Part shown: in pieces, positions 1 to 24,440 of the stretch
Layout of the letters: every line of letters starts with the position of its first letter
How positions within the stretch are numbered: position 1 is the first letter of the stretch
Origin: a virus
Taxonomy: Duplodnaviria; Heunggongvirae; Uroviricota; Caudoviricetes
IMG/VR virus record: IMGVR_UViG_2585427750_000026
Reading direction: 5' to 3' (one strand)
DNA: 24,440 nucleotides
Position numbers and translations under genes: made by a program
Notes under the pieces: generated by a model
What the model was told of the DNA's origin: nothing
Seen by the model: only the letters and a program-made list of their open reading frames with translations
Databases searched by the model: none

Positions 1-981
1 TTATAACGTCACTCCGCCTTTTAGTGGATTCAGAGCGACGGCATTTTGCAGATAGTCAGGCGCAAGGTGCGCATAGGCCATCGTCTGCTGAATGCTCGCA
101 TGTCCCAGAATCTGTTGCAGTGCGATTATATTGCCCCCATTCATCATGAAATGGCTTGCGAATGTATGCCGCAGGATGTGGGTTGCCTGATTGGGTGGTA
201 TATCAGGTTTCACTCTGCGTAAAATCCCGCAAAATTTCTCATAATCAACTTTGAATAATTTGGCGCTGGCCTCCTCTTTAACTTTTTTCTCCAGTTCCTC
301 AGAAATCGGCACGGTTCGCTTTTTACCGTTTTTGGTTTTCAGGAAGGTAACCCTGCAATTTGTAATCTGTGCTGGTTTTAGCGTGGCAACTTCCGTCCAT
401 CTTCCTCCGGTGCTCAGACATAAAAGCGCGACAAGTAAGTCATCACCAGCCAAAACATTTAACAGTTTTTCGATTTCTGCTTTTTCCAGGAACGTCATTT
501 CAGGGTTGGCCTCCGCCAGTGGCGGCAGTCCGTGAATTGGGTGTTGCCCGGAAAATTCATCCAATTGAATTAATTTTGTGAACATGCCGGATAATCGGTA
601 CATGTCACGGTTTATCGTTGCGGCACTGATACCATCACGTAGTCGCATGGAACGATAATCCATCAAAGCCCTTTTGCTCATCCTGCTCACTGGTATATCA
701 CCTATGCCGCTGATGGTTTTGAGTAGATGATTAAACTCTTTTGTTCCATGCTCGTGGTTTTGCCCGTGATATTTCCACCAGATGTCCAGCAACTCACTCA
801 AAGTCCGGCGGTCTGCTCGCTGGCCTCCCCATTCTTTCTGACTGGCATTGGCGATTGTGTATCGCTCAAATGCTAGTGCTTCAGCTTTTCTTTCGAATTT
901 CCTGCGGATGCGTTTTCCGTCGCGACCGCGAGGTCTAATGTCCACTTCATAGCGACCATCATCGAGCTTCTTAATTGCCAT
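1..981 (-). CDS. int: Tyrosine integrase (P2 Int family)
   Basis: Translation resembles P2 Int (MAIKKLDDGRYEVDIRP... N-terminus; C-terminal HxxR...Y catalytic region HTFASHFMMNGG...MAYAH). Start chosen at the ATG at 981 preceded by GGAGGG; the ORF track extends to 1011. Stop codon is at 1..3. Confidence 0.9.
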   Translation of the reverse strand: MAIKKLDDGRYEVDIRPRGRDGKRIRRKFERKAEALAFERYTIANASQKEWGGQRADRRTLSELLDIWWKYHGQNHEHGTKEFNHLLKTISGIGDIPVSRMSKRALMDYRSMRLRDGISAATINRDMYRLSGMFTKLIQLDEFSGQHPIHGLPPLAEANPEMTFLEKAEIEKLLNVLAGDDLLVALLCLSTGGRWTEVATLKPAQITNCRVTFLKTKNGKKRTVPISEELEKKVKEEASAKLFKVDYEKFCGILRRVKPDIPPNQATHILRHTFASHFMMNGGNIIALQQILGHASIQQTMAYAHLAPDYLQNAVALNPLKGGVTL

Positions 982-1050
982 AAGAAAGCCCTCCGGCGCT
1001 GTATTCACCATCTTGGTAGCAAATGGTGAAAATGTAATCTTTATATAGAG

Positions 1051-1344
1051 TTAGCCAATCCTTTTCGCGGAGTGGTTGGACTCTGTTGACTCTGGCCCAA
1101 TGTGCGCGAGAGCCGGTGCGATTTGTCCTGCGTCCGGCGCGGTTTTATCTGTCATAAGCCATAGAGCATATTTTTGGAATGTGGGATGCATAGTGATTTT
1201 TAGCAAAGCTGTGCCACCGGGTTCAAAGTTTCCTCCTTCATATTTTTTAAGTGTGCTTAGCGGTAACTCTATGATTTCACAGAATTTTGATTGGCTTAGC
1301 CCTTCAGCCTCACGCAAGGCCTTAATCTTTTCGCTTAATTTCAT
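1051..1344 (-). CDS. C: Immunity repressor, P2 C-like (HTH)
   Basis: 97 aa protein directly upstream of int on the same strand, as in P2. C-terminal QIAPALAH motif resembles what I recall of P2 C, but the N-terminal half differs, suggesting a different immunity specificity. Confidence 0.7.
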   Translation of the reverse strand: MKLSEKIKALREAEGLSQSKFCEIIELPLSTLKKYEGGNFEPGGTALLKITMHPTFQKYALWLMTDKTAPDAGQIAPALAHIGPESTESNHSAKRIG

Positions 1345-1465
1345 TTGACATGGTGCCTATATAGGGACTAAATTCCCTCAAAACTGGAACCTATATAGGT
1401 TCCATTGATTTGAGAATAAACCAGCATCTAAACGGTTTTGAGTGGTTTAGAAAGGGCTGGATCCT
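1345..1465. promoter_or_regulatory. C/cox switch region with putative early promoter and repressor operators
   Basis: TTGACA at 1345..1350 reading toward cox. Palindromic 10-mer CCTATATAGG occurs twice (1356..1365 and 1390..1399; the second lies within the perfect 16-bp palindrome GAACCTATATAGGTTC at 1388..1403), flanking a candidate -10 (TAAATT 1369..1374). This resembles the P2 arrangement of repressor sites flanking the Pe -10. Confidence 0.45.
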
Positions 1466-1753
1466 ATGAGGGTACCATATATGGACGCTGAAAATTATGT
1501 GATTCAGTATCCGCTTGATGCGGTTCATGTGGATAAATTTGCTGATTTATTAGGGAAGCCAAAGACAGCCGTCAGTGAAATGGTGAAGGCAAATAAATTA
1601 CCAATTATTGAATTGCGTGATCCTTGCAAACCGAAGGCTCGTGCCGGTGAAAAATGGGTTTTCATTCCTGAGTTTAATCGCGCTGTACGTGAGGCGTTTT
1701 ATAACCGACCGGTTGAACAGCGTGATGCATGGCTTTTGTGGATGGGGTTGTGA
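1466..1753 (+). CDS. cox: Cox-like excisionase / early-operon regulator
   Basis: About 90 aa, first gene transcribed divergently from C. Shares the KLPxI..DP...RAGExWV..P.WN...RP.E.RD.WL.WxGL pattern with P2 Cox. Alternative start ATG at 1481 (GAGGG 8 nt upstream) gives 90 aa. Confidence 0.65.
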   Translation: MRVPYMDAENYVIQYPLDAVHVDKFADLLGKPKTAVSEMVKANKLPIIELRDPCKPKARAGEKWVFIPEFNRAVREAFYNRPVEQRDAWLLWMGL

Positions 1754-1755
1754 TT

Positions 1756-1926
1756 ATGAATGAGCCGCGTTGTATTGCTCAGTTATTGCGTAACGAAAGC
1801 CCCAGGGCGATTGACTTCACCATCACCCACGGTAAGGGGCGTAAGGGAATCATTATCCGCACCAAAAAACAGAGTCCGTTAAAAAAGGCTCTGACCTTTC
1901 TGAAAAGCCGGAGGGTATGGAAATGA
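1756..1926 (+). CDS. Small hypothetical protein (position of P2 orf78)
   Basis: 56-aa ORF between cox and B; ATG 3 nt after the cox stop; its stop overlaps the start of the next gene. Confidence 0.35.
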   Translation: MNEPRCIAQLLRNESPRAIDFTITHGKGRKGIIIRTKKQSPLKKALTFLKSRRVWK

Positions 1927-2423
1927 CAGTGATGACGCTCAATCTCGTTGAAAAACAGCCAGCAGCTATGCGCCGGATAATTGGCAAGCATCTTGCCGTC
2001 CCTCGCTGGCAGGATACATGTGATTATTATAATCAGATGATGGAGCGCGAACGGCTAACGGTTTGCTTTCATGCACAGTTAAAACAGCGTCACGCAACGA
2101 TGCGTTTTGAAGAAATGAACGACGTCGAACGTGAACGACTGGTTTGTGCAATTGATGAATTGCGTGGCGCATTCTCAAAACGCCGTCAGGTCGGCGCAAG
2201 TGAGTATGCATATATTAGTTTTTTAACAGTCAGTCAGCGTCGTACTTTATTTATGCATGCGGGATTGACAGAAAAAGAATTCAATCAGCCGTACTGGCGA
2301 ATTAATGAAGAATCATGTTACTGGCGTGATGCTTTATTCCGTGCATTACGTGAATTATTCAGTCTGTTTGAGTATGCACCGACAATTCTGACGTCGGTAA
2401 AACCAGAGCAATATCTGCATTAA
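1923..2423 (+). CDS. B: Replication protein B-like
   Basis: 166 aa from the ATG at 1923 (GGAGGG 7 nt upstream), the same length as P2 B and in the same position after cox. Assignment is by synteny and length, not recognised motifs. Confidence 0.55.
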   Translation: MTVMTLNLVEKQPAAMRRIIGKHLAVPRWQDTCDYYNQMMERERLTVCFHAQLKQRHATMRFEEMNDVERERLVCAIDELRGAFSKRRQVGASEYAYISFLTVSQRRTLFMHAGLTEKEFNQPYWRINEESCYWRDALFRALRELFSLFEYAPTILTSVKPEQYLH

Positions 2424-2486
2424 ATAATTAACCAGAGTTTTTAACGCACTTAATCGTGCGGGGCTTCTTTTTGCCTGGAGAAAGTC

Positions 2487-2711
2487 ATGCATACAGTTTC
2501 TGAAAATCAGTGCGGTAAATACGCATTACTGCTGCAACAGGCCAGAACCGAAGCACAGGCCGACGCTGCGACGCGCTTTTCTTCTCATCTTGACGCCATG
2601 ATTCGCCACATCACAAAGGCGGAGTTATCCCGCGTGGAGATAGTTGAGCTGCTCAGTCAGGAGTCGGAAAAATTTCACAATATCGGATTGTCTCGCGGGG
2701 AGGTGCTTTGA
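2487..2711 (+). CDS. Hypothetical early protein (P2 orf80 position)
   Basis: 74-aa ORF, ATG with GGAG upstream, translationally coupled (TGATG) to the next ORF. Confidence 0.4.
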
Positions 2712-3013
2712 TGTCCTGTTCTCGTTCGGTTGTATTACTGAATAACGCCTTAAAAATCGCCGTTATGAAAAATGGTGATTTGTCTCTTATTCAACTTGGT
2801 ATTGATAAAGAGAAGCGCGAAATAACTGAATCTGTTATCGCGATTTATCAGAGTGAATTAAACCTCCTGTCTGATGTGGTCAATTTACTTGTTAAACGCG
2901 CTGTATTCCACAAGCAAATTTCCTCAGTGGATGAACTGACAAAATTAACGACAGAACTCGCCAGTTATTGCGCTGATGAATTTAAGAAGCTGAACGACAA
3001 AAGGAGCTGGTAA
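2711..3013 (+). CDS. Hypothetical early protein (P2 orf81 position)
   Basis: 100-aa ORF from ATG 2711; its stop overlaps the start of the next ORF (TAATG). Confidence 0.4.
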   Translation: MSCSRSVVLLNNALKIAVMKNGDLSLIQLGIDKEKREITESVIAIYQSELNLLSDVVNLLVKRAVFHKQISSVDELTKLTTELASYCADEFKKLNDKRSW

Positions 3014-3237
3014 TGCCGGACAACGTGGATTTTATTCAGGAACAACAGGCTGAATTACTGGAGCGCCAGATTAACGCGGCAAGGGTAAAACATTGCGGTG
3101 TTTCTGCGCTGGTTTGCGAAGAGTGTGACGCGCCAATACCTGCTGCCCGTCGTGCGGCTTATCCGTCAGCCACGCGTTGTGTTTCCTGTCAGTCAGTCTT
3201 TGAAGCAAAAAACAAACATTACCGGAGAACGGCATGA
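3013..3237 (+). CDS. TraR/DksA-family C4 zinc-finger protein (P2 orf82 position)
   Basis: 74 aa with CxxC...CxxC (CEECDAPIP...CVSC), typical of phage TraR-like zinc fingers. Confidence 0.55.
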   Translation: MPDNVDFIQEQQAELLERQINAARVKHCGVSALVCEECDAPIPAARRAAYPSATRCVSCQSVFEAKNKHYRRTA

Positions 3238-3509
3238 GTATTCGTATTGAAATTGGCGAACGTTATGTCGTTACCAGTGACAGCTTTCAGTTTATTCTCC
3301 ACGAGAAAAAGAGAGCGGAAAGCGGTAAAAACGCCGGTCAGGAATGGCTGGCGGTGGTTGGTTATTACCCGAAATTAGGCCAGCTCGTTTCCGGCCTGAT
3401 GCATCACGATATTCTGACCGGAAGCGCAAAATCTTTTGCTGATTTAAACGCGCAGGTTGAGCAACTCAGCAAGCGTTGTTCAGAGGCTTTTGGCTCATAT
3501 GGCCGTTAA
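3234..3509 (+). CDS. Hypothetical early protein (P2 orf83 position)
   Basis: 91-aa ORF, ATGA overlap with the upstream ORF; overlaps the start of gene A by 11 nt. Confidence 0.4.
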   Translation: MSIRIEIGERYVVTSDSFQFILHEKKRAESGKNAGQEWLAVVGYYPKLGQLVSGLMHHDILTGSAKSFADLNAQVEQLSKRCSEAFGSYGR

Positions 3510-5784
3510 AGCCTCCGGGCGTTTTGTCCCTCCGTCAGCATTTACCGCAGGCACCGGTAAGGCGTTTACCGGTGCTTATGCATGGAACGCGCCACGCGAG
3601 GCTGTCGGGCGCGAAAGACCTCTTACACGTGACGAGATGCGTCAGGTGCAAGGTGTTTTATCCACGATTAACCGCCTGCCTTACTTTTTGCGCTCGCTGT
3701 TTACTTCACGCTATGACTACATCCGGCGCAATAAAAGCCCGGTGCACGGGTTTTATTTCCTCACATCTACTTTTCAGCGTCGTTTATGGCCGCGCATTGA
3801 GCGTGTGAATCAGCGCCATGAAATGAACACCGACGCGTCGTTGCTGTTTCTGGCAGAGCGTGACCACTATGCGCGCCTGCCGGGAATGAATGACAAGGAG
3901 CTGAAAAAGTTTGCCGCCCGTATCTCATCGCAGCTTTTCATGATGTATGAGGAACTCTGCGATGCATGGGTTGATGCGCATGGTGAAAAAGAATCGCTGT
4001 TTACGGATGAGGCGCAGGCTCACCTGTATGGTCATGTTGCTGGCGCTGCACGTGCTTTCAATATTTCCCCGCTCTACTGGAAAAAATACCGTAAAGGACA
4101 GATGACCACGAGGCAGGCATATTCTGCCATTGCCCGCCTGTTTAACGATGAGTGGTGGACTCATCAGCTTAAAGGCCAGCGTATGCGCTGGCATGAGGCG
4201 TTACTGATAGCTGTCGGGGAGGTCAATAAAGACCGTTCTCCTTATGCCAGTAAACACGCCATTCGTGATGTGCGTGCGCGCCGCCAGGCAAATCTGGAAT
4301 TTCTTAAATCGTGTGACCTTGAAAACAGGGAAACCGGCGAGCGCATCGACCTTATCAGTAAGGTGATGGGCAGTATTTCTAATCCTGAAATTCGCCGGAT
4401 GGAGCTGATGAACACCATTGCCGGTATTGAGCGTTACGCCGCCGCAGAGGGTGATGTGGGGATGTTTATCACGCTGACCGCGCCGTCAAAGTATCACCCG
4501 ACACGTCAGGTCGGAAAAGGCGAAAGTAAAACCGTTCAGCTTAATCACGGCTGGAACGATGAGGCATTTAATCCAAAGGATGCGCAGCGTTATCTCTGCC
4601 GTATCTGGAGCCTGATGCGCACGGCATTCAAGGATAATGATTTACAGGTCTACGGTTTGCGAGTCGTCGAGCCACACCACGACGGAACGCCGCACTGGCA
4701 TATGATGCTTTTTTGTCATCCACGCCAGCGTAACCAGATTATCGAAATCATGCGTCGCTATGCGCTCAAAGAGGATGGCGACGAAAGAGGAGCCGCGCGA
4801 AACCGTTTTCAGGCAAAACACCTTAACCGGGGCGGTGCTGCGGGATATATCGCGAAATACATTTCAAAAAACATCGACGGCTATGCACTGGATGGTCAGC
4901 TCGATAACGACACCGGCAGGCCGCTGAAAGACACTGCAGCGGCTGTTACCGCATGGGCGTCAACGTGGCGCATCCCGCAATTTAAAACGGTTGGCCTGCC
5001 GACAATGGGGGCTTACCGTGAACTACGCAAATTGCCTCGCGGCGTCAGCATTGCTGATGAGTTTGACGAGCGCGTCGAGGCTGCACGCGCCGCCGCAGAC
5101 AGTGGTGATTTTGCGCTGTATATCAGCGCGCAGGGCGGGGCAAATGTCCCGCGCGATTGTCAGACTGTCAGGGTCGCCCGTAGTCTGTCGGATGACGTTA
5201 ACGAGTACGAGGAAGAAGTCGAGAGAGTGGTCGGCATTTACGCGCCGCATCTCGGCGCGCGTCATATTCATATCACCAGAACGACGGACTGGCGCATTGT
5301 GCCGAAAGTTCCAGTCGTTGAGCCTTTGACTTTAAAAAGCGGCATCGCCGCGCCTCGGAGTCCTGTCAATAACTGTGGAAAGCTCACTGGTGGTGATACT
5401 TCGTTACCGGCTCCCACGCCTTCTGAGCACGCCGCAGCCGTGCTTAATCTGGTTGATGACGGTGTTATCGAATGGAATGACCCGGAGGTCGTGAGGGCGC
5501 TCAGGGGCGCATTAAAACACGGCCTGCGAACGCCAAACCGTCAGCAAAGAAACGGAAGCCCGTTAAAACCGCATGAAATTGCGCCATCGGCCAGACTGAC
5601 CCGGTCGGAAAGAATGCAAATTACCCGTATCCGCGTTGACCTTGCTCAGAACGGTATCAGGCCGCAGCGATGGGAGCTTGAGGCGCTGGCGCGTGGCGCG
5701 ATCGTAAATTATGACGGGAAAAAATTCACGTATCCGGTCGCTGATGAGTGGCCGGGATTCTCAACAGTAATGGAGTGGACATAA
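3499..5784 (+). CDS. A: Rolling-circle replication initiation endonuclease gpA
   Basis: 761 aa from the ATG at 3499 (MAVKASGRF...), matching the P2 A N-terminus as I recall it. Contains the HxH-type motif (PHWHMMLF) and candidate catalytic tyrosines (GYIAKYISKN). The ORF-track start at 3457 is an upstream in-frame alternative. Confidence 0.9.
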   Translation: MAVKASGRFVPPSAFTAGTGKAFTGAYAWNAPREAVGRERPLTRDEMRQVQGVLSTINRLPYFLRSLFTSRYDYIRRNKSPVHGFYFLTSTFQRRLWPRIERVNQRHEMNTDASLLFLAERDHYARLPGMNDKELKKFAARISSQLFMMYEELCDAWVDAHGEKESLFTDEAQAHLYGHVAGAARAFNISPLYWKKYRKGQMTTRQAYSAIARLFNDEWWTHQLKGQRMRWHEALLIAVGEVNKDRSPYASKHAIRDVRARRQANLEFLKSCDLENRETGERIDLISKVMGSISNPEIRRMELMNTIAGIERYAAAEGDVGMFITLTAPSKYHPTRQVGKGESKTVQLNHGWNDEAFNPKDAQRYLCRIWSLMRTAFKDNDLQVYGLRVVEPHHDGTPHWHMMLFCHPRQRNQIIEIMRRYALKEDGDERGAARNRFQAKHLNRGGAAGYIAKYISKNIDGYALDGQLDNDTGRPLKDTAAAVTAWASTWRIPQFKTVGLPTMGAYRELRKLPRGVSIADEFDERVEAARAAADSGDFALYISAQGGANVPRDCQTVRVARSLSDDVNEYEEEVERVVGIYAPHLGARHIHITRTTDWRIVPKVPVVEPLTLKSGIAAPRSPVNNCGKLTGGDTSLPAPTPSEHAAAVLNLVDDGVIEWNDPEVVRALRGALKHGLRTPNRQQRNGSPLKPHEIAPSARLTRSERMQITRIRVDLAQNGIRPQRWELEALARGAIVNYDGKKFTYPVADEWPGFSTVMEWT

Positions 5785-6236
5785 TGGCAAAAATTCACGA
5801 GGTAAAGCTGCACGCAAAATATTTCGACCTTGTGCTGGAAGGAAAGAAACGCGCAGAGTTTCGGAAAAATGACCGTAATTATGAGCGCGGGGACACGTTG
5901 ATTTTGCATGAATGGGTGCAGGGTGTGTATACGGGGCGAAAGGTTGAAGCCCGGATAACAGATGTTACTGACCTGTCAGACTGGCTGGAAGATTATGTCT
6001 TGCTAAGTATTGAGCTGCTTAATACAGGTGCATATGAGATTGTGAACTGGAAAGAACTTAGTGAGCGTGGTCTGGTATTCAGAATTAATCATGAAATTAT
6101 GCATCAGCTCGGCCTTGCTGTTATGTATGAACCAGAGACGGGGATGTCTGGCGGGGCAATGGTTGCCACGGATGGAGCATGGAACTATTCAGATGAACAG
6201 ATGGAGCGTGCACAGCAAAACGGGTGGCTTGGATAA
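5784..6236 (+). CDS. ASCH/DUF3850-like protein (extended orf91-like)
   Basis: 150 aa from the ATG at 5784 (TAATG overlap with the A stop). N-terminus EVKLHAKYFDLVLEGKKRAEFRKNDRNYERGDTLILHEW resembles the ASCH-like DUF3850 fold by pattern. Lower GC than the replication genes. Confidence 0.5.
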   Translation: MAKIHEVKLHAKYFDLVLEGKKRAEFRKNDRNYERGDTLILHEWVQGVYTGRKVEARITDVTDLSDWLEDYVLLSIELLNTGAYEIVNWKELSERGLVFRINHEIMHQLGLAVMYEPETGMSGGAMVATDGAWNYSDEQMERAQQNGWLG

Positions 6237-6469
6237 TGCACAGAATGCCAGGCGAGATACCGCACCATAAAACTAAAAATATCAAGCTGATGGCTGTTGT
6301 TCACCGTCTACAGCAGATTATGGTCAACGAAAATCTGACGCCCGATGAGCTGGTCGGGTGTGCCGAAATAGTCCGGGATAATTACAGACGGTTTAACGAT
6401 ATCAGTAGACAGAAAAGTGAGACATTTCGGCCAGCTAACATGCCAAAACCACCACCACGCAGGCCGTAG
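6236..6469 (+). CDS. Hypothetical small protein
   Basis: 77-aa ORF, translationally coupled (TAATG) to the preceding gene; proline/basic-rich C-terminus; no recognisable domain. Confidence 0.35.
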   Translation: MHRMPGEIPHHKTKNIKLMAVVHRLQQIMVNENLTPDELVGCAEIVRDNYRRFNDISRQKSETFRPANMPKPPPRRP

Positions 6470-6702
6470 AGAACCCCGCTATCCATGAAACTTGCTTTCA
6501 GGGAGGCGGGTTGAATAAAAGTAGCTTTGCCGAAAAGTCTAACTATCTTGGTTTTTGCTGGTCCAAAGTTAATAAACAAACCTGCTTGTATGCAGCGGGT
6601 TTCCATATTGCCGTTTCGTATGCATGCCGCACCGTGCAAAGAGTATGAAAAATGTTATGGAAAAACGGGGATTAGTGTTATATTAATGGCTGAAAAGTGG
6701 TC

Positions 6703-6767
6703 TTGACACAGGTTGTTGTGTGTGGTAAGGCTGTATCCCTTTGGCATTCAAAATGTAGGAGGCAACC
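6703..6767 (+). promoter_or_regulatory. Putative promoter and strong RBS for the peptidase gene
   Basis: TTGACA at 6703..6708, AT-rich stretch upstream (TTATATTAAT 6678..6687), and Shine-Dalgarno AGGAGG at 6757..6762, 5 nt before ATG 6768. The -10 element is not clear-cut. Confidence 0.35.
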
Positions 6768-7244
6768 ATGAGCATCGCAGCTAAAAATCTGCTTAATCGC
6801 TATTGGGATCGCCGACTACCTGTCGATCCGTTTAAGCTCGCCGCAGCGTGGGGTGCAAGAGTGGAGCCGCTCAGGGAACCAGCGAATGGGTTAAGTGGTT
6901 CAGCCGTAATAGAAAATGGCATACCTTATATTTATTTTAACTCAAATGAACATTACAACCGCCAACGCTTTACTGTAGCGCATGAGCTCGGTCATCATGT
7001 TTTAGGGCATACTCAAGACGGAGAATATCATCGCGATATTGTAGGCAACTACTCAACTGGCATCCGTGATTATCGTGAAATAGAAGCTAACCAGTTTGCT
7101 GCAGAGCTATTGATGCCGGAAGAGGCCATTCGTCAACTAGTGTCGCGTATAGGCGTTGATAGTACATTACGTTTGGCAAACATATTTAACGTTTCTGAGG
7201 CTGCTATGCACTGGCGTCTTAAAGCGTTGGGTATGGCTTACTAA
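6768..7244 (+). CDS. ImmA/IrrE-family (Peptidase_M78 / COG2856-like) zinc metallopeptidase
   Basis: 158 aa with HEXXH (AHELGHHVLGH) followed by the downstream glutamate motif EANQFAAELLMP typical of ImmA/IrrE peptidases. No fused HTH domain. Strong RBS. Confidence 0.75.
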   Translation: MSIAAKNLLNRYWDRRLPVDPFKLAAAWGARVEPLREPANGLSGSAVIENGIPYIYFNSNEHYNRQRFTVAHELGHHVLGHTQDGEYHRDIVGNYSTGIRDYREIEANQFAAELLMPEEAIRQLVSRIGVDSTLRLANIFNVSEAAMHWRLKALGMAY

Positions 7245-7274
7245 TACCCTCTTTAACTTTTTTCAAACCGGTTT

Positions 7275-7311
7275 AAAATCACCATTATTTTATTAATAAT
7301 GGTGATTTTTT
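7275..7311 (+). promoter_or_regulatory. Perfect 15-bp inverted repeat (hairpin) with T-run immediately upstream of the membrane-protein start
   Basis: AAAATCACCATTATT (7275..7289), loop TTATT, AATAATGGTGATTTT (7295..7309), then TT and ATG at 7312. The right arm contains the only SD-like sequence (GGTGA) for the downstream gene. Confidence 0.5.
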
Positions 7312-7932
7312 ATGGCAGATATCGACCTCTCTGGCCAATCTCCGGCTCAGTCTTCCCAGCCATCCAAAACTTCAACCTTTCCACATCCACCTAGCGATGC
7401 CGATCCAGATATTTTGTTACGTAGAGAAGTGCATGATGGCATGGAAAGGAGGGGAATGCGCTTAGTTTTGTCAGCCACCGTACTTTTTTTTGCCATAATG
7501 TTTTTATGGAAAGGTCTGTATTTCGCTCTCGAAGTCGGAAATGGTTTGCTTGCGGCTAAAAGTAGTATTGTTTCAGCGTTGGCACAAAATGATGAAAAGG
7601 TTGTTTGCGAACCTAAAACTAAATGTATTGAGCCTAAACAGCAGACAATGAAACCTACAGAAAAAACTCCCGGCATGTCAACAAAGGGTGATAGAGTAAT
7701 GCCAAACTTATCTACAGATTGGCTTTCTGCAAGTTCGCTAATTGCCATAGTCGCTTTCATCCTTGGTGTTGGCTTGACGTTAATCCTTACCCTACTTAAG
7801 TCCGCTTTTCATCATCCGACTGATAAAAATCTCAATGAGCAAAAAACAACAGATGCGATTGAGTTGGCGACTCCCTTAAGTGAGTTAATCGCGGGTATTA
7901 TTAATTATCTCAAGAGCAAATTTTCTAAATAA
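7312..7932 (+). CDS. Two-transmembrane-helix membrane protein, unknown function (candidate effector)
   Basis: 206 aa with two hydrophobic helices (LVLSATVLFFAIMFLWKGLYFAL and LIAIVAFILGVGLTLILTLL) separated by a hydrophilic loop of about 70 aa containing two Cys. Lower GC than the phage core. Confidence 0.6.
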   Translation: MADIDLSGQSPAQSSQPSKTSTFPHPPSDADPDILLRREVHDGMERRGMRLVLSATVLFFAIMFLWKGLYFALEVGNGLLAAKSSIVSALAQNDEKVVCEPKTKCIEPKQQTMKPTEKTPGMSTKGDRVMPNLSTDWLSASSLIAIVAFILGVGLTLILTLLKSAFHHPTDKNLNEQKTTDAIELATPLSELIAGIINYLKSKFSK

Positions 7933-8141
7933 CGTCCTCTTGGTTATTTTTTAAATCAGCACCATTAGTGCCGGTTTTTTTATGCTGTTTTACTGTAATT
8001 TCCCTGTTTTTAAGCCGTGCATGCAGCAGGTGCATGGTTTTGCATGCGCAGGAAGTGTCCGTTCTGGCCGAGCACCGGCAGAACGGACGCGGATCCAGAA
8101 CGGTCATGCAACTGCATTCAAACCACCCCATGAAGCGGGCG

Positions 8142-8160
8142 GGCGAGGCGGGGAAAGCAC
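8142..8160 (+). other. cos: cos cohesive-end site (19 nt)
   Basis: GGCGAGGCGGGGAAAGCAC matches the 19-nt P2 cohesive end as I recall it, and sits at the expected position between the accessory region and gene Q. Confidence 0.7.
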
Positions 8161-8302
8161 TGCGCGCTGGCGGGGGTGCTGATTTTATTTTTTCAGCGTC
8201 TGAGCGCGTCGTGATGGCGTTTAGATTGTGCGCCGGGGCGTTGGTGTGTCTGCGGGCTGTTTTGTGCGGTGGTGAGCGTGTGAGGGCGTGATGACGGGGG
8301 GT

Positions 8303-8324
8303 AAAAAAGCCGCCCGCAGGCGGC
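8303..8324 (-). terminator. Intrinsic terminator downstream of Q (Q-P operon)
   Basis: GC-rich hairpin GCCGCC-CGCA-GGCGGC (8309..8324) followed on the minus strand by a T6 run (8303..8308), just 3-prime of the Q stop at 8330. Confidence 0.6.
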
Positions 8325-8329
8325 GATGT

Positions 8330-9364
8330 TCAGCCGTTGTCAGTGTCCAGTGAGTAGTTTTTAAAGCGGATGACCTCCTGACCGAGCCAGCCGTTTATCT
8401 CGCGGATCCTGTCCTGTAACGGGATAAGCTCATTGCGGACAAAGACCTTTGCCACTTTCTCAATATCACCCAGCGACCCGACGTTCTCCGGCTTGCCGCC
8501 CATCAACTGAAAGGGGATGCGGTGCGCGTCCAGCAGGTCAGCGGCGCTGGCTTTTTTGATATTAAAAAAATCGTCCTTCGTTGCCACTTCACTGAGCGGG
8601 ATAATTTTAATGCCGTCGGCTTTCCCCTGCGGGGCATAGAGAAACAGATTTTTAAAGTTGTTGCGGCCTTTCGACTTGACCATGTTTTCGCGAAGCATTT
8701 CGATATCGTTGCGATCCTGCACGGCATCGGTAACGTACATGATATATCCGGCATGAGCGCCGTTTTCGTAATACTTGCGGCGGAACAGCGTGGCCGACTC
8801 ATTCAGCCAGGCAGAATTAAGGGCGCTGAGATATTCCGGCAGGCCGTACAGCTCCTGATTAATATCCGGCTCCAGCAGGTGAAACACGGAGCCGGGTGCG
8901 AAGGCTGTCGGCTCGTTGAAGGACGGCACCCACCAGTAAACATCCTCCTCCACACCTCGGCGGGGATATTTTGCCGGTGAGGTTTCCAGTCTGATGACCT
9001 TACCGGTGGTGCTGTAACGCTTTTCCAGAAACGCATTACCGAACACCAGAAAATCCAGCACAAAGCGGCTGAAATCCTGCTGGGAAAGCCACGGATGCGG
9101 GATAAATGTCGAGGCCAGAATATTACGTTTGACGTAAATCGGTGAGCTGTGATGCACGGCAGCACGCAGGCTTTTTGCCAGACCGGTAAAGCTGATCGGT
9201 GGCTCATACCATCTGCCGTTACTGATGCACTCGACGTAATCCAGAATGTCACGGCGGTCGAGTACCGGCACCGGCTCACCAAAGGTGAATGCTTCCATTT
9301 TCGGGGCGCTGGCGGTCATTGTTTTTGCCGCAGGTTGCGGTGTTTTCCCTTTTTTCTTGCTCAT
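8330..9364 (-). CDS. Q: Portal protein gpQ
   Basis: 344 aa, the same length and position as P2 Q; translationally coupled to P (TGATG on the minus strand). Confidence 0.9.
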   Translation of the reverse strand: MSKKKGKTPQPAAKTMTASAPKMEAFTFGEPVPVLDRRDILDYVECISNGRWYEPPISFTGLAKSLRAAVHHSSPIYVKRNILASTFIPHPWLSQQDFSRFVLDFLVFGNAFLEKRYSTTGKVIRLETSPAKYPRRGVEEDVYWWVPSFNEPTAFAPGSVFHLLEPDINQELYGLPEYLSALNSAWLNESATLFRRKYYENGAHAGYIMYVTDAVQDRNDIEMLRENMVKSKGRNNFKNLFLYAPQGKADGIKIIPLSEVATKDDFFNIKKASAADLLDAHRIPFQLMGGKPENVGSLGDIEKVAKVFVRNELIPLQDRIREINGWLGQEVIRFKNYSLDTDNG

Positions 9365-11136
9365 CAGTAAAACTCCAGAATGGTGGATGTCAGCGGGGTG
9401 CTGATACCGGCGGTGAGTGGCTCATTTAACAGGGCGTGCATGGTCGCCCAGGCGAGGTCGGCGTGGCTGGCTTCCTCGCTGCGGCTGGCCTCATAGGTGG
9501 CGCTGCGTCCGCTGCTGGTCATGGTCTTGCGGATAGCCATAAACGAGCTGGTGATGTCGGTGGCGCTGACGTCATATTCCAGACAGCCACGGCGGATAAC
9601 GTCTTTTGCCTTGAGCACCATTGCGGTTTTCATTTCCGGCGTGTAGCGGATGTCGCGCGCGGCGGGATAGAACGAGCGCACGAGCTGGAACACGCCGACA
9701 CCGAGGCCGGTGGCATCAATACCGATGTATTCAACGTTATATTTTTCGGTGAGTTTGCGGATGGATTCCGCCTGAGTGGCAAAGTCCATGCCTTTCCACT
9801 GGTGACGCTCAAGTATTCTGAATTTGCCACCGGCCACCACCGGCGGTGCCAGCACCACGCATCCGGCGCTGTCGCCACGGTGTGACGGGTCGTAACCAAT
9901 CCATACCGGGCGGGAGCCGAACGGATTGGCGGCAAACGGCGCATAGTCTTCCCATTCTTCCAGCGTGTCGACCATGCAGCGTTGCAGCTCCTCGAACGGG
10001 AACACCGACGCCTTGTCGTCAACAAATTCACACATGAACAGGTTTTTAAAATCGTCGGCGCTGTTTTCACGTTTGAGCTGCTCAATGTCGAACAGCGTGC
10101 AGCCACCTTTCAGGGCGTCCTCAATGGTGACAATCTGCCGCCACTGGCCGTCCGCACAGAGAAGCCCACCGGCAAGGGCGTTATGACTGACGTCGATTTC
10201 CACGCGTTCGGCGGCGCTGGCGCGTCCCCGGTTGAACAGTTCACCTGACCAGAACGGGTAGGCGTCGTGCGCCAGCGTGGACGGGGTGGAGAAATAGGTC
10301 GAACGCAGGTGACTCTGTGAGGCCATACCTGATGCCACCTTACGCAGTACCTGAAAATTCGGGATCCAGAAAATCTCGTCGACGTACAGGTCGCCGTTAT
10401 GGCTCTGTGCGGTGTTGGAGTTGGTGCCGAGAAAAATTAGTTTTGCGCCGTTATTGCCCAGGACAATCGGGTCACCGGTCAGGTCAACGTCAACCAGACG
10501 GGCAAAGGCGATGATGTATTCGCGGAACACATACGCCTGCGTTTTACTGGCCGACAGAAAAATCTGGTTATGGCCGGTTTTCAGGGCGCGCAGCAGCGCC
10601 TCGCGGGAAAAATAAAACGTTGCGCCAATCTGGCGGGATTTCAGTATATCGCGGATGCGGTGCTCAAGCCCGGCGCGATACCAGTGCAACTGATAGTCGA
10701 AAGACTGCTCAAAGAAAATCTGCTCCAGCTTTTCGATGGCTTCGTCACTGAAAAAATTCTTTTTCGGTTTGCGACGCCCGCCTTTGTTGCGGTTAGCGAC
10801 GTTCGGATTAAGGTCTGCCTCGTTGCCGGTCTGACTGTAGCGGTTGACCCGCGCCAGTCGTTCAATCTGGCGTCCCAGCAGGTCAATTTCCTTGAAGTCA
10901 CCGCCGGTTTTCTGCGGTTTGATGATGAGCTGGGTCAGCCGCGCTTCCAGGCTCATTTCGACACGGCTGATGGGGGCAACGCTGTCCCAGCCGTCGCGCT
11001 GTTTCCAGCTCTGCACCGTCGGGCGTTTCATCTGCAACATGGCGGCAATCTGCGGCACGGAAACCCCCTGCCAGTACAGCAGCGCCGCCTGCCGACGCGG
11101 GTCGTGTAAAAGAGTGGTGTCTGTGGTGATGGTCAT
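9364..11136 (-). CDS. P: Terminase large (ATPase) subunit gpP
   Basis: 590 aa from the ATG at 11136 (MTITTDTTLL...), matching P2 P length. The ORF track's longer ORF to 11166 begins at an upstream alternative start. Confidence 0.9.
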   Translation of the reverse strand: MTITTDTTLLHDPRRQAALLYWQGVSVPQIAAMLQMKRPTVQSWKQRDGWDSVAPISRVEMSLEARLTQLIIKPQKTGGDFKEIDLLGRQIERLARVNRYSQTGNEADLNPNVANRNKGGRRKPKKNFFSDEAIEKLEQIFFEQSFDYQLHWYRAGLEHRIRDILKSRQIGATFYFSREALLRALKTGHNQIFLSASKTQAYVFREYIIAFARLVDVDLTGDPIVLGNNGAKLIFLGTNSNTAQSHNGDLYVDEIFWIPNFQVLRKVASGMASQSHLRSTYFSTPSTLAHDAYPFWSGELFNRGRASAAERVEIDVSHNALAGGLLCADGQWRQIVTIEDALKGGCTLFDIEQLKRENSADDFKNLFMCEFVDDKASVFPFEELQRCMVDTLEEWEDYAPFAANPFGSRPVWIGYDPSHRGDSAGCVVLAPPVVAGGKFRILERHQWKGMDFATQAESIRKLTEKYNVEYIGIDATGLGVGVFQLVRSFYPAARDIRYTPEMKTAMVLKAKDVIRRGCLEYDVSATDITSSFMAIRKTMTSSGRSATYEASRSEEASHADLAWATMHALLNEPLTAGISTPLTSTILEFY

Positions 11137-11309
11137 GAATACCTCGCCGTGATGAATACACGGCAAGGCTACTGAGTCGCGCCCCGCGATTCGCTAAGGT
11201 GCTGTTGTGTCAGTGATAAGCCATCCGGGACTGATGGCGGAGGATGCGCATCGTCGGGAAACTGATGCCGACATGTGACTCCTCTAATCACTATTCAGGA
11301 CTCCTGACA

Positions 11310-12164
11310 ATGGCAAAAAAAGTCTCAAAATTCTTTCGTATCGGCGTTGAGGGTGACACCTGTGACGGGCGTGTCATCAGTGCGCAGGATATTCAGGAAA
11401 TGGCCGAAACCTTTGACCCGCGTGTCTACGGTTGCCGCATTAACCTGGAACATCTGCGCGGCATCCTGCCTGACGGTATTTTTAAACGTTATGGCGATGT
11501 GGTCGAACTGAAGGCCGAAAAGATTGATGACGATTCGGCGCTGAAAGGCAAATGGGCGCTGTTTGCGAAAATCACCCCGACCGATGACCTTATCGCGATG
11601 AACAAGGCCGCGCAGAAGGTCTACACCTCAATGGAAATTCAGCCGAACTTTGCCAACACCGGCAAATGTTATCTGGTGGGGCTGGCCGTCACCGATGACC
11701 CGGCAAGCCTCGGCACGGAATACCTGGAATTCTGCCGCACGGCAAAACACAACCCTCTGAACCGCTTCAAATTAAGCCCTGAAAACCTGATTTCAGTGGC
11801 AACGCCCGTTGAGCTGGAATTTGAAGACCTGCCTGAAACCGTGTTCACCGCCCTGACCGAAAAGGTGAAATCCATTTTTGGCCGCAAACAGGCCAGCGAT
11901 GACGCCCGTCTGAATGATGTGCATGAAGCGGTGACCGCTGTTGCTGAACATGTGCAGGAAAAACTGAGCGCCACTGAGCAGCGCCTCGCTGAGATGGAAA
12001 CCGCCTTTTCCGCACTTAAGCAGGAGGTGACTGACAGGGCGGATGAAACCAGCCAGGCATTCACCCGCCTGAAAAACAGCCTCGACCACACCGAAAGTCT
12101 GACCCAGCAGCGCCGCAGCAAAGCCACCGGCGGTGGCGGTGACGCCCTGATGACGAACTGCTGA
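11310..12164 (+). CDS. O: Capsid scaffolding protein gpO
   Basis: 284 aa from the ATG at 11310 (MAKKVSKFFRIGVEG...), matching P2 O length; divergent from P. Confidence 0.85.
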   Translation: MAKKVSKFFRIGVEGDTCDGRVISAQDIQEMAETFDPRVYGCRINLEHLRGILPDGIFKRYGDVVELKAEKIDDDSALKGKWALFAKITPTDDLIAMNKAAQKVYTSMEIQPNFANTGKCYLVGLAVTDDPASLGTEYLEFCRTAKHNPLNRFKLSPENLISVATPVELEFEDLPETVFTALTEKVKSIFGRKQASDDARLNDVHEAVTAVAEHVQEKLSATEQRLAEMETAFSALKQEVTDRADETSQAFTRLKNSLDHTESLTQQRRSKATGGGGDALMTNC

Positions 12165-12218
12165 CCGGCGTCAGTCCGGGAAAACCTTCACGATTAACTC
12201 TTAATTTCAGGAAAAACT

Positions 12219-13292
12219 ATGCGCCAGGAAACCCGCTTTAAATTTAATGCCTACCTGTCCCGTGTTGCCGAACTGAACGGCATCGACGCCGGTGATGTGT
12301 CGAAAAAATTCACCGTTGAACCGTCGGTCACCCAGACCCTGATGAACACCATGCAGGAGTCCTCTGACTTTCTGACCCGCATCAACATTGTGCCGGTCAG
12401 CGAAATGAAAGGGGAAAAAATTGGCATCGGTGTCACCGGCTCCATCGCCAGCACCACCGACACCGCCGGTGGCACCGAGCGTCAGCCGAAGGACTTCTCG
12501 AAGCTGGCGTCAAACAAGTACGAATGCGACCAGATTAACTTCGATTTTTATATCCGCTACAAAACGCTGGACCTGTGGGCGCGTTATCAGGATTTCCAGC
12601 TCCGTGTCCGTAACGCCATTATCAAACGCCAGTCCCTTGATTTCATCATGGCCGGTTTTAACGGCGTGAAGCGTGCCGAAACCTCTGACCGCAGCAGTAA
12701 CCCGATGCTGCAGGATGTGGCGGTCGGCTGGCTGCAGAAATACCGCAATGAAGCTCCGGCGCGCGTGATGAGCAAGGTCACTGACGAGGAAGGCCATACC
12801 ACCTCTGAGGTTATCCGCGTGGGTAAGGGCGGTGATTATGTCAGCCTTGATGCACTGGTGATGGATGCGACCAATAACCTGATTGAACCGTGGTATCAGG
12901 AAGACCCTGACCTTGTGGTGATTGTGGGGCGTCAGCTACTGGCGGACAAGTATTTCCCCATCGTCAACAGGGAGCAGGACAACAGCGAAATGCTGGCCGC
13001 TGACGTCATCATCAGCCAGAAACGCATCGGTAACCTGCCAGCGGTACGCGTCCCGTACTTCCCGGCGGATGCGATGCTCATCACGAAGCTGGAAAACCTG
13101 TCCATCTACTACATGGATGACAGCCATCGCCGCGTGATTGAGGAAAACCCGAAACTCGACCGCGTGGAGAACTACGAGTCAATGAACATTGATTACGTGG
13201 TGGAAGACTACGCCGCCGGCTGTCTGGTGGAAAAAATTAAGGTCGGTGATTTCTCCACACCGGCTAAAGCGACCGCAGAGCCGGGAGCGTAA
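12219..13292 (+). CDS. N: Major capsid protein gpN
   Basis: 357 aa, matching P2 N length and position. Confidence 0.9.
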   Translation: MRQETRFKFNAYLSRVAELNGIDAGDVSKKFTVEPSVTQTLMNTMQESSDFLTRINIVPVSEMKGEKIGIGVTGSIASTTDTAGGTERQPKDFSKLASNKYECDQINFDFYIRYKTLDLWARYQDFQLRVRNAIIKRQSLDFIMAGFNGVKRAETSDRSSNPMLQDVAVGWLQKYRNEAPARVMSKVTDEEGHTTSEVIRVGKGGDYVSLDALVMDATNNLIEPWYQEDPDLVVIVGRQLLADKYFPIVNREQDNSEMLAADVIISQKRIGNLPAVRVPYFPADAMLITKLENLSIYYMDDSHRRVIEENPKLDRVENYESMNIDYVVEDYAAGCLVEKIKVGDFSTPAKATAEPGA

Positions 13293-13295
13293 CCG

Positions 13296-14039
13296 ATGAC
13301 GAGTCCCGCACAGCGCCACATGATGCGGGTCTCGGCAGCGATGACCGCGCAGCGGGACGCCGCCCCGCTGCGACATGCAACTGTCTATGAGCAGATGCTG
13401 GTTAAGCTGGCCGCAGACCAGCGCACACTGAAAGCGATTTATTCAAAAGAGCTGAAGGCCGCGAAAAAGCGCGAACTGCTGCCGTTCTGGTTGCCGTGGG
13501 TGAACGGTGTGCTGGAGCAGGGCAAAGGCGCACAGGATGACATTCTGATGACGGTCATGCTGTGGCGTCTGGATACCGGCGATATTGCCGGTGCGCTGGA
13601 GATTGCCCGTTATGCCCTGAAGTACGGTCTGACCATGCCGGGTAAACCCCGCCGTACCCCGCCGTACATGTTCACCGAGGAAGTGGCTCTCGCGGCCATG
13701 CGCGCTCACGCTGCCGGTGAGTCTGTGGATCCCCGCCTGCTGACGGACACCCTTGAACTGACCGCCACGGCTGACATGCCTGATGAAGTGCGCGCAAAGC
13801 TGCACAAAATCACCGGTCTGTTTCTGCGTGACGCTGGTGATGCCGCAGGGGCGCTGGCACACCTGCAACGTGCGACACAGCTCGACTGTCAGGCAGGCGT
13901 CAAAAAAGAGATTGAACGACTGGAGCGGGAGCTGAAACCGAAGCCGGAGCCGCAGCCCAAAGCGGCCACCCGCGCCCCGCGTAAGACCCGGAGCGTGACA
14001 CCGGCAAAACGTGGACGCCCGAAAAAGAAAGCCAGTTAA
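13296..14039 (+). CDS. M: Terminase small (endonuclease) subunit gpM
   Basis: 247 aa, matching P2 M length and position; basic Pro/Lys-rich C-terminus. Confidence 0.85.
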   Translation: MTSPAQRHMMRVSAAMTAQRDAAPLRHATVYEQMLVKLAADQRTLKAIYSKELKAAKKRELLPFWLPWVNGVLEQGKGAQDDILMTVMLWRLDTGDIAGALEIARYALKYGLTMPGKPRRTPPYMFTEEVALAAMRAHAAGESVDPRLLTDTLELTATADMPDEVRAKLHKITGLFLRDAGDAAGALAHLQRATQLDCQAGVKKEIERLERELKPKPEPQPKAATRAPRKTRSVTPAKRGRPKKKAS

Positions 14040-14138
14040 CAACCGAATGCGCCCCGCGCCAGGGCGGCACGCCGGTCAGTGAGGGTGAATCACCTGACAC
14101 TGCACCGGCGTCCACCGCCCGACTTTTCAGAGGTAGTC

Positions 14139-14648
14139 ATGATGACGCTGATTATTCCGCGAAAGGAGGCTCCCGTGTCCGGTGAGGGTACGGTGGTCAT
14201 CCCGCAACCGGCAGGCGACGAGCCGGTGATTAAAAACACGTTCTTTTTTCCCGATATCGACCCGAAGCGCGTCCGGGAACGTATGCGCCTTGAGCAGACC
14301 GTCGCCCCCGCCCGTCTGCGTGAGGCCATCAAGTCAGGCATGGCTGAAACGAATGCGGAGCTGTACGAGTACCGCGAACAGAAAATTGCTGCCGGTTTTA
14401 CGCGTCTGGCGGACGTTCCGGCGGACGACATCGACGGTGAAAGCATCAAGGTTTTTTACTACGAGCGCGCCGTGTGCGCGATGGCGACCGCGTCGCTTTA
14501 TGAGCGTTATCGCGGCGTGGATGCCAGTGCGAAAGGCGACAAGAAGGCTGACAGCATTGACAGCACCATTGATGAACTGTGGCGGGATATGCGCTGGGCG
14601 GTGGCGCGTATCCAGGACAAGCCGCGCTGCATCGTGAGTCAAATCTGA
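14139..14648 (+). CDS. L: Head completion/stabilisation protein gpL
   Basis: 169 aa from ATG 14139 (MMTLIIPRKEAP...), matching P2 L length. Confidence 0.8.
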   Translation: MMTLIIPRKEAPVSGEGTVVIPQPAGDEPVIKNTFFFPDIDPKRVRERMRLEQTVAPARLREAIKSGMAETNAELYEYREQKIAAGFTRLADVPADDIDGESIKVFYYERAVCAMATASLYERYRGVDASAKGDKKADSIDSTIDELWRDMRWAVARIQDKPRCIVSQI

Positions 14649-14851
14649 TGAAGACCTTTGCGCTACAGGGCGACACGCTCGACGCCATTTGTGTCCGGTA
14701 TTACGGGCGCACTGAGGGCGTGGTTGAGACCGTGCTCGCCGCAAATCCGGGACTGGCTGAACTGGGTGCGGTGCTGCCACATGGCACCGCCGTCGAACTG
14801 CCCGACGTTCAGACCGCGCCCGTGGCTGAAACTGTCAATCTGTGGGAGTAA
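14648..14851 (+). CDS. X: Tail protein gpX
   Basis: 67 aa from ATG 14648 (TGATG overlap with L), matching P2 X length and position. Confidence 0.75.
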   Translation: MKTFALQGDTLDAICVRYYGRTEGVVETVLAANPGLAELGAVLPHGTAVELPDVQTAPVAETVNLWE

Positions 14852-14854
14852 CGC

Positions 14855-15136
14855 ATGACAGCAGAAGAAAAAAGCGTCCTGTCGCTTTTCATGATTGGGG
14901 TGCTGATTGTTGTCGGCAAGGTGCTTGCCGGTGGTGAACCCATCACCCCGCGTCTGTTTATCGGGCGCATGTTGCTCGGCGGTTTTGTCTCGATGGTTGC
15001 CGGTGTTGTTCTGGTGCAGTTTCCTGACCTGTCACTGCCTGCGGTGTGCGGCATCGGCTCCATGCTGGGTATCGCCGGTTATCAGGTGATTGAGATTGCC
15101 ATTCAGCGCCGCTTTAAGGGCAGGGGGAAACCGTAA
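14855..15136 (+). CDS. Y: Holin gpY
   Basis: 93 aa with hydrophobic transmembrane segments and a charged C-terminus; P2 Y position. Confidence 0.8.
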   Translation: MTAEEKSVLSLFMIGVLIVVGKVLAGGEPITPRLFIGRMLLGGFVSMVAGVVLVQFPDLSLPAVCGIGSMLGIAGYQVIEIAIQRRFKGRGKP

Positions 15137-15633
15137 TGCCGGTAATTAACACGCATCAGAATATCGCCGCCTTTCTCGACATGCTGGCCGTGTCCGAAGG
15201 GACGGCGAATCATCCGCTGACGAAAAACCGGGGCTATGACGTGATAGTCACCGGACTGGACGGGAAGCCGGAAATTTTCACCGACTACAGTGACCACCCG
15301 TTCGCGCATGGCCGACCGGCGAAGGTGTTTAACCGTCGCGGTGAAAAATCCACGGCCTCCGGTCGCTATCAGCAGCTTTACCTGTTCTGGCCGCATTACC
15401 GCAAACAGCTTGCCCTGCCGGATTTCAGTCCGTTGTCACAGGACAGACTCGCCATTCAGTTGATCCGCGAACGCGGTGCGCTGGATGACATCCGGGCGGG
15501 ACGTATTGAGCGCGCCATTTCACGCTGTCGCAATATCTGGGCGTCCCTGCCGGGAGCCGGTTACGGTCAGCGTGAGCATTCACTGGAAAAACTGGTCACC
15601 GTCTGGCGTACCGCTGGCGGCGTACCGGCTTAA
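15136..15633 (+). CDS. K: Endolysin (lysozyme) gpK
   Basis: 165 aa, TAATG overlap with Y; P2 K length and position. Confidence 0.85.
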   Translation: MPVINTHQNIAAFLDMLAVSEGTANHPLTKNRGYDVIVTGLDGKPEIFTDYSDHPFAHGRPAKVFNRRGEKSTASGRYQQLYLFWPHYRKQLALPDFSPLSQDRLAIQLIRERGALDDIRAGRIERAISRCRNIWASLPGAGYGQREHSLEKLVTVWRTAGGVPA

Positions 15634-15647
15634 ACGGAGTAAACACC

Positions 15648-16073
15648 ATGAAGAAATTATCCCTTTCACTGATGCTGAATGTGTCGCTGGCGCTGATGCT
15701 GGCACTGTCCCTGATTTACCCGCAGAGCGTGGCCGTCAGTTTTGTCGCTGCCTGGGCGATTCTGGCGACGGTTATCTGTGTGGTTTCCGGTGGTGTCGGG
15801 GTGTATGCCACTGAGTATGTGCTGGAACGCTACGGGCGGGAGCTGCCGCCGGAATCGCTGGCTGTGAAGATTGTCACGTCGCTGTTTTTGCAGCCGGTGA
15901 CGTGGTGCAGACGGGCGGCGGCTCTGGTGGTGATGGTGGCGACATTTATCTCGCTGGTCGCCGCCGGGTGGATTTTTACTGCGCTGATTTATCTCGTGGC
16001 GTCGGTGTTCTTCCGGCTGATACGTACGGCCTGCCGTCAGCGTTTTGAGGGGCGGGAACCATGTCAAAGCTGA
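15648..16073 (+). CDS. lysA: Lysis timing membrane protein LysA
   Basis: 141 aa, multiple hydrophobic helices; P2 lysA position. Confidence 0.7.
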   Translation: MKKLSLSLMLNVSLALMLALSLIYPQSVAVSFVAAWAILATVICVVSGGVGVYATEYVLERYGRELPPESLAVKIVTSLFLQPVTWCRRAAALVVMVATFISLVAAGWIFTALIYLVASVFFRLIRTACRQRFEGREPCQS

Positions 16074-16486
16074 TGATTGTGCTGGTTGTGTTGTTATCAC
16101 TGGCGGTGGCGGGGCTGTTTCTGGCGAAGCATGAAAACGCCAGCCTGCGCGCCTCGCTGGACAGGGCGAACAACGTCGCCAGCGGTCAGCAGACGACCAT
16201 CACCATGCTGAAAAATCAGCTTCATGTTGCGCTCACCAGGGCAGATAAAAACGAGCTGGCGCAGGTTGCACTGCGTCAGGAACTGGAGAACGCCGCGAAA
16301 CGTGAAGCACAGCGCGAGAAAACCATCACGAGGTTACTTAATGAGAACGAAGATTTTCGCCGCTGGTACGGTGCTGACCTGCCTGATGCTGTGCGCCGGT
16401 TGCACCAGCGCCCCGCCTGCACCGACGCCAGTGATTGTCCACAACGCCTGCCCGAAAGTGAGCCTTTGCCCGATGCCGGGCAGTGA
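16061..16486 (+). CDS. lysB: LysB (inner-membrane spanin, Rz-like)
   Basis: 141 aa with a single N-terminal TM helix (LMIVLVVLLSLAVAGLFLA) followed by a coiled-coil-like region. Confidence 0.7.
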   Translation: MSKLMIVLVVLLSLAVAGLFLAKHENASLRASLDRANNVASGQQTTITMLKNQLHVALTRADKNELAQVALRQELENAAKREAQREKTITRLLNENEDFRRWYGADLPDAVRRLHQRPACTDASDCPQRLPESEPLPDAGQ

Positions 16487-16619
16487 CCCGGAGACGAACG
16501 GTGATTTAAGTGCCGATATCCGGCAGCTTGAGAACGCGCTGGCACGCTGTGCCAGCCAGGTAAAAATGATTAAACACTGTCAGGACGAAAACGATGCTCA
16601 AACCCGACAGCCTGCGTAG
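16341..16619 (+). CDS. lysC: LysC (outer-membrane lipoprotein spanin, Rz1-like), overlapping lysB in another frame
   Basis: 92 aa from ATG 16341 with a signal peptide and lipobox-like LCAGC followed by a Pro-rich segment; embedded in the +1 frame of the lysB 3-prime half. Confidence 0.6.
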   Translation: MRTKIFAAGTVLTCLMLCAGCTSAPPAPTPVIVHNACPKVSLCPMPGSDPETNGDLSADIRQLENALARCASQVKMIKHCQDENDAQTRQPA

Positions 16620-17061
16620 GGCGCTGACTGATGCCGTCACGGTGCTGAAAACTAACCCCGATATGCTGCAGATATTCGTGGATAACGGGAGTATTGCCTC
16701 CACGCTGGCGACGTCGCTGTCGTTCGAAAAGCGTTACACGCTCAATGTGATTGTGACCGACTTTACCGGTGATTTTGACCTGCTCATCGTGCCGGTGCTG
16801 GCGTGGCTGCGGGAAAATCAGCCCGACATCATGACCACCGACGAAGGCCAGAAAAAGGGCTTCACGTTTTATGCAGACATCAACAATGACAGCAGCTTTG
16901 ATATCAGCATCAGCCTGATGCTGACCGAGCGCACGCTGGTCAGTGAGGTGGGCGGCGCACTGCATGTGAAGAATATCCCGGAACCTCCGCCGCCGGAGCC
17001 GGTCACCCGCCCGATGGAGCTGTATATCAATGGCGAACTGGTGAGCAAGTGGGATGAATGA
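16594..17061 (+). CDS. R: Tail completion protein gpR
   Basis: 155 aa, P2 R length and position. Confidence 0.8.
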   Translation: MLKPDSLRRALTDAVTVLKTNPDMLQIFVDNGSIASTLATSLSFEKRYTLNVIVTDFTGDFDLLIVPVLAWLRENQPDIMTTDEGQKKGFTFYADINNDSSFDISISLMLTERTLVSEVGGALHVKNIPEPPPPEPVTRPMELYINGELVSKWDE

Positions 17062-17506
17062 GTTTAAGCGTTTTGAAGACCGGCTGACCGGACTGATTGA
17101 GTCGCTGTCACCGTCAGGGCGTCGGCGACTGAGTGCCGAACTGGCGAAACGTCTGCGGCAGAGTCAGCAGCGTCGGGTGATGGCGCAGAAAGCCCCGGAC
17201 GGCACACCCTACGCGCCACGTCAGCAGCAGAGCGTCAGAAAAAAGACCGGTCGTGTTAAGCGAAAAATGTTTGCGAAACTTATCACCAGTCGTTTTTTGC
17301 ATATCCGCGCCAGCCCGGAGCAGGCATCAATGGAATTTTACGGCGGGAAGTCGCCGAAAATCGCCAGTGTGCATCAGTTCGGTCTGTCGGAAGAAACCCG
17401 GAAAGACGGTAAGAAAATTGATTATCCGGCGCGTCCTCTGCTCGGCTTTACCGGTGAGGATGTGCAGATGATTGAGGAGATTATCCTGGCTCACCTTGAG
17501 CGTTAG
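17054..17506 (+). CDS. S: Tail completion protein gpS
   Basis: 150 aa, P2 S length and position; overlaps the R stop. Confidence 0.8.
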   Translation: MNEFKRFEDRLTGLIESLSPSGRRRLSAELAKRLRQSQQRRVMAQKAPDGTPYAPRQQQSVRKKTGRVKRKMFAKLITSRFLHIRASPEQASMEFYGGKSPKIASVHQFGLSEETRKDGKKIDYPARPLLGFTGEDVQMIEEIILAHLER

Positions 17507-17536
17507 TTTTATCCAGGCAGAGGCTGATGCGCAATT

Positions 17537-17571
17537 AAACATTGAGCGGCCATGCTGGTCGCTCAATGTTT
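17537..17571. terminator. Bidirectional stem-loop between convergent S and the AT-rich gene
   Basis: Perfect 12-bp inverted repeat AAACATTGAGCG ... CGCTCAATGTTT with an 11-nt loop, between the S stop (17506) and the minus-strand gene stop (17578). Confidence 0.5.
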
Positions 17572-17577
17572 AGAGGT

Positions 17578-18363
17578 TTATGAGTGATTTTTATTTGATG
17601 CTTTGTATTCTAAAACCTTCTTATTGGCGTAAAAGAATTTTGTATATGACAGGAATATAACCAGACCTGAAGTGAAATAGACGAGGGATAGTATTAATAA
17701 TGCTTTTTTGTGACTGTTATTATCTTTAATCTCCTGGCTTAACCATTCGGAGTCCTCCTCGTTTAGCTGTAAGAGCTTATTGCAGGCGATTTCAGGAAGT
17801 GTGTCTTTTATAAATACGTTTTGCAGTCTCTTGCAATCGGCAAGGCTATAAGTTTTATTAAATTCAACTGCTTTATTTTTGAAGGATAAAAGAACTTTGT
17901 CACTATAAACATAGTACATCATATTTTTATATGGTATGCCTATGGCATCTCTTACTATAGCGGATTGTTTGTTGTGTATATAACATGCGAAGAGAATATA
18001 AATAATACTGGCCAGAATTACAATTATTGTTTTAATTATGTGTGGTGGTTTTGTTATGTCACCCCAGATGCGAGTAAGGAAAAAATACGATGTTTTTAGT
18101 TTTCCATCAATCAGTCCCTGCTGTATCATTCTCACATTTTCAATGCCTGATACATTGATTCCGTTAATTATTTTAAATAGTTGAATGTCGCGCCACTCGC
18201 GGTCAAGTCTTTTTAATTTTTTGTCTGAATATCCAAAATTGAAATAATGTGCAATAAGCCTCATAAGGTTACTTTTACCAAAGCTAAAAAATGCTAATAC
18301 TGCAAAGCTACAAAGGAAAAAAACGATTAGCCCCCACACATTAGTCACATTATAGCTGACCAT
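17578..18363 (-). CDS. AT-rich membrane protein of unknown function (P2 orf30-like accessory gene)
   Basis: 261 aa on the strand opposite the late operons, with a strong SD (AAGGAG). Markedly AT-rich with Lys/Asn/Ile/Phe-rich composition. Three hydrophobic helices (N-terminal, central IIKTIIVILASIIYILFACYI, C-terminal LILSLVYFTSGLVIFLSY). Confidence 0.6.
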   Translation of the reverse strand: MVSYNVTNVWGLIVFFLCSFAVLAFFSFGKSNLMRLIAHYFNFGYSDKKLKRLDREWRDIQLFKIINGINVSGIENVRMIQQGLIDGKLKTSYFFLTRIWGDITKPPHIIKTIIVILASIIYILFACYIHNKQSAIVRDAIGIPYKNMMYYVYSDKVLLSFKNKAVEFNKTYSLADCKRLQNVFIKDTLPEIACNKLLQLNEEDSEWLSQEIKDNNSHKKALLILSLVYFTSGLVIFLSYTKFFYANKKVLEYKASNKNHS

Positions 18364-18446
18364 TACGCTCTCCTTGAATGTTGTCTGGTAGTTCTACAAA
18401 TGAATCCAGATAGCATAACTTTTATATATTGTGCAATCTCACATGC

Positions 18447-19082
18447 ATGAACACTCTCGCAAATATTCAGGAACTCGCGCGCGCACTGCGCAACATGATT
18501 CGCACCGGCATTATCGTCGAAACCGACCTTAACGCCGGTCGCTGCCGCGTGCAGACCGGCGGCATGTGCACCGACTGGCTTCAGTGGCTGACCCATCGTG
18601 CCGGGCGTTCGCGCACATGGTGGGCACCTTCCGTGGGGGAACAGGTGCTGATTCTGGCCGTGGGCGGTGAACTCGACACGGCGTTCGTTCTGCCGGGGAT
18701 TTATTCCGGCGATAACCCTGCGCCGTCTGCGTCGGCTGATGCCCTGCATATCCGTTTCCCTGACGGGGCGGTGATTGAGTATGAACCCGAAACCAGTGCA
18801 CTCACGGTAAGCGGAATTAAAACGGCCAGCGTGACGGCTTCTGATTCTGTTACTGCCACGGTACCGGTGGTCACGGTGAAAGCGTCAACCCGTGTCACCC
18901 TGGACACACCAGAAGTGGTCTGCACTAACAAACTGACTACCGGCACGCTGGAAGTGCAGAAGGGCGGGACGATGCGCGGCAACATTGAACACACCGGCGG
19001 TGAACTCTCATCAAACGGTAAGGTACTGCATACCCATAAACACCCCGGCGACAGCGGCGGCACAACCGGGAGTCCTTTATGA
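18447..19082 (+). CDS. V: Baseplate spike/assembly protein gpV
   Basis: 211 aa from ATG 18447 (MNTLANIQELARALRN...), P2 V length and position. Confidence 0.85.
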   Translation: MNTLANIQELARALRNMIRTGIIVETDLNAGRCRVQTGGMCTDWLQWLTHRAGRSRTWWAPSVGEQVLILAVGGELDTAFVLPGIYSGDNPAPSASADALHIRFPDGAVIEYEPETSALTVSGIKTASVTASDSVTATVPVVTVKASTRVTLDTPEVVCTNKLTTGTLEVQKGGTMRGNIEHTGGELSSNGKVLHTHKHPGDSGGTTGSPL

Positions 19083-19426
19083 CAGCGCGTTATCTCGGAA
19101 TGAATCGCAGTGATGGCCTGACTGTCACTGACCTTGAGCATATCAGCCAGAGTATCGGCGATATCCTGCGCACACCGGTCGGCTCACGGGTGATGCGTCG
19201 TGATTACGGCTCGTTGCTGGCATCAATGATTGACCAGCCGCAGACCCCGGCGCTTGAGTTGCAGATTAAGGTCGCCTGTTACATGGCGGTGCTGAAATGG
19301 GAACCCCGCGTCACCCTGTCATCCGTCACCACTGAGCGCAGTTTTGACGGGCGAATGACGGTCACGTTAACCGGCCAGCACAACGACACCGGCCAGCCAC
19401 TTTCATTAACCATCCCTGTGAGTTGA
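19079..19426 (+). CDS. W: Baseplate wedge protein gpW (gp25-like)
   Basis: 115 aa, ATGA overlap with V. Confidence 0.85.
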   Translation: MTARYLGMNRSDGLTVTDLEHISQSIGDILRTPVGSRVMRRDYGSLLASMIDQPQTPALELQIKVACYMAVLKWEPRVTLSSVTTERSFDGRMTVTLTGQHNDTGQPLSLTIPVS

Positions 19427-19430
19427 AACC

Positions 19431-20339
19431 ATGCCGATTATCGACCTGAACCAGCTACCCGCACCGGATGTGGTCGAGGAGCTGGACTTTGAAAGCATTC
19501 TCGCTGAACGCAAGGCGACACTGATTTCCCTTTACCCGGAAGATCAGCAGGAGGCGGTCGCCGGTACCCTGACACTGGAATCCGAGCCTCTCGTCAAACT
19601 GCTGGAGGAAAATGCTTATCGTGAGCTTATCTGGCGTCAGCGTGTGAATGAGGCCGCACGGGCGGTGATGCTGGCCTGTGCCGCCGGTAATGACCTTGAT
19701 GTGATTGGTGCCAATTACAACACCACGCGCCTGATTATCACTCCGGCAGATGATTCGACTATCCCGCCGACACCGGCAGTGATGGAATCTGACACCGATT
19801 ATCGTCTGCGTATTCAGCAGGCGTTTGAGGGCTTAAGCGTCGCCGGGTCGGTGGGGGCCTATCAGTATCATGGTCGCAGTGCCGACGGGCGTGTCGCGGA
19901 TATCTCTGTCACCAGTCCGTCTCCGGCCTGCGTCACCATCTCCGTACTGTCACGTGAAAATAACGGTGTCGCATCCGAAGACCTGCTGGCTGTGGTGCGT
20001 AACGCTCTTAATGGCGAGGACGTCAGGCCGGTGGCCGACCGCGTGACCGTGCAGTCTGCCGCCATCGTTGAATACCAGATAAACGCCACGCTTTACCTTT
20101 ACCCTGGTCCCGAAAGCGAACCCATCCGCGCTGCCGCCGTGAAAAAACTGGAAGCGTACATCACGGCACAGCACCGGCTGGGGCGCGACATCCGTCTGTC
20201 TGCCATTTATGCCGCCTTGCATGTGGAAGGCGTGCAGCGTGTCGAACTGGCTGCACCACTGGCCGACATCGTGCTCAACAGTACGCAGGCGTCTTTCTGC
20301 ACCGAATACCACGTCGTGACCGGAGGCTCGGATGAGTGA
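19431..20339 (+). CDS. J: Baseplate protein gpJ
   Basis: 302 aa, P2 J length and position. Confidence 0.85.
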   Translation: MPIIDLNQLPAPDVVEELDFESILAERKATLISLYPEDQQEAVAGTLTLESEPLVKLLEENAYRELIWRQRVNEAARAVMLACAAGNDLDVIGANYNTTRLIITPADDSTIPPTPAVMESDTDYRLRIQQAFEGLSVAGSVGAYQYHGRSADGRVADISVTSPSPACVTISVLSRENNGVASEDLLAVVRNALNGEDVRPVADRVTVQSAAIVEYQINATLYLYPGPESEPIRAAAVKKLEAYITAQHRLGRDIRLSAIYAALHVEGVQRVELAAPLADIVLNSTQASFCTEYHVVTGGSDE

Positions 20340-20862
20340 TTCGCGACTGCTGCCGACCGGCTCATCACCGCTTGAAGTTGCCGCCGCAAAAGCCTGTGCG
20401 GAAATTGAAAAAACGCCGGTCAGTATTCGTGAGCTCTGGAACCCGGACACCTGTCCGGCAAATCTGCTGCCGTGGCTGGCGTGGGCGTTTTCGGTTGACA
20501 GGTGGGATGAAAAGTGGCCGGAAGCGACAAAACGCGCCGTTATTCGCGATGCCTATTTCATCCACTGTCATAAGGGCACGATAGGTGCAATCCGGCGTGT
20601 GGTGGAGCCGCTGGGCTATCTCATCAACGTGACGGAGTGGTGGGAAAACAGTGACCCGCCCGGCACCTTCCGGCTTGATATTGGTGTACTGGAAAGTGGC
20701 ATCACAGAGGCAATGTATCAGGAAATGGAACGGCTGATTGCTGATGCCAAACCTGCAAGCCGTCACCTTATTGGCCTGAACATTTCCCGGGACATTCCCG
20801 GCTACCTGTTCGCCGGTGGTGTGGCTTACGACGGCGATGTAATTACGGTTTACCCCGGATAA
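20332..20862 (+). CDS. I: Baseplate/tail protein gpI
   Basis: 176 aa, overlaps the J stop; P2 I length and position. Confidence 0.85.
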   Translation: MSDSRLLPTGSSPLEVAAAKACAEIEKTPVSIRELWNPDTCPANLLPWLAWAFSVDRWDEKWPEATKRAVIRDAYFIHCHKGTIGAIRRVVEPLGYLINVTEWWENSDPPGTFRLDIGVLESGITEAMYQEMERLIADAKPASRHLIGLNISRDIPGYLFAGGVAYDGDVITVYPG

Positions 20863-20872
20863 GTGAGGAATA

Positions 20873-23200
20873 ATGAGCACAAAATTCAAAACCGTTATCA
20901 CCACTGCTGGTGCAGCAAAGCTGGCAGCGGCAACCGCGCCGGGAGGGCGGAAGGTCAACATTACCACGATGGCCGTCGGGGATGGCGGTGGTAAATTGCC
21001 TGTCCCGGATGCCGGACAGACCGGGCTTATCCACGAAGTCTGGCGACATGCGCTGAACAAAATCAGCCAGGACAAACGAAACAGTAATTATATTATCGCA
21101 GAGCTGGTTATTCCGCCGGAGGTGGGCGGTTTCTGGATGCGTGAGCTTGGCCTGTACGATGATGCTGGAACGTTAATTGCCGTGGCGAACATGGCTGAAA
21201 GTTATAAGCCAGCTCTTGCCGAAGGCTCAGGGCGTTCGCAGACCTGCCGCATGGTCATCATCGTCAGCAGTGTGGCCTCAGTGGCGCTGACCATTGACAC
21301 CACAACGGTGATGGCAACGCAGGATTACGTTGATGACAAAATTGCAGAACATGAACAGTCACGACGTCACCCGGACGCCTCGCTGACCGCCAAAGGTTTT
21401 ACTCAGTTAAGCAGTGCGACCAACAGCACGTCTGAAACACTCGCCGCAACACCAAAAGCGGTAAAAGCAGCATATGACCTTGCTAACGGGAAATACACTG
21501 CACAGGACGCCACCACAGCGCGAAAAGGCCTTGTCCAGCTCAGTAGTGCCACCAACAGCACGTCTGAAACGCTCGCCGCAACACCAAAAGCGGTAAAAGC
21601 AGCATATGACCTTGCTAACGGGAAATACACTGCACAGGACGCCACCACAGCGCGAAAAGGCCTTGTCCAGCTCAGTAGTGCCACCAACAGCACGTCTGAA
21701 ACGCTCGCCGCAACACCAAAAGCGGTAAAAGCAGCATATGACCTTGCTAACGGGAAATACACTGCACAGGACGCCACCACAGCGCGAAAAGGCCTTGTCC
21801 AGCTCAGTAGTGCCACCAACAGCACGTCTGAAACGCTCGCCGCAACACCAAAAGCGGTAAAAGCAGCATATGACCTTGCTAACGGGAAATACACTGCACA
21901 GGACGCCACCACCGCGCGAAAAGGCCTTGTCCAGCTCAGTAGCGCCACCAACAGCGATTCTGAAACGCTTGCGGCAACGCCAAAGGCGGTTAAGACAGCG
22001 TATGACCTTGCTAACGGGAAATACACTGCACAGGATGCCACCACAGCGCGAAAAGGTCTTGTCCAGCTCAGTAGCGCCACCAACAGTGATTCTGAAACGC
22101 TGGCTGCAACACCAAAAGCGGTGAAGTCTGCCTATGACAATGCTGAAAAACGTCTTCAGAAAGATCAGAACGGTGCGGATATTCCTGATAAAGGACGCTT
22201 CCTGAGTAACATTAATGTTTACAGCAAAGGTGAAGTGGATAAGAAAAAGGGAATGCGAAAGTATTCGTTTGCAGCCCCTGCAAATGTCGTTGCCGGGAAG
22301 TGGTATCCCGTTATCTTTCGCCGTGCTGCCAGCCTTTCAGGAGAAATGGCATCCCGCGTCGTTATTTCAACTGGTTGTTATAACGGCGATTATGTAATGA
22401 ATAACTGCGAGTTTAATGGCATGGTTATGCCCGGAGGCTGGACCGATCGTGGTTCATATGCGGCAGGTTATTTCTGGACGTATCAGACTAATGAGCGTTC
22501 AATCCATTCCATTGTTACAAGCCTGAAAGATGATGATGTATGTAGTGTTTTTTATGTTGAAGCCAGAGCTTTCCCTGTGCAAATTCTTGCAGAGGAAGGG
22601 CTAACGGTTATTGTTCCGACAGAGGATTATGTCGTCGGTCAAACGACATATAAGTGGGGGGCAACTAATCCCGCTACAGAAAGCACGAACGCACAGGCTA
22701 TTCTGGATTTTAAAAATGGACGTGGTTATTACTGTTCACATCCATTTATTTCCAGCCTTTCAGGAAATGCTGCAACAGCAACGAAGTTAGCGAACGCAAG
22801 AAATATTAATGGTGTCAGATTTGATGGCTCTGCCGATATAAATATTAATACACTGGTATCCAGAAACCGTGTTAATGCATTAGGTGGGAGCGTAAAGGGG
22901 ACACCAGGTATTCAGATGTATGAGGCATACAACAATGGCTACCCAACAGCCTATGGTAATGTGCTTCATCTCACTGGCGTAACCGCAGTAGGAGAGGGTG
23001 AGTTACTTATTGGCTGGAGTGGAACCAGCGGTGCTCATGCTCCGGCATATATTCGTTCCCGACGAGATACCACAGATGCTAACTGGTCTGGATGGGCGCA
23101 ACTATATACAACTGCTCATAAACCCTCAGCGGGAGATGTTGGTGCATACATAGACTGGCCCCCTGAATCTCCAGACAACCAATATCACTTAAATAAGTGA
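20873..23200 (+). CDS. H: Tail-fibre protein gpH, repeat-expanded and 3-prime interrupted by IS2
   Basis: N-terminus [20 protein letters not shown] is P2 H-like. Contains about 5.7 in-frame copies of a 44-aa repeat. The last 16 codons plus stop (23153..23200; the boundary codon at 23150..23152 straddles the junction) are read from the IS2 terminal repeat, so the native C-terminus is missing. Confidence 0.85.
21392..22135 (+). repeat. Tandem 132-bp (44-codon) in-frame repeat array in H, about 5.7 copies
   Basis: Unit KG(F/L)(T/V)QLSSATNS(T/D)[12 protein letters not shown](A/T/S)[18 protein letters not shown] starting at 21392, 21524, 21656, 21788, 21920 and 22052. Copies 2 and 3 are nucleotide-identical, copy 4 differs by one base, and copies 1, 5 and 6 are more divergent. 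Confidence 0.9.
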
Positions 23201-23241
23201 TAGTCTTAATACTAGTTTTTAGACTAGTCATTGGAGAGCAG

Positions 23242-23607
23242 ATGATTGATGTCTTAGGACCGGAGAAACGCAGACGGCGTACTACACAGGAAAAGATCGC
23301 TATTGTTCAGCAGAGTTTTGAACCGGGAATGACGGTCTCCCTTGTTGCCCGGCAACACGGTGTGGCAGCCAGCCAGTTATTTCTCTGGCGCAAGCAATAC
23401 CAGGAGGGAAGTCTTACTGCTGTGGCCGCAGGAGAGCAGGTCGTTCCTGCCTCTGAACTTGCTGCTGCCATGAAGCAGATTAAAGAACTCCAGCGCCTGC
23501 TCGGCAAAAAAACGATGGAAAATGAACTCCTTAAAGAAGCCGTTGAATACGGGCGTGCAAAAAAGTGGATATCGCACGCGCCCTTATTGCCCGGGGATGG
23601 GGAGTAA
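23242..23607 (+). CDS. insC: IS2 transposase OrfA (InsC), HTH
   Basis: 121 aa [41 protein letters not shown]... recognised as IS2 InsC. Confidence 0.85.
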
Positions 23608-24440
23608 GCTTAGTCAGCCGTTGTCTCCGGGTGTCGCGTGCGCAGTTGCACGTAATTCTCAGACGAACCGATGACTGGAAAGATGGTCGCCGCAGCCGTC
23701 ACTCAGATGATACGGATGTGCTTCTCCGTATACACCATGTTATCGGAGAGCTGCCCACGTATGGTTATCGTCGGGTATGGGCGCTGCTTCGCAGACAGGC
23801 CGAACTTGATGGTATGCCTGCGATCAATGCCAAACGTGTTTACCGGATCATGCGCCAGAATGCGCTGTTGCTTGAGCGAAAAACCGCTGTACCGCCATCG
23901 AAACGGGCACATACTGGCAAAGTGGCCGTGAAAGAAAGCAATCAACGATGGTGCTCTGACGGGTTCGAGTTCCGCTGTGATAACGGAGAAAAACTGCGAG
24001 TCACGTTCGCGCTGGACTGCTGTGACCGTGAGGCACTGCACTGGGCAGTCACTACGGGCGGCTTCGACAGTGAAACAGTACAGGACGTAATGCTGGGAGC
24101 GGTGGAACGCCGCTTCGGCAACGAGCTTCCGGCGTCTCCAGTAGAGTGGCTGACGGATAATGGTTCATGCTACCGGGCTAATGAAACACGGCAGTTTGCC
24201 CGGATGTTGGGGCTTGAACCGAAGAACACGGCGGTGCGGAGTCCGGAGAGTAACGGCATAGCAGAGAGCTTCGTGAAAACGATAAAGCGTGACTACATCA
24301 GTATCATGCCCAAACCAGACGGGTTAACGGCAGCAAAGAACCTTGCAGAGGCGTTCGAGCATTATAACGAATGGCATCCGCATAGTGCACTGGGTTATCG
24401 CTCGCCACGGGAATATCTGCGGCAGCAGGCCAGTAATGGG
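23565..24440 (+). CDS. insD: IS2 transposase OrfB (InsD, DDE catalytic domain), 3-prime partial, in the -1 frame relative to insC
   Basis: Open frame from 23565 to the window end encoding ...[37 protein letters not shown]...[13 protein letters not shown]...[16 protein letters not shown]. Reached by a -1 frameshift at A_AAA_AAG (23559..23565). Absent from the ORF track because no stop lies inside the window. Confidence 0.8.

Follow-up and report, generated by a model that had tools for sequence, protein, structure and literature searches.

A P2-type C/cox switch of the L-413C immunity type with two predicted repressor-binding sites around the early promoter

The window (the whole 24,440-nt stretch of viral DNA analysed here) has a P2-type gene order at its left end, as judged from the open reading frames and homology to P2 and Wphi. 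The int and C genes are read leftward and cox, orf78, B and further genes up to A rightward; a short intergenic region at 1345–1480, which holds the control elements, separates the two groups. The int gene (1..981, minus strand) encodes a Wphi-type tyrosine integrase, which shares 96% of its amino acids with Wphi Int and 49% with the P2 enzyme, and its start at 981 (MAIKKL...) agrees with the length of Wphi Int and with the primer used for int expression in HQ103. The C gene (1051..1344, minus strand) encodes a 97-amino-acid helix-turn-helix immunity repressor (Pfam HTH_3) that is homologous over its full length (residues 3–97, E=1.9e-21) to the P2 C structures 2XCJ/2L49, and P2 C was its sole match in the PDB at E<=0.01. 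The predicted recognition helix of C reads ...PLSTLKKYEGGNFEP.... The cox gene (1481..1753, plus strand) encodes a 90-amino-acid protein assigned as repressor of the leftward promoter Pc and excision factor (Pfam Phage_Cox, E=1e-23), which is homologous to the P2 Cox structure 4LHF (E=3.8e-20). The ATG at 1481 is most likely the true cox start rather than the in-frame upstream ATG at 1466; it is preceded by a Shine-Dalgarno sequence, GAGGG, at 1468–1472 and matches Wphi, the HQ103 expression clone, and most records. Some records nevertheless place the cox start at the ATG at 1466. The region is the lysis/lysogeny control switch of a common P2-like E. coli prophage (Peduovirus) of the L-413C immunity type.

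Comparison with P2 revealed a mosaic organization. The A protein, which the first-pass annotation had taken to be nearly identical to that of P2, shows 97.9% amino-acid identity and B shows 99.4%, whereas C and Cox are diverged from P2 as had been proposed (42.4% and 38.3%, respectively) and Int is 48.6% identical. The earlier impression that P2 C shares only a QIAPALAH-like segment with this repressor had to be abandoned, because the alignment in fact spans the full length. When the window was compared with AF063097 by local blastn, the nucleotide identity was 97.2% over 1755–6004, covering orf78, B, orf80-83, and A, and fell to patches of 70–80% left of 1755. The right-hand mosaic junction with P2 was placed at 1754..1755, ~2 bases past the cox stop, in agreement with the suggested swap of the immunity region. 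The cassette that diverges from Wphi is narrower, roughly 1100–1630; besides the intergenic region it takes in the half of C that bears the helix-turn-helix and the N-terminal half of cox, and int has 96% identity to its Wphi counterpart. The region is heteroimmune to P2, and the comparison supports an origin of this difference by module exchange.

Karlsson et al. (J Bacteriol, 2006) reportedly distinguished immunity classes I–VII in the P2 family. Members of one class have C proteins at least 95% identical and the same operator/spacer region, a criterion of Karlsson and Nilsson as cited in PMC3448106. In the alignment to the P2-like classes, C was 100% identical to that of L-413C, 56% to that of Wphi, and 42% to that of P2, and Cox was 82% and 38% identical to those of Wphi and P2, respectively. 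The operator/spacer region is also shared with L-413C; the intergenic region is that of L-413C except for three changes of L-413C's own and one polymorphism. Wphi class III was rejected on the basis of a C identity of 55.7% and a different half-site (TATTGGTGAC, not the CCTATATAGG repeated in the window), and P2 class I on the basis of the 42% identity of C and the lack of a GTTTAGAT pair at 22-bp spacing. A lone reverse-strand GTTTAGAT is found at 1426-1433 and is polymorphic.

Eight phages, the Yersinia/Escherichia phage L-413C (AY251033), HQ103, R18C, 'P2' KC618326 (O157:H43 T22), P24B2, FSL SP-004, vB_YpM_50, and P2_AC1, are 99.0–99.9% identical in nucleotide sequence to the window over 1051–1753. 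They have the same gene order, promoters, and repeats, and their C is 100% identical to that of the window in most cases, including L-413C, R18C, and FSL SP-004, as well as in the E. coli EC12 prophage. In HQ103 the only difference over 1051–1753 is a 7-bp frameshift deletion in C, and the window differs from L-413C and R18C in retaining the wild-type operator sequence. Of 5,426 complete E. coli genomes, 420 (~8%) contain prophages in which the switch is 99–100% identical. In EC12 the switch adjoins cpxP, a location that fits the report of a Wphi-type attachment site for L-413C (PMC3448106). The switch is thus already known, since this immunity type is catalogued in databases for L-413C and many others and has been partly characterised experimentally in HQ103 (PMC10321612).

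A sigma-70 scan of 1000–1800 reported a single site, the early promoter Pe on the plus strand, with the -35 hexamer TTGACA at 1345..1350 and the -10 hexamer TAAATT at 1369..1374 separated by an 18-nt spacer. The TTGACA directly adjoins the C start codon (CAT at 1342-1344), as had been noticed before, and its position is kept in Wphi, P2, and other classes; the -10 hexamer corresponds by homology to TATATT, the Pe -10 of Wphi. From an alignment with the promoter annotated in Wphi, a transcription start at ~1380–1381 is predicted. Promoter activity has been demonstrated for an HQ103 fragment equal to 1320–1380, which drives GFP and is identical in sequence in the window, and full-length C from an E. 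coli EC12 prophage supplied in trans stops HQ103 plaque formation (PMC10321612). The C in the EC12 record that we examined is identical to that of the window. The same standard scan of 1000–1800 gave no Pc. The best minus-strand site in a relaxed scan, with 8/12 matches, is a weak candidate for Pc (1474..1503) that has ATCACA at 1503-1498 as the -35, an 18-nt spacer, and TATGGT at 1479-1474 as the -10, the last being position-homologous to the -10 of the annotated Wphi Pc. A leftward transcript from this site might start near 1464–1467.

Two exact copies of CCTATATAGG lie at 1356–1365 and 1390–1399, 34 bp apart from centre to centre and on either side of the Pe -10, just as the first-pass annotation had described. 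The P2-type arrangement, two repeated half-sites spanning Pe, is therefore present at the level of the sequence. The 10-mer occurs exactly twice in 24.4 kb; with up to one mismatch two sites were found in the whole window against 0.18 expected, and with up to two mismatches the same two alone against 4.15 expected. No distal copies with up to two mismatches were present in the 24-kb window, which consequently gives no hint of sites for long-range looping. Simulating the 136-nt region with a first-order Markov model yielded p~0.015 for direct repeats of at least 10 nt and p~0.012 for two 10-bp palindromes, values that are only moderately strong because the TATATA-rich composition raises the frequency of palindromes. 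The comparative evidence presented below is the stronger argument for the repeats. The repeat scan lists the pair of 10-mers as inverted repeat I2, not as a direct repeat.

The symmetry extends beyond the 10-mers. The proposed operator O1 (1351..1370, core 1356-1365) lies in the spacer between the -35 and -10 of Pe and forms the dyad TGGTGCCTATATAGGGACTA, which is symmetric at 16/20 positions. The proposed operator O2 (1385..1404, core 1390-1399), at about +5 to +24 of Pe, is the perfect 20-bp palindrome TGGAACCTATATAGGTTCCA, symmetric at 20/20 positions. The motif TGGnnCC is present in three of the four dyad arms. Since each site is a dyad of ~20 bp, this architecture suggests that one symmetric C dimer would bind per site with the consensus TGGnnCCTATATAGGnnCCA.

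The repeats correspond to mapped operators of Wphi, which were defined by mutagenesis, EMSA, and SPR (PMC1904268, PMC1904263). The Wphi half-sites TATTGGTGAC are 10 bp long, are placed 34 bp apart from centre to centre around the Pe -10, one within the spacer of Pe and the other immediately past +1, and the repeats of the window align with them column for column with a 2-nt offset. Wphi also shares with the window a Pe that faces Pc (in the window, the weak Pc candidate), the TTGACA adjoining the C start, and closely related Int (96%) and Cox (82%). It differs in that its C is just 56% identical with a different recognition helix (ALGTVKNYESGH vs PLSTLKKYEGGN), in that its half-site is not palindromic at O2, and in having ~19 extra bp before cox that carry the Wphi Pc -35. 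P2 (class I; 2XCJ, 4LHF) resembles the window in protein folds, as judged by sequence homology, in gene order, and in operators around the Pe -10, but has 8-bp non-palindromic half-sites GTTTAGAT at 22-bp spacing together with distant C (42%), Cox (38%), and Int (49%).

The repeats covary with the recognition helix of C. The helix-3 motif STLKKYE.G(N/K)FEP is kept in the C homologues of Enterobacter (L008) and Dryocola (L011), which are 61–73% identical, and both of these have two CC(T/C)ATATAGG sites, spaced by 29 bp, around the -10. Where helix 3 has another sequence (Wphi, P37, L007, and P2), the repeats are different too. The alignment with the Wphi half-sites, this covariation, and the natural and virulent-phage variation described below all agree with the operator arrangement proposed in the first-pass annotation, and the two CCTATATAGG repeats are very probably binding sites of the C repressor. 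A full-text literature search for CCTATATAGG returned unrelated papers only.

The pattern used in a first scan of IMG/VR fixed the operator bases and made that scan blind to operator variation; the scan was repeated with flank-only anchors. Of 58 contigs recovered in this way, 54 were identical across 1328–1425, single variants were found at 1348, 1374, and 1404, and both 10-mers were intact in 57. The 10-mers were also unchanged in five E. coli prophage variants, sampled from the 105 of the 420 genomic matches that were non-identical. The one exception among the contigs was R18C, which has 1364 G>T in O1 and 1390 C>T in O2, that is, one change in each 10-mer, and an intact C gene. R18C is called virulent, by description rather than by a lysogeny test, in the available part of PMC6823313. 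L-413C, in which C is likewise intact, is a lytic mutant that forms clear plaques (PMC3448106, PMC2893161). Its three changes are 1356 C>A in O1, 1373 T>C in the -10 hexamer, and 1402 C>A in the outer arm of O2 beyond the 10-mer, and its Cox also carries P51L. All 35 other sequences that match the surrounding operator pattern have C, T, and C at 1356, 1373, and 1402, respectively. Escape of Wphi from C needs mutation of both half-sites (PMC1904263), and the double changes in R18C and L-413C fit this requirement.

From these data we consider, at roughly even probability, that each "half-site" would be a full ~20-bp dyad for one C dimer and that L-413C and R18C would be lytic through paired operator mutations, not through loss of the repressor. 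Such mutations, if causal, would be analogous to lambda vir. Leaving the L-413C genome paper (Garcia et al. 2008) aside, we found no literature stating either the dimer-per-dyad or the paired-mutation reading. P2 C is a symmetric dimer placed for contact with two consecutive major grooves, and P22 c2, 434 repressor, and C.Esp1396I have been named as its structural neighbours (PMC2995052). These dimeric helix-turn-helix regulators bind as one symmetric dimer per dyad, as would C here, with two neighbouring dyads filled jointly. The likeness is one of mechanism only, as the PDB comparison detected no close relationship in sequence. C.Esp1396I, the nearest parallel, places two dimers on directly repeated palindromes with a dyad spacing of 15 bp, compared with 34 bp in the window.

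The operators might instead be read in the P2 manner, in which one subunit of each dimer contacts a 10-bp direct repeat and the palindromy is incidental or serves the bendability of the TATATA core. The half-sites of P2 and Wphi are indeed reported as non-palindromic direct repeats (PMC2995052, PMC1904268), so that palindromy may be irrelevant to recognition. Moreover, the symmetry scan gave no significant dyads in P2, P37, SW3, D8, and pro147, and the repeat shared within the Dryocola sequence is an asymmetric 14-mer, GGACCTATATAGGG. The P2-type reading leaves unexplained, however, that TGGnnCC recurs in most of the arms and that O2 is symmetric over 20 bp, and the changes in the virulent phages hit both arms of each site (1356 left and 1364 right in O1, 1390 left and 1402 right in O2). 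A second group of classes, represented by L009 and phiT5282H, is also internally symmetric (GGTnnn-N4-nnnACC). We thus regard contact of a single subunit with each repeat as unlikely.

Another reading is selection for RNA structure instead of protein binding. The O2 stem-loop could stabilise the 5' end of the Pe transcript or attenuate C and int in the Pc leader, with O1 as a by-product. O2 folds with -11.3 kcal/mol (z -3.7) when read on the plus strand and with -18.2 kcal/mol (z -5.4) on the minus strand, and the promoter/terminator scan marks it as terminator-like. A stem-loop or dyad around O2 recurs at the same place in other classes with different sequences, most strongly in P37 and L008 and more weakly in Wphi and L007, and changes in the arms are apparently compensated, for example TCAAAAGG/CCTTTTGA vs CGAAAAGG/CCTTTTCG. 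Because O2 overlaps this position-conserved hairpin, part of its symmetry could serve RNA. An RNA structure by itself, however, would explain neither the identical 10-mer in O1, a weakly folding site (-7.1 kcal/mol) that precedes the Pe start, nor the match to the Wphi operator geometry and the one change per copy in R18C, and we judge it quite improbable as the whole explanation. Hairpin and operator can coexist, since a mapped Wphi half-site sits in a hairpin loop. Binding of another protein, namely Cox or a host nucleoid protein favouring AT-rich DNA (H-NS, IHF), is more improbable still. H-NS shifts the Pe and Pc fragments of HQ103 and silences Pe at 21 C (PMC10321612), the H-NS-bound fragment 1195–1380 includes O1, and the TATATA cores are AT-rich; nevertheless, H-NS binding needs no conserved 10-bp palindrome with G:C ends, and the covariation with the recognition helix and the homology to Wphi point to C. 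Cox-family proteins act at Pc and att via short direct repeats, which speaks against Cox at these sites. The p~0.015 of the Markov simulation is not vanishingly small, and on this ground the repeats could be ascribed to chance in AT-rich intergenic DNA. This is hardly credible, because the 10-mers are unchanged in every prophage variant sampled and in all but one of the 58 independent contigs, and the sites are kept in the Enterobacter and Dryocola relatives and are position-homologous to mapped operators. Chance is effectively refuted by this conservation.

We therefore hold with considerable confidence that the region is a P2-type C/Cox switch of the L-413C type in which C would shut Pe from two CCTATATAGG-centred sites. 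In the mechanism that we propose, Pe would fire rightward into cox, B, and A, and C would be made from the weak leftward promoter near the cox start, presumably together with int as a co-transcript from Pc. C would occupy O1 in the Pe spacer and O2 just past the start site, which are about three helical turns apart. With both sites filled, RNA polymerase would be blocked at Pe, and the immunity would be specific to the operator sequence. Two C dimers might act in concert and would probably bend the DNA, as the C proteins of P2 and Wphi have been shown to do.

The importance is modest, as this is a very common immunity type of the P2 family; what is gained is a specific, well-supported operator prediction for the class. 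Since its operators are clean palindromes, the class is a convenient model for how P2-type C dimers recognise DNA. If the dimer-per-dyad reading is true, it would be a natural system in which to resolve how symmetric dimers read direct repeats that are reportedly non-palindromic. The operator changes, if causal, would readily explain the lytic behaviour, despite an intact C, of L-413C, which serves in plague diagnostics, and of R18C, which has been proposed for work on Citrobacter and Shigella. For phage safety assessment, this would mean that such 'lytic' P2-like phages are separated from temperate behaviour by just a few point mutations.

A further feature of the control region is a cluster of five matches to G(A/T)TT(A/T)GA(A/G/T) at 1377..1452 (1377-, 1407+, 1426-, 1435+, and 1445+), located where Pe and the candidate Pc overlap. 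Five of the 17 matches in the window fall within these 76 bp, for a motif defined after the sequence had been seen, and their identification as Cox boxes is speculative. Inverted repeats I4–I6 are listed for the region of this cluster.

The immunity repressor gene C (1051-1344) and the int ORF (1-981) lie on the minus strand. C encodes a helix-turn-helix protein with end-to-end homology to P2 C, which has been crystallised (2XCJ/2L49, E=1.9e-21). On the plus strand, the cox product matches Pfam Phage_Cox (E=1e-23) as well as the P2 Cox structure 4LHF, and cox is followed by orf78, B, orf80-83, and A. The cox start is likely the ATG at 1481 rather than the in-frame ATG at 1466: it has a Shine-Dalgarno GAGGG, gives a product of 90 aa, and is the start used in Wphi, in the majority of database records, and in the published HQ103 expression clone. 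Records are inconsistent in this respect, with 95 aa in L-413C and vB_EcoM-569R9 and 90 aa elsewhere.

Two copies of CCTATATAGG are located at 1356-1365 and 1390-1399, 34 bp apart from centre to centre. No third copy was found in the 24,440-nt window with up to two mismatches allowed, the expected number of matches being 0.18 at one mismatch and 4.15 at two. The -35 hexamer of the early promoter Pe, TTGACA (1345-1350, plus strand), adjoins the C start codon, and its -10 hexamer, TAAATT (1369-1374, plus strand), comes next, with the first repeat inside the 18-nt spacer between the two. This pair was the only sigma-70-like site reported by a promoter scan of 1000-1800. Thus, the arrangement described in the first-pass annotation, two palindromes 34 bp apart flanking the Pe -10 with a TTGACA abutting C, is present in full at 1345-1399. 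The second 10-mer lies within a perfect 20-bp palindrome, TGGAACCTATATAGGTTCCA (O2, 1385-1404), and the first within O1 (1351-1370), where 16 of 20 positions are symmetric. TGGnnCC is shared by three of the four dyad arms, and the remaining arm overlaps the -10 hexamer.

The proposal that these repeats are C operators gains support from the position of the Wphi operator, the HQ103 experiments, virulent variants, and covariation with helix 3, the recognition helix of C, and the repeats are regarded here as very probable operators. The experimentally mapped Wphi operator consists of two 10-bp half-sites whose centres are 34 bp apart, one on each side of the Pe -10 (PMC1904268, PMC1904263). In the alignment, these half-sites, TATTGGTGAC, coincide with the window repeats apart from an offset of 2 nt; both phages share the -35, and their -10 hexamers are homologous. 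Over 1051-1753, the sole difference between HQ103 and the window is a 7-bp deletion in the HQ103 C gene. The HQ103 reporter primers match exactly 1320-1380, which takes in O1 with both Pe hexamers and stops at the predicted +1. This fragment drove GFP, and HQ103 plaques were prevented by full-length C cloned from an E. coli strain EC12 prophage but not by the truncated C of HQ103 (PMC10321612). C in the EC12 record examined is identical to that of the window. The helix-3 motif STLKKYE.G(N/K)FEP is kept in C of Enterobacter hormaechei L008 (61% identity) and Dryocola L011 (73%), and both have two CC(T/C)ATATAGG sites around the -10, spaced by 29 bp versus 34 bp in the window. Outside these sites, their intergenic sequence could not be aligned. 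Other helix-3 sequences (Wphi, P37, L007, L009, P2) go with different repeats.

Natural variation was surveyed in 58 contigs (35 from IMG/VR, 23 from metagenomes) found with anchors only outside the operators. Fifty-four do not differ from the window anywhere in 1328-1425, three have a single change at 1348 (-35), 1374 (-10), or 1404, and the last, R18C, is altered exactly once per 10-mer, by 1364 G>T in O1 and 1390 C>T in O2. The 10-mers are also spared in five sampled E. coli variants, with changes at 1351, 1352, 1374, 1375, and 1406. The paper describing R18C as a virulent P2-like phage offered no molecular explanation (PMC6823313); the C gene of R18C is intact. L-413C, which derives from temperate L-413 and is lytic with clear plaques (PMC3448106, PMC2893161), likewise has an intact C gene. 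Of its three control-region changes, 1356 C>A falls in O1, 1402 C>A in O2 (outer arm), and 1373 T>C in the Pe -10. These three positions are C, C, and T, respectively, in all 35 other sequences matching the surrounding operator pattern. In Wphi, a single half-site mutation is tolerated and escape from repression needs both half-sites changed (PMC1904263), a pattern that the R18C and L-413C changes follow. L-413C also has Cox P51L (codon 51, window 1632), which is absent from six other phages of the class. Rare prophage variants (L069, L065, and one metagenome contig) have altered Pe hexamers, TTGGCA (1348) or TAAATC (1374), the latter met twice independently; these changes would weaken the lytic promoter and may be a sign of prophage domestication.

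Conservation of the repeats rules out their occurrence by chance. Since the HQ103 Pe fragment is bound by H-NS, the repeats could be H-NS sites, but this would leave unaccounted for a conserved G:C-ended palindrome covarying with the C helix. The O2 palindrome may also act as an RNA stem-loop, with predicted energies of -11.3 kcal/mol right at the start of the Pe transcript and -18.2 kcal/mol in the leftward transcript. An inverted repeat embracing O2 recurs in several other immunity classes, most markedly in P37 and L008 and less so in Wphi and L007, and its stem arms differ in an apparently compensated manner (TCAAAAGG/CCTTTTGA in Wphi versus CGAAAAGG/CCTTTTCG in P37). In the window it spans 1375-1415 and folds at -16.4 kcal/mol (z -5.5), and the Wphi counterpart is at about 1360-1400. 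RNA structure, however, fails to explain the identical copy in O1, the homology with Wphi, and the paired changes in the virulent phages. Because the stem-loop recurs, an RNA or larger DNA-dyad role may thus coexist with the operator role, and an mRNA 5' stabiliser, an attenuator of the leftward promoter Pc, and a larger protein site are candidates.

In the best-supported model, which is ordinary for this family, C bound to O1 in the Pe spacer and to O2 at about +5 to +24 would shut RNA polymerase out of Pe. Specificity would be set by helix 3 and the repeat sequence, hence the heteroimmunity. There is roughly an even chance that a single symmetric C dimer reads each site as a full dyad, as judged by the symmetry of 16/20 and 20/20, the shared TGGnnCC arms, and the virulent-phage changes, which fall on both arms of both sites and always at G:C pairs beside the TATATA core. 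The P2 C crystal revealed a symmetric dimer positioned for two successive major grooves, and its authors saw the non-palindromic P2 repeats as a puzzle (PMC2995052). When 15 control regions were scanned for symmetry, both operator positions were dyadic in the CCTATATAGG group and in a second group (L009) with repeats GGTnnn-N4-nnnACC, within which phiT5282H has a weak O2 dyad (5/8 pairs). One position was dyadic in Wphi (O1) and Hafnia L010 (O2), and the scan found no significant dyads in P2, P37, SW3, D8, and pro147. On this spread, the experimentally studied members happen to be the least symmetric ones.

Amino-acid identities to P2 and Wphi, respectively, are 42% and 56% for C, 38% and 82% for Cox, 49% and 96% for Int, 97.9% and 97.9% for A, and 99.4% and 98.8% for B. 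The near-identity of A to P2 and the divergence of C and Cox, both noted initially from the sequence, are thus borne out on alignment, as is the suggested immunity-region swap. DNA identity to P2 is 97.2% over 1755-6004, and left of 1755, about 2 bases past the cox stop, it is reduced to 70-80% patches. Against Wphi, a sliding comparison limited strong divergence to ~1100-1630, a cassette that takes in the control region together with the DNA-binding half of C on one side and the N-terminal half of cox on the other. These identity breaks confirm the reading as heteroimmune module exchange, which fits the diversification of P2-like coliphage immunity classes by recombination (PMC3448106).

The element is an already known, widespread P2-like phage immunity type. 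Eighteen phage records match the 703-bp region at 99.0-99.9% identity, among them L-413C, HQ103, R18C, 'P2' KC618326, P24B2, FSL SP-004, vB_YpM_50, and P2_AC1, and most of these phages have an identical C protein. The control region was found in 420 of 5,426 complete E. coli genomes searched (at least 99% identity in 418), always chromosomal and once per genome, with an exact match over 1345-1408 in 315. The EC12 prophage adjoins cpxP, in keeping with a report that L-413C has a Wphi-type attachment site (PMC3448106). The operator assignment, the explanation of L-413C and R18C as operator mutants, and the clean palindromic operators may be new. No recognisable Cox partner was found for the distant C homologues with the same recognition helix and CCTATATAGG-type operators in L008 (1065-1409), L010, and L011; in L008 the product of the rightward gene has 114 aa and matches no Pfam family, and the next ORF resembles an IS-element ATPase. 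It seems from these sequences that C plus its operators forms a module able to combine with different lytic-side partners.

A standard promoter scan of 1000-1800 detected no strong leftward promoter. The best available candidate for Pc is ATCACA-18-TATGGT (1503-1474, minus strand), whose position matches the annotated Wphi Pc; the Wphi -35 lies in ~19 bp absent from the window. The HQ103 'Pc' reporter fragment corresponds to 1407-1466 and, by this homology, would contain the transcribed leader only, with the promoter elements to its right at ~1468-1503, partly in cox. This may explain why Pc was 'non-functional' in the HQ103 study (PMC10321612). The same sequence is present in 420 E. coli lysogens and maintains lysogeny in hundreds of strains. 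The motif G(A/T)TT(A/T)GA(A/G/T) (GWTTWGAD), defined post hoc after the sequence had been seen, has five of its 17 window matches in 1377-1452 (76 bp). All five are possible Cox boxes for this class, and the two at 1435 and 1445 are directly repeated at a distance of 10 bp.

Between A and cos, the 'TO' moron region (5784-7932) is unlike P2 and contains three ORFs, encoding a DUF3850/ASCH-domain protein (5784-6236), a Peptidase_M78 protein (6768-7244, E=8e-23; ImmA/IrrE-like, with an HEXXH motif), and a 206-aa protein (7312-7932) with no Pfam match, whose hydrophobic stretch suggests a membrane protein. In the region of the tail-fibre gene H, a tandem array at 21413-22122 comprises 5.4 copies of a 132-bp unit (96% matches), whereas this segment occurs once in P2 (13252-13458).

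Follow-up and report, generated by a model that had tools for sequence, protein, structure and literature searches.

A two-gene cassette encoding a stand-alone ImmA/IrrE-type (Peptidase_M78) metallopeptidase and a small inner-membrane protein with two transmembrane (TM) segments occupies the gene A-to-cos interval of a P2-like prophage. The two genes move as a self-contained unit and form part of the variable cargo of this hotspot. In the window (the whole stretch of 24,440 nucleotides that was analysed) both open reading frames lie on the + strand, at 6768 to 7244 (158 aa) and 7312 to 7932 (206 aa). The cassette is not the discovery of a new system; it is an already catalogued candidate, with one published negative test on a relative. 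What is new here is the obligate pairing of the two genes, counts that mark them as variable cargo, their spread beyond P2-like phages, distant two-TM relatives and a covarying RNA hairpin between the genes.

The interval between A and Q contains an ASCH/DUF3850 gene, orf81, the M78 and TM pair and cos. The sequence-only reading had described a lower-GC insert in a slot with neither tin nor old. The GC fraction of the peptidase gene (0.459) and of the membrane gene (0.415) is indeed below that of gpA (0.54) and P (0.575), and the A-to-Q interval yielded neither an old- nor a tin-like gene. The P2-type cos core (GGCGAGGCGGGGAAAGCAC, 8142 to 8160, no strand assigned) sits about 210 nt past the cassette and serves as a boundary marker outside the module; we take this string to be the P2 cos overhang. 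The same core string is found in P4 and P2 clones of Rousset Table S2. The LexA box (CTGT-N8-ACAG) is absent throughout the window, and SOS control of the cassette in the manner of 186 tum was thus ruled out.

In all 24 loci compared the M78 gene is immediately upstream of the TM gene, and both reading frames are intact in every one. Among 5426 E. coli genomes the two genes occur in the same 50, at 51 places each, with no orphans apparent. These 51 places compare with 1932 P2-like portal places; the cargo variability anticipated for the A-to-cos interval is borne out. The pair keeps to the P2-like A-Q hotspot even where gpA is only 31–37% identical. It also occurs outside P2-like elements, at the end of a Pectobacterium HK97-like prophage, on an Enterobacter plasmid and in a Serratia island, where it adjoins an RmrTA defence system. 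Carriage on plasmids is rare (3 of 72,556). More distantly, short M78 homologues of 45–50% identity are followed by a small two-TM protein of the same layout at a Klebsiella prophage end, in an Alcaligenes prophage next to int, in Desulfovibrio and in P. aeruginosa prophages, where the relative lies directly after an S24 repressor. The pairing is thus kept over phyla-level distances. A TM-profile scan of species-representative genomes gave 19 pattern matches, none of which was confirmed. Neighbouring genes of 313 aa (locus L003) and 306 aa (locus L006) have no family match and are not constant partners.

The product of 6768 to 7244 is a stand-alone M78 peptidase, as the sequence-only reading had it. 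It matches Pfam Peptidase_M78 (PF06114) at E 8e-23, its 81 bits being above the cutoff of 22, and the phrog_87 metallo-protease family with E 1e-32; no HTH was matched in the peptidase or in the ORFs flanking the pair. The HELGH motif corresponds to H72-E73-x-x-H76. This part of the proposed active-site signature stands, and the downstream part needs correction: E104, and not E106 of ‘EANQF’, serves as the conserved third zinc ligand. H72, E73, H76 and E104 are invariant in alignments of 23 and of 38 sequences. An AF2 model of the peptidase (pLDDT 88.8) retrieves PprI, CapP and IrrE as top Foldseek matches (E 2e-6 to 4e-5), with TM-scores of 0.55–0.64 on the query and about 0.4 on the target. 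With its catalytic residues invariant and a modelled fold like that of IrrE and CapP, the enzyme is intact and is predicted to be catalytically competent. Hydropathy over 19 residues peaks at 0.81, so that no TM segment is predicted and the protein should be soluble. It consists of the catalytic domain and an HTH-like tail only; profiles, alignments and the AF2 model revealed neither a GAF sensor domain nor a cysteine-switch residue, nor an HTH fused to the enzyme. The capP profile is accordingly matched only over positions 9–151 of 242. The residue that aligns with the switch cysteine of CapP is H88; there is no cysteine, and a ‘histidine switch’ at H88 was considered and dropped as the residue is not conserved.

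The product of 7312 to 7932 is a 206-residue inner-membrane protein whose two hydrophobic segments, TM1 (about 51–74) and TM2 (about 139–163, AFILGVGLTL), agree with the two helices first proposed from the letters. The N-terminal tail is disordered and rich in Pro and Gln, and carries an N-terminal I-D-L-S-G motif that recurs in 45 of 81 homologues, where 4.4 would be expected. A juxtamembrane ERRxMR motif precedes TM1. In the loop, C99 and C105 are invariant across 34 aligned enterobacterial members. TM2 is followed by HPTD and by an amphipathic helix running from ELATPLSELI to KFSK. The protein is otherwise hypervariable in loop and tail; its conservation lies in the TM helices and cytosolic motifs. 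The periplasmic loop is dispensable, being nearly absent from the short Pseudomonas and Desulfovibrio versions. The arrangement suggests an N-in/C-in topology.

Profile searches with the membrane protein returned only phrog_8096, a family of unknown function, with no Pfam, NCBIfam or PADLOC match. The protein is not a known lysis protein: neither Pfam nor PHROG gave a lysis or holin match, and the gene is not in a lysis cassette. In a database record with the identical allele, the annotated lysB and lysC lie in another part of the prophage, away from the pair. Structure prediction, suggested earlier as a way to place this protein, yielded a model of low confidence (pLDDT 59), with which Foldseek found 0 matches in the PDB and no tie to known pore formers.

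Rousset and several database entries begin the membrane protein at M49. An internal start at M49 behind the apparent ribosome-binding site GGAAAGGAGG was ruled out, since the codons of the ERR motif vary synonymously across loci. The motif is therefore selected as protein and the N-terminal tail is translated. With ERR lying upstream of the internal Met, ATG 7312 is, on this codon-level evidence, the real start.

Expression signals differ sharply between the two genes. The peptidase ATG is preceded at a distance of 5 nt by a strong Shine–Dalgarno element, AGGAGG (6757 to 6762, + strand), confirming the strong ribosome-binding site noted previously; GTAGGAGGC(A)ACCATG is kept in six of six diverse aligned loci, one A being missing in one of them. 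Upstream, a promoter-like region on the + strand (6676 to 6732) comprises an extended -10-like element (TGTTATATT, 6676 to 6684), TTGACA (6703 to 6708), a 17-nt spacer and TAAGGC (6726 to 6731). The sequence-only reading had given the insert its own promoter. Conservation speaks for this in part, as the block with TTGACA and the -10-like element is kept in four loci (the window, L002, L003 and the Pectobacterium locus L008) and not in L004 or L006; a consensus promoter scan called no site at 6676 to 6732. The region may nevertheless act as the promoter of the cassette.

The membrane gene has no canonical ribosome-binding site. It is preceded instead by a conserved intergenic hairpin on the + strand (7275 to 7311), in which an A-tract and 5′ arm (7275 to 7289), a loop (7290 to 7294) and a 3′ arm (7295 to 7309) are followed by a T6 run (7306 to 7311) ending directly before the ATG at 7312. 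GGTGAT, within the 3′ arm, is complementary to the 3′ end of 16S rRNA and is the only SD-like element before the gene. The minimum free energy is −19.7 kcal/mol (z −4.36). The hairpin is found in every locus, in 13 distinct versions that all fold; 97% of the alignment cells pair, and compensatory changes are seen in 6 of 14 pairs. At most 1 in 500 shuffles reached the observed values, and slid controls were almost free of compensatory changes. No Rfam family was matched, the only match being a chance one to a miRNA (E 0.16). The element resembles a terminator combined with a ribosome-binding-site trap, and would be expected to terminate transcription and to occlude initiation. A promoter within the hairpin (TTTAAA-17-AATAAT) giving a leaderless mRNA was ruled out because it is not conserved at other loci. 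An invariant AGGAGG before one gene and a covarying hairpin with a U-tract before the other point to a marked asymmetry of expression in favour of the peptidase.

The sequence-only reading did not recognise the pairing; it had, however, been catalogued. Anti-phage systems are well known from the P2 hotspot, and Rousset et al. 2022 (PMC9122126) list arrangements of Peptidase_M78 with a hypothetical protein at this hotspot, their locus table including the window's own peptidase, WP_001504899. [quoted passage not shown] It belongs to the same family as the window pair, with the same gene order and the same A-to-cos slot, and is a different allele (86% identity in the peptidase, 65% in the membrane protein). 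There the authors begin the membrane protein at the internal Met, give it a single TM helix and attach no function to the pair; the window gene is the longer ORF, for which two TM segments are supported. Phage DC1 (P2_DC1, OU784750) carries the same allele as pFR104. In E. coli, with a panel of 8 phages, pFR104 is placed in Table S2B among ‘additional tested systems’, outside the validated set; few P2-like or temperate phages were on the panel (PMC9122126). This bears in part against the resistance phenotype that had been envisaged, for a relative and on a small 8-phage panel only. Lysogens of four P2-like phages, DC1 included, were also examined and protection was reported only for AC1 (PMC9122126). 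The CBASS/CapP papers, the DefensePredictor paper and the 2026 P2/P4 paper contain no description of a system made of an M78 peptidase and a membrane protein. Candidates from this hotspot that fail against a small phage panel can thus show strong comparative signals of function, here obligate pairing, mobility and a covarying hairpin.

Comparison with named systems places the pair beside several of them and inside none. With PADLOC-DB v2 no named system was complete, in line with the earlier suspicion, and the peptidase matched capP, RmrA and PDC-M69B by domain only. The closest functional relatives are ImmA-ImmR, IrrE-DdrO and CapP-CapH, which share with the window peptidase the catalytic domain, motif and fold, and in which a dedicated peptidase likewise stands beside a dedicated partner gene in mobile elements and defence loci. 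The partner in these systems is an Xre-type HTH repressor, whereas here it is a two-TM protein. Many CapP homologues possess a GAF-like domain that forms an ssDNA groove, together with a cysteine-switch loop (PMC13228613); since the window peptidase has neither the GAF domain nor the switch cysteine, it is unlikely to sense ssDNA as CapP and IrrE do. RmrTA and the HTH-M78 ‘antitoxins’ (PADLOC RmrA, the spr1629 family) contain a similar M78 domain (E 1e-20 to 1e-7). RmrA, however, is an HTH-M78 fusion of about 370 aa whose partner is a soluble toxin, and the window peptidase matches its peptidase part only, with an NCBIfam score of 41.8, far below the cutoff of 335. An enzyme or sensor combined with a small membrane protein in the cargo slot of a prophage or satellite, as seen here, also characterises bacterial gasdermin with its activating protease, lambda RexAB, ‘HAD hydrolase + 3TM’ and P4 gop-beta-cII; the slot of RexAB after the repressor is shared by the P. 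aeruginosa relative of the pair. We found no sequence or structural relation of the window pair to gasdermin, RexB, Gop or holins.

The reading that we favour, at a little short of even chances, is that of a module expressed in the lysogen, with the peptidase in control of a membrane effector that may be toxic; the module would act in abortive infection or like a toxin–antitoxin pair. The cassette would be a horizontally mobile two-gene accessory unit expressed by the prophage. Its first gene would supply abundant cytosolic peptidase, and its second a two-helix inner-membrane protein kept very scarce by a terminator-like hairpin that would bury the sole SD-like element right at the start codon. 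Because every characterised ImmA/IrrE/CapP peptidase cuts one dedicated partner, the membrane protein may here replace the usual HTH repressor in that role. The peptidase would bind or cut a conserved cytosolic element, whether the D-L-S-G motif of the tail, the ERRxMR junction or the HPTD/ATPLSELI C-terminal tail, and so toggle the membrane protein between inert and membrane-damaging states. The outcome could be abortive infection, exclusion of an incoming phage or toxin–antitoxin-like behaviour.

That the membrane protein, hypervariable elsewhere, keeps its cytosolic motifs and that the pairing runs deep agree with this module. Strict linkage, movement as a unit into accessory slots, the asymmetry of expression, the intact peptidase and a locus known for anti-phage cargo also speak for it. 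Set against it are the failure of pFR104 to protect against the 8 phages, the protection reported for AC1 alone among the four lysogens, the lack of a PADLOC match for the membrane protein and the lack of a recognisable sensor domain in the peptidase. We infer that the membrane protein may be toxic, may be the substrate of the peptidase and may have an anti-phage role, with the switch running in either direction; that the peptidase cleaves it at all is pure inference. Since pFR104 could be cloned, the two genes together are not toxic. The cleavage sites of CapP and IrrE lie between a hydrophobic residue and an Arg, and a helix of the substrate docks on the peptidase domain (PMC13228613); by analogy one might speculate that M49-R50 could correspond to the cut site and the C-terminal helix to the docking helix. 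A protease-gated toxin or abortive-infection mechanism, as originally proposed, remains plausible. If active, the cassette would be the first in which an ImmA/IrrE-type peptidase has a membrane protein, and not a DNA-binding repressor, as its dedicated partner. It would add a compact two-gene unit of about 1.2 kb, with relatives ranging from E. coli to Pseudomonas and Desulfovibrio, to the known prophage immunity and addiction modules.

A more far-reaching reading, which we consider rather unlikely, holds that the pair founds a widespread, so far unrecognised Proteobacterial class of prophage immunity or TA systems. There the repressor normally cut by an ImmA-type peptidase would have given way to a membrane protein, whose effector activity would be gated by a cut in its disordered cytosolic tail. 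A site-specific cut at or near D-L-S-G or the Met-Arg junction would free a two-helix membrane disrupter. This would amount to a minimal gasdermin-like ‘protease plus pore’ logic assembled from unrelated parts, with the hairpin as safety catch.

Pure addiction or stabilisation without any anti-phage role is unlikely. Here an excess of peptidase would destroy or inactivate the scarce membrane toxin, which loss of the element would set free. The gene order and the probable expression ratio are those of an antitoxin made first and in excess, the two genes strictly co-occur with no orphan toxin gene, the pair is found on plasmids and islands, and the negative defence test of the pFR104 relative would be expected. 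The pair also resembles type II TA systems as a mobile two-gene operon of non-uniform distribution. In contrast to classical type II systems, however, profile search found no DNA-binding domain in the pair that could serve as autoregulator. Plasmid carriage is very rare, the pair residing mostly in prophage cargo slots, and there is no sign of the peptidase being the less stable of the two proteins.

We regard as quite improbable a regulatory protease that, like ImmA, MpaR or IrrE, acts on a phage or host repressor, with the membrane protein as a tether or sensor linking an envelope signal to induction or expression. The characterised M78 relatives all cleave transcription regulators (PMC2701414, PMC13228613), and the P. 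aeruginosa pair directly follows a prophage repressor. The only constant partner across plasmids, chromosomal islands and phages whose replication and immunity regions are unrelated is nevertheless the membrane protein and not any repressor. The window is devoid of a LexA box, the GAF/ssDNA-sensing domain and switch cysteine are missing, and a tether made far below the level of its enzyme is hard to square with sequestration. We note that P2 is classically non-inducible and that the pair-carrying phage DC1 was recovered from a mitomycin-treated culture, which offers a very weak lead towards this regulatory role.

Superinfection exclusion, in which the membrane protein would block DNA entry or the receptor of related phages, with the peptidase maturing it or turning it over and no cell death ensuing, we judge decidedly improbable. 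A small inner-membrane protein from prophage cargo slots, with the hypervariable loop and tail expected of an arms-race surface, would suit such a function, and the published panel held few of the P2-like or temperate phages that might reveal it. The periplasmic loop, however, is nearly gone in Pseudomonas and Desulfovibrio, where TM helices and cytosolic motifs are conserved instead, and strong throttling of expression would be unusual for a stoichiometric blocker.

That the genes are decaying remnants or chance ORFs without present function, as their low-GC accessory setting might suggest, is effectively refuted by the conservation data: the ORFs are intact at all loci, the protein is conserved through synonymous change, and catalytic residues are invariant, with compensatory changes in the hairpin and a pairing that spans phyla-level distances. 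The prophage in CP135244, one host of the identical allele, is heavily degraded, which fits a remnant.

By gene content the window is a P2-like prophage. The replication endonuclease gene gpA (3457-5784; Phage_GPA, E 3e-124) and the minus-strand portal and terminase genes Q (8330-9364) and P (9364-11166) have GC contents of 0.54-0.58, against 0.46 for the peptidase gene (6768-7244) and 0.42 for the membrane-protein gene (7312-7932), which bears out the lower-GC insert proposed in the sequence-only reading. No old-like or tin-like product is found among the ORFs of the A-Q interval, as that reading had also stated. The stretch at 8142-8160 is presumably the P2-type cos core. Between gpA and the peptidase gene lie a 162-aa ASCH/DUF3850-DUF7415 fusion gene (5748-6236) starting within the 3′ end of gpA, an overlapping 81-aa ORF, orf81 (6224-6469, phrog_11386), and a 298-nt spacer. 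In the locus table of Rousset et al. (PMC9122126) the same ASCH plus hypothetical pair also lies ahead of different cargo, such as AAA_15 proteins; the two ORFs therefore seem to form a semi-conserved hotspot component of their own, outside the peptidase module. They fill a space that is poor in ORFs in the alleles of phage P2_DC1 and E. coli WP3-S18, where the ~1.1 kb from gpA to the peptidase (3983-5117 and 3983-5119, respectively) is nearly ORF-free. A strong terminator-like hairpin lies within this ORF-poor stretch, in the sequence cloned as pFR104, a published construct of the related TA280 allele.

Both ORFs of the pair are real. The peptidase scores 81 bits against Pfam Peptidase_M78 (cutoff 22), its HExxH and further zinc residues (H72, E73, H76 and E104) are invariant in alignments of 23 and 38 members, and its ribosome binding site, GTAGGAGGCAACC-ATG, is almost invariant across the aligned loci, consistent with the strong site first noticed. 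The top PADLOC match, capP (E 4e-31), covers profile positions 9-151 of 242 only; matches to RmrA, PDC-M69B and PD-Lambda-2_B likewise span just the peptidase domain, and the match to the NCBIfam spr1629 antitoxin family, at 42 bits, falls well short of the cutoff (335). The AF2 model (pLDDT 88.8) is confident save for loop 83-100. Foldseek relates it to PprI/IrrE and CapP with TM-scores of 0.55-0.64 on the query and ~0.4 on the targets, thus only the N-terminal part of these proteins is matched. In CapP and IrrE the GAF and peptidase domains together form an ssDNA-binding groove (PMC13228613); the window peptidase, in contrast, has no GAF domain and lacks the switch cysteine of CapP, with which a non-conserved His aligns. 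Hydropathy reveals no hydrophobic segment. COG2856 peptidases of ~160 aa are partners of Xre HTH proteins (Makarova et al. 2009, PMC2701414), whereas the window peptidase has no such partner.

The membrane protein has no match in Pfam, NCBIfam or PADLOC and belongs to phrog_8096, a PHROG of unknown function; when 1.84 billion representatives were searched in full with HMMER, only 54 members were found. Hydropathy places two hydrophobic segments at ~51-74 and 139-163. An AF2 model from a 34-sequence alignment has long helices at 32-94, 134-166 and 187-204 with low overall confidence (pLDDT 59), and returned no Foldseek matches in the PDB. The alignment of 34 homologues begins with a conserved M-x-x-[IV]-D-L-S-G. 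After it come a Pro/Gln-rich tail, variable in length and not alignable, then ERRxMR and TM1. The loop between TM1 and the very conserved TM2 (D-W-L-S-A-S-S-L-I-A-I-V-A-F-I-L-G-V-G-L-T-L) has two invariant Cys and a low-complexity spacer that varies; TM2 is followed by H-P-T-D and by a C-terminal helix that spans E-L-A-T-P-L-S-E-L-I through K-F-S-K. An N-in/C-in topology is suggested by the paired loop Cys together with basic residues ahead of TM1. The ERR codons vary synonymously between loci (AGG AGG, CGG AGA, CGT CGA and others), so the stretch before the internal Met is translated and the true start of the gene is 7312. A D-[LFY]-S-[GA] motif is found in the tail of 45 of 81 tailed homologues against 4.4 expected from shuffled tails, counts that are not phylogenetically independent; it recurs in very divergent Pseudomonas and Alcaligenes proteins. 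An antisense ORF of 137 aa (7347-7760, minus strand) lies inside the membrane gene, with a 152-aa counterpart in WP3-S18; it is cut to 67 aa in P2_DC1 and is thus probably not a gene.

In all 24 loci fetched via the membrane protein, an M78 gene lies directly upstream. Each gene of the pair occurs in 50 of 5426 complete E. coli genomes, at 51 places (two of the 50 carry the exact allele of the window), compared with 1932 places in 1662 genomes for the P2-like portal gene. Present in <3% of P2-like prophages, the pair is cargo and not core, in line with the variability expected of the A-to-cos interval. In IMG/VR, 14 contigs have the pair in the A-Q interval, among them phages with gpA identity as low as 31-37%. 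Beyond P2-like phages, a Pectobacterium HK97-like prophage has the pair at its end, an Enterobacter plasmid has it after a RepL-like gene and a Serratia chromosomal island has it beside an RmrTA system; isolated phages (3/50,697 records) and plasmids (3/72,556) rarely carry it. In the Serratia loci (8463-10246), a complete RmrT/RmrA system (E 9e-59 and 3e-145) lies ~1.8 kb from the pair, and since RmrA is an HTH-M78 fusion, two different M78-based modules adjoin there.

The analysis also covered short M78 relatives, 45-50% identical to the window peptidase, in five further settings: the end of a P2/HP1-like prophage in Klebsiella grimontii, P. aeruginosa lambdoid prophages immediately 3′ of the S24 repressor, an Alcaligenes prophage adjoining int, Desulfovibrio, and another island (L037). 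In all five a protein of 130-239 aa follows, at a spacing of -8 to +73 nt, and repeats the layout of the window protein: disordered tail, basic residues, TM1, loop, TM2 and C-terminal amphipathic helix. TM2 often has a G-V/L-G-L-T-L-like motif. The periplasmic loop is nearly missing in short versions, and the conserved core is thus a helical hairpin with its cytosolic ends. On these sequence comparisons, the M78 plus two-TM pairing predates the enterobacterial family. In the P. aeruginosa prophages (L029-L032, 3007-4934) this distant version of the pair consists of genes for a 170-aa M78 protein and a 135-aa two-TM protein, 14 nt apart, on the same strand as the S24-type repressor gene. The slot directly after the repressor is the rexAB position in lambda.

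A terminator-like hairpin, AAAATCACCATTATT-loop-AATAATGGTGATTTT (7275-7311), with an A-tract and a U-tract, separates the two genes, its T6 run abutting the membrane-gene ATG. Its folding energy is -19.7 kcal/mol (z -4.4). It is present in every locus (the window, L002-L024, L025 at 4524-4558 and L037 at 3468-3500) with three unrelated stem sequences, TCACCATTAT, GCCACC and GCCACT. Among the 13 distinct versions, pairing holds in 97% of cells, with double-sided changes at 6 of the 14 pairs; at most 1 in 500 shuffles equals the observed values, and slid registers are almost without double-sided changes. Conservation does not extend to the intergenic sequence on either side, and Rfam has no family match for the hairpin. 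GGTGAT in the 3′ arm is the sole SD-like element before the membrane-gene ATG. Many transcripts would stop at the hairpin and the remainder would be poorly translated into membrane protein, so that peptidase would be plentiful and membrane protein scarce. The hairpin is missing from the distant Pseudomonas, Desulfovibrio and Alcaligenes versions, whose genes almost touch or overlap.

The obligate pairing over a large evolutionary distance, the transfer of both genes together into cargo slots of prophages, the intact active site, the conserved cytosolic motifs and the covarying expression brake are arguments for a joint function of the two products and for a need to hold the membrane protein at a low level. 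To our knowledge, all M78 relatives characterised to date act on a single dedicated partner. For this reason we tentatively favour, at somewhat below an even chance, the reading that the membrane protein is the partner of the peptidase and that the peptidase would control it as a membrane toxin for abortive infection, exclusion or TA-like functions. A peptidase excess would suit an antitoxin made in surplus no less well than an activator. That the pair is purely an addiction module is unlikely. It is less likely again that the peptidase is a regulatory protease with the membrane protein as its tether or sensor, and a non-lethal superinfection exclusion system seems marginally more doubtful still. 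A decaying remnant is most improbable, being in practice excluded by the conservation data.

Rousset et al. 2022 (PMC9122126) described 1650 arrangements of the gpA-gpQ interval, which they defined as a hotspot. Peptidase_M78 plus hypothetical arrangements recur many times in their locus table; both WP_000119270 (the WP3-S18 allele) and WP_001504899 (the window peptidase, with the ASCH gene) are listed. Their clone pFR104, labelled 'Peptidase + TM', contains the TA280 allele and its native promoter, and its peptidase is identical to that of their phage P2_DC1 (OU784750). This clone appears only among the 'additional tested systems' (Table S2B), the validated systems being in Table S2A, and of four P2-like phages used as lysogens protection was reported for AC1 only (PMC9122126). 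The authors themselves state that a small phage panel underestimates the active fraction (PMC9122126). The pairing, first taken to be unrecognised, is thus a catalogued candidate, tested once with a negative result, and its novelty is reduced; in the literature searched, no other description of an M78 plus membrane-protein system was found. The present analysis contributes the wide distribution of the pairing, a correction to the gene model, the motif in the tail and the hairpin. The idea of a protease-gated toxin or abortive-infection pair is supported in part; the negative test lowers our confidence in a defence role and is still compatible with one.

Third genes of unknown function adjoin the pair in WP3-S18 (313 aa, 6354-7295, minus strand) and on the Enterobacter plasmid (306 aa, 6663-7583, plus strand, as the pair); neither has a match in Pfam, NCBIfam or PADLOC. 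In NZ_CP135244 (4410305-4429976), one of the two E. coli genomes with the window's exact allele, the pair sits in a heavily decayed copy of the prophage between cpxP and fieF, with a gpA pseudogene, the Q/P/capsid region deleted and ISEc12 inserted; both cassette genes are still intact. P2 is classically not SOS-inducible. We note that phage DC1, which carries the pair, came from a mitomycin C-treated culture (PMC9122126), a weak lead that the peptidase may take part in induction.

Follow-up and report, generated by a model that had tools for sequence, protein, structure and literature searches.

Between the two genes of a small cassette in a P2-like prophage lies a perfect palindrome of 15 base pairs, and the ribosome binding site of the downstream gene is contained within it. 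This raises the question of what the element does. A preliminary description of the locus had suggested several answers, i.e. an intrinsic terminator or attenuator placed after the peptidase gene, a structure that sequesters the ribosome binding site (RBS) of a potentially toxic membrane protein until the stem is opened or cleaved, or the binding site of a dimeric protein.

The prophage, the cassette and its hairpin

The window (the whole 24,440-nt stretch of DNA that was analysed) is a P2-like prophage of E. coli. The integrase is encoded at 1-1011 on the minus strand, the replication endonuclease gpA at 3457-5784 and the portal protein gpQ at 8330-9364 on the minus strand, with the terminase and late genes beyond. 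We take the sequence GGCGAGGCGGGGAAAGCAC at 8142-8160 to be the 19-nt cohesive end of P2. The same string is found next to cos in the sequences given by Rousset et al. (2022). Given the positions of gpA, cos and gpQ around the cassette, the hairpin is placed in the gpA-cos-gpQ variable region, which in P2 is a hotspot of anti-phage systems (Rousset et al. 2022, PMC9122126). Directly 3′ of gpA is a gene (5784-6236) for a DUF3850/ASCH and DUF7415 protein. Many P2-like prophages possess this gene, and the cassettes that follow it differ.

The cassette comprises two genes on the plus strand, separated by a 67-nt spacer that carries the hairpin. The first (6768-7244) encodes an M78 (ImmA/IrrE-type) zinc metallopeptidase of 158 aa with an HExxH motif (Pfam PF06114, E-value 8e-23). 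It also matches PADLOC capP (3.8e-31) and PHROG 87 (metallo-protease), and its closest relatives of solved structure are CapP (7t5t) and IrrE (3dte). The gene has a strong SD sequence, AGGAGG at 6757-6762 on the plus strand, located 5 nt 5′ of its ATG. The GGAGGC of this SD is invariant in 16 of 16 aligned homologous cassettes and GTAGGAGGC is present in most of them, so that the ribosome site GTAGGAGGC(A/T)ACCATG (positions 6755-6770 of the window, compared with 15 loci) is almost invariant while the rest of the upstream region diverges completely.

The second gene (7312-7932, plus strand) encodes a membrane protein of 206 aa. It belongs to PHROG 8096 (2e-102), to which no function is assigned, and it has no match in Pfam, PADLOC or NCBIfam. 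The protein has a disordered N-terminus, two long hydrophobic helices (predicted) and a C-terminal amphipathic helix. The AF2 model is poor (pLDDT 58.5) and contains three helices only, at residues 34-92, 131-165 and 188-204. The family consists of 42 protein clusters in the Enterobacterales.

Upstream of the peptidase gene there is a putative promoter on the plus strand (6703-6731), with a good −35 element (TTGACA, 6703-6708), a 17-nt spacer and a poor −10 element (TAAGGC, 6726-6731). The consensus promoter scan did not call this region, and the TTGAC of the −35 element together with a downstream TG(T/A)GATAAGG block is common to the P2-borne variants of the cassette. At the 3′ end of the cassette there is a weak terminator-like hairpin with a T-run (7953-7981, plus strand); at the same place the O121 homologue has a perfect CCGGCAT/ATGCCGG stem followed by TTTT. 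Searches of Pfam, PADLOC, PHROG and NCBIfam revealed no DNA-binding or helix-turn-helix protein in the cassette.

The hairpin between the genes has a 5′ arm AAAATCACCATTATT (7275-7289), a loop UUAUU (7290-7294) that is free to vary in length and sequence in the homologues, and a 3′ arm AATAATGGTGATTTT (7295-7309), all on the plus strand. The two 15-nt arms are fully complementary and 5 nt apart in a repeat search of the window, of which this is the longest perfect short-range inverted repeat. The stem is AU-rich, with G-C pairs at just 3 of its 15 positions. The 3′ arm includes GGUGAU (7301-7306), and the 5′ arm includes its complement AUCACC (7278-7283), which is also part of the anti-SD region of 16S rRNA. 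A run of six U (7306-7311) follows, which would serve both as the U-tract of a terminator and as the spacer between SD and AUG; its first four U are part of the 15-bp stem, where they are paired with an upstream AAAA. The remaining TT (7310-7311) is followed at once by the ATG of the membrane protein (7312-7314). The preliminary description was therefore accurate in its account of a perfect 15-bp stem with a 5-nt loop, followed by T's and the ATG. It was equally so for the ribosome site, since GGTGA(T) is the sole SD-like sequence in the 20 nt 5′ of the ATG and lies wholly inside the 3′ arm.

Folding of 7245-7330 with RNAfold, a check proposed at that stage, gave −19.7 kcal/mol against a mean of −8.5 kcal/mol for dinucleotide shuffles (z = −4.36), and none of 200 shuffled sequences was as stable. 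Folded as DNA the region gives −12.9 kcal/mol (z = −5.7). From the base composition about 2e-4 perfect stems of at least 15 bp with a loop of 3-10 nt are expected in 24.4 kb, and the longest stems in 30 shuffled windows were 7-12 bp.

We note some other repeats in the window. A second hairpin of similar sequence (AAATCGCCGTT-ATGAAA-AATGGTGATTT, 11 pairs including G.U) is found at 2754-2781 on the plus strand, in an early-region ORF of the prophage. There are seven matches to the arm sequence of the hairpin in the window against 0.66 in shuffles, which may be chance. An inverted repeat of 17 nt (94% complementary, 3-nt loop) at 17536-17572, between the convergent ORFs 17054-17506 (plus) and 17578-18363 (minus), is likely a bidirectional terminator. 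Lastly, palindromic motifs AGCGCGAAAAGGCCTT recur every 132 bp (at 21517, 21649, 21781 and partly 21918) inside a 775-aa ORF (20873-23200), and their recurrence over 21517-21931 indicates a tandemly repeated protein segment.

Conservation of the stem in homologous cassettes

Homologous loci were collected from E. coli genomes, plasmids, phages, exact-protein look-ups, IMG/VR and metagenomes. The 43 loci retained (L001-L044, excluding L045 and above), together with the window, provide 25 distinct variants of the spacer. These are found in P2-like prophages, plasmids and other islands, and the identity of their membrane proteins ranges from 100% down to 24%. No relatives came from a protein-guided search of the species-representative genomes of GTDB. 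At every locus for which there is upstream DNA, an M78 peptidase gene of about 160 aa ends some 66-75 nt 5′ of the membrane protein gene.

The preliminary description had made its reading depend on the presence of the palindrome in homologous cassettes. The stem, the GGTG in its 3′ arm and the ATG that ends the T-run are all kept in 25 of 25 variants, as is the CACC of the 5′ arm. The T-run comprises 6-8 T in 24 of the variants, with TTTTAA in the remaining one (L029). In the chromosomal relatives, where the membrane protein is 24-29% identical, the stem is AAAGCCACC/GGTGGCTTT. Three metagenome contigs (L039-L041) encode membrane proteins of 237-253 aa that are 24-29% identical, and retain the order of peptidase, hairpin and ATG with a GC-rich stem. 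The cassettes on these contigs sit 5′ of a gene whose product resembles cation-diffusion facilitators, a likeness judged by eye. Plasmid-borne and some island cassettes have a third co-oriented gene of about 305 aa (L003 3043-3963, L004, L005, L042 3658-4572). It has no Pfam match, is preceded by a small GC-rich hairpin after the membrane protein gene, and is missing from the P2-borne versions.

When the variants are aligned, 91.9% of the cells in paired columns are standard base pairs, compared with 29-66% if the partner column is slid by 1-3 positions. Six of the 15 pairs have changed on both sides of the stem. At column pair 15-33, 12 variants have C-G and 10 have U-A; pairs 7-41 and 8-40 change from A-U and U-A to G-C and C-G in the distant clade; and pairs 13-35, 17-31 and 18-30 vary in the L007 and L002 clades. 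The compensatory changes amount to perhaps five or six independent events. Since the loci are related by phylogeny these counts overstate independence, although their direction is unambiguous. RNAalifold applied to 19 homologues over −130 to +20 finds the hairpin as the only conserved structure. The loop ranges from 5 to about 10 nt, and 10 to 22 nt separate the invariant blocks CACC and GGTG.

The alignment also distinguishes the strand on which the structure forms. Ten cells contain G.U pairs on the plus strand that would be A.C mismatches on the other, and only on the plus strand is there a T-tail 3′ of the stem; a transcript of the minus strand continues AAACCGG. These observations, drawn from sequence comparison, support the view that the palindrome is a selected RNA-level stem-loop of the plus-strand transcript.

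They also bear on two readings at the level of DNA. The suggestion that the palindrome is an operator for a dimeric DNA-binding protein draws on the perfection of the 15-bp repeat and on the conservation of its ATCACC/GGTGAT half-sites. However, the variation in half-site spacing (10-22 nt) would rotate the halves of a rigid dimeric operator out of register, while the inner arms change in sequence yet remain complementary, with compensatory changes and G.U pairs. Moreover the cassette is devoid of a helix-turn-helix or other DNA-binding protein, and the site lies between two co-oriented genes and not at a promoter. This part of the preliminary description is not supported, and an operator is extremely unlikely. 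Alternatively, the stem might embed a sigma-70 promoter (TTTAAA, 17 nt, AATAAT) that gives rise to a nearly leaderless mRNA for the membrane protein, as 9 of 12 consensus positions are matched in the promoter scan. Yet there are nine such sites in 12 kb, fewer than the 12.1 expected from shuffles, and clades L007, L003 and L039, with their different inner stem, have other sequences in place of the hexamers. As the hexamers are not conserved we reject this reading, which is almost certainly wrong. A dispersed repeat of the REP or MITE kind was considered and rejected, as the palindrome is confined to the cassette and is present as a single copy in each of the 3 E. coli genomes, of 5426, that contain it.

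The start codon itself requires comment. All 25 variants retain the ATG that adjoins the T-run as the start of the membrane protein. Several public annotations, for example the CDS at 2645-3124 of L006 (NC_070905), and the construct table of Rousset et al. (2022) for protein 2 of plasmid pFR104 (see below), begin instead at the internal Met49 and thereby miss a conserved N-terminus of 48 residues (7312-7458 in the window) and the putative regulatory hairpin. Conversely, where the run contains seven T some gene calls extend the protein upstream into the stem (MVIFFM...). In the window variant only, the codons of an invariant Glu-Arg-Arg are GAA AGG AGG, creating an AAGGAGG located 3 bases 5′ of the Met49 ATG (7444-7458). 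Met49 is thus a possible internal start in this variant, with a product beginning at the first hydrophobic helix. It was rejected as the true start of the family, because the homologues use CGN codons and AAGGAGG is peculiar to the window variant.

Proposed occlusion of the ribosome site and termination

While neighbouring pairs covary, CACC and GGTG never do. This invariance amid covarying flanks indicates a sequence-specific constraint inside the stem, namely the SD. In none of the 25 variants, down to 24% protein identity, is there an SD outside the stem or a start codon farther away. Only U's lie between GGUGAU and AUG in the window, and the same arrangement is found in every variant.

The calculated probability that the SD region is unpaired is 0.002 for the membrane protein gene in the window and 0.001-0.11 across the loci, compared with 0.19-0.70 for the peptidase gene. 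Opening the RBS is calculated to cost on average 19.3 kcal/mol for the membrane protein gene and 11.3 kcal/mol for the peptidase gene, and the former has the greater cost at each of the 15 loci. In the window, which is GC-richer, a value of 19.4 kcal/mol does not stand out, as it is matched at 75 of 849 arbitrary ATGs and at the starts of genes M and O. Thus the opening energy alone proves nothing, and the argument for SD occlusion rests on conservation. With the only SD inside the stem throughout, with so low an unpaired probability and with CACC/GGTG fixed, the idea of an RBS-sequestering stem is supported in silico, although the placing of the SD in the stem could be inherited anatomy without a selected function.

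The same stem has the anatomy of an intrinsic terminator. An 11-bp lower stem UCACCAUUAUU/AAUAAUGGUGA (UCACC...GGUGA) has a folding energy of −12.1 kcal/mol, with three G-C pairs among the five nearest the tail, and directly 3′ of it is the tail UUUUUUAU, an uninterrupted U-tract. With a discriminant of the d'Aubenton Carafa type (1990), the absolute threshold of which calls for caution, the hairpin scores d = +8.4. Only eight sites are positive when both strands of the window are counted, and the hairpin ranks third among them, below the terminator that follows the portal gene. The score is greater than zero in 24 of 25 variants. A separate terminator scan of the window did not list the hairpin, because the maximal stem absorbs four T's. 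As the stem is AU-rich, termination may be inefficient.

If the hairpin were purely a translational repressor, with negligible termination, the T-run would be an AU-rich spacer or a landing site for S1. The AU-rich stem and the almost fully paired SD are in keeping with this, as is the tolerance of TTTTAA by one variant. Against it, the hairpin is the third-best terminator of the window by score, and 6-8 uninterrupted T's are kept in 24 of 25 variants, including those with positions that are unable to pair with the upstream A-tract. An all-T spacer at unpaired positions is more than a mere spacer between SD and AUG would need. We therefore regard repression without termination as unlikely.

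We also scanned IMG/VR with the pattern AAATCACC-N(10-22)-GGTGATTTTTT, which yielded at least 120 loci (among them L045-L161, e.g. L071, L102 and L124), about half of them true hairpins. More than 50 hairpins with the AAATCACC...GGTGATTTTTT base were found. In most of these the inner stem is GC-rich and no ORF follows immediately; they are ordinary phage terminators that share the base of the stem. In a few the T-run leads directly into an unrelated ORF; that of L102 has endolysin-like motifs and that of L071 is long and Gly-rich. The use of a 3′ arm as SD, followed by a U-run and AUG, also before unrelated phage ORFs means that the design is generic.

The wide occurrence of this stem base among ordinary phage terminators, together with the positive scores and the conserved T-run, might suggest that the hairpin is a plain intrinsic terminator of the peptidase unit, and that its overlap with the SD is an accident of a compact intergenic region. 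But a plain terminator would not require GGTG and CACC to be invariant beside pairs that covary, nor would it keep the SD within the stem and the start codon next to it at 24% protein identity. In addition, the membrane protein gene has no promoter of its own and so depends on read-through of the hairpin. Such an accident is improbable.

The claim of a terminator or attenuator in the preliminary description is thus upheld as regards terminator anatomy and not supported as regards attenuation. There is no conserved alternative (antiterminator) pairing in the 130 nt upstream, and the best hit in Rfam is to a microRNA family with an E-value of 0.021, far under the gathering score; an attenuator or riboswitch was rejected on these grounds. 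The notion that the stem is opened or cleaved to release the gene is likewise not supported, and without a conserved alternative structure or an Rfam match constant damping is the simplest account, with no basis for a switch. An RNA thermometer was discarded because the stem is too stable.

Could the element act on the message in another way? Stable 3′ stem-loops generally protect mRNA, so that the hairpin might protect the 3′ end of the peptidase mRNA; alternatively an RNase III-type cut might uncouple the cistrons, but the stems in the homologues are 9-16 bp, generally short for RNase III. In ColE7 the T1 and T2 hairpins have been proposed to stabilize the flanking message (PMC2896534). However, a role in processing or stability leaves the conserved T-run and the invariant SD unexplained. 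As the principal function it is very unlikely, while being compatible with, and not truly exclusive of, termination and occlusion of the RBS.

We consider it moderately probable, on the comparative evidence, that the hairpin is a constitutive intercistronic stem-loop of the terminator type that also occludes the RBS, keeping the peptidase well above the membrane protein. The dual role is favoured because the constraints of a terminator and those of an SD are both visible. Actual termination and translational repression are what we infer from these constraints, as is the purpose of keeping a potentially harmful membrane protein scarce.

The dual role would operate in the following manner. The palindrome would be transcribed within a bicistronic mRNA for the peptidase and membrane protein, and fold into a stable stem-loop. 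Its lower stem UCACC...GGUGA followed by U6 would act as a Rho-independent terminator of moderate strength, so that a good share of transcripts would end, with a protected 3′ terminus, just past the peptidase gene. On those that read through, the GGUGAU SD would be paired with the anti-SD mimic AUCACC and 30S subunits would rarely load at the AUG two bases past the stem. Combined with the strong AGGAGG site that is invariant in the peptidase gene, the hairpin would build a large excess of peptidase over membrane protein into the cassette, and the damping would be constitutive rather than a regulated switch. Rho-dependent polarity would be expected in a distal cistron that is not translated, and the U-rich single-stranded flank upstream could offer a standby site or an S1 site, either of which would permit a low level of translation.

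Relation to a defence candidate and to known systems

The whole cassette of the window (6703-7981) belongs to the family of pFR104, 'Peptidase + TM'. The peptidase of pFR104 is identical to that of L002, and its membrane protein is that of L002 from Met49 with one extra TQ repeat. This plasmid carries a cassette from the P2 hotspot of E. coli TA280 with its native signals, and is listed among the 'additional tested systems' of Table S2B (PMC9122126). The validated systems are those of Table S2A, and defence was reported for old-tin and three other systems of the P2 hotspot, none of which is pFR104 (PMC9122126). In the literature on the peptidase-membrane pair as a defence system we found only this listing as a tested, non-validated candidate. 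To judge from the hairpin, very little of the membrane protein is probably produced in the native context, and re-tests of the cassette for defence should reckon with a low native output.

A different reading of the hairpin makes it a conditional gate. The membrane protein would be an abortive-infection effector, with its mRNA terminated and masked in uninfected lysogens until the gate is opened by some activity specific to infection. This activity might be that of a nuclease or an RNA helicase, of a phage antiterminator, or of a Rho inhibitor such as P4 Psu. If this were so, the cassette would sense infection at the RNA level, and the absence of the natively expressed cassette from the systems validated in the eight-phage test of Rousset et al. 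(2022) would be explained. We consider such a gate decidedly unlikely. On the constitutive dual-role reading, the hairpin would set how strongly the two genes are expressed relative to each other in a cassette that is carried both in the P2 gpA-cos-gpQ defence hotspot and by plasmids.

The closest parallel for the dual role is provided by ColE7, in which the T1 terminator lies between cei and the lethal lysis gene cel, and only read-through transcripts carry cel (PMC2896534). In both cases a stem-loop is placed between the upstream gene and a membrane-acting distal gene of one operon, and in ColE7 the distal gene is not only confined to read-through transcripts but also damped at translation (PMC2896534), as is proposed here. 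The ColE7 system differs in that the T1 stem does not include the SD of cel, and the repressor of translation is CsrA, which binds GGA motifs (PMC2896534). The stem of the cassette hairpin does include the SD, whereas GGA motifs are absent and no factor acting in trans is implied. The resemblance to T1 is thus functional and not one of homology.

In the hok and tisB mRNAs the SD is sequestered by an internal anti-SD, leading to poor translation of the full-length message. For zorO, an anti-SD in the 5′ UTR is reported to pair with the SD, with poor translation of the full-length mRNA (PMC5397157). As in these type I toxin mRNAs, an anti-SD in the cassette hairpin is paired with the SD of a gene for a membrane protein. 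The type I systems differ in having an antisense RNA as antitoxin, and in that their activation requires a standby site or processing at the 5′ or 3′ end. The cassette gives no sign of an antisense RNA, of processing or of toxicity, and its product, at 206 aa, is larger than a small peptide.

The ordinary phage terminators with AAATCACC...GGTGATTTTTT have the same lower stem and U-tract, but the inner stem of the cassette hairpin is AU-rich, and this hairpin always leads straight into the start of a gene of one family. Finally, in the expression platforms of dual-acting riboswitches and attenuators a single hairpin both terminates transcription and masks the RBS. By contrast, the cassette hairpin has no aptamer, leader peptide, conserved antiterminator pairing or Rfam match. 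The hairpin is a comparatively supported case of terminator anatomy and SD occlusion in one stem-loop; the element is a familiar kind of bacterial gene control, and not a new kind.

Follow-up and report, generated by a model that had tools for sequence, protein, structure and literature searches.

The window, by which we mean the whole stretch of 24,440 nucleotides of viral DNA analysed here, carries an AT-rich gene between the tail genes S and V that sequence comparison identifies as an allele of orf30 of phage P2. We propose that its product is a prophage-expressed protein that excludes phages at the level of the cell envelope, analogous but not homologous to SieA of phage P22. This function is inferred by analogy, and we hold it tentatively, as a possibility that falls somewhat short of probable.

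Across positions 17400-18500 the window is 98.8% identical to P2 at the DNA level with an identical gene order. The two Orf30 proteins (P2: AF063097, AAD03281.1) are both 261 aa long and 98.1% identical by tblastn, and the window protein matches phrog_2407 over residues 1-261 (E=1.1e-148). The P2 gene likewise runs antisense between S and V and comes with the same hairpin and PV control region; it differs by a few substitutions only. The P2 annotation and the protein identity bear out the original prediction that this is the S-V position of P2 orf30 and that the gene is non-essential; the GenBank record of P2 describes orf30 as 'nonessential'. The tin/old slot of the window phage contains cargo other than that of P2, so the window phage is a relative of P2 and not P2 itself. 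As an object orf30 is long annotated and already known. It is listed as being of 'unknown function' (PMC2771037, PMC3091744, PMC6823313), and we found no report of an orf30 transcript, protein or phenotype in the literature searched.

We observe the following features in and around the gene.

17507 to 18446, no strand: AT-rich cassette replacing the S-V spacer, from the S stop to the V ATG (composition profile).
17536 to 17572, no strand: hairpin with a 17-bp stem and a 3-nt loop, in the space where S and orf30 end facing each other.
17578 to 18363, minus strand: orf30 coding sequence, allele of P2 orf30 (261 codons, ATG start, stop at 17578-17580).
18375 to 18370, minus strand: Shine-Dalgarno sequence AAGGAG, 6 nt before the orf30 ATG (read from the sequence).
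18378 to 18405, plus strand: Ogr activator-binding site of the late promoter PV (carried over from the P2 annotation).

The length of the reading frame is far beyond chance, since the stop-free run in the AT-rich island extends over 271 codons compared with 70 +/- 16 (maximum 174) in 2000 shuffles, and orf30 is therefore a real gene. GC content is 33.2% in the ORF and 34.4% in the S-V island (17507-18428), against 53.0% in the remaining window. The most frequent residues are L (11.1%), I (10.7%), K (10.0%), S (7.7%), N (7.3%) and F (7.3%), in agreement with the AT-rich, Lys/Asn/Ile-rich 261-aa ORF described earlier and with the GC profile suggested as a check. The Shine-Dalgarno sequence attributed to the gene is present, and AAGGAG is also found upstream of the Serratia orf30 homologues. 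As had been stated, orf30 is antisense to the late operons, lying in the ORF list on the minus strand opposite to the late genes R-S and V-W-J.

The hairpin folds strongly as RNA of either strand (-32.5 kcal/mol with z -6.0 for the plus strand and -22.4 kcal/mol with z -5.5 for the minus strand), and the P2 record labels its equivalent a putative terminator of the O operon, making it a candidate terminator common to S and orf30. The original prediction had the gene flanked by a bidirectional terminator. The strong hairpin on both strands stands; however, it is a single one, on the 3′ side only, with T-tracts that are weak in both directions, and it was not called by the terminator scan.

We mapped the Ogr site from the P2 feature at 10239-10266 by an offset of +8139 in an ungapped alignment. 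The site lies within the orf30 5′ leader, which means that the promoter of orf30 has to overlap with the PV region. Upstream of orf30 the window shows no consensus sigma-70 promoter; a weak extended -10-like element, TGCTATCTG, is present on the minus strand at 18415-18407. In the Serratia homologues, a near-consensus extended -10, TGCTACAAT or TGCTAATAT, is found 23-27 nt before the ATG. These elements, along with the antisense orientation to the late operons, make expression apart from the late programme plausible. The orf30 cassette is self-contained, consisting of an antisense gene with its own ribosome-binding site and a hairpin in common with S.

This cassette is accessory, with atypical composition, presence/absence polymorphism and sharp boundaries. 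Twenty of 76 matching P2-like phage records contain orf30; in most of the remainder S and V are separated by a 66-bp spacer instead. When compared with the empty-site phage S164, similarity ends a few bases past the S stop and resumes at the V start codon. Across the complete genomes of E. coli, we found orf30 at 482 places, compared with 1803 for gene S; the 482 places fall in 464 of 5426 genomes, with at least 80% of the length matched in 461 of the 464.

Homologues that are only 15-39% identical adjoin the spike gene V, in antisense orientation, in P2-like prophages of Serratia, Yersinia, Pectobacterium and Sodalis, where they usually occupy the entire S-V gap. Their contexts were obtained protein by protein: those at loci L003, L004, L007, L018-L020, L023, L027 and L029 are in the S-V slot, and those at L006, L021/L022 and L030 adjoin V but have no intact S beside them. 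The nine homologues checked all show a GC content of 33-38%, in hosts of 48-59%. This uniformity, together with the occurrence of such divergent relatives next to V in several genera, points to a cargo family that is old and resident and keeps its AT-richness. A recent import from an AT-rich donor was weighed as the source of the composition and set aside on the same nine homologues. Of the earlier statement that the gene is horizontally acquired, the accessory, polymorphic character holds, but a recent import of this kind is too simple.

By sequence, the Orf30 family is PHROG 2407, is found in Enterobacterales only and is a divergent relative of Pfam DUF6216 (PF19723). Ten of 25 family members match DUF6216 over nearly their full length, and lengths are similar at ~250-270 aa. 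The Sodalis member, which occupies the S-V slot, scores 28.9 bits against DUF6216, above the gathering threshold of 27.3, and is recovered by a profile of the Orf30 subgroup with E=5.8e-14. The window protein has no match to DUF6216 at E<=1, so its link to the family is transitive only. DUF6216 is itself a family of unknown function, and its name carries no functional information for Orf30. The homology and structure searches that had been recommended thus led to P2 orf30 and PHROG 2407, and yielded neither a named function nor a structural relative. For the window protein, no Pfam family of any kind was matched at E<=1, and neither an NCBIfam entry nor a PADLOC-DB 2.0 model was found; its 25 relatives gave only three isolated, noise-level PADLOC-DB matches. 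PHROG 2407, of unknown function, was its sole PHROG match, with no functionally named PHROG among the results.

Copies outside intact P2-like prophages are informative about who benefits from the gene. In E. cloacae a lone orf30-family gene lies 150 nt after CyaR, between trhP-like and yegS-like genes. This context is common to all 24 contigs read, and no other P2 gene is detectable at the locus. In E. coli K-12 the equivalent locus has a P2-like prophage remnant, PR-X, beside CyaR. K-12 YegR, encoded at the CyaR-yegS locus, was considered as a family member and found to be unrelated. Intact orf30-family genes are also retained in decayed prophages of S. rubidaea and at the metagenome locus L008. 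The lone gene and these retained copies suggest that Orf30 acts alone and benefits the host. Other phages have defence-type cargo in the slot: L008 contains the PADLOC candidate PDC-S59 (E=1.7e-196), Burkholderia phage AB4 encodes a DNA methylase (PMC13366799), and phage R18C has an ORF for a soluble protein judged HNH-like by eye from its motif. The R18C ORF was examined as a hidden Orf30 member and rejected, being soluble and scoring at noise level against the family profile.

The predicted protein can be divided into five segments.

18280 to 18339, minus strand: transmembrane helix 1, codons 9-28 (hydropathy; AlphaFold helix 5-39).
18043 to 18279, minus strand: loop 1, codons 29-107, helical, ~79 residues, predicted cytoplasmic (charge, conserved length).
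17974 to 18042, minus strand: transmembrane helix 2, codons 108-130 (hydropathy; AlphaFold helix 108-133).
17707 to 17973, minus strand: loop 2, codons 131-219, strand-plus-helix, predicted periplasmic (strands 140-172 in the AlphaFold model).
17581 to 17706, minus strand: transmembrane helix 3 (220-240) and basic tail, codons 220-261, predicted cytoplasmic (hydropathy; AlphaFold helix 201-259).

Hydropathy peaks at about residues 9-28, 108-130 and 220-240 coincide with AlphaFold helices, in keeping with the three transmembrane helices proposed at the outset. Loop 1 is the best-conserved part of the family, carrying the motif D.QLFR..NGINV...DA. It is net positive, 78-79 residues long and has the lowest column entropy of any domain among 25 homologues, with a pN/pS of 0.39. 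Loop 2 has a charge near neutral or negative, a pN/pS of 0.30 and exactly two cysteines in 25 of 25 homologues (C176 and C193 of the alignment, residues 177 and 194 of the full protein). The C-terminal tail has a charge of +5/-1. From the three hydrophobic helices, the positive loop 1 and the cysteine pair of loop 2, Orf30 is predicted with good support to be a three-helix inner-membrane protein with its N-terminus out, the ~79-residue loop in the cytoplasm and an ~85-residue domain in the periplasm, which probably carries a disulfide. The AlphaFold model is confident (pLDDT 88, pTM 0.77). It has no structural relatives in the PDB or among viral models, and a PDB sequence search with the family profile returned nothing meaningful; with no such relative, any mechanism for Orf30 rests on analogy.

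We found that orf30 evolves rapidly while remaining under selection. All nine alleles are intact at 786 nt without internal stops, with a dN/dS of ~0.45-0.5 overall and lower values (0.30-0.39) in the two loops, which together argue for selection on the gene. For the neighbouring tail genes dN/dS is 0.03-0.2, and the dN of orf30 is 5-10 times that of these neighbours. Among close alleles the most variable segment is transmembrane helix 1 (residues 1-28, pN/pS 1.19). Fast evolution of membrane helices could simply reflect low constraint. The Serratia homologues are missed by tblastn when the window protein is the query (E<=1e-3), in prophages whose V, J and I proteins are still 63-75% identical. 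At L030, two tandem Orf30 paralogues next to V are 26% identical to each other. The undetectable Serratia homologues, the elevated dN and the tandem paralogues amount to what may be an arms-race signature.

On the exclusion reading, Orf30 would be expressed in the lysogen, apart from the late operons, and would act alone at the inner membrane to shield the cell from incoming phages. Most likely it would disturb the passage of a foreign genome through the periplasm and inner membrane, in a mode resembling superinfection exclusion by P22 SieA but achieved by an unrelated protein. Contact would be made through the periplasmic domain and the variable membrane helices, either with the ejection or tail-tip machinery of the invader or with a membrane protein of the host on which the invader depends, and the rapid divergence would be an arms race over specificity. 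Indirect evidence in favour of the superinfection-exclusion or defence role suggested at the outset is the combination of fast evolution, divergent tandem paralogues, retention after prophage decay and defence-like genes in the same slot elsewhere. Three exclusion phenotypes are known for P2 lysogens, and they are due to old, tin and fun. P2 vir mutants plate on P2 lysogens, and to our knowledge no leftover exclusion phenotype has been described for these lysogens. Given that the phenotypes are assigned and that P2 vir plates, Orf30 does not obviously exclude P2 itself.

The closest parallel is P22 SieA, likewise the product of an AT-rich prophage gene lying antisense in a late region, with three predicted helices in the inner membrane. 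P22 sieA runs antisense to a late ejection-protein gene, with which it converges, and its GC content is 34% compared with 43% in its surroundings. Like Orf30, SieA exists as very divergent sequence types, which are <30% identical, and its most conserved motif is cytoplasmic (PMC10883804). The two proteins differ in size and shape: SieA is 164 residues long, with only a short loop predicted between its second and third helices, whereas Orf30 has 261 residues and a periplasmic domain of ~85 residues with a cysteine pair. Homology between them was tested and rejected, as hhalign of the 25-sequence profile against P22 SieA gave a probability of 0.3% with 11 columns aligned. A block of DNA injection has been demonstrated for SieA, while Orf30 is likened to it from sequence and predicted structure.

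HK97 gp15 and T4 Imm likewise are inner-membrane proteins, each encoded by one phage gene, that block the entry of a genome; both are much smaller than Orf30 and without a sizeable periplasmic domain. We detected no similarity of Orf30 to Imm. The window protein matched neither T4 Imm nor lambda/P22 SieB in Pfam, and neither of them appears in the list of the 25 families that the 25 relatives hit most often. HK97 gp15, cited in PMC10884400, is a 'moron' that lies among tail genes. Within P2 itself, orf30 resembles old, tin and fun(Z) in being an AT-rich accessory gene in a fixed slot between conserved genes that varies among P2-like phages. An anti-phage phenotype has been demonstrated for each of Old, Tin and Fun, all of them soluble proteins, in contrast to the predicted membrane protein Orf30. 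Cargo genes of P2 are believed to be horizontally exchanged (PMC3091744, PMC9122126, PMC9519451, PMC13586616). The S-V slot is not among the hotspots of the P2 defence-hotspot studies, and orf30 is not mentioned in those of their texts that were searched.

Several other functions can be considered for a protein of this kind. Orf30 could be an abortive-infection or toxic effector that is kept silent or inactive, for example through H-NS bound to its AT-rich DNA, until infection causes oligomers to depolarise the inner membrane in the manner of lambda RexB or holin-like effectors, killing the cell before the cycle of the invader is complete. A small, multi-helix membrane protein without an enzymatic domain would suit such a role, as would a strongly AT-rich island and weak promoter for a silenced gene, and DUF6216, the Pfam family of some Orf30 relatives, is mentioned in a preprint from 2026 that deals with the silencing of antiviral genes by H-NS (bioRxiv 10.64898/2026.09.05.749240). 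However, no conserved partner sensor gene lies next to the orf30 homologues, the lone chromosomal copy in E. cloacae is also without a partner, and the two large conserved extramembrane domains exceed what a simple pore-former needs. We regard an abortive mechanism as unlikely.

A role in lysogenic conversion not directed at phages appears unlikely to a similar degree. In this case Orf30 would raise host fitness through envelope physiology, such as stress tolerance or the assembly of lipopolysaccharide or the outer membrane, or through immunity to colicins, tailocins or contact-dependent toxins. The lone E. cloacae gene and the decayed-prophage copies show a benefit to the host and leave its kind unspecified. 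Three-helix inner-membrane proteins include the immunity proteins of pore-forming colicins, and one family member very weakly matches colicin-K immunity (E=0.11), although a match of this size is at noise level. Against this role, the family is almost always found in cargo slots of P2-like phages that elsewhere hold defence-type genes, and rapid divergence with tandem paralogues suits a changing opponent better than a housekeeping role in the envelope.

Less likely again is that Orf30 serves the lytic cycle of its own phage, being transcribed late from the divergent V promoter region and acting in lysis timing, in blocking re-adsorption to, or injection into, a cell already infected, or in help to the tail or baseplate. 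This would fit a membrane protein encoded near the lysis genes, nearly always next to V, and with a control region in common with the Ogr-dependent PV. However, the gene is annotated as nonessential in P2, is missing from about three quarters of close relatives, viable phages included, and persists intact where no functional phage remains. It is also antisense to all late operons, on the strand opposite to the lysis cassette, and no holin, antiholin or spanin model was matched in Pfam or PHROG. Finally, a selfish or decaying, functionless ORF hitch-hiking in a recombination-prone slot, as might be suggested by ~30 years without a known function and by a dN/dS above that of neighbouring genes, is very improbable and largely refuted by the intact frame in nine of nine alleles, purifying selection on the loops (pN/pS 0.30-0.39), a confidently modelled fold and the retention of architecture, loop length, motifs and cysteine pair in 25 homologues down to 15% identity.

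Returning to exclusion at the envelope, a wider claim, which we consider somewhat less likely than the function itself, is that Orf30/DUF6216 represents an unrecognised family of single-protein inner-membrane anti-phage factors, unlike Imm, SieA and others in sequence and fold. Such a family would have its main home in the S-V slot of P2-like prophages throughout Enterobacterales, would diversify fast and would have been domesticated at least once, in E. cloacae. In a bolder variant, suggested by the near-constant linkage to the spike gene V, the periplasmic domain may be directed specifically against the contractile tails of other P2-like phages or tailocins, countering their penetration of the membrane.

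Orf30 is among the few P2 reading frames still without an assigned function. The conserved topology, cysteine pair, divergent alleles, tandem paralogues and lone chromosomal copy that the family adds make it directly testable. If exclusion at the envelope is correct, orf30 would be the fourth protective gene of P2, P2-like prophages would have in the S-V gap another site to search for defence genes, in addition to the two hotspots already well studied, and Orf30 would represent a new membrane-protein fold involved in phage entry.

Between the tail-completion gene S and the spike gene V, the window carries an antisense gene, orf30, with the following elements:

Elements of the S-orf30 region of the window
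17578..18363, minus strand: orf30, an ORF with an ATG start, 261 residues
6 nt before the orf30 ATG, minus strand: Shine-Dalgarno sequence AAGGAG, read from the sequence
17536-17572: hairpin with a 17-bp stem and a 3-nt loop, between the convergent stops of S (17506) and orf30 (17578)

The original prediction of a 261-aa, AT-rich, antisense ORF with its own Shine-Dalgarno sequence and three transmembrane helices was borne out. In the composition profile, orf30 has a GC content of 33.2% and lies in a sharply bounded island (17507-18428) of 34.4%, compared with 53.0% for the rest of the window. The stop-free run of 271 codons is far beyond chance for DNA of such composition, with 2000 shuffles of the island giving 70 +/- 16 codons and a maximum of 174. 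Hydropathy yields three clear membrane-spanning segments at approximately residues 9-28, 108-130, and 220-240. A bidirectional terminator flanking the gene had also been proposed. The hairpin is strong (-32.5 kcal/mol for the + strand RNA, -22.4 for its - strand counterpart, z-scores near -6) and flanks orf30 on the 3′ side only; since its T-tracts are weak and a terminator scan did not call it, bidirectional termination is only plausible.

We found that the proposed equivalence to phage P2 orf30 holds, as window positions 17400-18500 align ungapped to P2 (AF063097) at 98.8% identity and the two Orf30 proteins are 98.1% identical. The AF063097 annotation names the gene 'orf30, nonessential', labels the hairpin a putative terminator of the O operon, and places the Ogr activator-binding site of PV, the late promoter of V, just upstream of orf30. 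P2-group phages align to most of the window at about 97%. The phage is a relative of P2, its genes ordered here from the integrase end. PHROG 2407, a family of unknown function, matches the window Orf30 (E=1e-148). The gene is already known and annotated: the literature describes an ORF of 786 bp and unknown function inserted in the S-V gap, which W-phi and L-413C lack and in place of which other P2-like phages have other genes (PMC2771037, PMC3091744, PMC6823313, PMC13366799). In the texts searched, recent work on P2 defence hotspots does not mention orf30.

The window also differs from P2 in the cargo of the slot flanked by replication gene A and portal gene Q (5748-8291), where P2 carries tin and old:

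Cargo of the A-Q slot of the window
5748-6236: ASCH/DUF3850 protein
6768-7244: M78 peptidase, PADLOC capP match (E=3.8e-31)
7312-7932 and 7968-8291: two ORFs with no family match

This cargo looks like a regulator-plus-effector defence cassette.

We observe orf30 in 20 of the 76 phage records that match the flanks, and most of the remaining records have a 66-bp S-V spacer, including all 41 of the empty-site records listed. Complete E. coli genomes contain 482 orf30 places, all chromosomal, in 464 of 5426 genomes, and at least 80% of the gene length is matched in 461 of the 464. Since gene S has 1803 places in 1576 genomes, about one quarter of P2-type S-V junctions are occupied. The DNA identity of these E. 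coli copies is mostly 90-95% for orf30 and almost always 95-99% for S. Phage R18C holds a different ORF in the slot (L024 681-1421), which is on the sense strand, 36% GC, soluble, and unrelated to Orf30, with an apparent HNH-type motif judged by eye (CxxC ... EH..P ... CxxCN).

Nine alleles were compared for selection: those of the window and P2, five from phages, and two from E. coli prophages. Each is 786 nt long and free of internal stops. Pairwise dN/dS among well-diverged alleles is about 0.45-0.5 for orf30 compared with 0.03-0.2 for R, S, V, and W, and dN of orf30 is 5-10 times that of these genes. Along orf30, pN/pS is 0.39 in loop 1 (codons 29-107, between helices 1 and 2), 0.30 in loop 2 (codons 131-219, between helices 2 and 3), and 0.34 in the C-terminal tail, versus 1.19 in the N-terminus and helix 1, 0.70 in helix 2, and 0.86 in helix 3. 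The gene is therefore protein-coding, with purifying selection on two extramembrane domains and rapid change in the membrane helices.

A word-indexed search for relatives gave only five clusters; an exhaustive profile search gave 44 representatives, of which about 25 are full-length proteins (250-270 aa) that share 15-39% identity with Orf30. All 25 full-length relatives match PHROG 2407, and the named members, every one labelled hypothetical, come from Escherichia, Enterobacter, Serratia, Pectobacterium, Yersinia, Sodalis, and one unclassified member of the Enterobacteriaceae. The window Orf30 does not match the Pfam DUF6216 model. Because 10 of the 25 relatives do, and the Sodalis protein matches at full length above the gathering threshold, Orf30 probably represents a divergent lineage within DUF6216. 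This Pfam family is reportedly named once in a bioRxiv preprint, 'H-NS silences antiviral immunity through 3D chromatin compaction' (September 2026, 10.64898/2026.09.05.749240).

Three helices are kept across the family. Loop 1 has 78-79 residues, a net positive charge, and the motif D.QLFR..NGINV...DA; loop 2 is about neutral or negative and contains exactly two cysteines in 25 of 25 members. By the positive-inside rule, the predicted topology places the N-terminus and loop 2 outside and loop 1 and the C-terminus inside, so the cysteine pair is likely a periplasmic disulfide. An AlphaFold model built from the 25-sequence alignment was confident (mean pLDDT 88, pTM 0.77), with long helices spanning residues 5-39, 108-133, and 201-259; loop 1 is helical in this model, and loop 2 comprises four strands and two helices.

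Family members only about 20% identical to Orf30 occupy the same slot in P2-like prophages:

Orf30 relatives adjoining V, antisense to the late genes
Serratia: L003, L004, L007
Yersinia: L018-L020
Sodalis: L023
Two further elements: L027, L029

V, J, and I of the Serratia prophages are 63-75% identical to the window proteins, and their Orf30 homologue is too diverged for tblastn detection. A truncated P2-like prophage (L030 4001-5658) has two tandem family genes beside V, 26% identical and both about 30-33% GC. In Pectobacterium, V adjoins the relative and three more ORFs separate it from S; this slot (L021 5800-7440) encodes an ORF6N-domain protein, which weakly matches PADLOC PDC-S05 (E about 1e-6), and small ORFs of 122 and 94 aa. 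Decayed elements also retain the gene. In a Serratia rubidaea remnant it is intact and S is only a fragment, and at metagenome locus L008 its neighbours are fragments of integrase and gpA, on the margin of a decayed P2-like element whose S-V slot (743-2068) instead holds an antisense 441-aa P-loop protein matching the PADLOC candidate defence gene PDC-S59 (E=1.7e-196). In Enterobacter cloacae, the family gene stands alone on the chromosome in 24 of 24 contigs read (L017 5769-6765). It follows the CyaR sRNA gene at a distance of 150 nt and is flanked by genes for a U32 peptidase and a YegS-like protein, and no further P2 gene could be detected. In E. coli K-12 this interval is occupied by PR-X, a cryptic P2-like prophage that includes ogrK and yegZ. 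YegR, at the corresponding place in K-12, is AT-rich (36% GC) yet unrelated to Orf30. Nine homologues checked for composition were 33-38% GC in surroundings of 48-59% (9/9).

New here, each incrementally, are the recurrence of the family beside V across genera, the tandem pair of paralogues, the copy domesticated in E. cloacae, the maintained AT-richness, the predicted topology with its conserved cysteine pair, and the probable DUF6216 link.

No consensus sigma-70 promoter was found upstream of orf30 in the window, where a weak extended -10-like TGCTATCTG lies at 18415-18407; Serratia homologues are preceded by near-consensus extended -10 elements, TGCTACAAT or TGCTAATAT. Because the leader of orf30 and the Ogr-binding site of PV overlap, regulation of orf30 may be entangled with late transcription. 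The V-upstream region of the window (18364-18446) and P2 is AT-rich. In a comparison with L002, L003, and L018, it is unlike the conserved block (TTGTTGTG ... GGCATCCTyCC ... ATG) that precedes V in the empty-site P2-like phage S164 and in the Serratia and Yersinia prophages. The P2-type orf30 cassette thus seems to have arrived with a V promoter region of its own.

Taken together, orf30 is a genuine accessory gene that is subject to selection and is able to persist without a partner gene and without a functional phage. The family has a long history within P2-like phages and evolves much more rapidly than the surrounding virion genes. We infer that Orf30 is a host-beneficial, stand-alone inner-membrane activity, which would face an ever-changing biological opponent. 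The best-supported activity of this kind would be protection against other phages at the entry step. The candidate superinfection-exclusion or defence role of the original prediction is thus reasonable, and what the family shows makes it somewhat stronger. Orf30 could also be a membrane-damaging abortive effector, which we consider unlikely, or provide a non-phage envelope or immunity function, which we likewise regard as improbable; an accessory role in the lytic cycle is very doubtful.

For protection at entry, the nearest well-studied analogue is SieA of phage P22, an inner-membrane protein with three helices whose gene runs antisense to a late ejection-protein gene and converges with it. 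The SieA gene is AT-rich relative to its own phage, and its sequence types are <30% identical with a conserved cytoplasmic motif (PMC10883804). Homology was ruled out (hhalign probability 0.3%) and, unlike SieA, Orf30 has a sizeable predicted periplasmic domain. By analogy, Orf30 may work like SieA without belonging to its family. Classical P2 genetics assigns the known exclusion phenotypes to old, tin, and fun, and P2 lysogens support growth of P2 vir mutants, so any target of Orf30 is probably a heterologous phage.

Follow-up and report, generated by a model that had tools for sequence, protein, structure and literature searches.

Gene H and its interruption by IS2

The window analysed here, a single stretch of 24,440 nt, takes up the end of contig JOQD01000033.1 (GCA_000713895.1) from E. 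coli 3_475_03_S3_C1. It contains a tail fibre gene, gene H of a P2-like prophage (20873–23150, + strand), which runs for 759 codons before meeting an IS2 element and carries matches to PF12571 and PF03406. Directly 5′ of H on the source contig are the Phage_base_V, GPW_gp25, Baseplate_J and Tail_P2_I genes, giving the gene order V-W-J-I-H that is also found in P2, and the first 983 bases of H share 94% DNA identity with P2 H. The baseplate-proximal N-terminal domain (20873–21391, + strand; amino acids 1–173) matches Phage_tail_fib (PF12571) over residues 1–151 with 196.7 bits, against a cut-off of 23. It is 98–100% identical across the 80 IMG/VR loci kept for comparison. The gene is H of a P2-like prophage, with a repeat placed between this N-terminal attachment domain and a variable distal part.

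The distal part (22145–23150, + strand) has a G+C content of 45%, compared with 54–56% upstream, and is the segment cut by IS2. It has no match in Pfam. Two short stretches resemble the Mu fibre protein S, and the last 34 residues before IS2 are Mu S-like. A mosaic distal half of this kind is usual for such fibres.

The left end of IS2 (TAGACTGG..., IS3 family) begins at 23151 and continues to the end of the window at 24440 on the + strand; the source contig terminates inside the element. Its assignment rests on the sequence itself, on IS3/IS2 transposase annotations underlying the matches, and on the rve and HTH_21 domains that the source contig encodes. Comparison with the intact gene of strain 602687 places the break after codon 759 of H, and the read-through ORF stops at 23200 after 16 IS2-encoded residues. 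The residues lost are the last 78 of H, which in relatives end in ...YINGTWYNVAQV, a tip common to P2 H. An intact C-terminal tip followed by gene G, both present in strain 602687, is missing from the window, where H is a truncated member of the P2 gpH-type tail fibres. The protein is already deposited, as KEK75002.1, under the name ‘phage tail fiber repeat family protein’.

A 261-aa ORF on the opposite strand of the window (17581–18363, − strand) has 32–37% G+C within a prophage of 53–60% G+C, and lies between the tail gene S and the baseplate gene V, where P2 has orf30. Neither Pfam nor PADLOC gives a match, and the ORF is called ‘hypothetical protein’ in relatives; a role in cargo or defence is possible. 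The ORFs at approximately 6768–8291 (+ strand), between the replication and portal genes, occupy a variable cargo slot of P2-like phages, which in strain 602687 encodes an ImmA/IrrE metallo-endopeptidase and hypothetical proteins.

Structure of the repeat array

With a score of 1252 (period 132, 5.4 copies, 96% matches, no indels), the one strong tandem array that Tandem Repeats Finder reports, at 21413–22122, outranks every other repeat in the window by a wide margin. Laid out in protein register, the array covers 21392–22144 and is composed of five full 132-bp units of 44 amino acids each and one partial unit, or about 5.7 copies. Counted from 21392, each unit begins in frame 0 of the ORF 20873–23200 (+). 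The array is free of stop codons in the frame of H; the second and third forward frames contain six and 23, respectively. An initial annotation, made from the letters of the window, had described about 5.7 in-frame copies of a 44-aa unit, several of them nearly identical, and had named out-of-frame repeats as the observation that would count against this description. Repeat number, unit length, coordinates and unit identity all proved accurate, and every unit is in frame.

Unit 1 (KGFTQLSS..., 21392–21523, + strand) differs from unit 2 at 10 nt, none of which lies beyond unit position 48. Unit 2 (21524–21655, + strand) combines the 5′ sequence of unit 4 with an A at unit position 126 like that of unit 1, and unit 3 (21656–21787, + strand) is identical to it. 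Unit 4 (21788–21919, + strand) differs from units 2 and 3 at a single nucleotide, having C at unit position 126. Unit 5 (..NSDSET..KTAYD.., 21920–22051, + strand) is 13 nt from unit 2. The partial unit 6 (22052–22144, + strand) was delimited with an HMM of the unit; it keeps 31 of the 44 residues in this layout (28–31 overall) and continues into a linker that is common to the Mu fibre protein S, as seen in the alignment to 8ju3 and 5yvq. The longest stretch of perfect 132-bp periodicity extends over 473 bp (21440–21912), and any read shorter than this cannot fix the copy number.

The array matches the Pfam family Phage_fiber_2 (PF03406) with 392.8 bits, against a cut-off of 22, in six matched stretches. 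It is therefore a catalogued Pfam repeat, located in the proximal shaft of the H protein of a P2-like prophage. Among 22 units from five genes, 80% of the codon differences between units are synonymous, indicating that the Phage_fiber_2 unit is a selected protein module. An antisense ORF (21403–22083, 226 aa) and an ORF at 21870–22124 arise as by-products of the repeat and are not genes. Pfam matches to TPR_20 and ARM_TT21_2nd, in which no single stretch passes, are alanine-rich-repeat noise.

Related prophages with other copy numbers

Strain 602687, whose genome is complete (NZ_CP189657.1), carries a prophage that differs from the window by 7 SNPs over the 21.5 kb outside the array (99.97% identity). 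From unit 4 to the IS2 junction the two sequences show zero differences. The 602687 array has four units (3.7 copies) that correspond base for base to units 1, 4, 5 and 6 of the window, in that order, so that the window array equals the 602687 array plus two extra units (2 and 3). The 602687 H protein is 749 aa long, free of IS2, and retains the natural C-terminus ...YINGTWYNVAQV.

Two further close relatives have undergone independent changes of whole units. PapRG-06-3 has units 1, 5 and 6 only, the second unit being missing, which gives 2.7 copies and a protein of 705 aa with the frame intact. EH01-18-02 has a duplicated unit of the unit 5 type, for 4.7 copies and 793 aa, again with the frame intact. 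Identical flanking units are seen in three prophages whose copy numbers are 2.7, 3.7 and 5.7. Neither the H–IS2 junction nor the window allele with its 5.7 copies is found in any complete E. coli genome.

Downstream of H, the 602687 prophage carries G, then an S1 peptidase gene and the sheath gene. P2 has fun(Z) at the site between G and the sheath gene. This cargo hotspot holds GapS4a/GapS4b in EH01-18-02 (locus L002, 7096–9169) and the S1 peptidase in 602687 (locus L001, 7175–8167), and lies beyond the window since the contig ends in IS2. We also observed that the 602687 H gene (NZ_CP189657.1, 17375–19624; locus L001, 4001–6250) is one intact 749-aa ORF, yet RefSeq gives it as two pseudogene fragments with ‘missing C-terminus’. 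The repeat probably confuses the annotation pipeline there. Automatic annotation can mishandle repeat genes of this sort.

Copy number among P2-like H genes

P2-like H genes differ greatly in repeat number: the range is 0.7–5.7 copies and the mode is 3.7. The comparison called for by the initial annotation revealed clear variation. The 80 closest IMG/VR loci, picked by the N-terminal domain only, include 13 with 1.7 copies, 2 with 2.7, 51 with 3.7, 14 with 4.7 and none with 5.7. In 22 other enterobacterial species the range is 0.7–3.7 copies. An uninterrupted match to 96–100% of the 744-bp array occurs in 14 of 5,426 complete E. coli genomes. When a synthetic ten-unit query was used, arrays of 751–757 bp, equivalent to 5.7 copies, were found in 16 of these genomes, and arrays extending beyond five full units and one partial unit in none of the 5,426. 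The ten-unit query against the protein collection identified 16 P2-type protein clusters with five full units and one partial unit. Another protein recovered by that query, P0151, is cut at its N-terminus and shows seven units or more.

We read the locus in five of the 14 genomes. In each, an intact H of 855–863 aa on a P2-like backbone other than that of the window contains five full units and one partial unit, and the units are diverged, lying 4–24 nt from the window units. No P2-like H gene observed exceeds 5.7 copies, and this maximum is not unique to the window. The array singled out by the initial annotation is real in the deposited sequence, but it is not unusual in kind: it is a Phage_fiber_2 repeat, and its copy number recurs in 16 complete genomes. 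The old, diverged 5.7-copy arrays (hits H152–H167) and the new array of the window stop at the same number, which may be a coincidence or may reflect an upper limit.

In the literature on PF03406 and on repeat variation in P2 H, we did not find copy number in P2-like H as a subject of study, and a paper from 2012 describes the Phage_fiber_2 repeat as little understood. The census (0.7–5.7 units, mode 3.7, none above 5.7 in 5,426 genomes) could seed a small study of fibre-length variation.

Origin of the extra units

The reading we favour, with a probability of about 0.6, is that the window carries a Phage_fiber_2 array in H whose extra units were gained by replication slippage or unequal exchange between sister strands. 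For both processes, 132-bp direct repeats are a textbook substrate, this being an established form of tandem-repeat instability in E. coli. Long and nearly identical 132-bp direct repeats would be expected to allow whole 44-aa units to be gained or lost with the frame kept. The ancestral array in this lineage would have been u1-u4-u5-u6, with 3.7 copies and a 749-aa product. Unit 2 of this 3.7-copy array could then mispair with unit 1, and an exchange between unit positions 48 and 126 would create a hybrid unit with the 5′ part of u4 and the A of u1. A second round of exchange would yield the two extra hybrid units. No Chi sites are present in the window, indicating that Chi is not the driver of this exchange. 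What the compared sequences show directly is the array with its frame and repeat family, how relatives vary, and that the flanking units are identical.

Both the mechanism and the direction of change are what we infer from these comparisons. A gain in the window is favoured over losses elsewhere because the extra units are identical and because the four-unit arrangement is the commonest among relatives. Measured against the 99.97%-identical 3.7-copy prophage, the identity of the units supports a recent gain, in agreement with the recent expansion by slippage or unequal recombination that the initial annotation had proposed. The opposite polarity would make 5.7 copies the older state of the lineage, with units deleted from strain 602687 and from the other relatives that have 3.7 copies. 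In its favour, direct repeats lose a unit at least as readily as they duplicate one, and PapRG-06-3 offers an example of a clean one-unit loss. This polarity appears highly improbable in view of the near-uniformity of the central units, with units 2 and 3 identical and unit 4 differing at 1 nt, when old 5.7-copy arrays lie 4–24 nt from the window units; moreover, 3.7 copies with the same four unit types are the commonest state among relatives, phage P22H4 included. Selection is equally hard to credit as the cause of the gain. On such an account, lengthening of the proximal shaft would have altered fibre reach at the host surface while the gene was still active, before the arrival of IS2. Unit number does vary in intact H genes and the unit is under purifying selection, which together imply that fibres of differing unit number are evidently made and used. 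The H gene in the window, however, is truncated, and an expansion in a gene that was already dead would be neutral. The expansion may postdate the inactivation of H.

An assembly artefact is the competing explanation of most weight, although we consider it distinctly less probable than a real gain. Richter et al. 2018 include the strain (3-475-03_S3_C1, accession JOQD) in their supplement, and its genome was assembled with MaSuRCA 2.3.2 from 100-bp Illumina HiSeq 2000 reads. If the strain in fact has 3.7 (or some other number of) copies, the assembler would have passed twice too often round a loop formed by the sequence that units 1 and 2 have in common. The perfectly periodic 473 bp of the array is spanned by no 100-bp read, and the positions that define the hybrid units, 48 and 126, are 78 nt apart, so that graph words shorter than 79 nt cannot join them. 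Traversing the loop from the common middle through the A and the u4 5′ part back to the common middle three times, rather than once, gives exactly u1-u2-u3-u4, and the nearest complete genome has 3.7 copies. Against this, tandem repeats in short-read assemblies are more commonly collapsed than inflated. UniRef lists an identical 775-aa protein in 5 entries, though these possibly come from one pipeline, and the natural 4.7- and 5.7-copy arrays of complete genomes show that such a count is biologically possible. With 100-bp reads and a 473-bp periodic stretch, sequence alone cannot separate a real gain from an artefact. The array is confirmed for the deposited contig, and the DNA of the strain itself is a separate matter. 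The hazard for short-read assembly raised in the initial annotation therefore carries more weight than its author could have known, the genome having been built from 100-bp reads. Copy numbers of such arrays are not to be trusted in assemblies of this read length.

Fibre length and function

The length of H beyond that of P2 H is almost entirely due to repeat units. The initial annotation was correct in giving 759 aa before IS2 and 669 aa for P2 H, and in attributing the difference to extra copies; P2 has one full and one partial unit. An intact form of the window allele would be 749 + 88 = 837 aa long, as compared with 669 aa in P2.

The contribution of each unit to fibre length was approached through structure. 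An AlphaFold2 monomer model of residues 150–460, built on a 29-sequence alignment, has a mean pLDDT of 51 and a pTM of 0.28, consists entirely of short helices, and is unusable for a trimeric fibre. A sequence search of the PDB identified the unit in the Mu fibre protein S only, where it occurs once, and the Mu cryo-EM paper describes a fibre built at its N-terminus only. With a single unit in Mu S and a model confined to the N-terminus, no length per unit is derivable. Each unit presumably adds a fixed increment to the trimeric shaft.

The existence of intact genes with 0.7–5.7 units makes it plausible, for the P2-like H family, that unit number tunes fibre reach. For the copy in the window, the tuning suggested by the initial annotation cannot apply: IS2 removes the last 78 residues, so no normal fibre can be made from this H and the effect on length is irrelevant. 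A broader idea is that the units act as a fast-changing length setting, with turnover exceeding point mutation and perhaps a ceiling of about five full units, which would adapt fibre reach to the thickness of LPS or capsule. We regard this as a speculative and rather unlikely proposal, suggested by the sequence comparisons.

Overall, the window contains a copy-number allele of a catalogued repeat, attributable to a known mechanism, in a truncated gene of a short-read draft genome. Repeat family, gene and mode of tandem gain and loss were all known before, and the finding in itself matters little.

Comparison with known systems

One close counterpart is P2 gpH (NP_046775.1; 2010 bp, 669 aa), which resembles the window H in its N-terminal domain, in a 44-aa unit that starts at residue 174, and in its place after V, W, J and I. 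P2 gpH has one full and one partial unit (1.7 copies), compared with five and one in the window. It also has a different distal part and is intact, whereas the window H is cut by IS2. The 602687 H and the clusters of 749-aa ‘tail fiber protein’ (P0002, P0006 and others) are identical to the window in units 1, 4, 5 and 6 and in the distal part up to the IS2 junction, but have two units fewer (3.7 copies) and no IS2. The 863-aa H proteins with 5.7 units (e.g. WP_167779668.1 of strain OSUCMP42NDM) match the window in unit number, register and type of N-terminal domain. Their units are mutually diverged and 4–24 nt from those of the window, and both backbone and distal part are different; the divergence of the units indicates that the array in these genes is old.

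Other modes of fibre variation provide a contrast. In a phase-variable contingency locus, changes in repeat number would shift the reading frame or alter promoter spacing, turning the gene on or off; here the unit is 132 bp (44 codons) and alleles with 1.7–5.7 units are all in frame. For switching by an invertible segment, as in Mu G, P1 C and p15B Min, neither an invertase gene nor inverted alternative 3′ ends are present in the window, which is readable up to IS2. In a different genome, NZ_CP122823.1 (locus L007, 5600–6744), a second tail-fibre assembly gene and a partial fibre gene, both inverted, lie 3′ of H and G. This arrangement resembles an invertible segment for fibre switching such as Mu G or P1 C. 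Fibres of EHEC prophages (PMC3368898) contain collagen-like and coiled-coil segments whose length shifts by whole repeat periods between prophage copies. Their repeats are Gly-X-Y triplets and heptads in siphovirus- and podovirus-type fibres, unlike the unit in the window.

The PF03406 repeat itself, with the same KG. motif, is found with other N-terminal domains in lambda Stf/StfR, P1 S, p15B Sc/Sv and Mu S (PDB 5yvq, 8ju3, 9ki1). Mu S has one unit, and the P1/p15B-type fibres are built of 100-aa super-repeats, each comprising two units and a 22-aa linker, with up to 12 units. P1/p15B-type S fibres ranked highest in the ten-unit protein query. Among these, the proteins P0121–P0160, from P1/p15B-type plasmid prophages, carry the super-repeat linker APSSHTHPWNQITGVPTASLTA and cover the query stepwise, at 67, 77, 87 and 97%, indicating that copy number varies there too. 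Repeat number in the P1/p15B-type fibres thus differs stepwise, as it does in P2-like H.

Follow-up and report, generated by a model that had tools for sequence, protein, structure and literature searches.

The window, by which we mean the whole stretch of 24,440 nucleotides that was analyzed, carries a P2-like prophage whose tail-fiber gene H runs into a copy of the insertion sequence IS2. An integrase gene on the minus strand (1-1011) lies at the start of the window, followed by P2-type early genes, a cargo region, the genes Q, P, O, N, M, L, and X, the lysis genes, and then R, S, V, W, J, I, and H. The lengths of the prophage gene products are typical of P2, and apart from the interruption of H no second lesion is visible within the window. 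The sequence is 99.8% identical to the prophage of E. coli strain 602687 and ~97% identical to isolated P2-like phages (vB_EcoM-12474III, Wphi, and P2), the latter identity reaching ~21465-22195, that is, through the 5' part of H.

Between the replication gene A and the portal gene Q, four ORFs were found in the cargo region (5748-8291). The first (5748-6236) is an ASCH/DUF3850 and DUF7415 ORF, and the second (6768-7244) codes for an M78 peptidase recognized by the PADLOC capP (3.8e-31) and RmrA models, while no family hit was obtained for the other two (7312-7932, 206 aa, and 7968-8291, 107 aa). The region, which lies in a known variable spot of P2, may represent a cassette for phage defense or for regulation. 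An additional ORF of 261 aa lies on the minus strand between the tail genes S and V (17578-18363). It gave no Pfam or PADLOC hit, and its exact sequence was absent from a collection of 15 billion proteins; the relatives have an equally long hypothetical protein annotated at this place.

The last prophage ORF occupies positions 20873-23200 of the plus strand and has 775 codons, coding for 775 aa. As defined by Pfam and by alignment to intact alleles, its native part (20873-23150) comprises codons 1-759 and the first base of codon 760. Residues 1-151 correspond to Phage_tail_fib (PF12571), the N-terminal tail-collar domain, which is followed by six Phage_fiber_2 (PF03406) fiber repeats of 44 aa each and then by the shaft. 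Upstream of it are the baseplate genes V, W, J, and I (Phage_base_V, GPW_gp25, Baseplate_J, and Tail_P2_I, respectively), so that the collar domain and fiber repeats expected of a P2-type H after V-W-J-I are all present. The complete C-terminal tip that such a gene also has, with the cognate assembly gene behind it, was not found in the window. This copy of H is a disrupted allele and not a functional member of the P2-type tail fiber H.

The alleles of E. coli strains 602687 and 602354 (loci L001 and L002) were used for comparison at the base level. In both, H has 749 codons, and a 175-aa tail-fiber assembly gene (tfa) begins three bases later. An independent loss of H in strain 602687, where PGAP lists the gene as two "incomplete" pseudogene pieces, was considered and discarded, since translation gives an open frame of 749 codons. 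This two-piece annotation (3888-6137 of L001) appears to be an artifact, probably arising from the repeats. At both loci, an S1-family peptidase gene, likely a moron, was also observed between tfa and the sheath gene FI (7062-8054).

By BLASTP, residues 1-759 of the window ORF are the same as residues 1-671 of the intact protein, except for two extra 44-aa repeats: the window H has six fiber repeats, whereas its nearest intact relatives have four. Uninterrupted, the window H would be expected to have ~837 aa, versus 749 aa in the relatives, so that near-identical prophages differ in how many shaft repeats they have. At the DNA level, these six repeats are seen as a 132-bp tandem array inside H (21413-22122; 5.4 copies, 96% match).

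At the junction, the window follows the intact H alleles base for base up to position 23150 (…GGTGCATACA) and is unrelated to them from 23151 on. The intact allele reads GCATACA|CCAAAACTGAG at this point, which lies 236 nt upstream of the native H stop. The native side of the fusion protein ends in ...GDVGAY, and codon 760 (ATA) spans the junction, with the A being native and the TA coming from IS2. The IS2-encoded end (23151-23200, plus strand) is made up of these two bases, 15 further codons, and a TGA stop (23198-23200). The preliminary description had placed the entry of the H frame into the IS2 terminal repeat at 23150/23151, and the alignments to the intact alleles and to IS2A of K-12 agree on that position. 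It had also attributed the final 16 codons, together with the stop, to IS2, a count that is exact when the straddling codon 760 is included. The five bases abutting the element, ATACA (23146-23150, plus strand), are the predicted first copy of a 5-bp target-site duplication, as judged from the intact allele and from the copy in strain L73 described below; a second ATACA would be expected past the right end of IS2.

Positions 23151-24440 on the plus strand correspond to positions 1-1290 of the 1331 of a common iso-form of IS2. An ungapped alignment with IS2A 1-1290 of K-12 MG1655 contains 56 mismatches (95.7% identity), and the first 87 nt are identical. The left inverted repeat (IRL; 42 bp, 23151-23192), which ends in TA, matches exactly the published one, and the layout of orfA and orfB and the A6G frameshift window are likewise those described for IS2, a copy-out/paste-in element of the IS3 family (Lewis et al. 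2011, PMC3219604). The transposase genes have the same direction as H. An intact orfA (InsC, 23242-23607) codes for 121 aa with the Pfam domain HTH_Tnp_1 and is one residue off InsC1 of K-12, and the A6G slippery motif, at which a −1 frameshift yields OrfAB, is found at 23559-23565. The orfB frame (InsD, 23565-24440), with the Pfam domains HTH_21, rve, and rve_3, runs for 292 codons without a stop and is cut ~10 codons before its own stop by the end of the window; 12 of its 292 residues differ from InsD1. With an IRL ending in TA, two overlapping ORFs joined by A6G, and a high identity to the reference element, the sequence has the features by which IS2 is recognized, and the identification made in the preliminary description was upheld by the database comparison. 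No second IS2 end, as would belong to a composite or rearranged structure, was found within the window.

The 27-mer of the IRL occurs once in the window and in none of 100 shuffles. The exact IRL match, this shuffle control, and the alignments show that the boundary at 23150/23151 is correct and not a chance effect. An earlier start of IS2 was suggested by the top BLAST matches, which begin at query positions 232-241; these proved to be chance extensions favored by ranking on coverage, and the start is fixed at 23151 by aligning the window to intact H and to IS2A of K-12. H and IS2 share no sequence at the break, which coincides exactly with the start of the IS2 terminal repeat. When complete E. 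coli genomes were searched by BLAST, the H side (22250-23150) was present at full length in 50 of them with 99-100% identity, strains 602687 and 602354 being among these, and the sequence from 23151 on matched IS2-type elements in 4800 of the 5426. The junction between the two was found in none of the 5426. Copies of this IS2 variant with at least 99% identity over the whole 1290 nt were present in 1017 records, and PGAP labels similar copies as "IS3-like element IS2 family transposase." In strain L73 (L005), a sister copy of 1331 bp, differing from the window copy at two of the 1290 positions, carries ATGCC on both sides as a 5-bp duplication and has the right inverted repeat that the window lacks.

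One public contig codes for the exact fusion protein (KEK75002.1), namely JOQD01000033.1 (51,883 bp) from the assembly GCA_000713895.1 of E. coli 3-475-03_S3_C1. A search of the literature by the name of this strain returned only an unrelated mention. In RefSeq and UniRef, the same protein is listed simply as "tail fiber protein" (WP_113707426.1; UniRef100 cluster with five members), with no pseudogene flag, and this label is a database annotation error. The window ends together with the draft contig at its 3' end; this contig was seen in two samples and stops 41 bp short of the right end of IS2, exactly where the 41-bp right inverted repeat would begin. The assembler thus seems to have crossed the IS2 variant and to have broken off at the terminal repeat. 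Because the window stops where the contig stops, the absence of G is an artifact: it had been stated that G is not adjacent to H, and tfa/G is indeed not in the window, but this has no biological meaning in a draft contig that ends inside IS2.

The missing end of H was found elsewhere in the same assembly. A search with the 78 displaced C-terminal residues, followed by listing of the best cluster, retrieved KEK74230.1, a protein of 66 aa (MRLGGASTYK…NVAQV) annotated as "gpH domain protein." It matches the 66 C-terminal residues of intact H exactly and comes from the same strain, but from another contig (33,433 bp). Since KEK75002.1 and KEK74230.1 belong to one strain, the 3' end of H persists on a different contig. 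The right junction was modeled as the right end of IS2 (...GGGGCAAATCCA) followed by ATACA and the continuation of H (CCAAAACTGAGTCAG...). In this model, an in-frame TAG lies in the IS2 right repeat. Translation could resume first at a GTG, for a product of 69 aa (MRDMRLGG…), and next at an ATG, for one of 66 aa (MRLGG…), and the protein collection contains exact copies of the two. Given the 66-aa remnant, which the same strain has on a second contig, a simple insertion is the best reading, and this topology is strongly indicated by the predicted junction. Exact-pattern scans of metagenome_contigs and genome_contigs for the right end of IS2, 0-12 nt, and the continuation of H returned no match, as would be expected for a strain-specific event.

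A deletion or inversion mediated by the element after its insertion, with the right prophage arm lost or displaced, is quite unlikely, even though the right junction is outside the window and the several IS2-type copies in most E. coli genomes (median of 4 matching places per genome) offer substrates for recombination. Retention of the H remnant in the same strain, with an ORF start exactly where a simple insertion predicts it, argues against such a rearrangement, although inversion by way of a second IS2 copy would be compatible with it.

The sequence displaced by the simple insertion consists of the 78 native C-terminal residues of H, TKTESDSRYVRDMRLGGASTYKPANNGTTWTHQAPSGCVYTGIIVQDTGSNSADNIGGVYYRPVQKYINGTWYNVAQV. 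That the native C-terminus had been displaced was part of the preliminary description, and the lost segment can now be given its length and its kinship, as it is homologous to the distal tip of a Mu-type fiber. It aligns with residues 435-503 of 504 of the Mu tail fiber S (5YVQ), with the end of the Mu S/S' fiber (8JU3), with residues 480-552 of 554 of the short tail fiber 9CUY, and with the C-terminal ends of several PHROG tail-fiber families. Compared as DNA, the 3' half of H is similar to P1 Sv'. In Mu, the fibers (gp49 and gp50) are the LPS-recognizing organ and bind the LPS of the host (PMC11915804), and the TFA protein stays on the distal part of the fiber, ensuring assembly and trimerization (published work summarized in PMC9608196). 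In P2, the C-terminal part of the fiber sets the host range, and a ΔHG lysogen requires both H and its chaperone in trans for producing infectious particles (PMC9942202).

By homology to these fibers, the truncated H would lack the folding nucleus that depends on the chaperone as well as the tip that faces the receptor. Because the tip is the target of the Tfa/G chaperone for folding and trimerization, and also the host-facing part, the truncated H is most likely unable to form a working fiber. A mild effect, in which the fusion fiber is still usable or a fiber or tip from another element keeps the prophage infectious, is very unlikely. It would be favored by the retention of 759 H residues, among them the N-terminus that binds the baseplate and the greater part of the shaft, and by the exchangeability of tail-fiber modules, as chimeric P2 fibers work in trans (PMC9942202). 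The entire conserved tip domain is lost, however, and the Mu-type chaperone, which is needed for trimerization, acts on precisely this distal part (PMC9608196). Moreover, G would follow the 1.3 kb of IS2 within one operon and, through polarity, is probably under-expressed.

The support for the junction comes from draft assemblies, with the contig seen in two samples and the UniRef100 cluster having five members. That the H-IS2 join is a chimera of short-read assembly and that H is intact in the real genome is nevertheless barely credible: although the window stops at a contig end within a multicopy repeat and the junction is missing from the 5426 complete genomes, the break falls exactly at the IS2 terminus with no shared sequence to mislead the assembler, the contig continues for 1290 bp into IS2, the identical fusion protein has five UniRef100 members and the contig is present in two samples, and the 66-aa remnant, starting just past the insertion point, was called separately in the same strain, which would not occur if H were continuous.

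Taken together, these data are best explained by the insertion of a single copy of the common IS2 iso-form into the 3' part of H in a P2-like (Peduovirus) prophage, which probably leaves it with no working fiber, a reading to which we assign a probability of about 85%. An ordinary transposition event of the IS3-family type put one IS2 copy into the 3' part of H, thereby exchanging the last 78 residues, a distal tip of the Mu S/P1 S' type, for 16 residues encoded by the element. The remainder of H would be kept beyond IS2, presumably with the assembly gene G and the other late genes after it, and the lysogen would at best release particles incapable of adsorption. From the homology of the tip and the literature on P2 and Mu, the prophage is probably non-infectious. 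The right arm might bear further lesions, or a compatible fiber might be supplied by another prophage in the genome. Because transposition is of the copy-out/paste-in type and we know of no regular precise excision of IS2, reversion by loss of the element should be rare.

Insertions of IS elements that inactivate prophage genes are commonplace, and an event of this kind is already known. The value of the present case lies mainly in annotation: the 775-aa WP_113707426.1 is an H-IS2 fusion, and the prophage carrying it is to be scored as probably non-infectious. It adds a further instance, from a commensal or clinical E. coli lineage, to the prophages inactivated by IS elements and involves no new mechanism. 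It is highly improbable that the lesion was retained as a "domesticating" one, by which a lineage with about five entries of the fusion protein would keep a non-spreading prophage for its immunity and cargo genes, or would make fiberless particles that have another use. If the prophage were domesticated, the candidate cargo would be the M78-peptidase (CapP/RmrA-like) cassette with two further ORFs at the A-Q hotspot, and a second candidate would be the S1-peptidase moron of the relatives.

Compared with known systems, the element shares with IS2A of K-12 the 42-bp IRL, gapless collinearity over 1290 nt, the A6G overlap of orfA and orfB, and the HTH_Tnp_1 and rve domains, but as a distinct iso-form it differs from the K-12 copy by 4.3% nucleotide divergence (56/1290) and by one amino acid change in OrfA and 12 in OrfB. 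The displaced tip has the conserved ...RPVQK.INGTWYNVA end in common with the fibers of Mu and P1, that is, S (gp49) with its chaperone U (gp50), and S'/U', respectively. The homology to Mu is nevertheless restricted to the tip domain, as the remainder of the fiber and the backbone of the prophage are of P2 type, with no invertible segment. With phage P2 and its V-W-J-I-H-G late operon, the window shares the same upstream gene order and the same N-terminal tail-collar domain, but the C-terminal half of its H is a mosaic with a P1 Sv'/Mu S-like tip, and IS2 lies inside the gene. From its nearest relatives, the window H is further distinguished by having six fiber repeats instead of four.

Follow-up and report, generated by a model that had tools for sequence, protein, structure and literature searches.

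Introduction

The tail fibres of P2-type phages have been a textbook case of horizontal module exchange since the H and G sequences of P2 appeared in the early 1990s, and mosaic H genes that have segments in common with P1, Mu, lambda and T-even fibres are a classical instance of transfer among unrelated phages. That short conserved motifs in tail-fibre genes act as recombination linkers is a long-standing proposal. Fibre shafts can also bear secondary glycan-binding sites. At the lateral tail-fibre loci of different coliphage groups, only the 5' end, which serves attachment to the virion, is conserved (PMC8594841). Fibre folding and trimerisation are driven by chaperones of the Tfa type, which bind to the distal moiety and combine a variable N-terminal domain with a conserved C-terminal one (PMC9608196).

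Here we describe a tail-fibre gene H in a P2-like prophage of E. coli, for which the closest described system is gpH of P2 (NP_046775.1) with gpG. The position of the gene after I and the architecture of its product (Phage_tail_fib followed by Phage_fiber_2) are the same in both. P2 gpH differs in having two fibre repeats where the product described here has six, and residues 252-604 of the P2 protein are unrelated to residues 428-759 of ours. In addition, the copy described here lacks the tip of the fibre, and G is not visible because of an IS2 insertion. The H genes of the Peduovirus P22H4 (NC_049385.1) and of Escherichia phage 9W likewise combine a P2-like N-terminus, repeats, a segment that we call module A, a tip and G (96-98%), but they have four repeats, a different cassette of about 304 nt in place of the segment that we call module B, and an intact gene.

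Parts of the same gene are related to fibres of other phages. P1 S and S', the variable part of which lies in the invertible C segment, contain a match to module B and share linker motifs of the NGADIPx type, and the P1 fibre runs about 365 residues further after the shared part. S and S' of Mu also have the linker motifs in common with H, and their structures (5YVQ and 8JU3) match the tip of intact relatives of our gene. In contrast to P1 and Mu, the H locus has no invertible segment or invertase, and its overall architecture and N-terminus differ. The side tail fibres of the Queuovirinae HdSG1, JenK1 and 9g share module A and the flanking linker motifs with H, but these are siphovirus fibres with an N-terminus of the PF08400 type, a distal collar domain and a Gly/His-rich tip.

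Results

We analysed a window of 24,440 nucleotides, that is, the whole stretch of DNA of the IMG/VR record IMGVR_UViG_2585427750_000026. It contains a P2-like prophage, in which positions 8142-21597 are colinear with nucleotides 1-13458 of P2 at 97.6% DNA identity and positions 1755-6004 with nucleotides 26290-30539 at 97.2%. The genes V, W, J and I (the I homologue belonging to PF09684) lie upstream of H, colinear with P2. The features of H and of the element that interrupts it are listed in Table 1. The H product has the same sequence as KEK75002.1/WP_113707426.1, from E. coli 3-475-03_S3_C1, and this exact product is recorded on one contig (JOQD01000033.1 of assembly GCA_000713895.1), the end of which is the end of the window. 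RefSeq already lists the allele as 'tail fiber protein', and most of it is also found in two isolated peduoviruses.

Table 1. Features of gene H and of the IS2 element in the window.
Feature	Position	Strand	Description
Gene H ORF	20873..23200	+	775 codons; truncated tail-fibre gene plus 16 IS2-encoded codons and stop
P2-like N-terminal part of H (residues 1-251)	20873..21625	+	Baseplate-attachment domain and first two fibre repeats
132-nt tandem repeat array	21413..22122	+	TRF: period 132, 5.4 copies, 96% matches
Module A	22127..22779	+	Linker motif, then beta-rich fibre domain of ~175 residues; GC 0.446
Module B cassette	22780..23086	+	Begins in linker motif, ends near NWSGW; GC 0.463
Start of conserved distal segment	23087..23150	+	Leads into tip domain in intact relatives
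IS2-like element (IS3 family)	23151..24440	+	IS2 nucleotides 1-1290 of ~1331; ends at contig end
IS2 orfA	23242-23607		HTH_Tnp_1 (PF01527)
IS2 orfB	Runs off contig end		rve and rve_3 domains

A Pfam search of the H product found PF12571 at residues 1-151 (E = 2.7e-58) and six units of PF03406. By BLASTP, residues 1-251 are 95.2% identical to residues 1-251 of P2 H. The Phage_fiber_2 units (PF03406), which number two in P2 and four or five in relatives, form here an expanded array of 44-residue repeats that precedes module A.

A preliminary description of the window had singled out positions 22136-23150 as a distal fibre domain that is lower in GC than the N-terminal part of H and does not resemble the distal part of P2 H, and had read it as a receptor-binding module, the horizontal exchange of which would change the host range. 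The observation itself stands, because the two peptides quoted for the region (located near residues 493-506 and 716-743 of the H ORF, 20873-23200), the shift in GC and the comparisons with P2 at the protein and DNA levels all agree. A colinear stretch of high identity to P2 H across the region was looked for; the colinear DNA identity to P2 ends inside the repeat array, and the last repeat-level DNA match stops at 22126 (P2 nucleotides 13459-13461). Over a few bases the identity thus goes from about 97% to nothing detectable. BLASTP of residues 428-759 against residues 252-604 of P2 H gave no significant match (best E = 2.4), and all further protein matches to P2 H beyond the block of residues 1-251 paired repeat with repeat. 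The start that had been given for the region, 22136, is within 10 nt of this breakpoint and of the change-point in base composition. One continuous frame runs throughout the region, and a hidden separate gene was rejected; no minus-strand ORF of at least 60 residues occurs in it, and the plus strand has a single out-of-frame ORF, of 60 residues.

GC drops from 0.546 (20873-22135) to 0.453 (22136-23150; z = 4.4) and GC3 from 0.537 before to 0.355 after 22135, and the maximum-likelihood single change-point of GC in H is 22133, near the homology breakpoint 22126. A comparable drop between adjacent stretches of such lengths is found at 192 of 4433 window positions (4.3%), and 6.9% of the 1015-nt segments of the P2-like late region, mainly in an orf30-like island, are at least as AT-rich. 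P2 itself has a GC of 0.475 in distal H, as against 0.560 in the 5' part, and of 0.438 in G. Because distal H and G of P2 are also low, low GC is a general trait of these genes in P2-type phages and no mark of a recent event, and composition alone is no proof of transfer. As a mark of exchange, the shift does adjoin the breakpoint, but it is not specific to this prophage.

Beyond the breakpoint, the region is not one module but is itself a mosaic of modules A and B and the start of a conserved distal segment. Searches for tail-fibre relatives found them at the DNA level in HdSG1 and P1 and at the protein level in SSU5 and in T5-like, rV5-like and T4-like phages. The DNA of module A is 98.4% identical to P22H4 and 9W and 77% identical to the Nonagvirus HdSG1. 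Its protein sequence is 57-60% identical to JenK1 and 9g; identities of 30-41% link it to T5-like, rV5-like, Drexler-type and lambdoid phage fibres, as well as to gp36, the 'small distal tail fiber subunit', of T4-like Aeromonas phages. Module A is matched by 261 phage records, of which 256 cover at least 80% of its length, and its relatives make up 128 clusters at E <= 0.001 among 1.84 billion representative proteins. They are mostly internal to long proteins (positions of about 50 to 2000 in proteins of up to 2682 residues), and in PHROGs module A lies mid-profile in tail-fibre families. As a mid-fibre segment it is found in at least six lineages: Peduovirus, Queuovirinae, T5-like phages, rV5-like phages, T4-like Aeromonas phages and lambdoid/Drexler-type siphoviruses.

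Searches of Pfam, NCBIfam and the PDB by phmmer and by profile left both modules, A and B, without a family or a structure; the strong PDB profile matches that were obtained stem from C-terminal parts of other members of the alignment, and not from the query region. An AlphaFold2 model of the two modules, made from a 32-sequence alignment, was poor (mean pLDDT 59, pTM 0.44). A Foldseek search of the PDB with this model returned nothing at E <= 0.001; the sole plausible row was a fibre segment of Mu in 8JU3, over 68 columns, and no fold was assigned. Module A is a widespread fibre domain that to date has neither a family model nor a structure.

Module B is related to residues 34-153 of P1 Sv and Sv', at the start of the variable part, with about 77% protein identity and 74.6% DNA identity. 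Each P1 record contains two matches, one in Sv' and one in Sv, indicating that module B corresponds to a stretch that the two alternative P1 fibres, S and S', share. Being common to S and S', this stretch cannot serve in P1 as the host-discriminating part. Module B is also carried by SSU5 (74% protein identity), Goslar, P7, D6 and lambdoid side fibres. A comparison of two close relatives showed how the module is exchanged. The intact H gene of E. coli EH01-18-02 is 96-98% identical to that of P22H4 up to the equivalent of window position 22779 and only 42-57% identical across the module B cassette of about 307 nt. Past the cassette, starting at the position equivalent to 23087, identity is back at 96-98% for the rest of H and the whole of G. 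At this position P22H4 has a cassette of 304 nt, which resembles residues ~390-460 of P1 Sv' and is about 38% identical to module B. There is thus a clean cassette swap between near-identical flanks at the position of module B. The three switches sit in short conserved motifs, including NGADIPDK and FDGS, that recur in Mu, P1 and lambdoid fibres, and the places where identity breaks suggest that these linker motifs serve as recombination points.

Intact relatives of the gene are present in E. coli chromosomes. At least 80% of the 1015-nt query is held by 59 of the 5426 complete E. coli genomes, many at an identity of at least 99%, and the stretch of modules A and B is found at this identity contiguous with an intact tip and G. 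The intact H has 793 codons in EH01-18-02 and 749 codons in strain 602687; the latter is a 100% match, yet it has no IS2 at the site and only four repeats. In both, H runs 78 residues past the equivalent of window position 23150 (TKTESDSRYVRDMRLGG…YRPVQKYINGTWYNVAQV), and the tip is 96-98% conserved between the two cassette variants, EH01-18-02 and P22H4. When a query containing the tip was compared with the PDB by phmmer, Mu S' (8JU3, E = 1.9e-23), a 'short tail fiber' (9CUY) and Mu S (5YVQ) were found. The highest-scoring stretches (63-72 bits) fall within the final ~110 query residues, which are mainly the tip of the intact relatives, and a weaker one (E about 0.02-0.025) over the first 30 query residues is the NGADIPDK linker. 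Modules A and B had no match to the distal domains of Mu S/S' (5YVQ, 8JU3) by phmmer against the PDB. The region described at first as a receptor-binding module is thus not the distal tip: the intact fibres run on for these 78 residues, and it is only there that they match the Mu S/S' domains.

The tip of the intact relatives is 45% identical to the C-terminus of P2 H (the last ~65-73 residues), and the final 13 residues are identical. The tip is the sole distal part that resembles P2 H, and it lies outside 22136-23150. Ending as it does in IS2-encoded residues, the ORF in the window lacks a C-terminal tip homologous to P2 H/Mu S (…YINGTWYNVAQV), and the H gene described here is therefore a truncated member of the P2-type gpH. 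A homologue of G follows 3 nt after H in the intact relatives. The G protein of EH01-18-02 is 76% identical to P2 G, and its C-terminus is almost invariant; both features fit the modular build of Tfa chaperones (PMC9608196).

At 23151 starts the terminal sequence TAGACTGGCCCCC… (TAGACTGGCCCCCTGAATCTCC…), which an annotated IS2 copy has in identical form at its left end; the first base of that copy is fixed by its 5-bp duplication TGATA. The element in the window has the same terminal sequence as IS2, an orfA with HTH_Tnp_1 and an orfB with rve, and it is 95.3% identical to the annotated copy over 1290 nt, a divergence of about 5%. The last 16 codons of H and the stop codon are IS2 sequence. 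Because the end sequence of IS2 begins exactly at 23151, position 23150 is the insertion site, the last base before IS2, and not a domain boundary. The contig stops 41 nt short of the expected right end of IS2, and only IS2 is visible downstream of 23151. The H::IS2 junction is known from this one draft contig ending in an IS; neither the 5426 complete E. coli genomes nor the GTDB species representatives contain it. In the complete genomes, the best matches that seemed to reach 14-20 nt leftward past the IS end were dismissed as chance extensions picked by the ranking. UniRef gives the same fusion protein for 5 Escherichia entries.

Discussion

We are confident that the region 22136-23150 is the distal shaft of a P2-type H, put together from modules that circulate among unrelated enterobacterial phages and cut by IS2 before the tip. 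The comparisons show that the gene consists of the P2 N-terminus, expanded repeats and two foreign shaft modules joined at conserved motifs. The N-terminal 251 residues supply P2's own baseplate-attachment domain and the first fibre repeats. After the repeat array, H passes at 22126/22127 into module A, a mid-fibre beta-rich domain, and by a second switch at about 22780 into module B, related to P1 S/S'. The modules were presumably acquired by recombination at the linker motifs, and the donor may have been a pool of AT-richer fibre genes common to enterobacterial myoviruses and siphoviruses. The lower GC and GC3 would reflect this pool, in which distal fibre and chaperone genes circulate.

In the intact relatives, the 78-residue Mu-S-like tip and G would determine receptor contact and assembly, the tip being the presumed site of contact with the LPS receptor and the part from which chaperone-assisted trimerisation would start. 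In the prophage described here, IS2 at 23151 takes the tip out of the reading frame and would part G from H. With the tip lost and H separated from G, the fibre would not assemble; judging from the sequence, functional fibres are very probably not made and the prophage is probably adsorption-defective. The change of host range that had been proposed is moot for this prophage, because the tip is outside the ORF and G would no longer be adjacent after the IS2 cut.

A different reading is that the stretch 22136-23150 is itself the receptor-binding module, so that its exchange directly retargets the phage. The stretch is the distal half of the fibre and the part that varies between close relatives, module B being swapped in P22H4; module A has no known function, and secondary glycan-binding sites are possible on shafts. 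We nevertheless regard this reading as unlikely, since the distal domains of Mu S/S' are matched only by the 78 residues past 23150, which are conserved between the cassette variants, since module A is mid-protein in most of its relatives, and since a segment that the alternative P1 fibres share, such as module B, cannot be what discriminates hosts in P1. What remains of the earlier proposal is an exchange of distal H, well supported by the breakpoint at 22126/22127, the foreign relatives and the swap of about 307 nt; what was exchanged is not the tip. A part in receptor binding is conceivable for modules A or B. There is a slim chance that module A (about residues 449-626) is an uncharacterised mobile fibre domain that may form an independent secondary glycan-binding site, for example for O-antigen, instead of being a passive bead in the shaft. 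If module A does bind glycan, swapping it would tune host range apart from the tip.

We give hardly any credence to the idea that no exchange took place and that the segment is the orthologue of distal P2 H, diverged beyond recognition under diversifying selection, with a low GC of its own. Although the distal H and the G of P2 are low in GC as well, gradual divergence sits badly with the abrupt loss of identity to P2. Moreover, the segment is far closer to the siphovirus HdSG1 (77% DNA identity) and to P1 (75%) than to P2, despite a prophage that is 97% P2-like, and near-identical flanks enclose alternative cassettes in EH01-18-02 and P22H4. It is also very improbable that faulty assembly of the draft genome created the H-IS2 junction or even the mosaic itself. 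The contig does end inside an IS, and neither the complete E. coli genomes nor the GTDB representatives have this exact junction. However, it is normal for contigs of short-read assemblies to end in multicopy IS elements, the fusion protein is recorded for 5 Escherichia entries, and IS2 sequence sets in at the junction with the very first nucleotide of the terminal repeat. Transposition predicts just this, whereas nothing would place a chimeric join at that point. As for the mosaic, it is real, since many complete genomes have modules A and B joined without a gap to the same upstream sequence.

An H gene assembled from circulating shaft modules and cut by IS2 is already known biology; nothing in it is outside the familiar pattern of tail-fibre mosaicism plus an inactivating insertion, and it has little significance beyond annotation. 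The breakpoints at 22126/22127, ~22780 and ~23087 are natural splice points, which may be of use when chimeric fibres of P2-type phages or tailocins are designed. For annotation, WP_113707426.1, deposited as 'tail fiber protein', is an IS2-truncated pseudogene. The intact 749-codon H of strain 602687 is called a pseudogene by PGAP.

Gene H and its repeat array

Because an IS2-like element lies inside gene H, the tail-fibre gene of this P2-like prophage, the 775-residue protein deposited as 'tail fiber protein' (KEK75002.1/WP_113707426.1) is an H-IS2 fusion artefact that arose from ORF calling. We also inspected L001 5002-7251 of E. coli 602687 and L002 7965-10038 of E. coli EH01-18-02, two strains in which H is intact. 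The number of Phage_fiber_2 units in H is six in the window versus two in P2, with four in both strain 602687 and the Peduovirus phage P22H4, and five in EH01-18-02. Therefore, fibre length is polymorphic through the copy number of the 132-nt repeat. H of strain 602687 is split into two pseudogene fragments by PGAP, yet its 749-codon frame is intact.

Features located in the window
Feature	Position	Strand	Description
Integrase	1-1011	-	PF24624 and PF00589
CapP/IrrE-like M78 peptidase ORF	6768-7244		PADLOC capP, E = 3.8e-31; Pfam PF06114
P2 orf30 homologue	17578-18363	-	261-residue ORF, opposite orientation, between S and V
132-nt tandem repeat	21413-22122		5.4 copies, 96% matches; codes for six Phage_fiber_2 units
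IS2-like element	23151-24440		inserted in gene H, reaches contig end; 95.3% identity to annotated IS2 copy

Other regions outside gene H

Where P2 carries old and tin, the window instead has low-GC DNA (0.40-0.46, about 6004-8142). This slot may be a hotspot for defence or regulation, with the low-GC DNA as its cargo. The DNA carries the CapP/IrrE-like M78 peptidase ORF and a 206-residue ORF (7312-7932) that gave no family match. The most AT-rich island in the window is the orf30 homologue (GC about 0.355), for which no match was found in Pfam or PADLOC. The integrase differs from P2 Int, the match to P2 int being limited to about 140 nt at 80%, and this difference in sequence suggests an attachment site other than that of P2. 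The slot between G and FI, which holds Z/fun in P2 and is the known hotspot of variable cargo, is occupied by an S1 peptidase in 602687 and by GapS4a/GapS4b in EH01-18-02.
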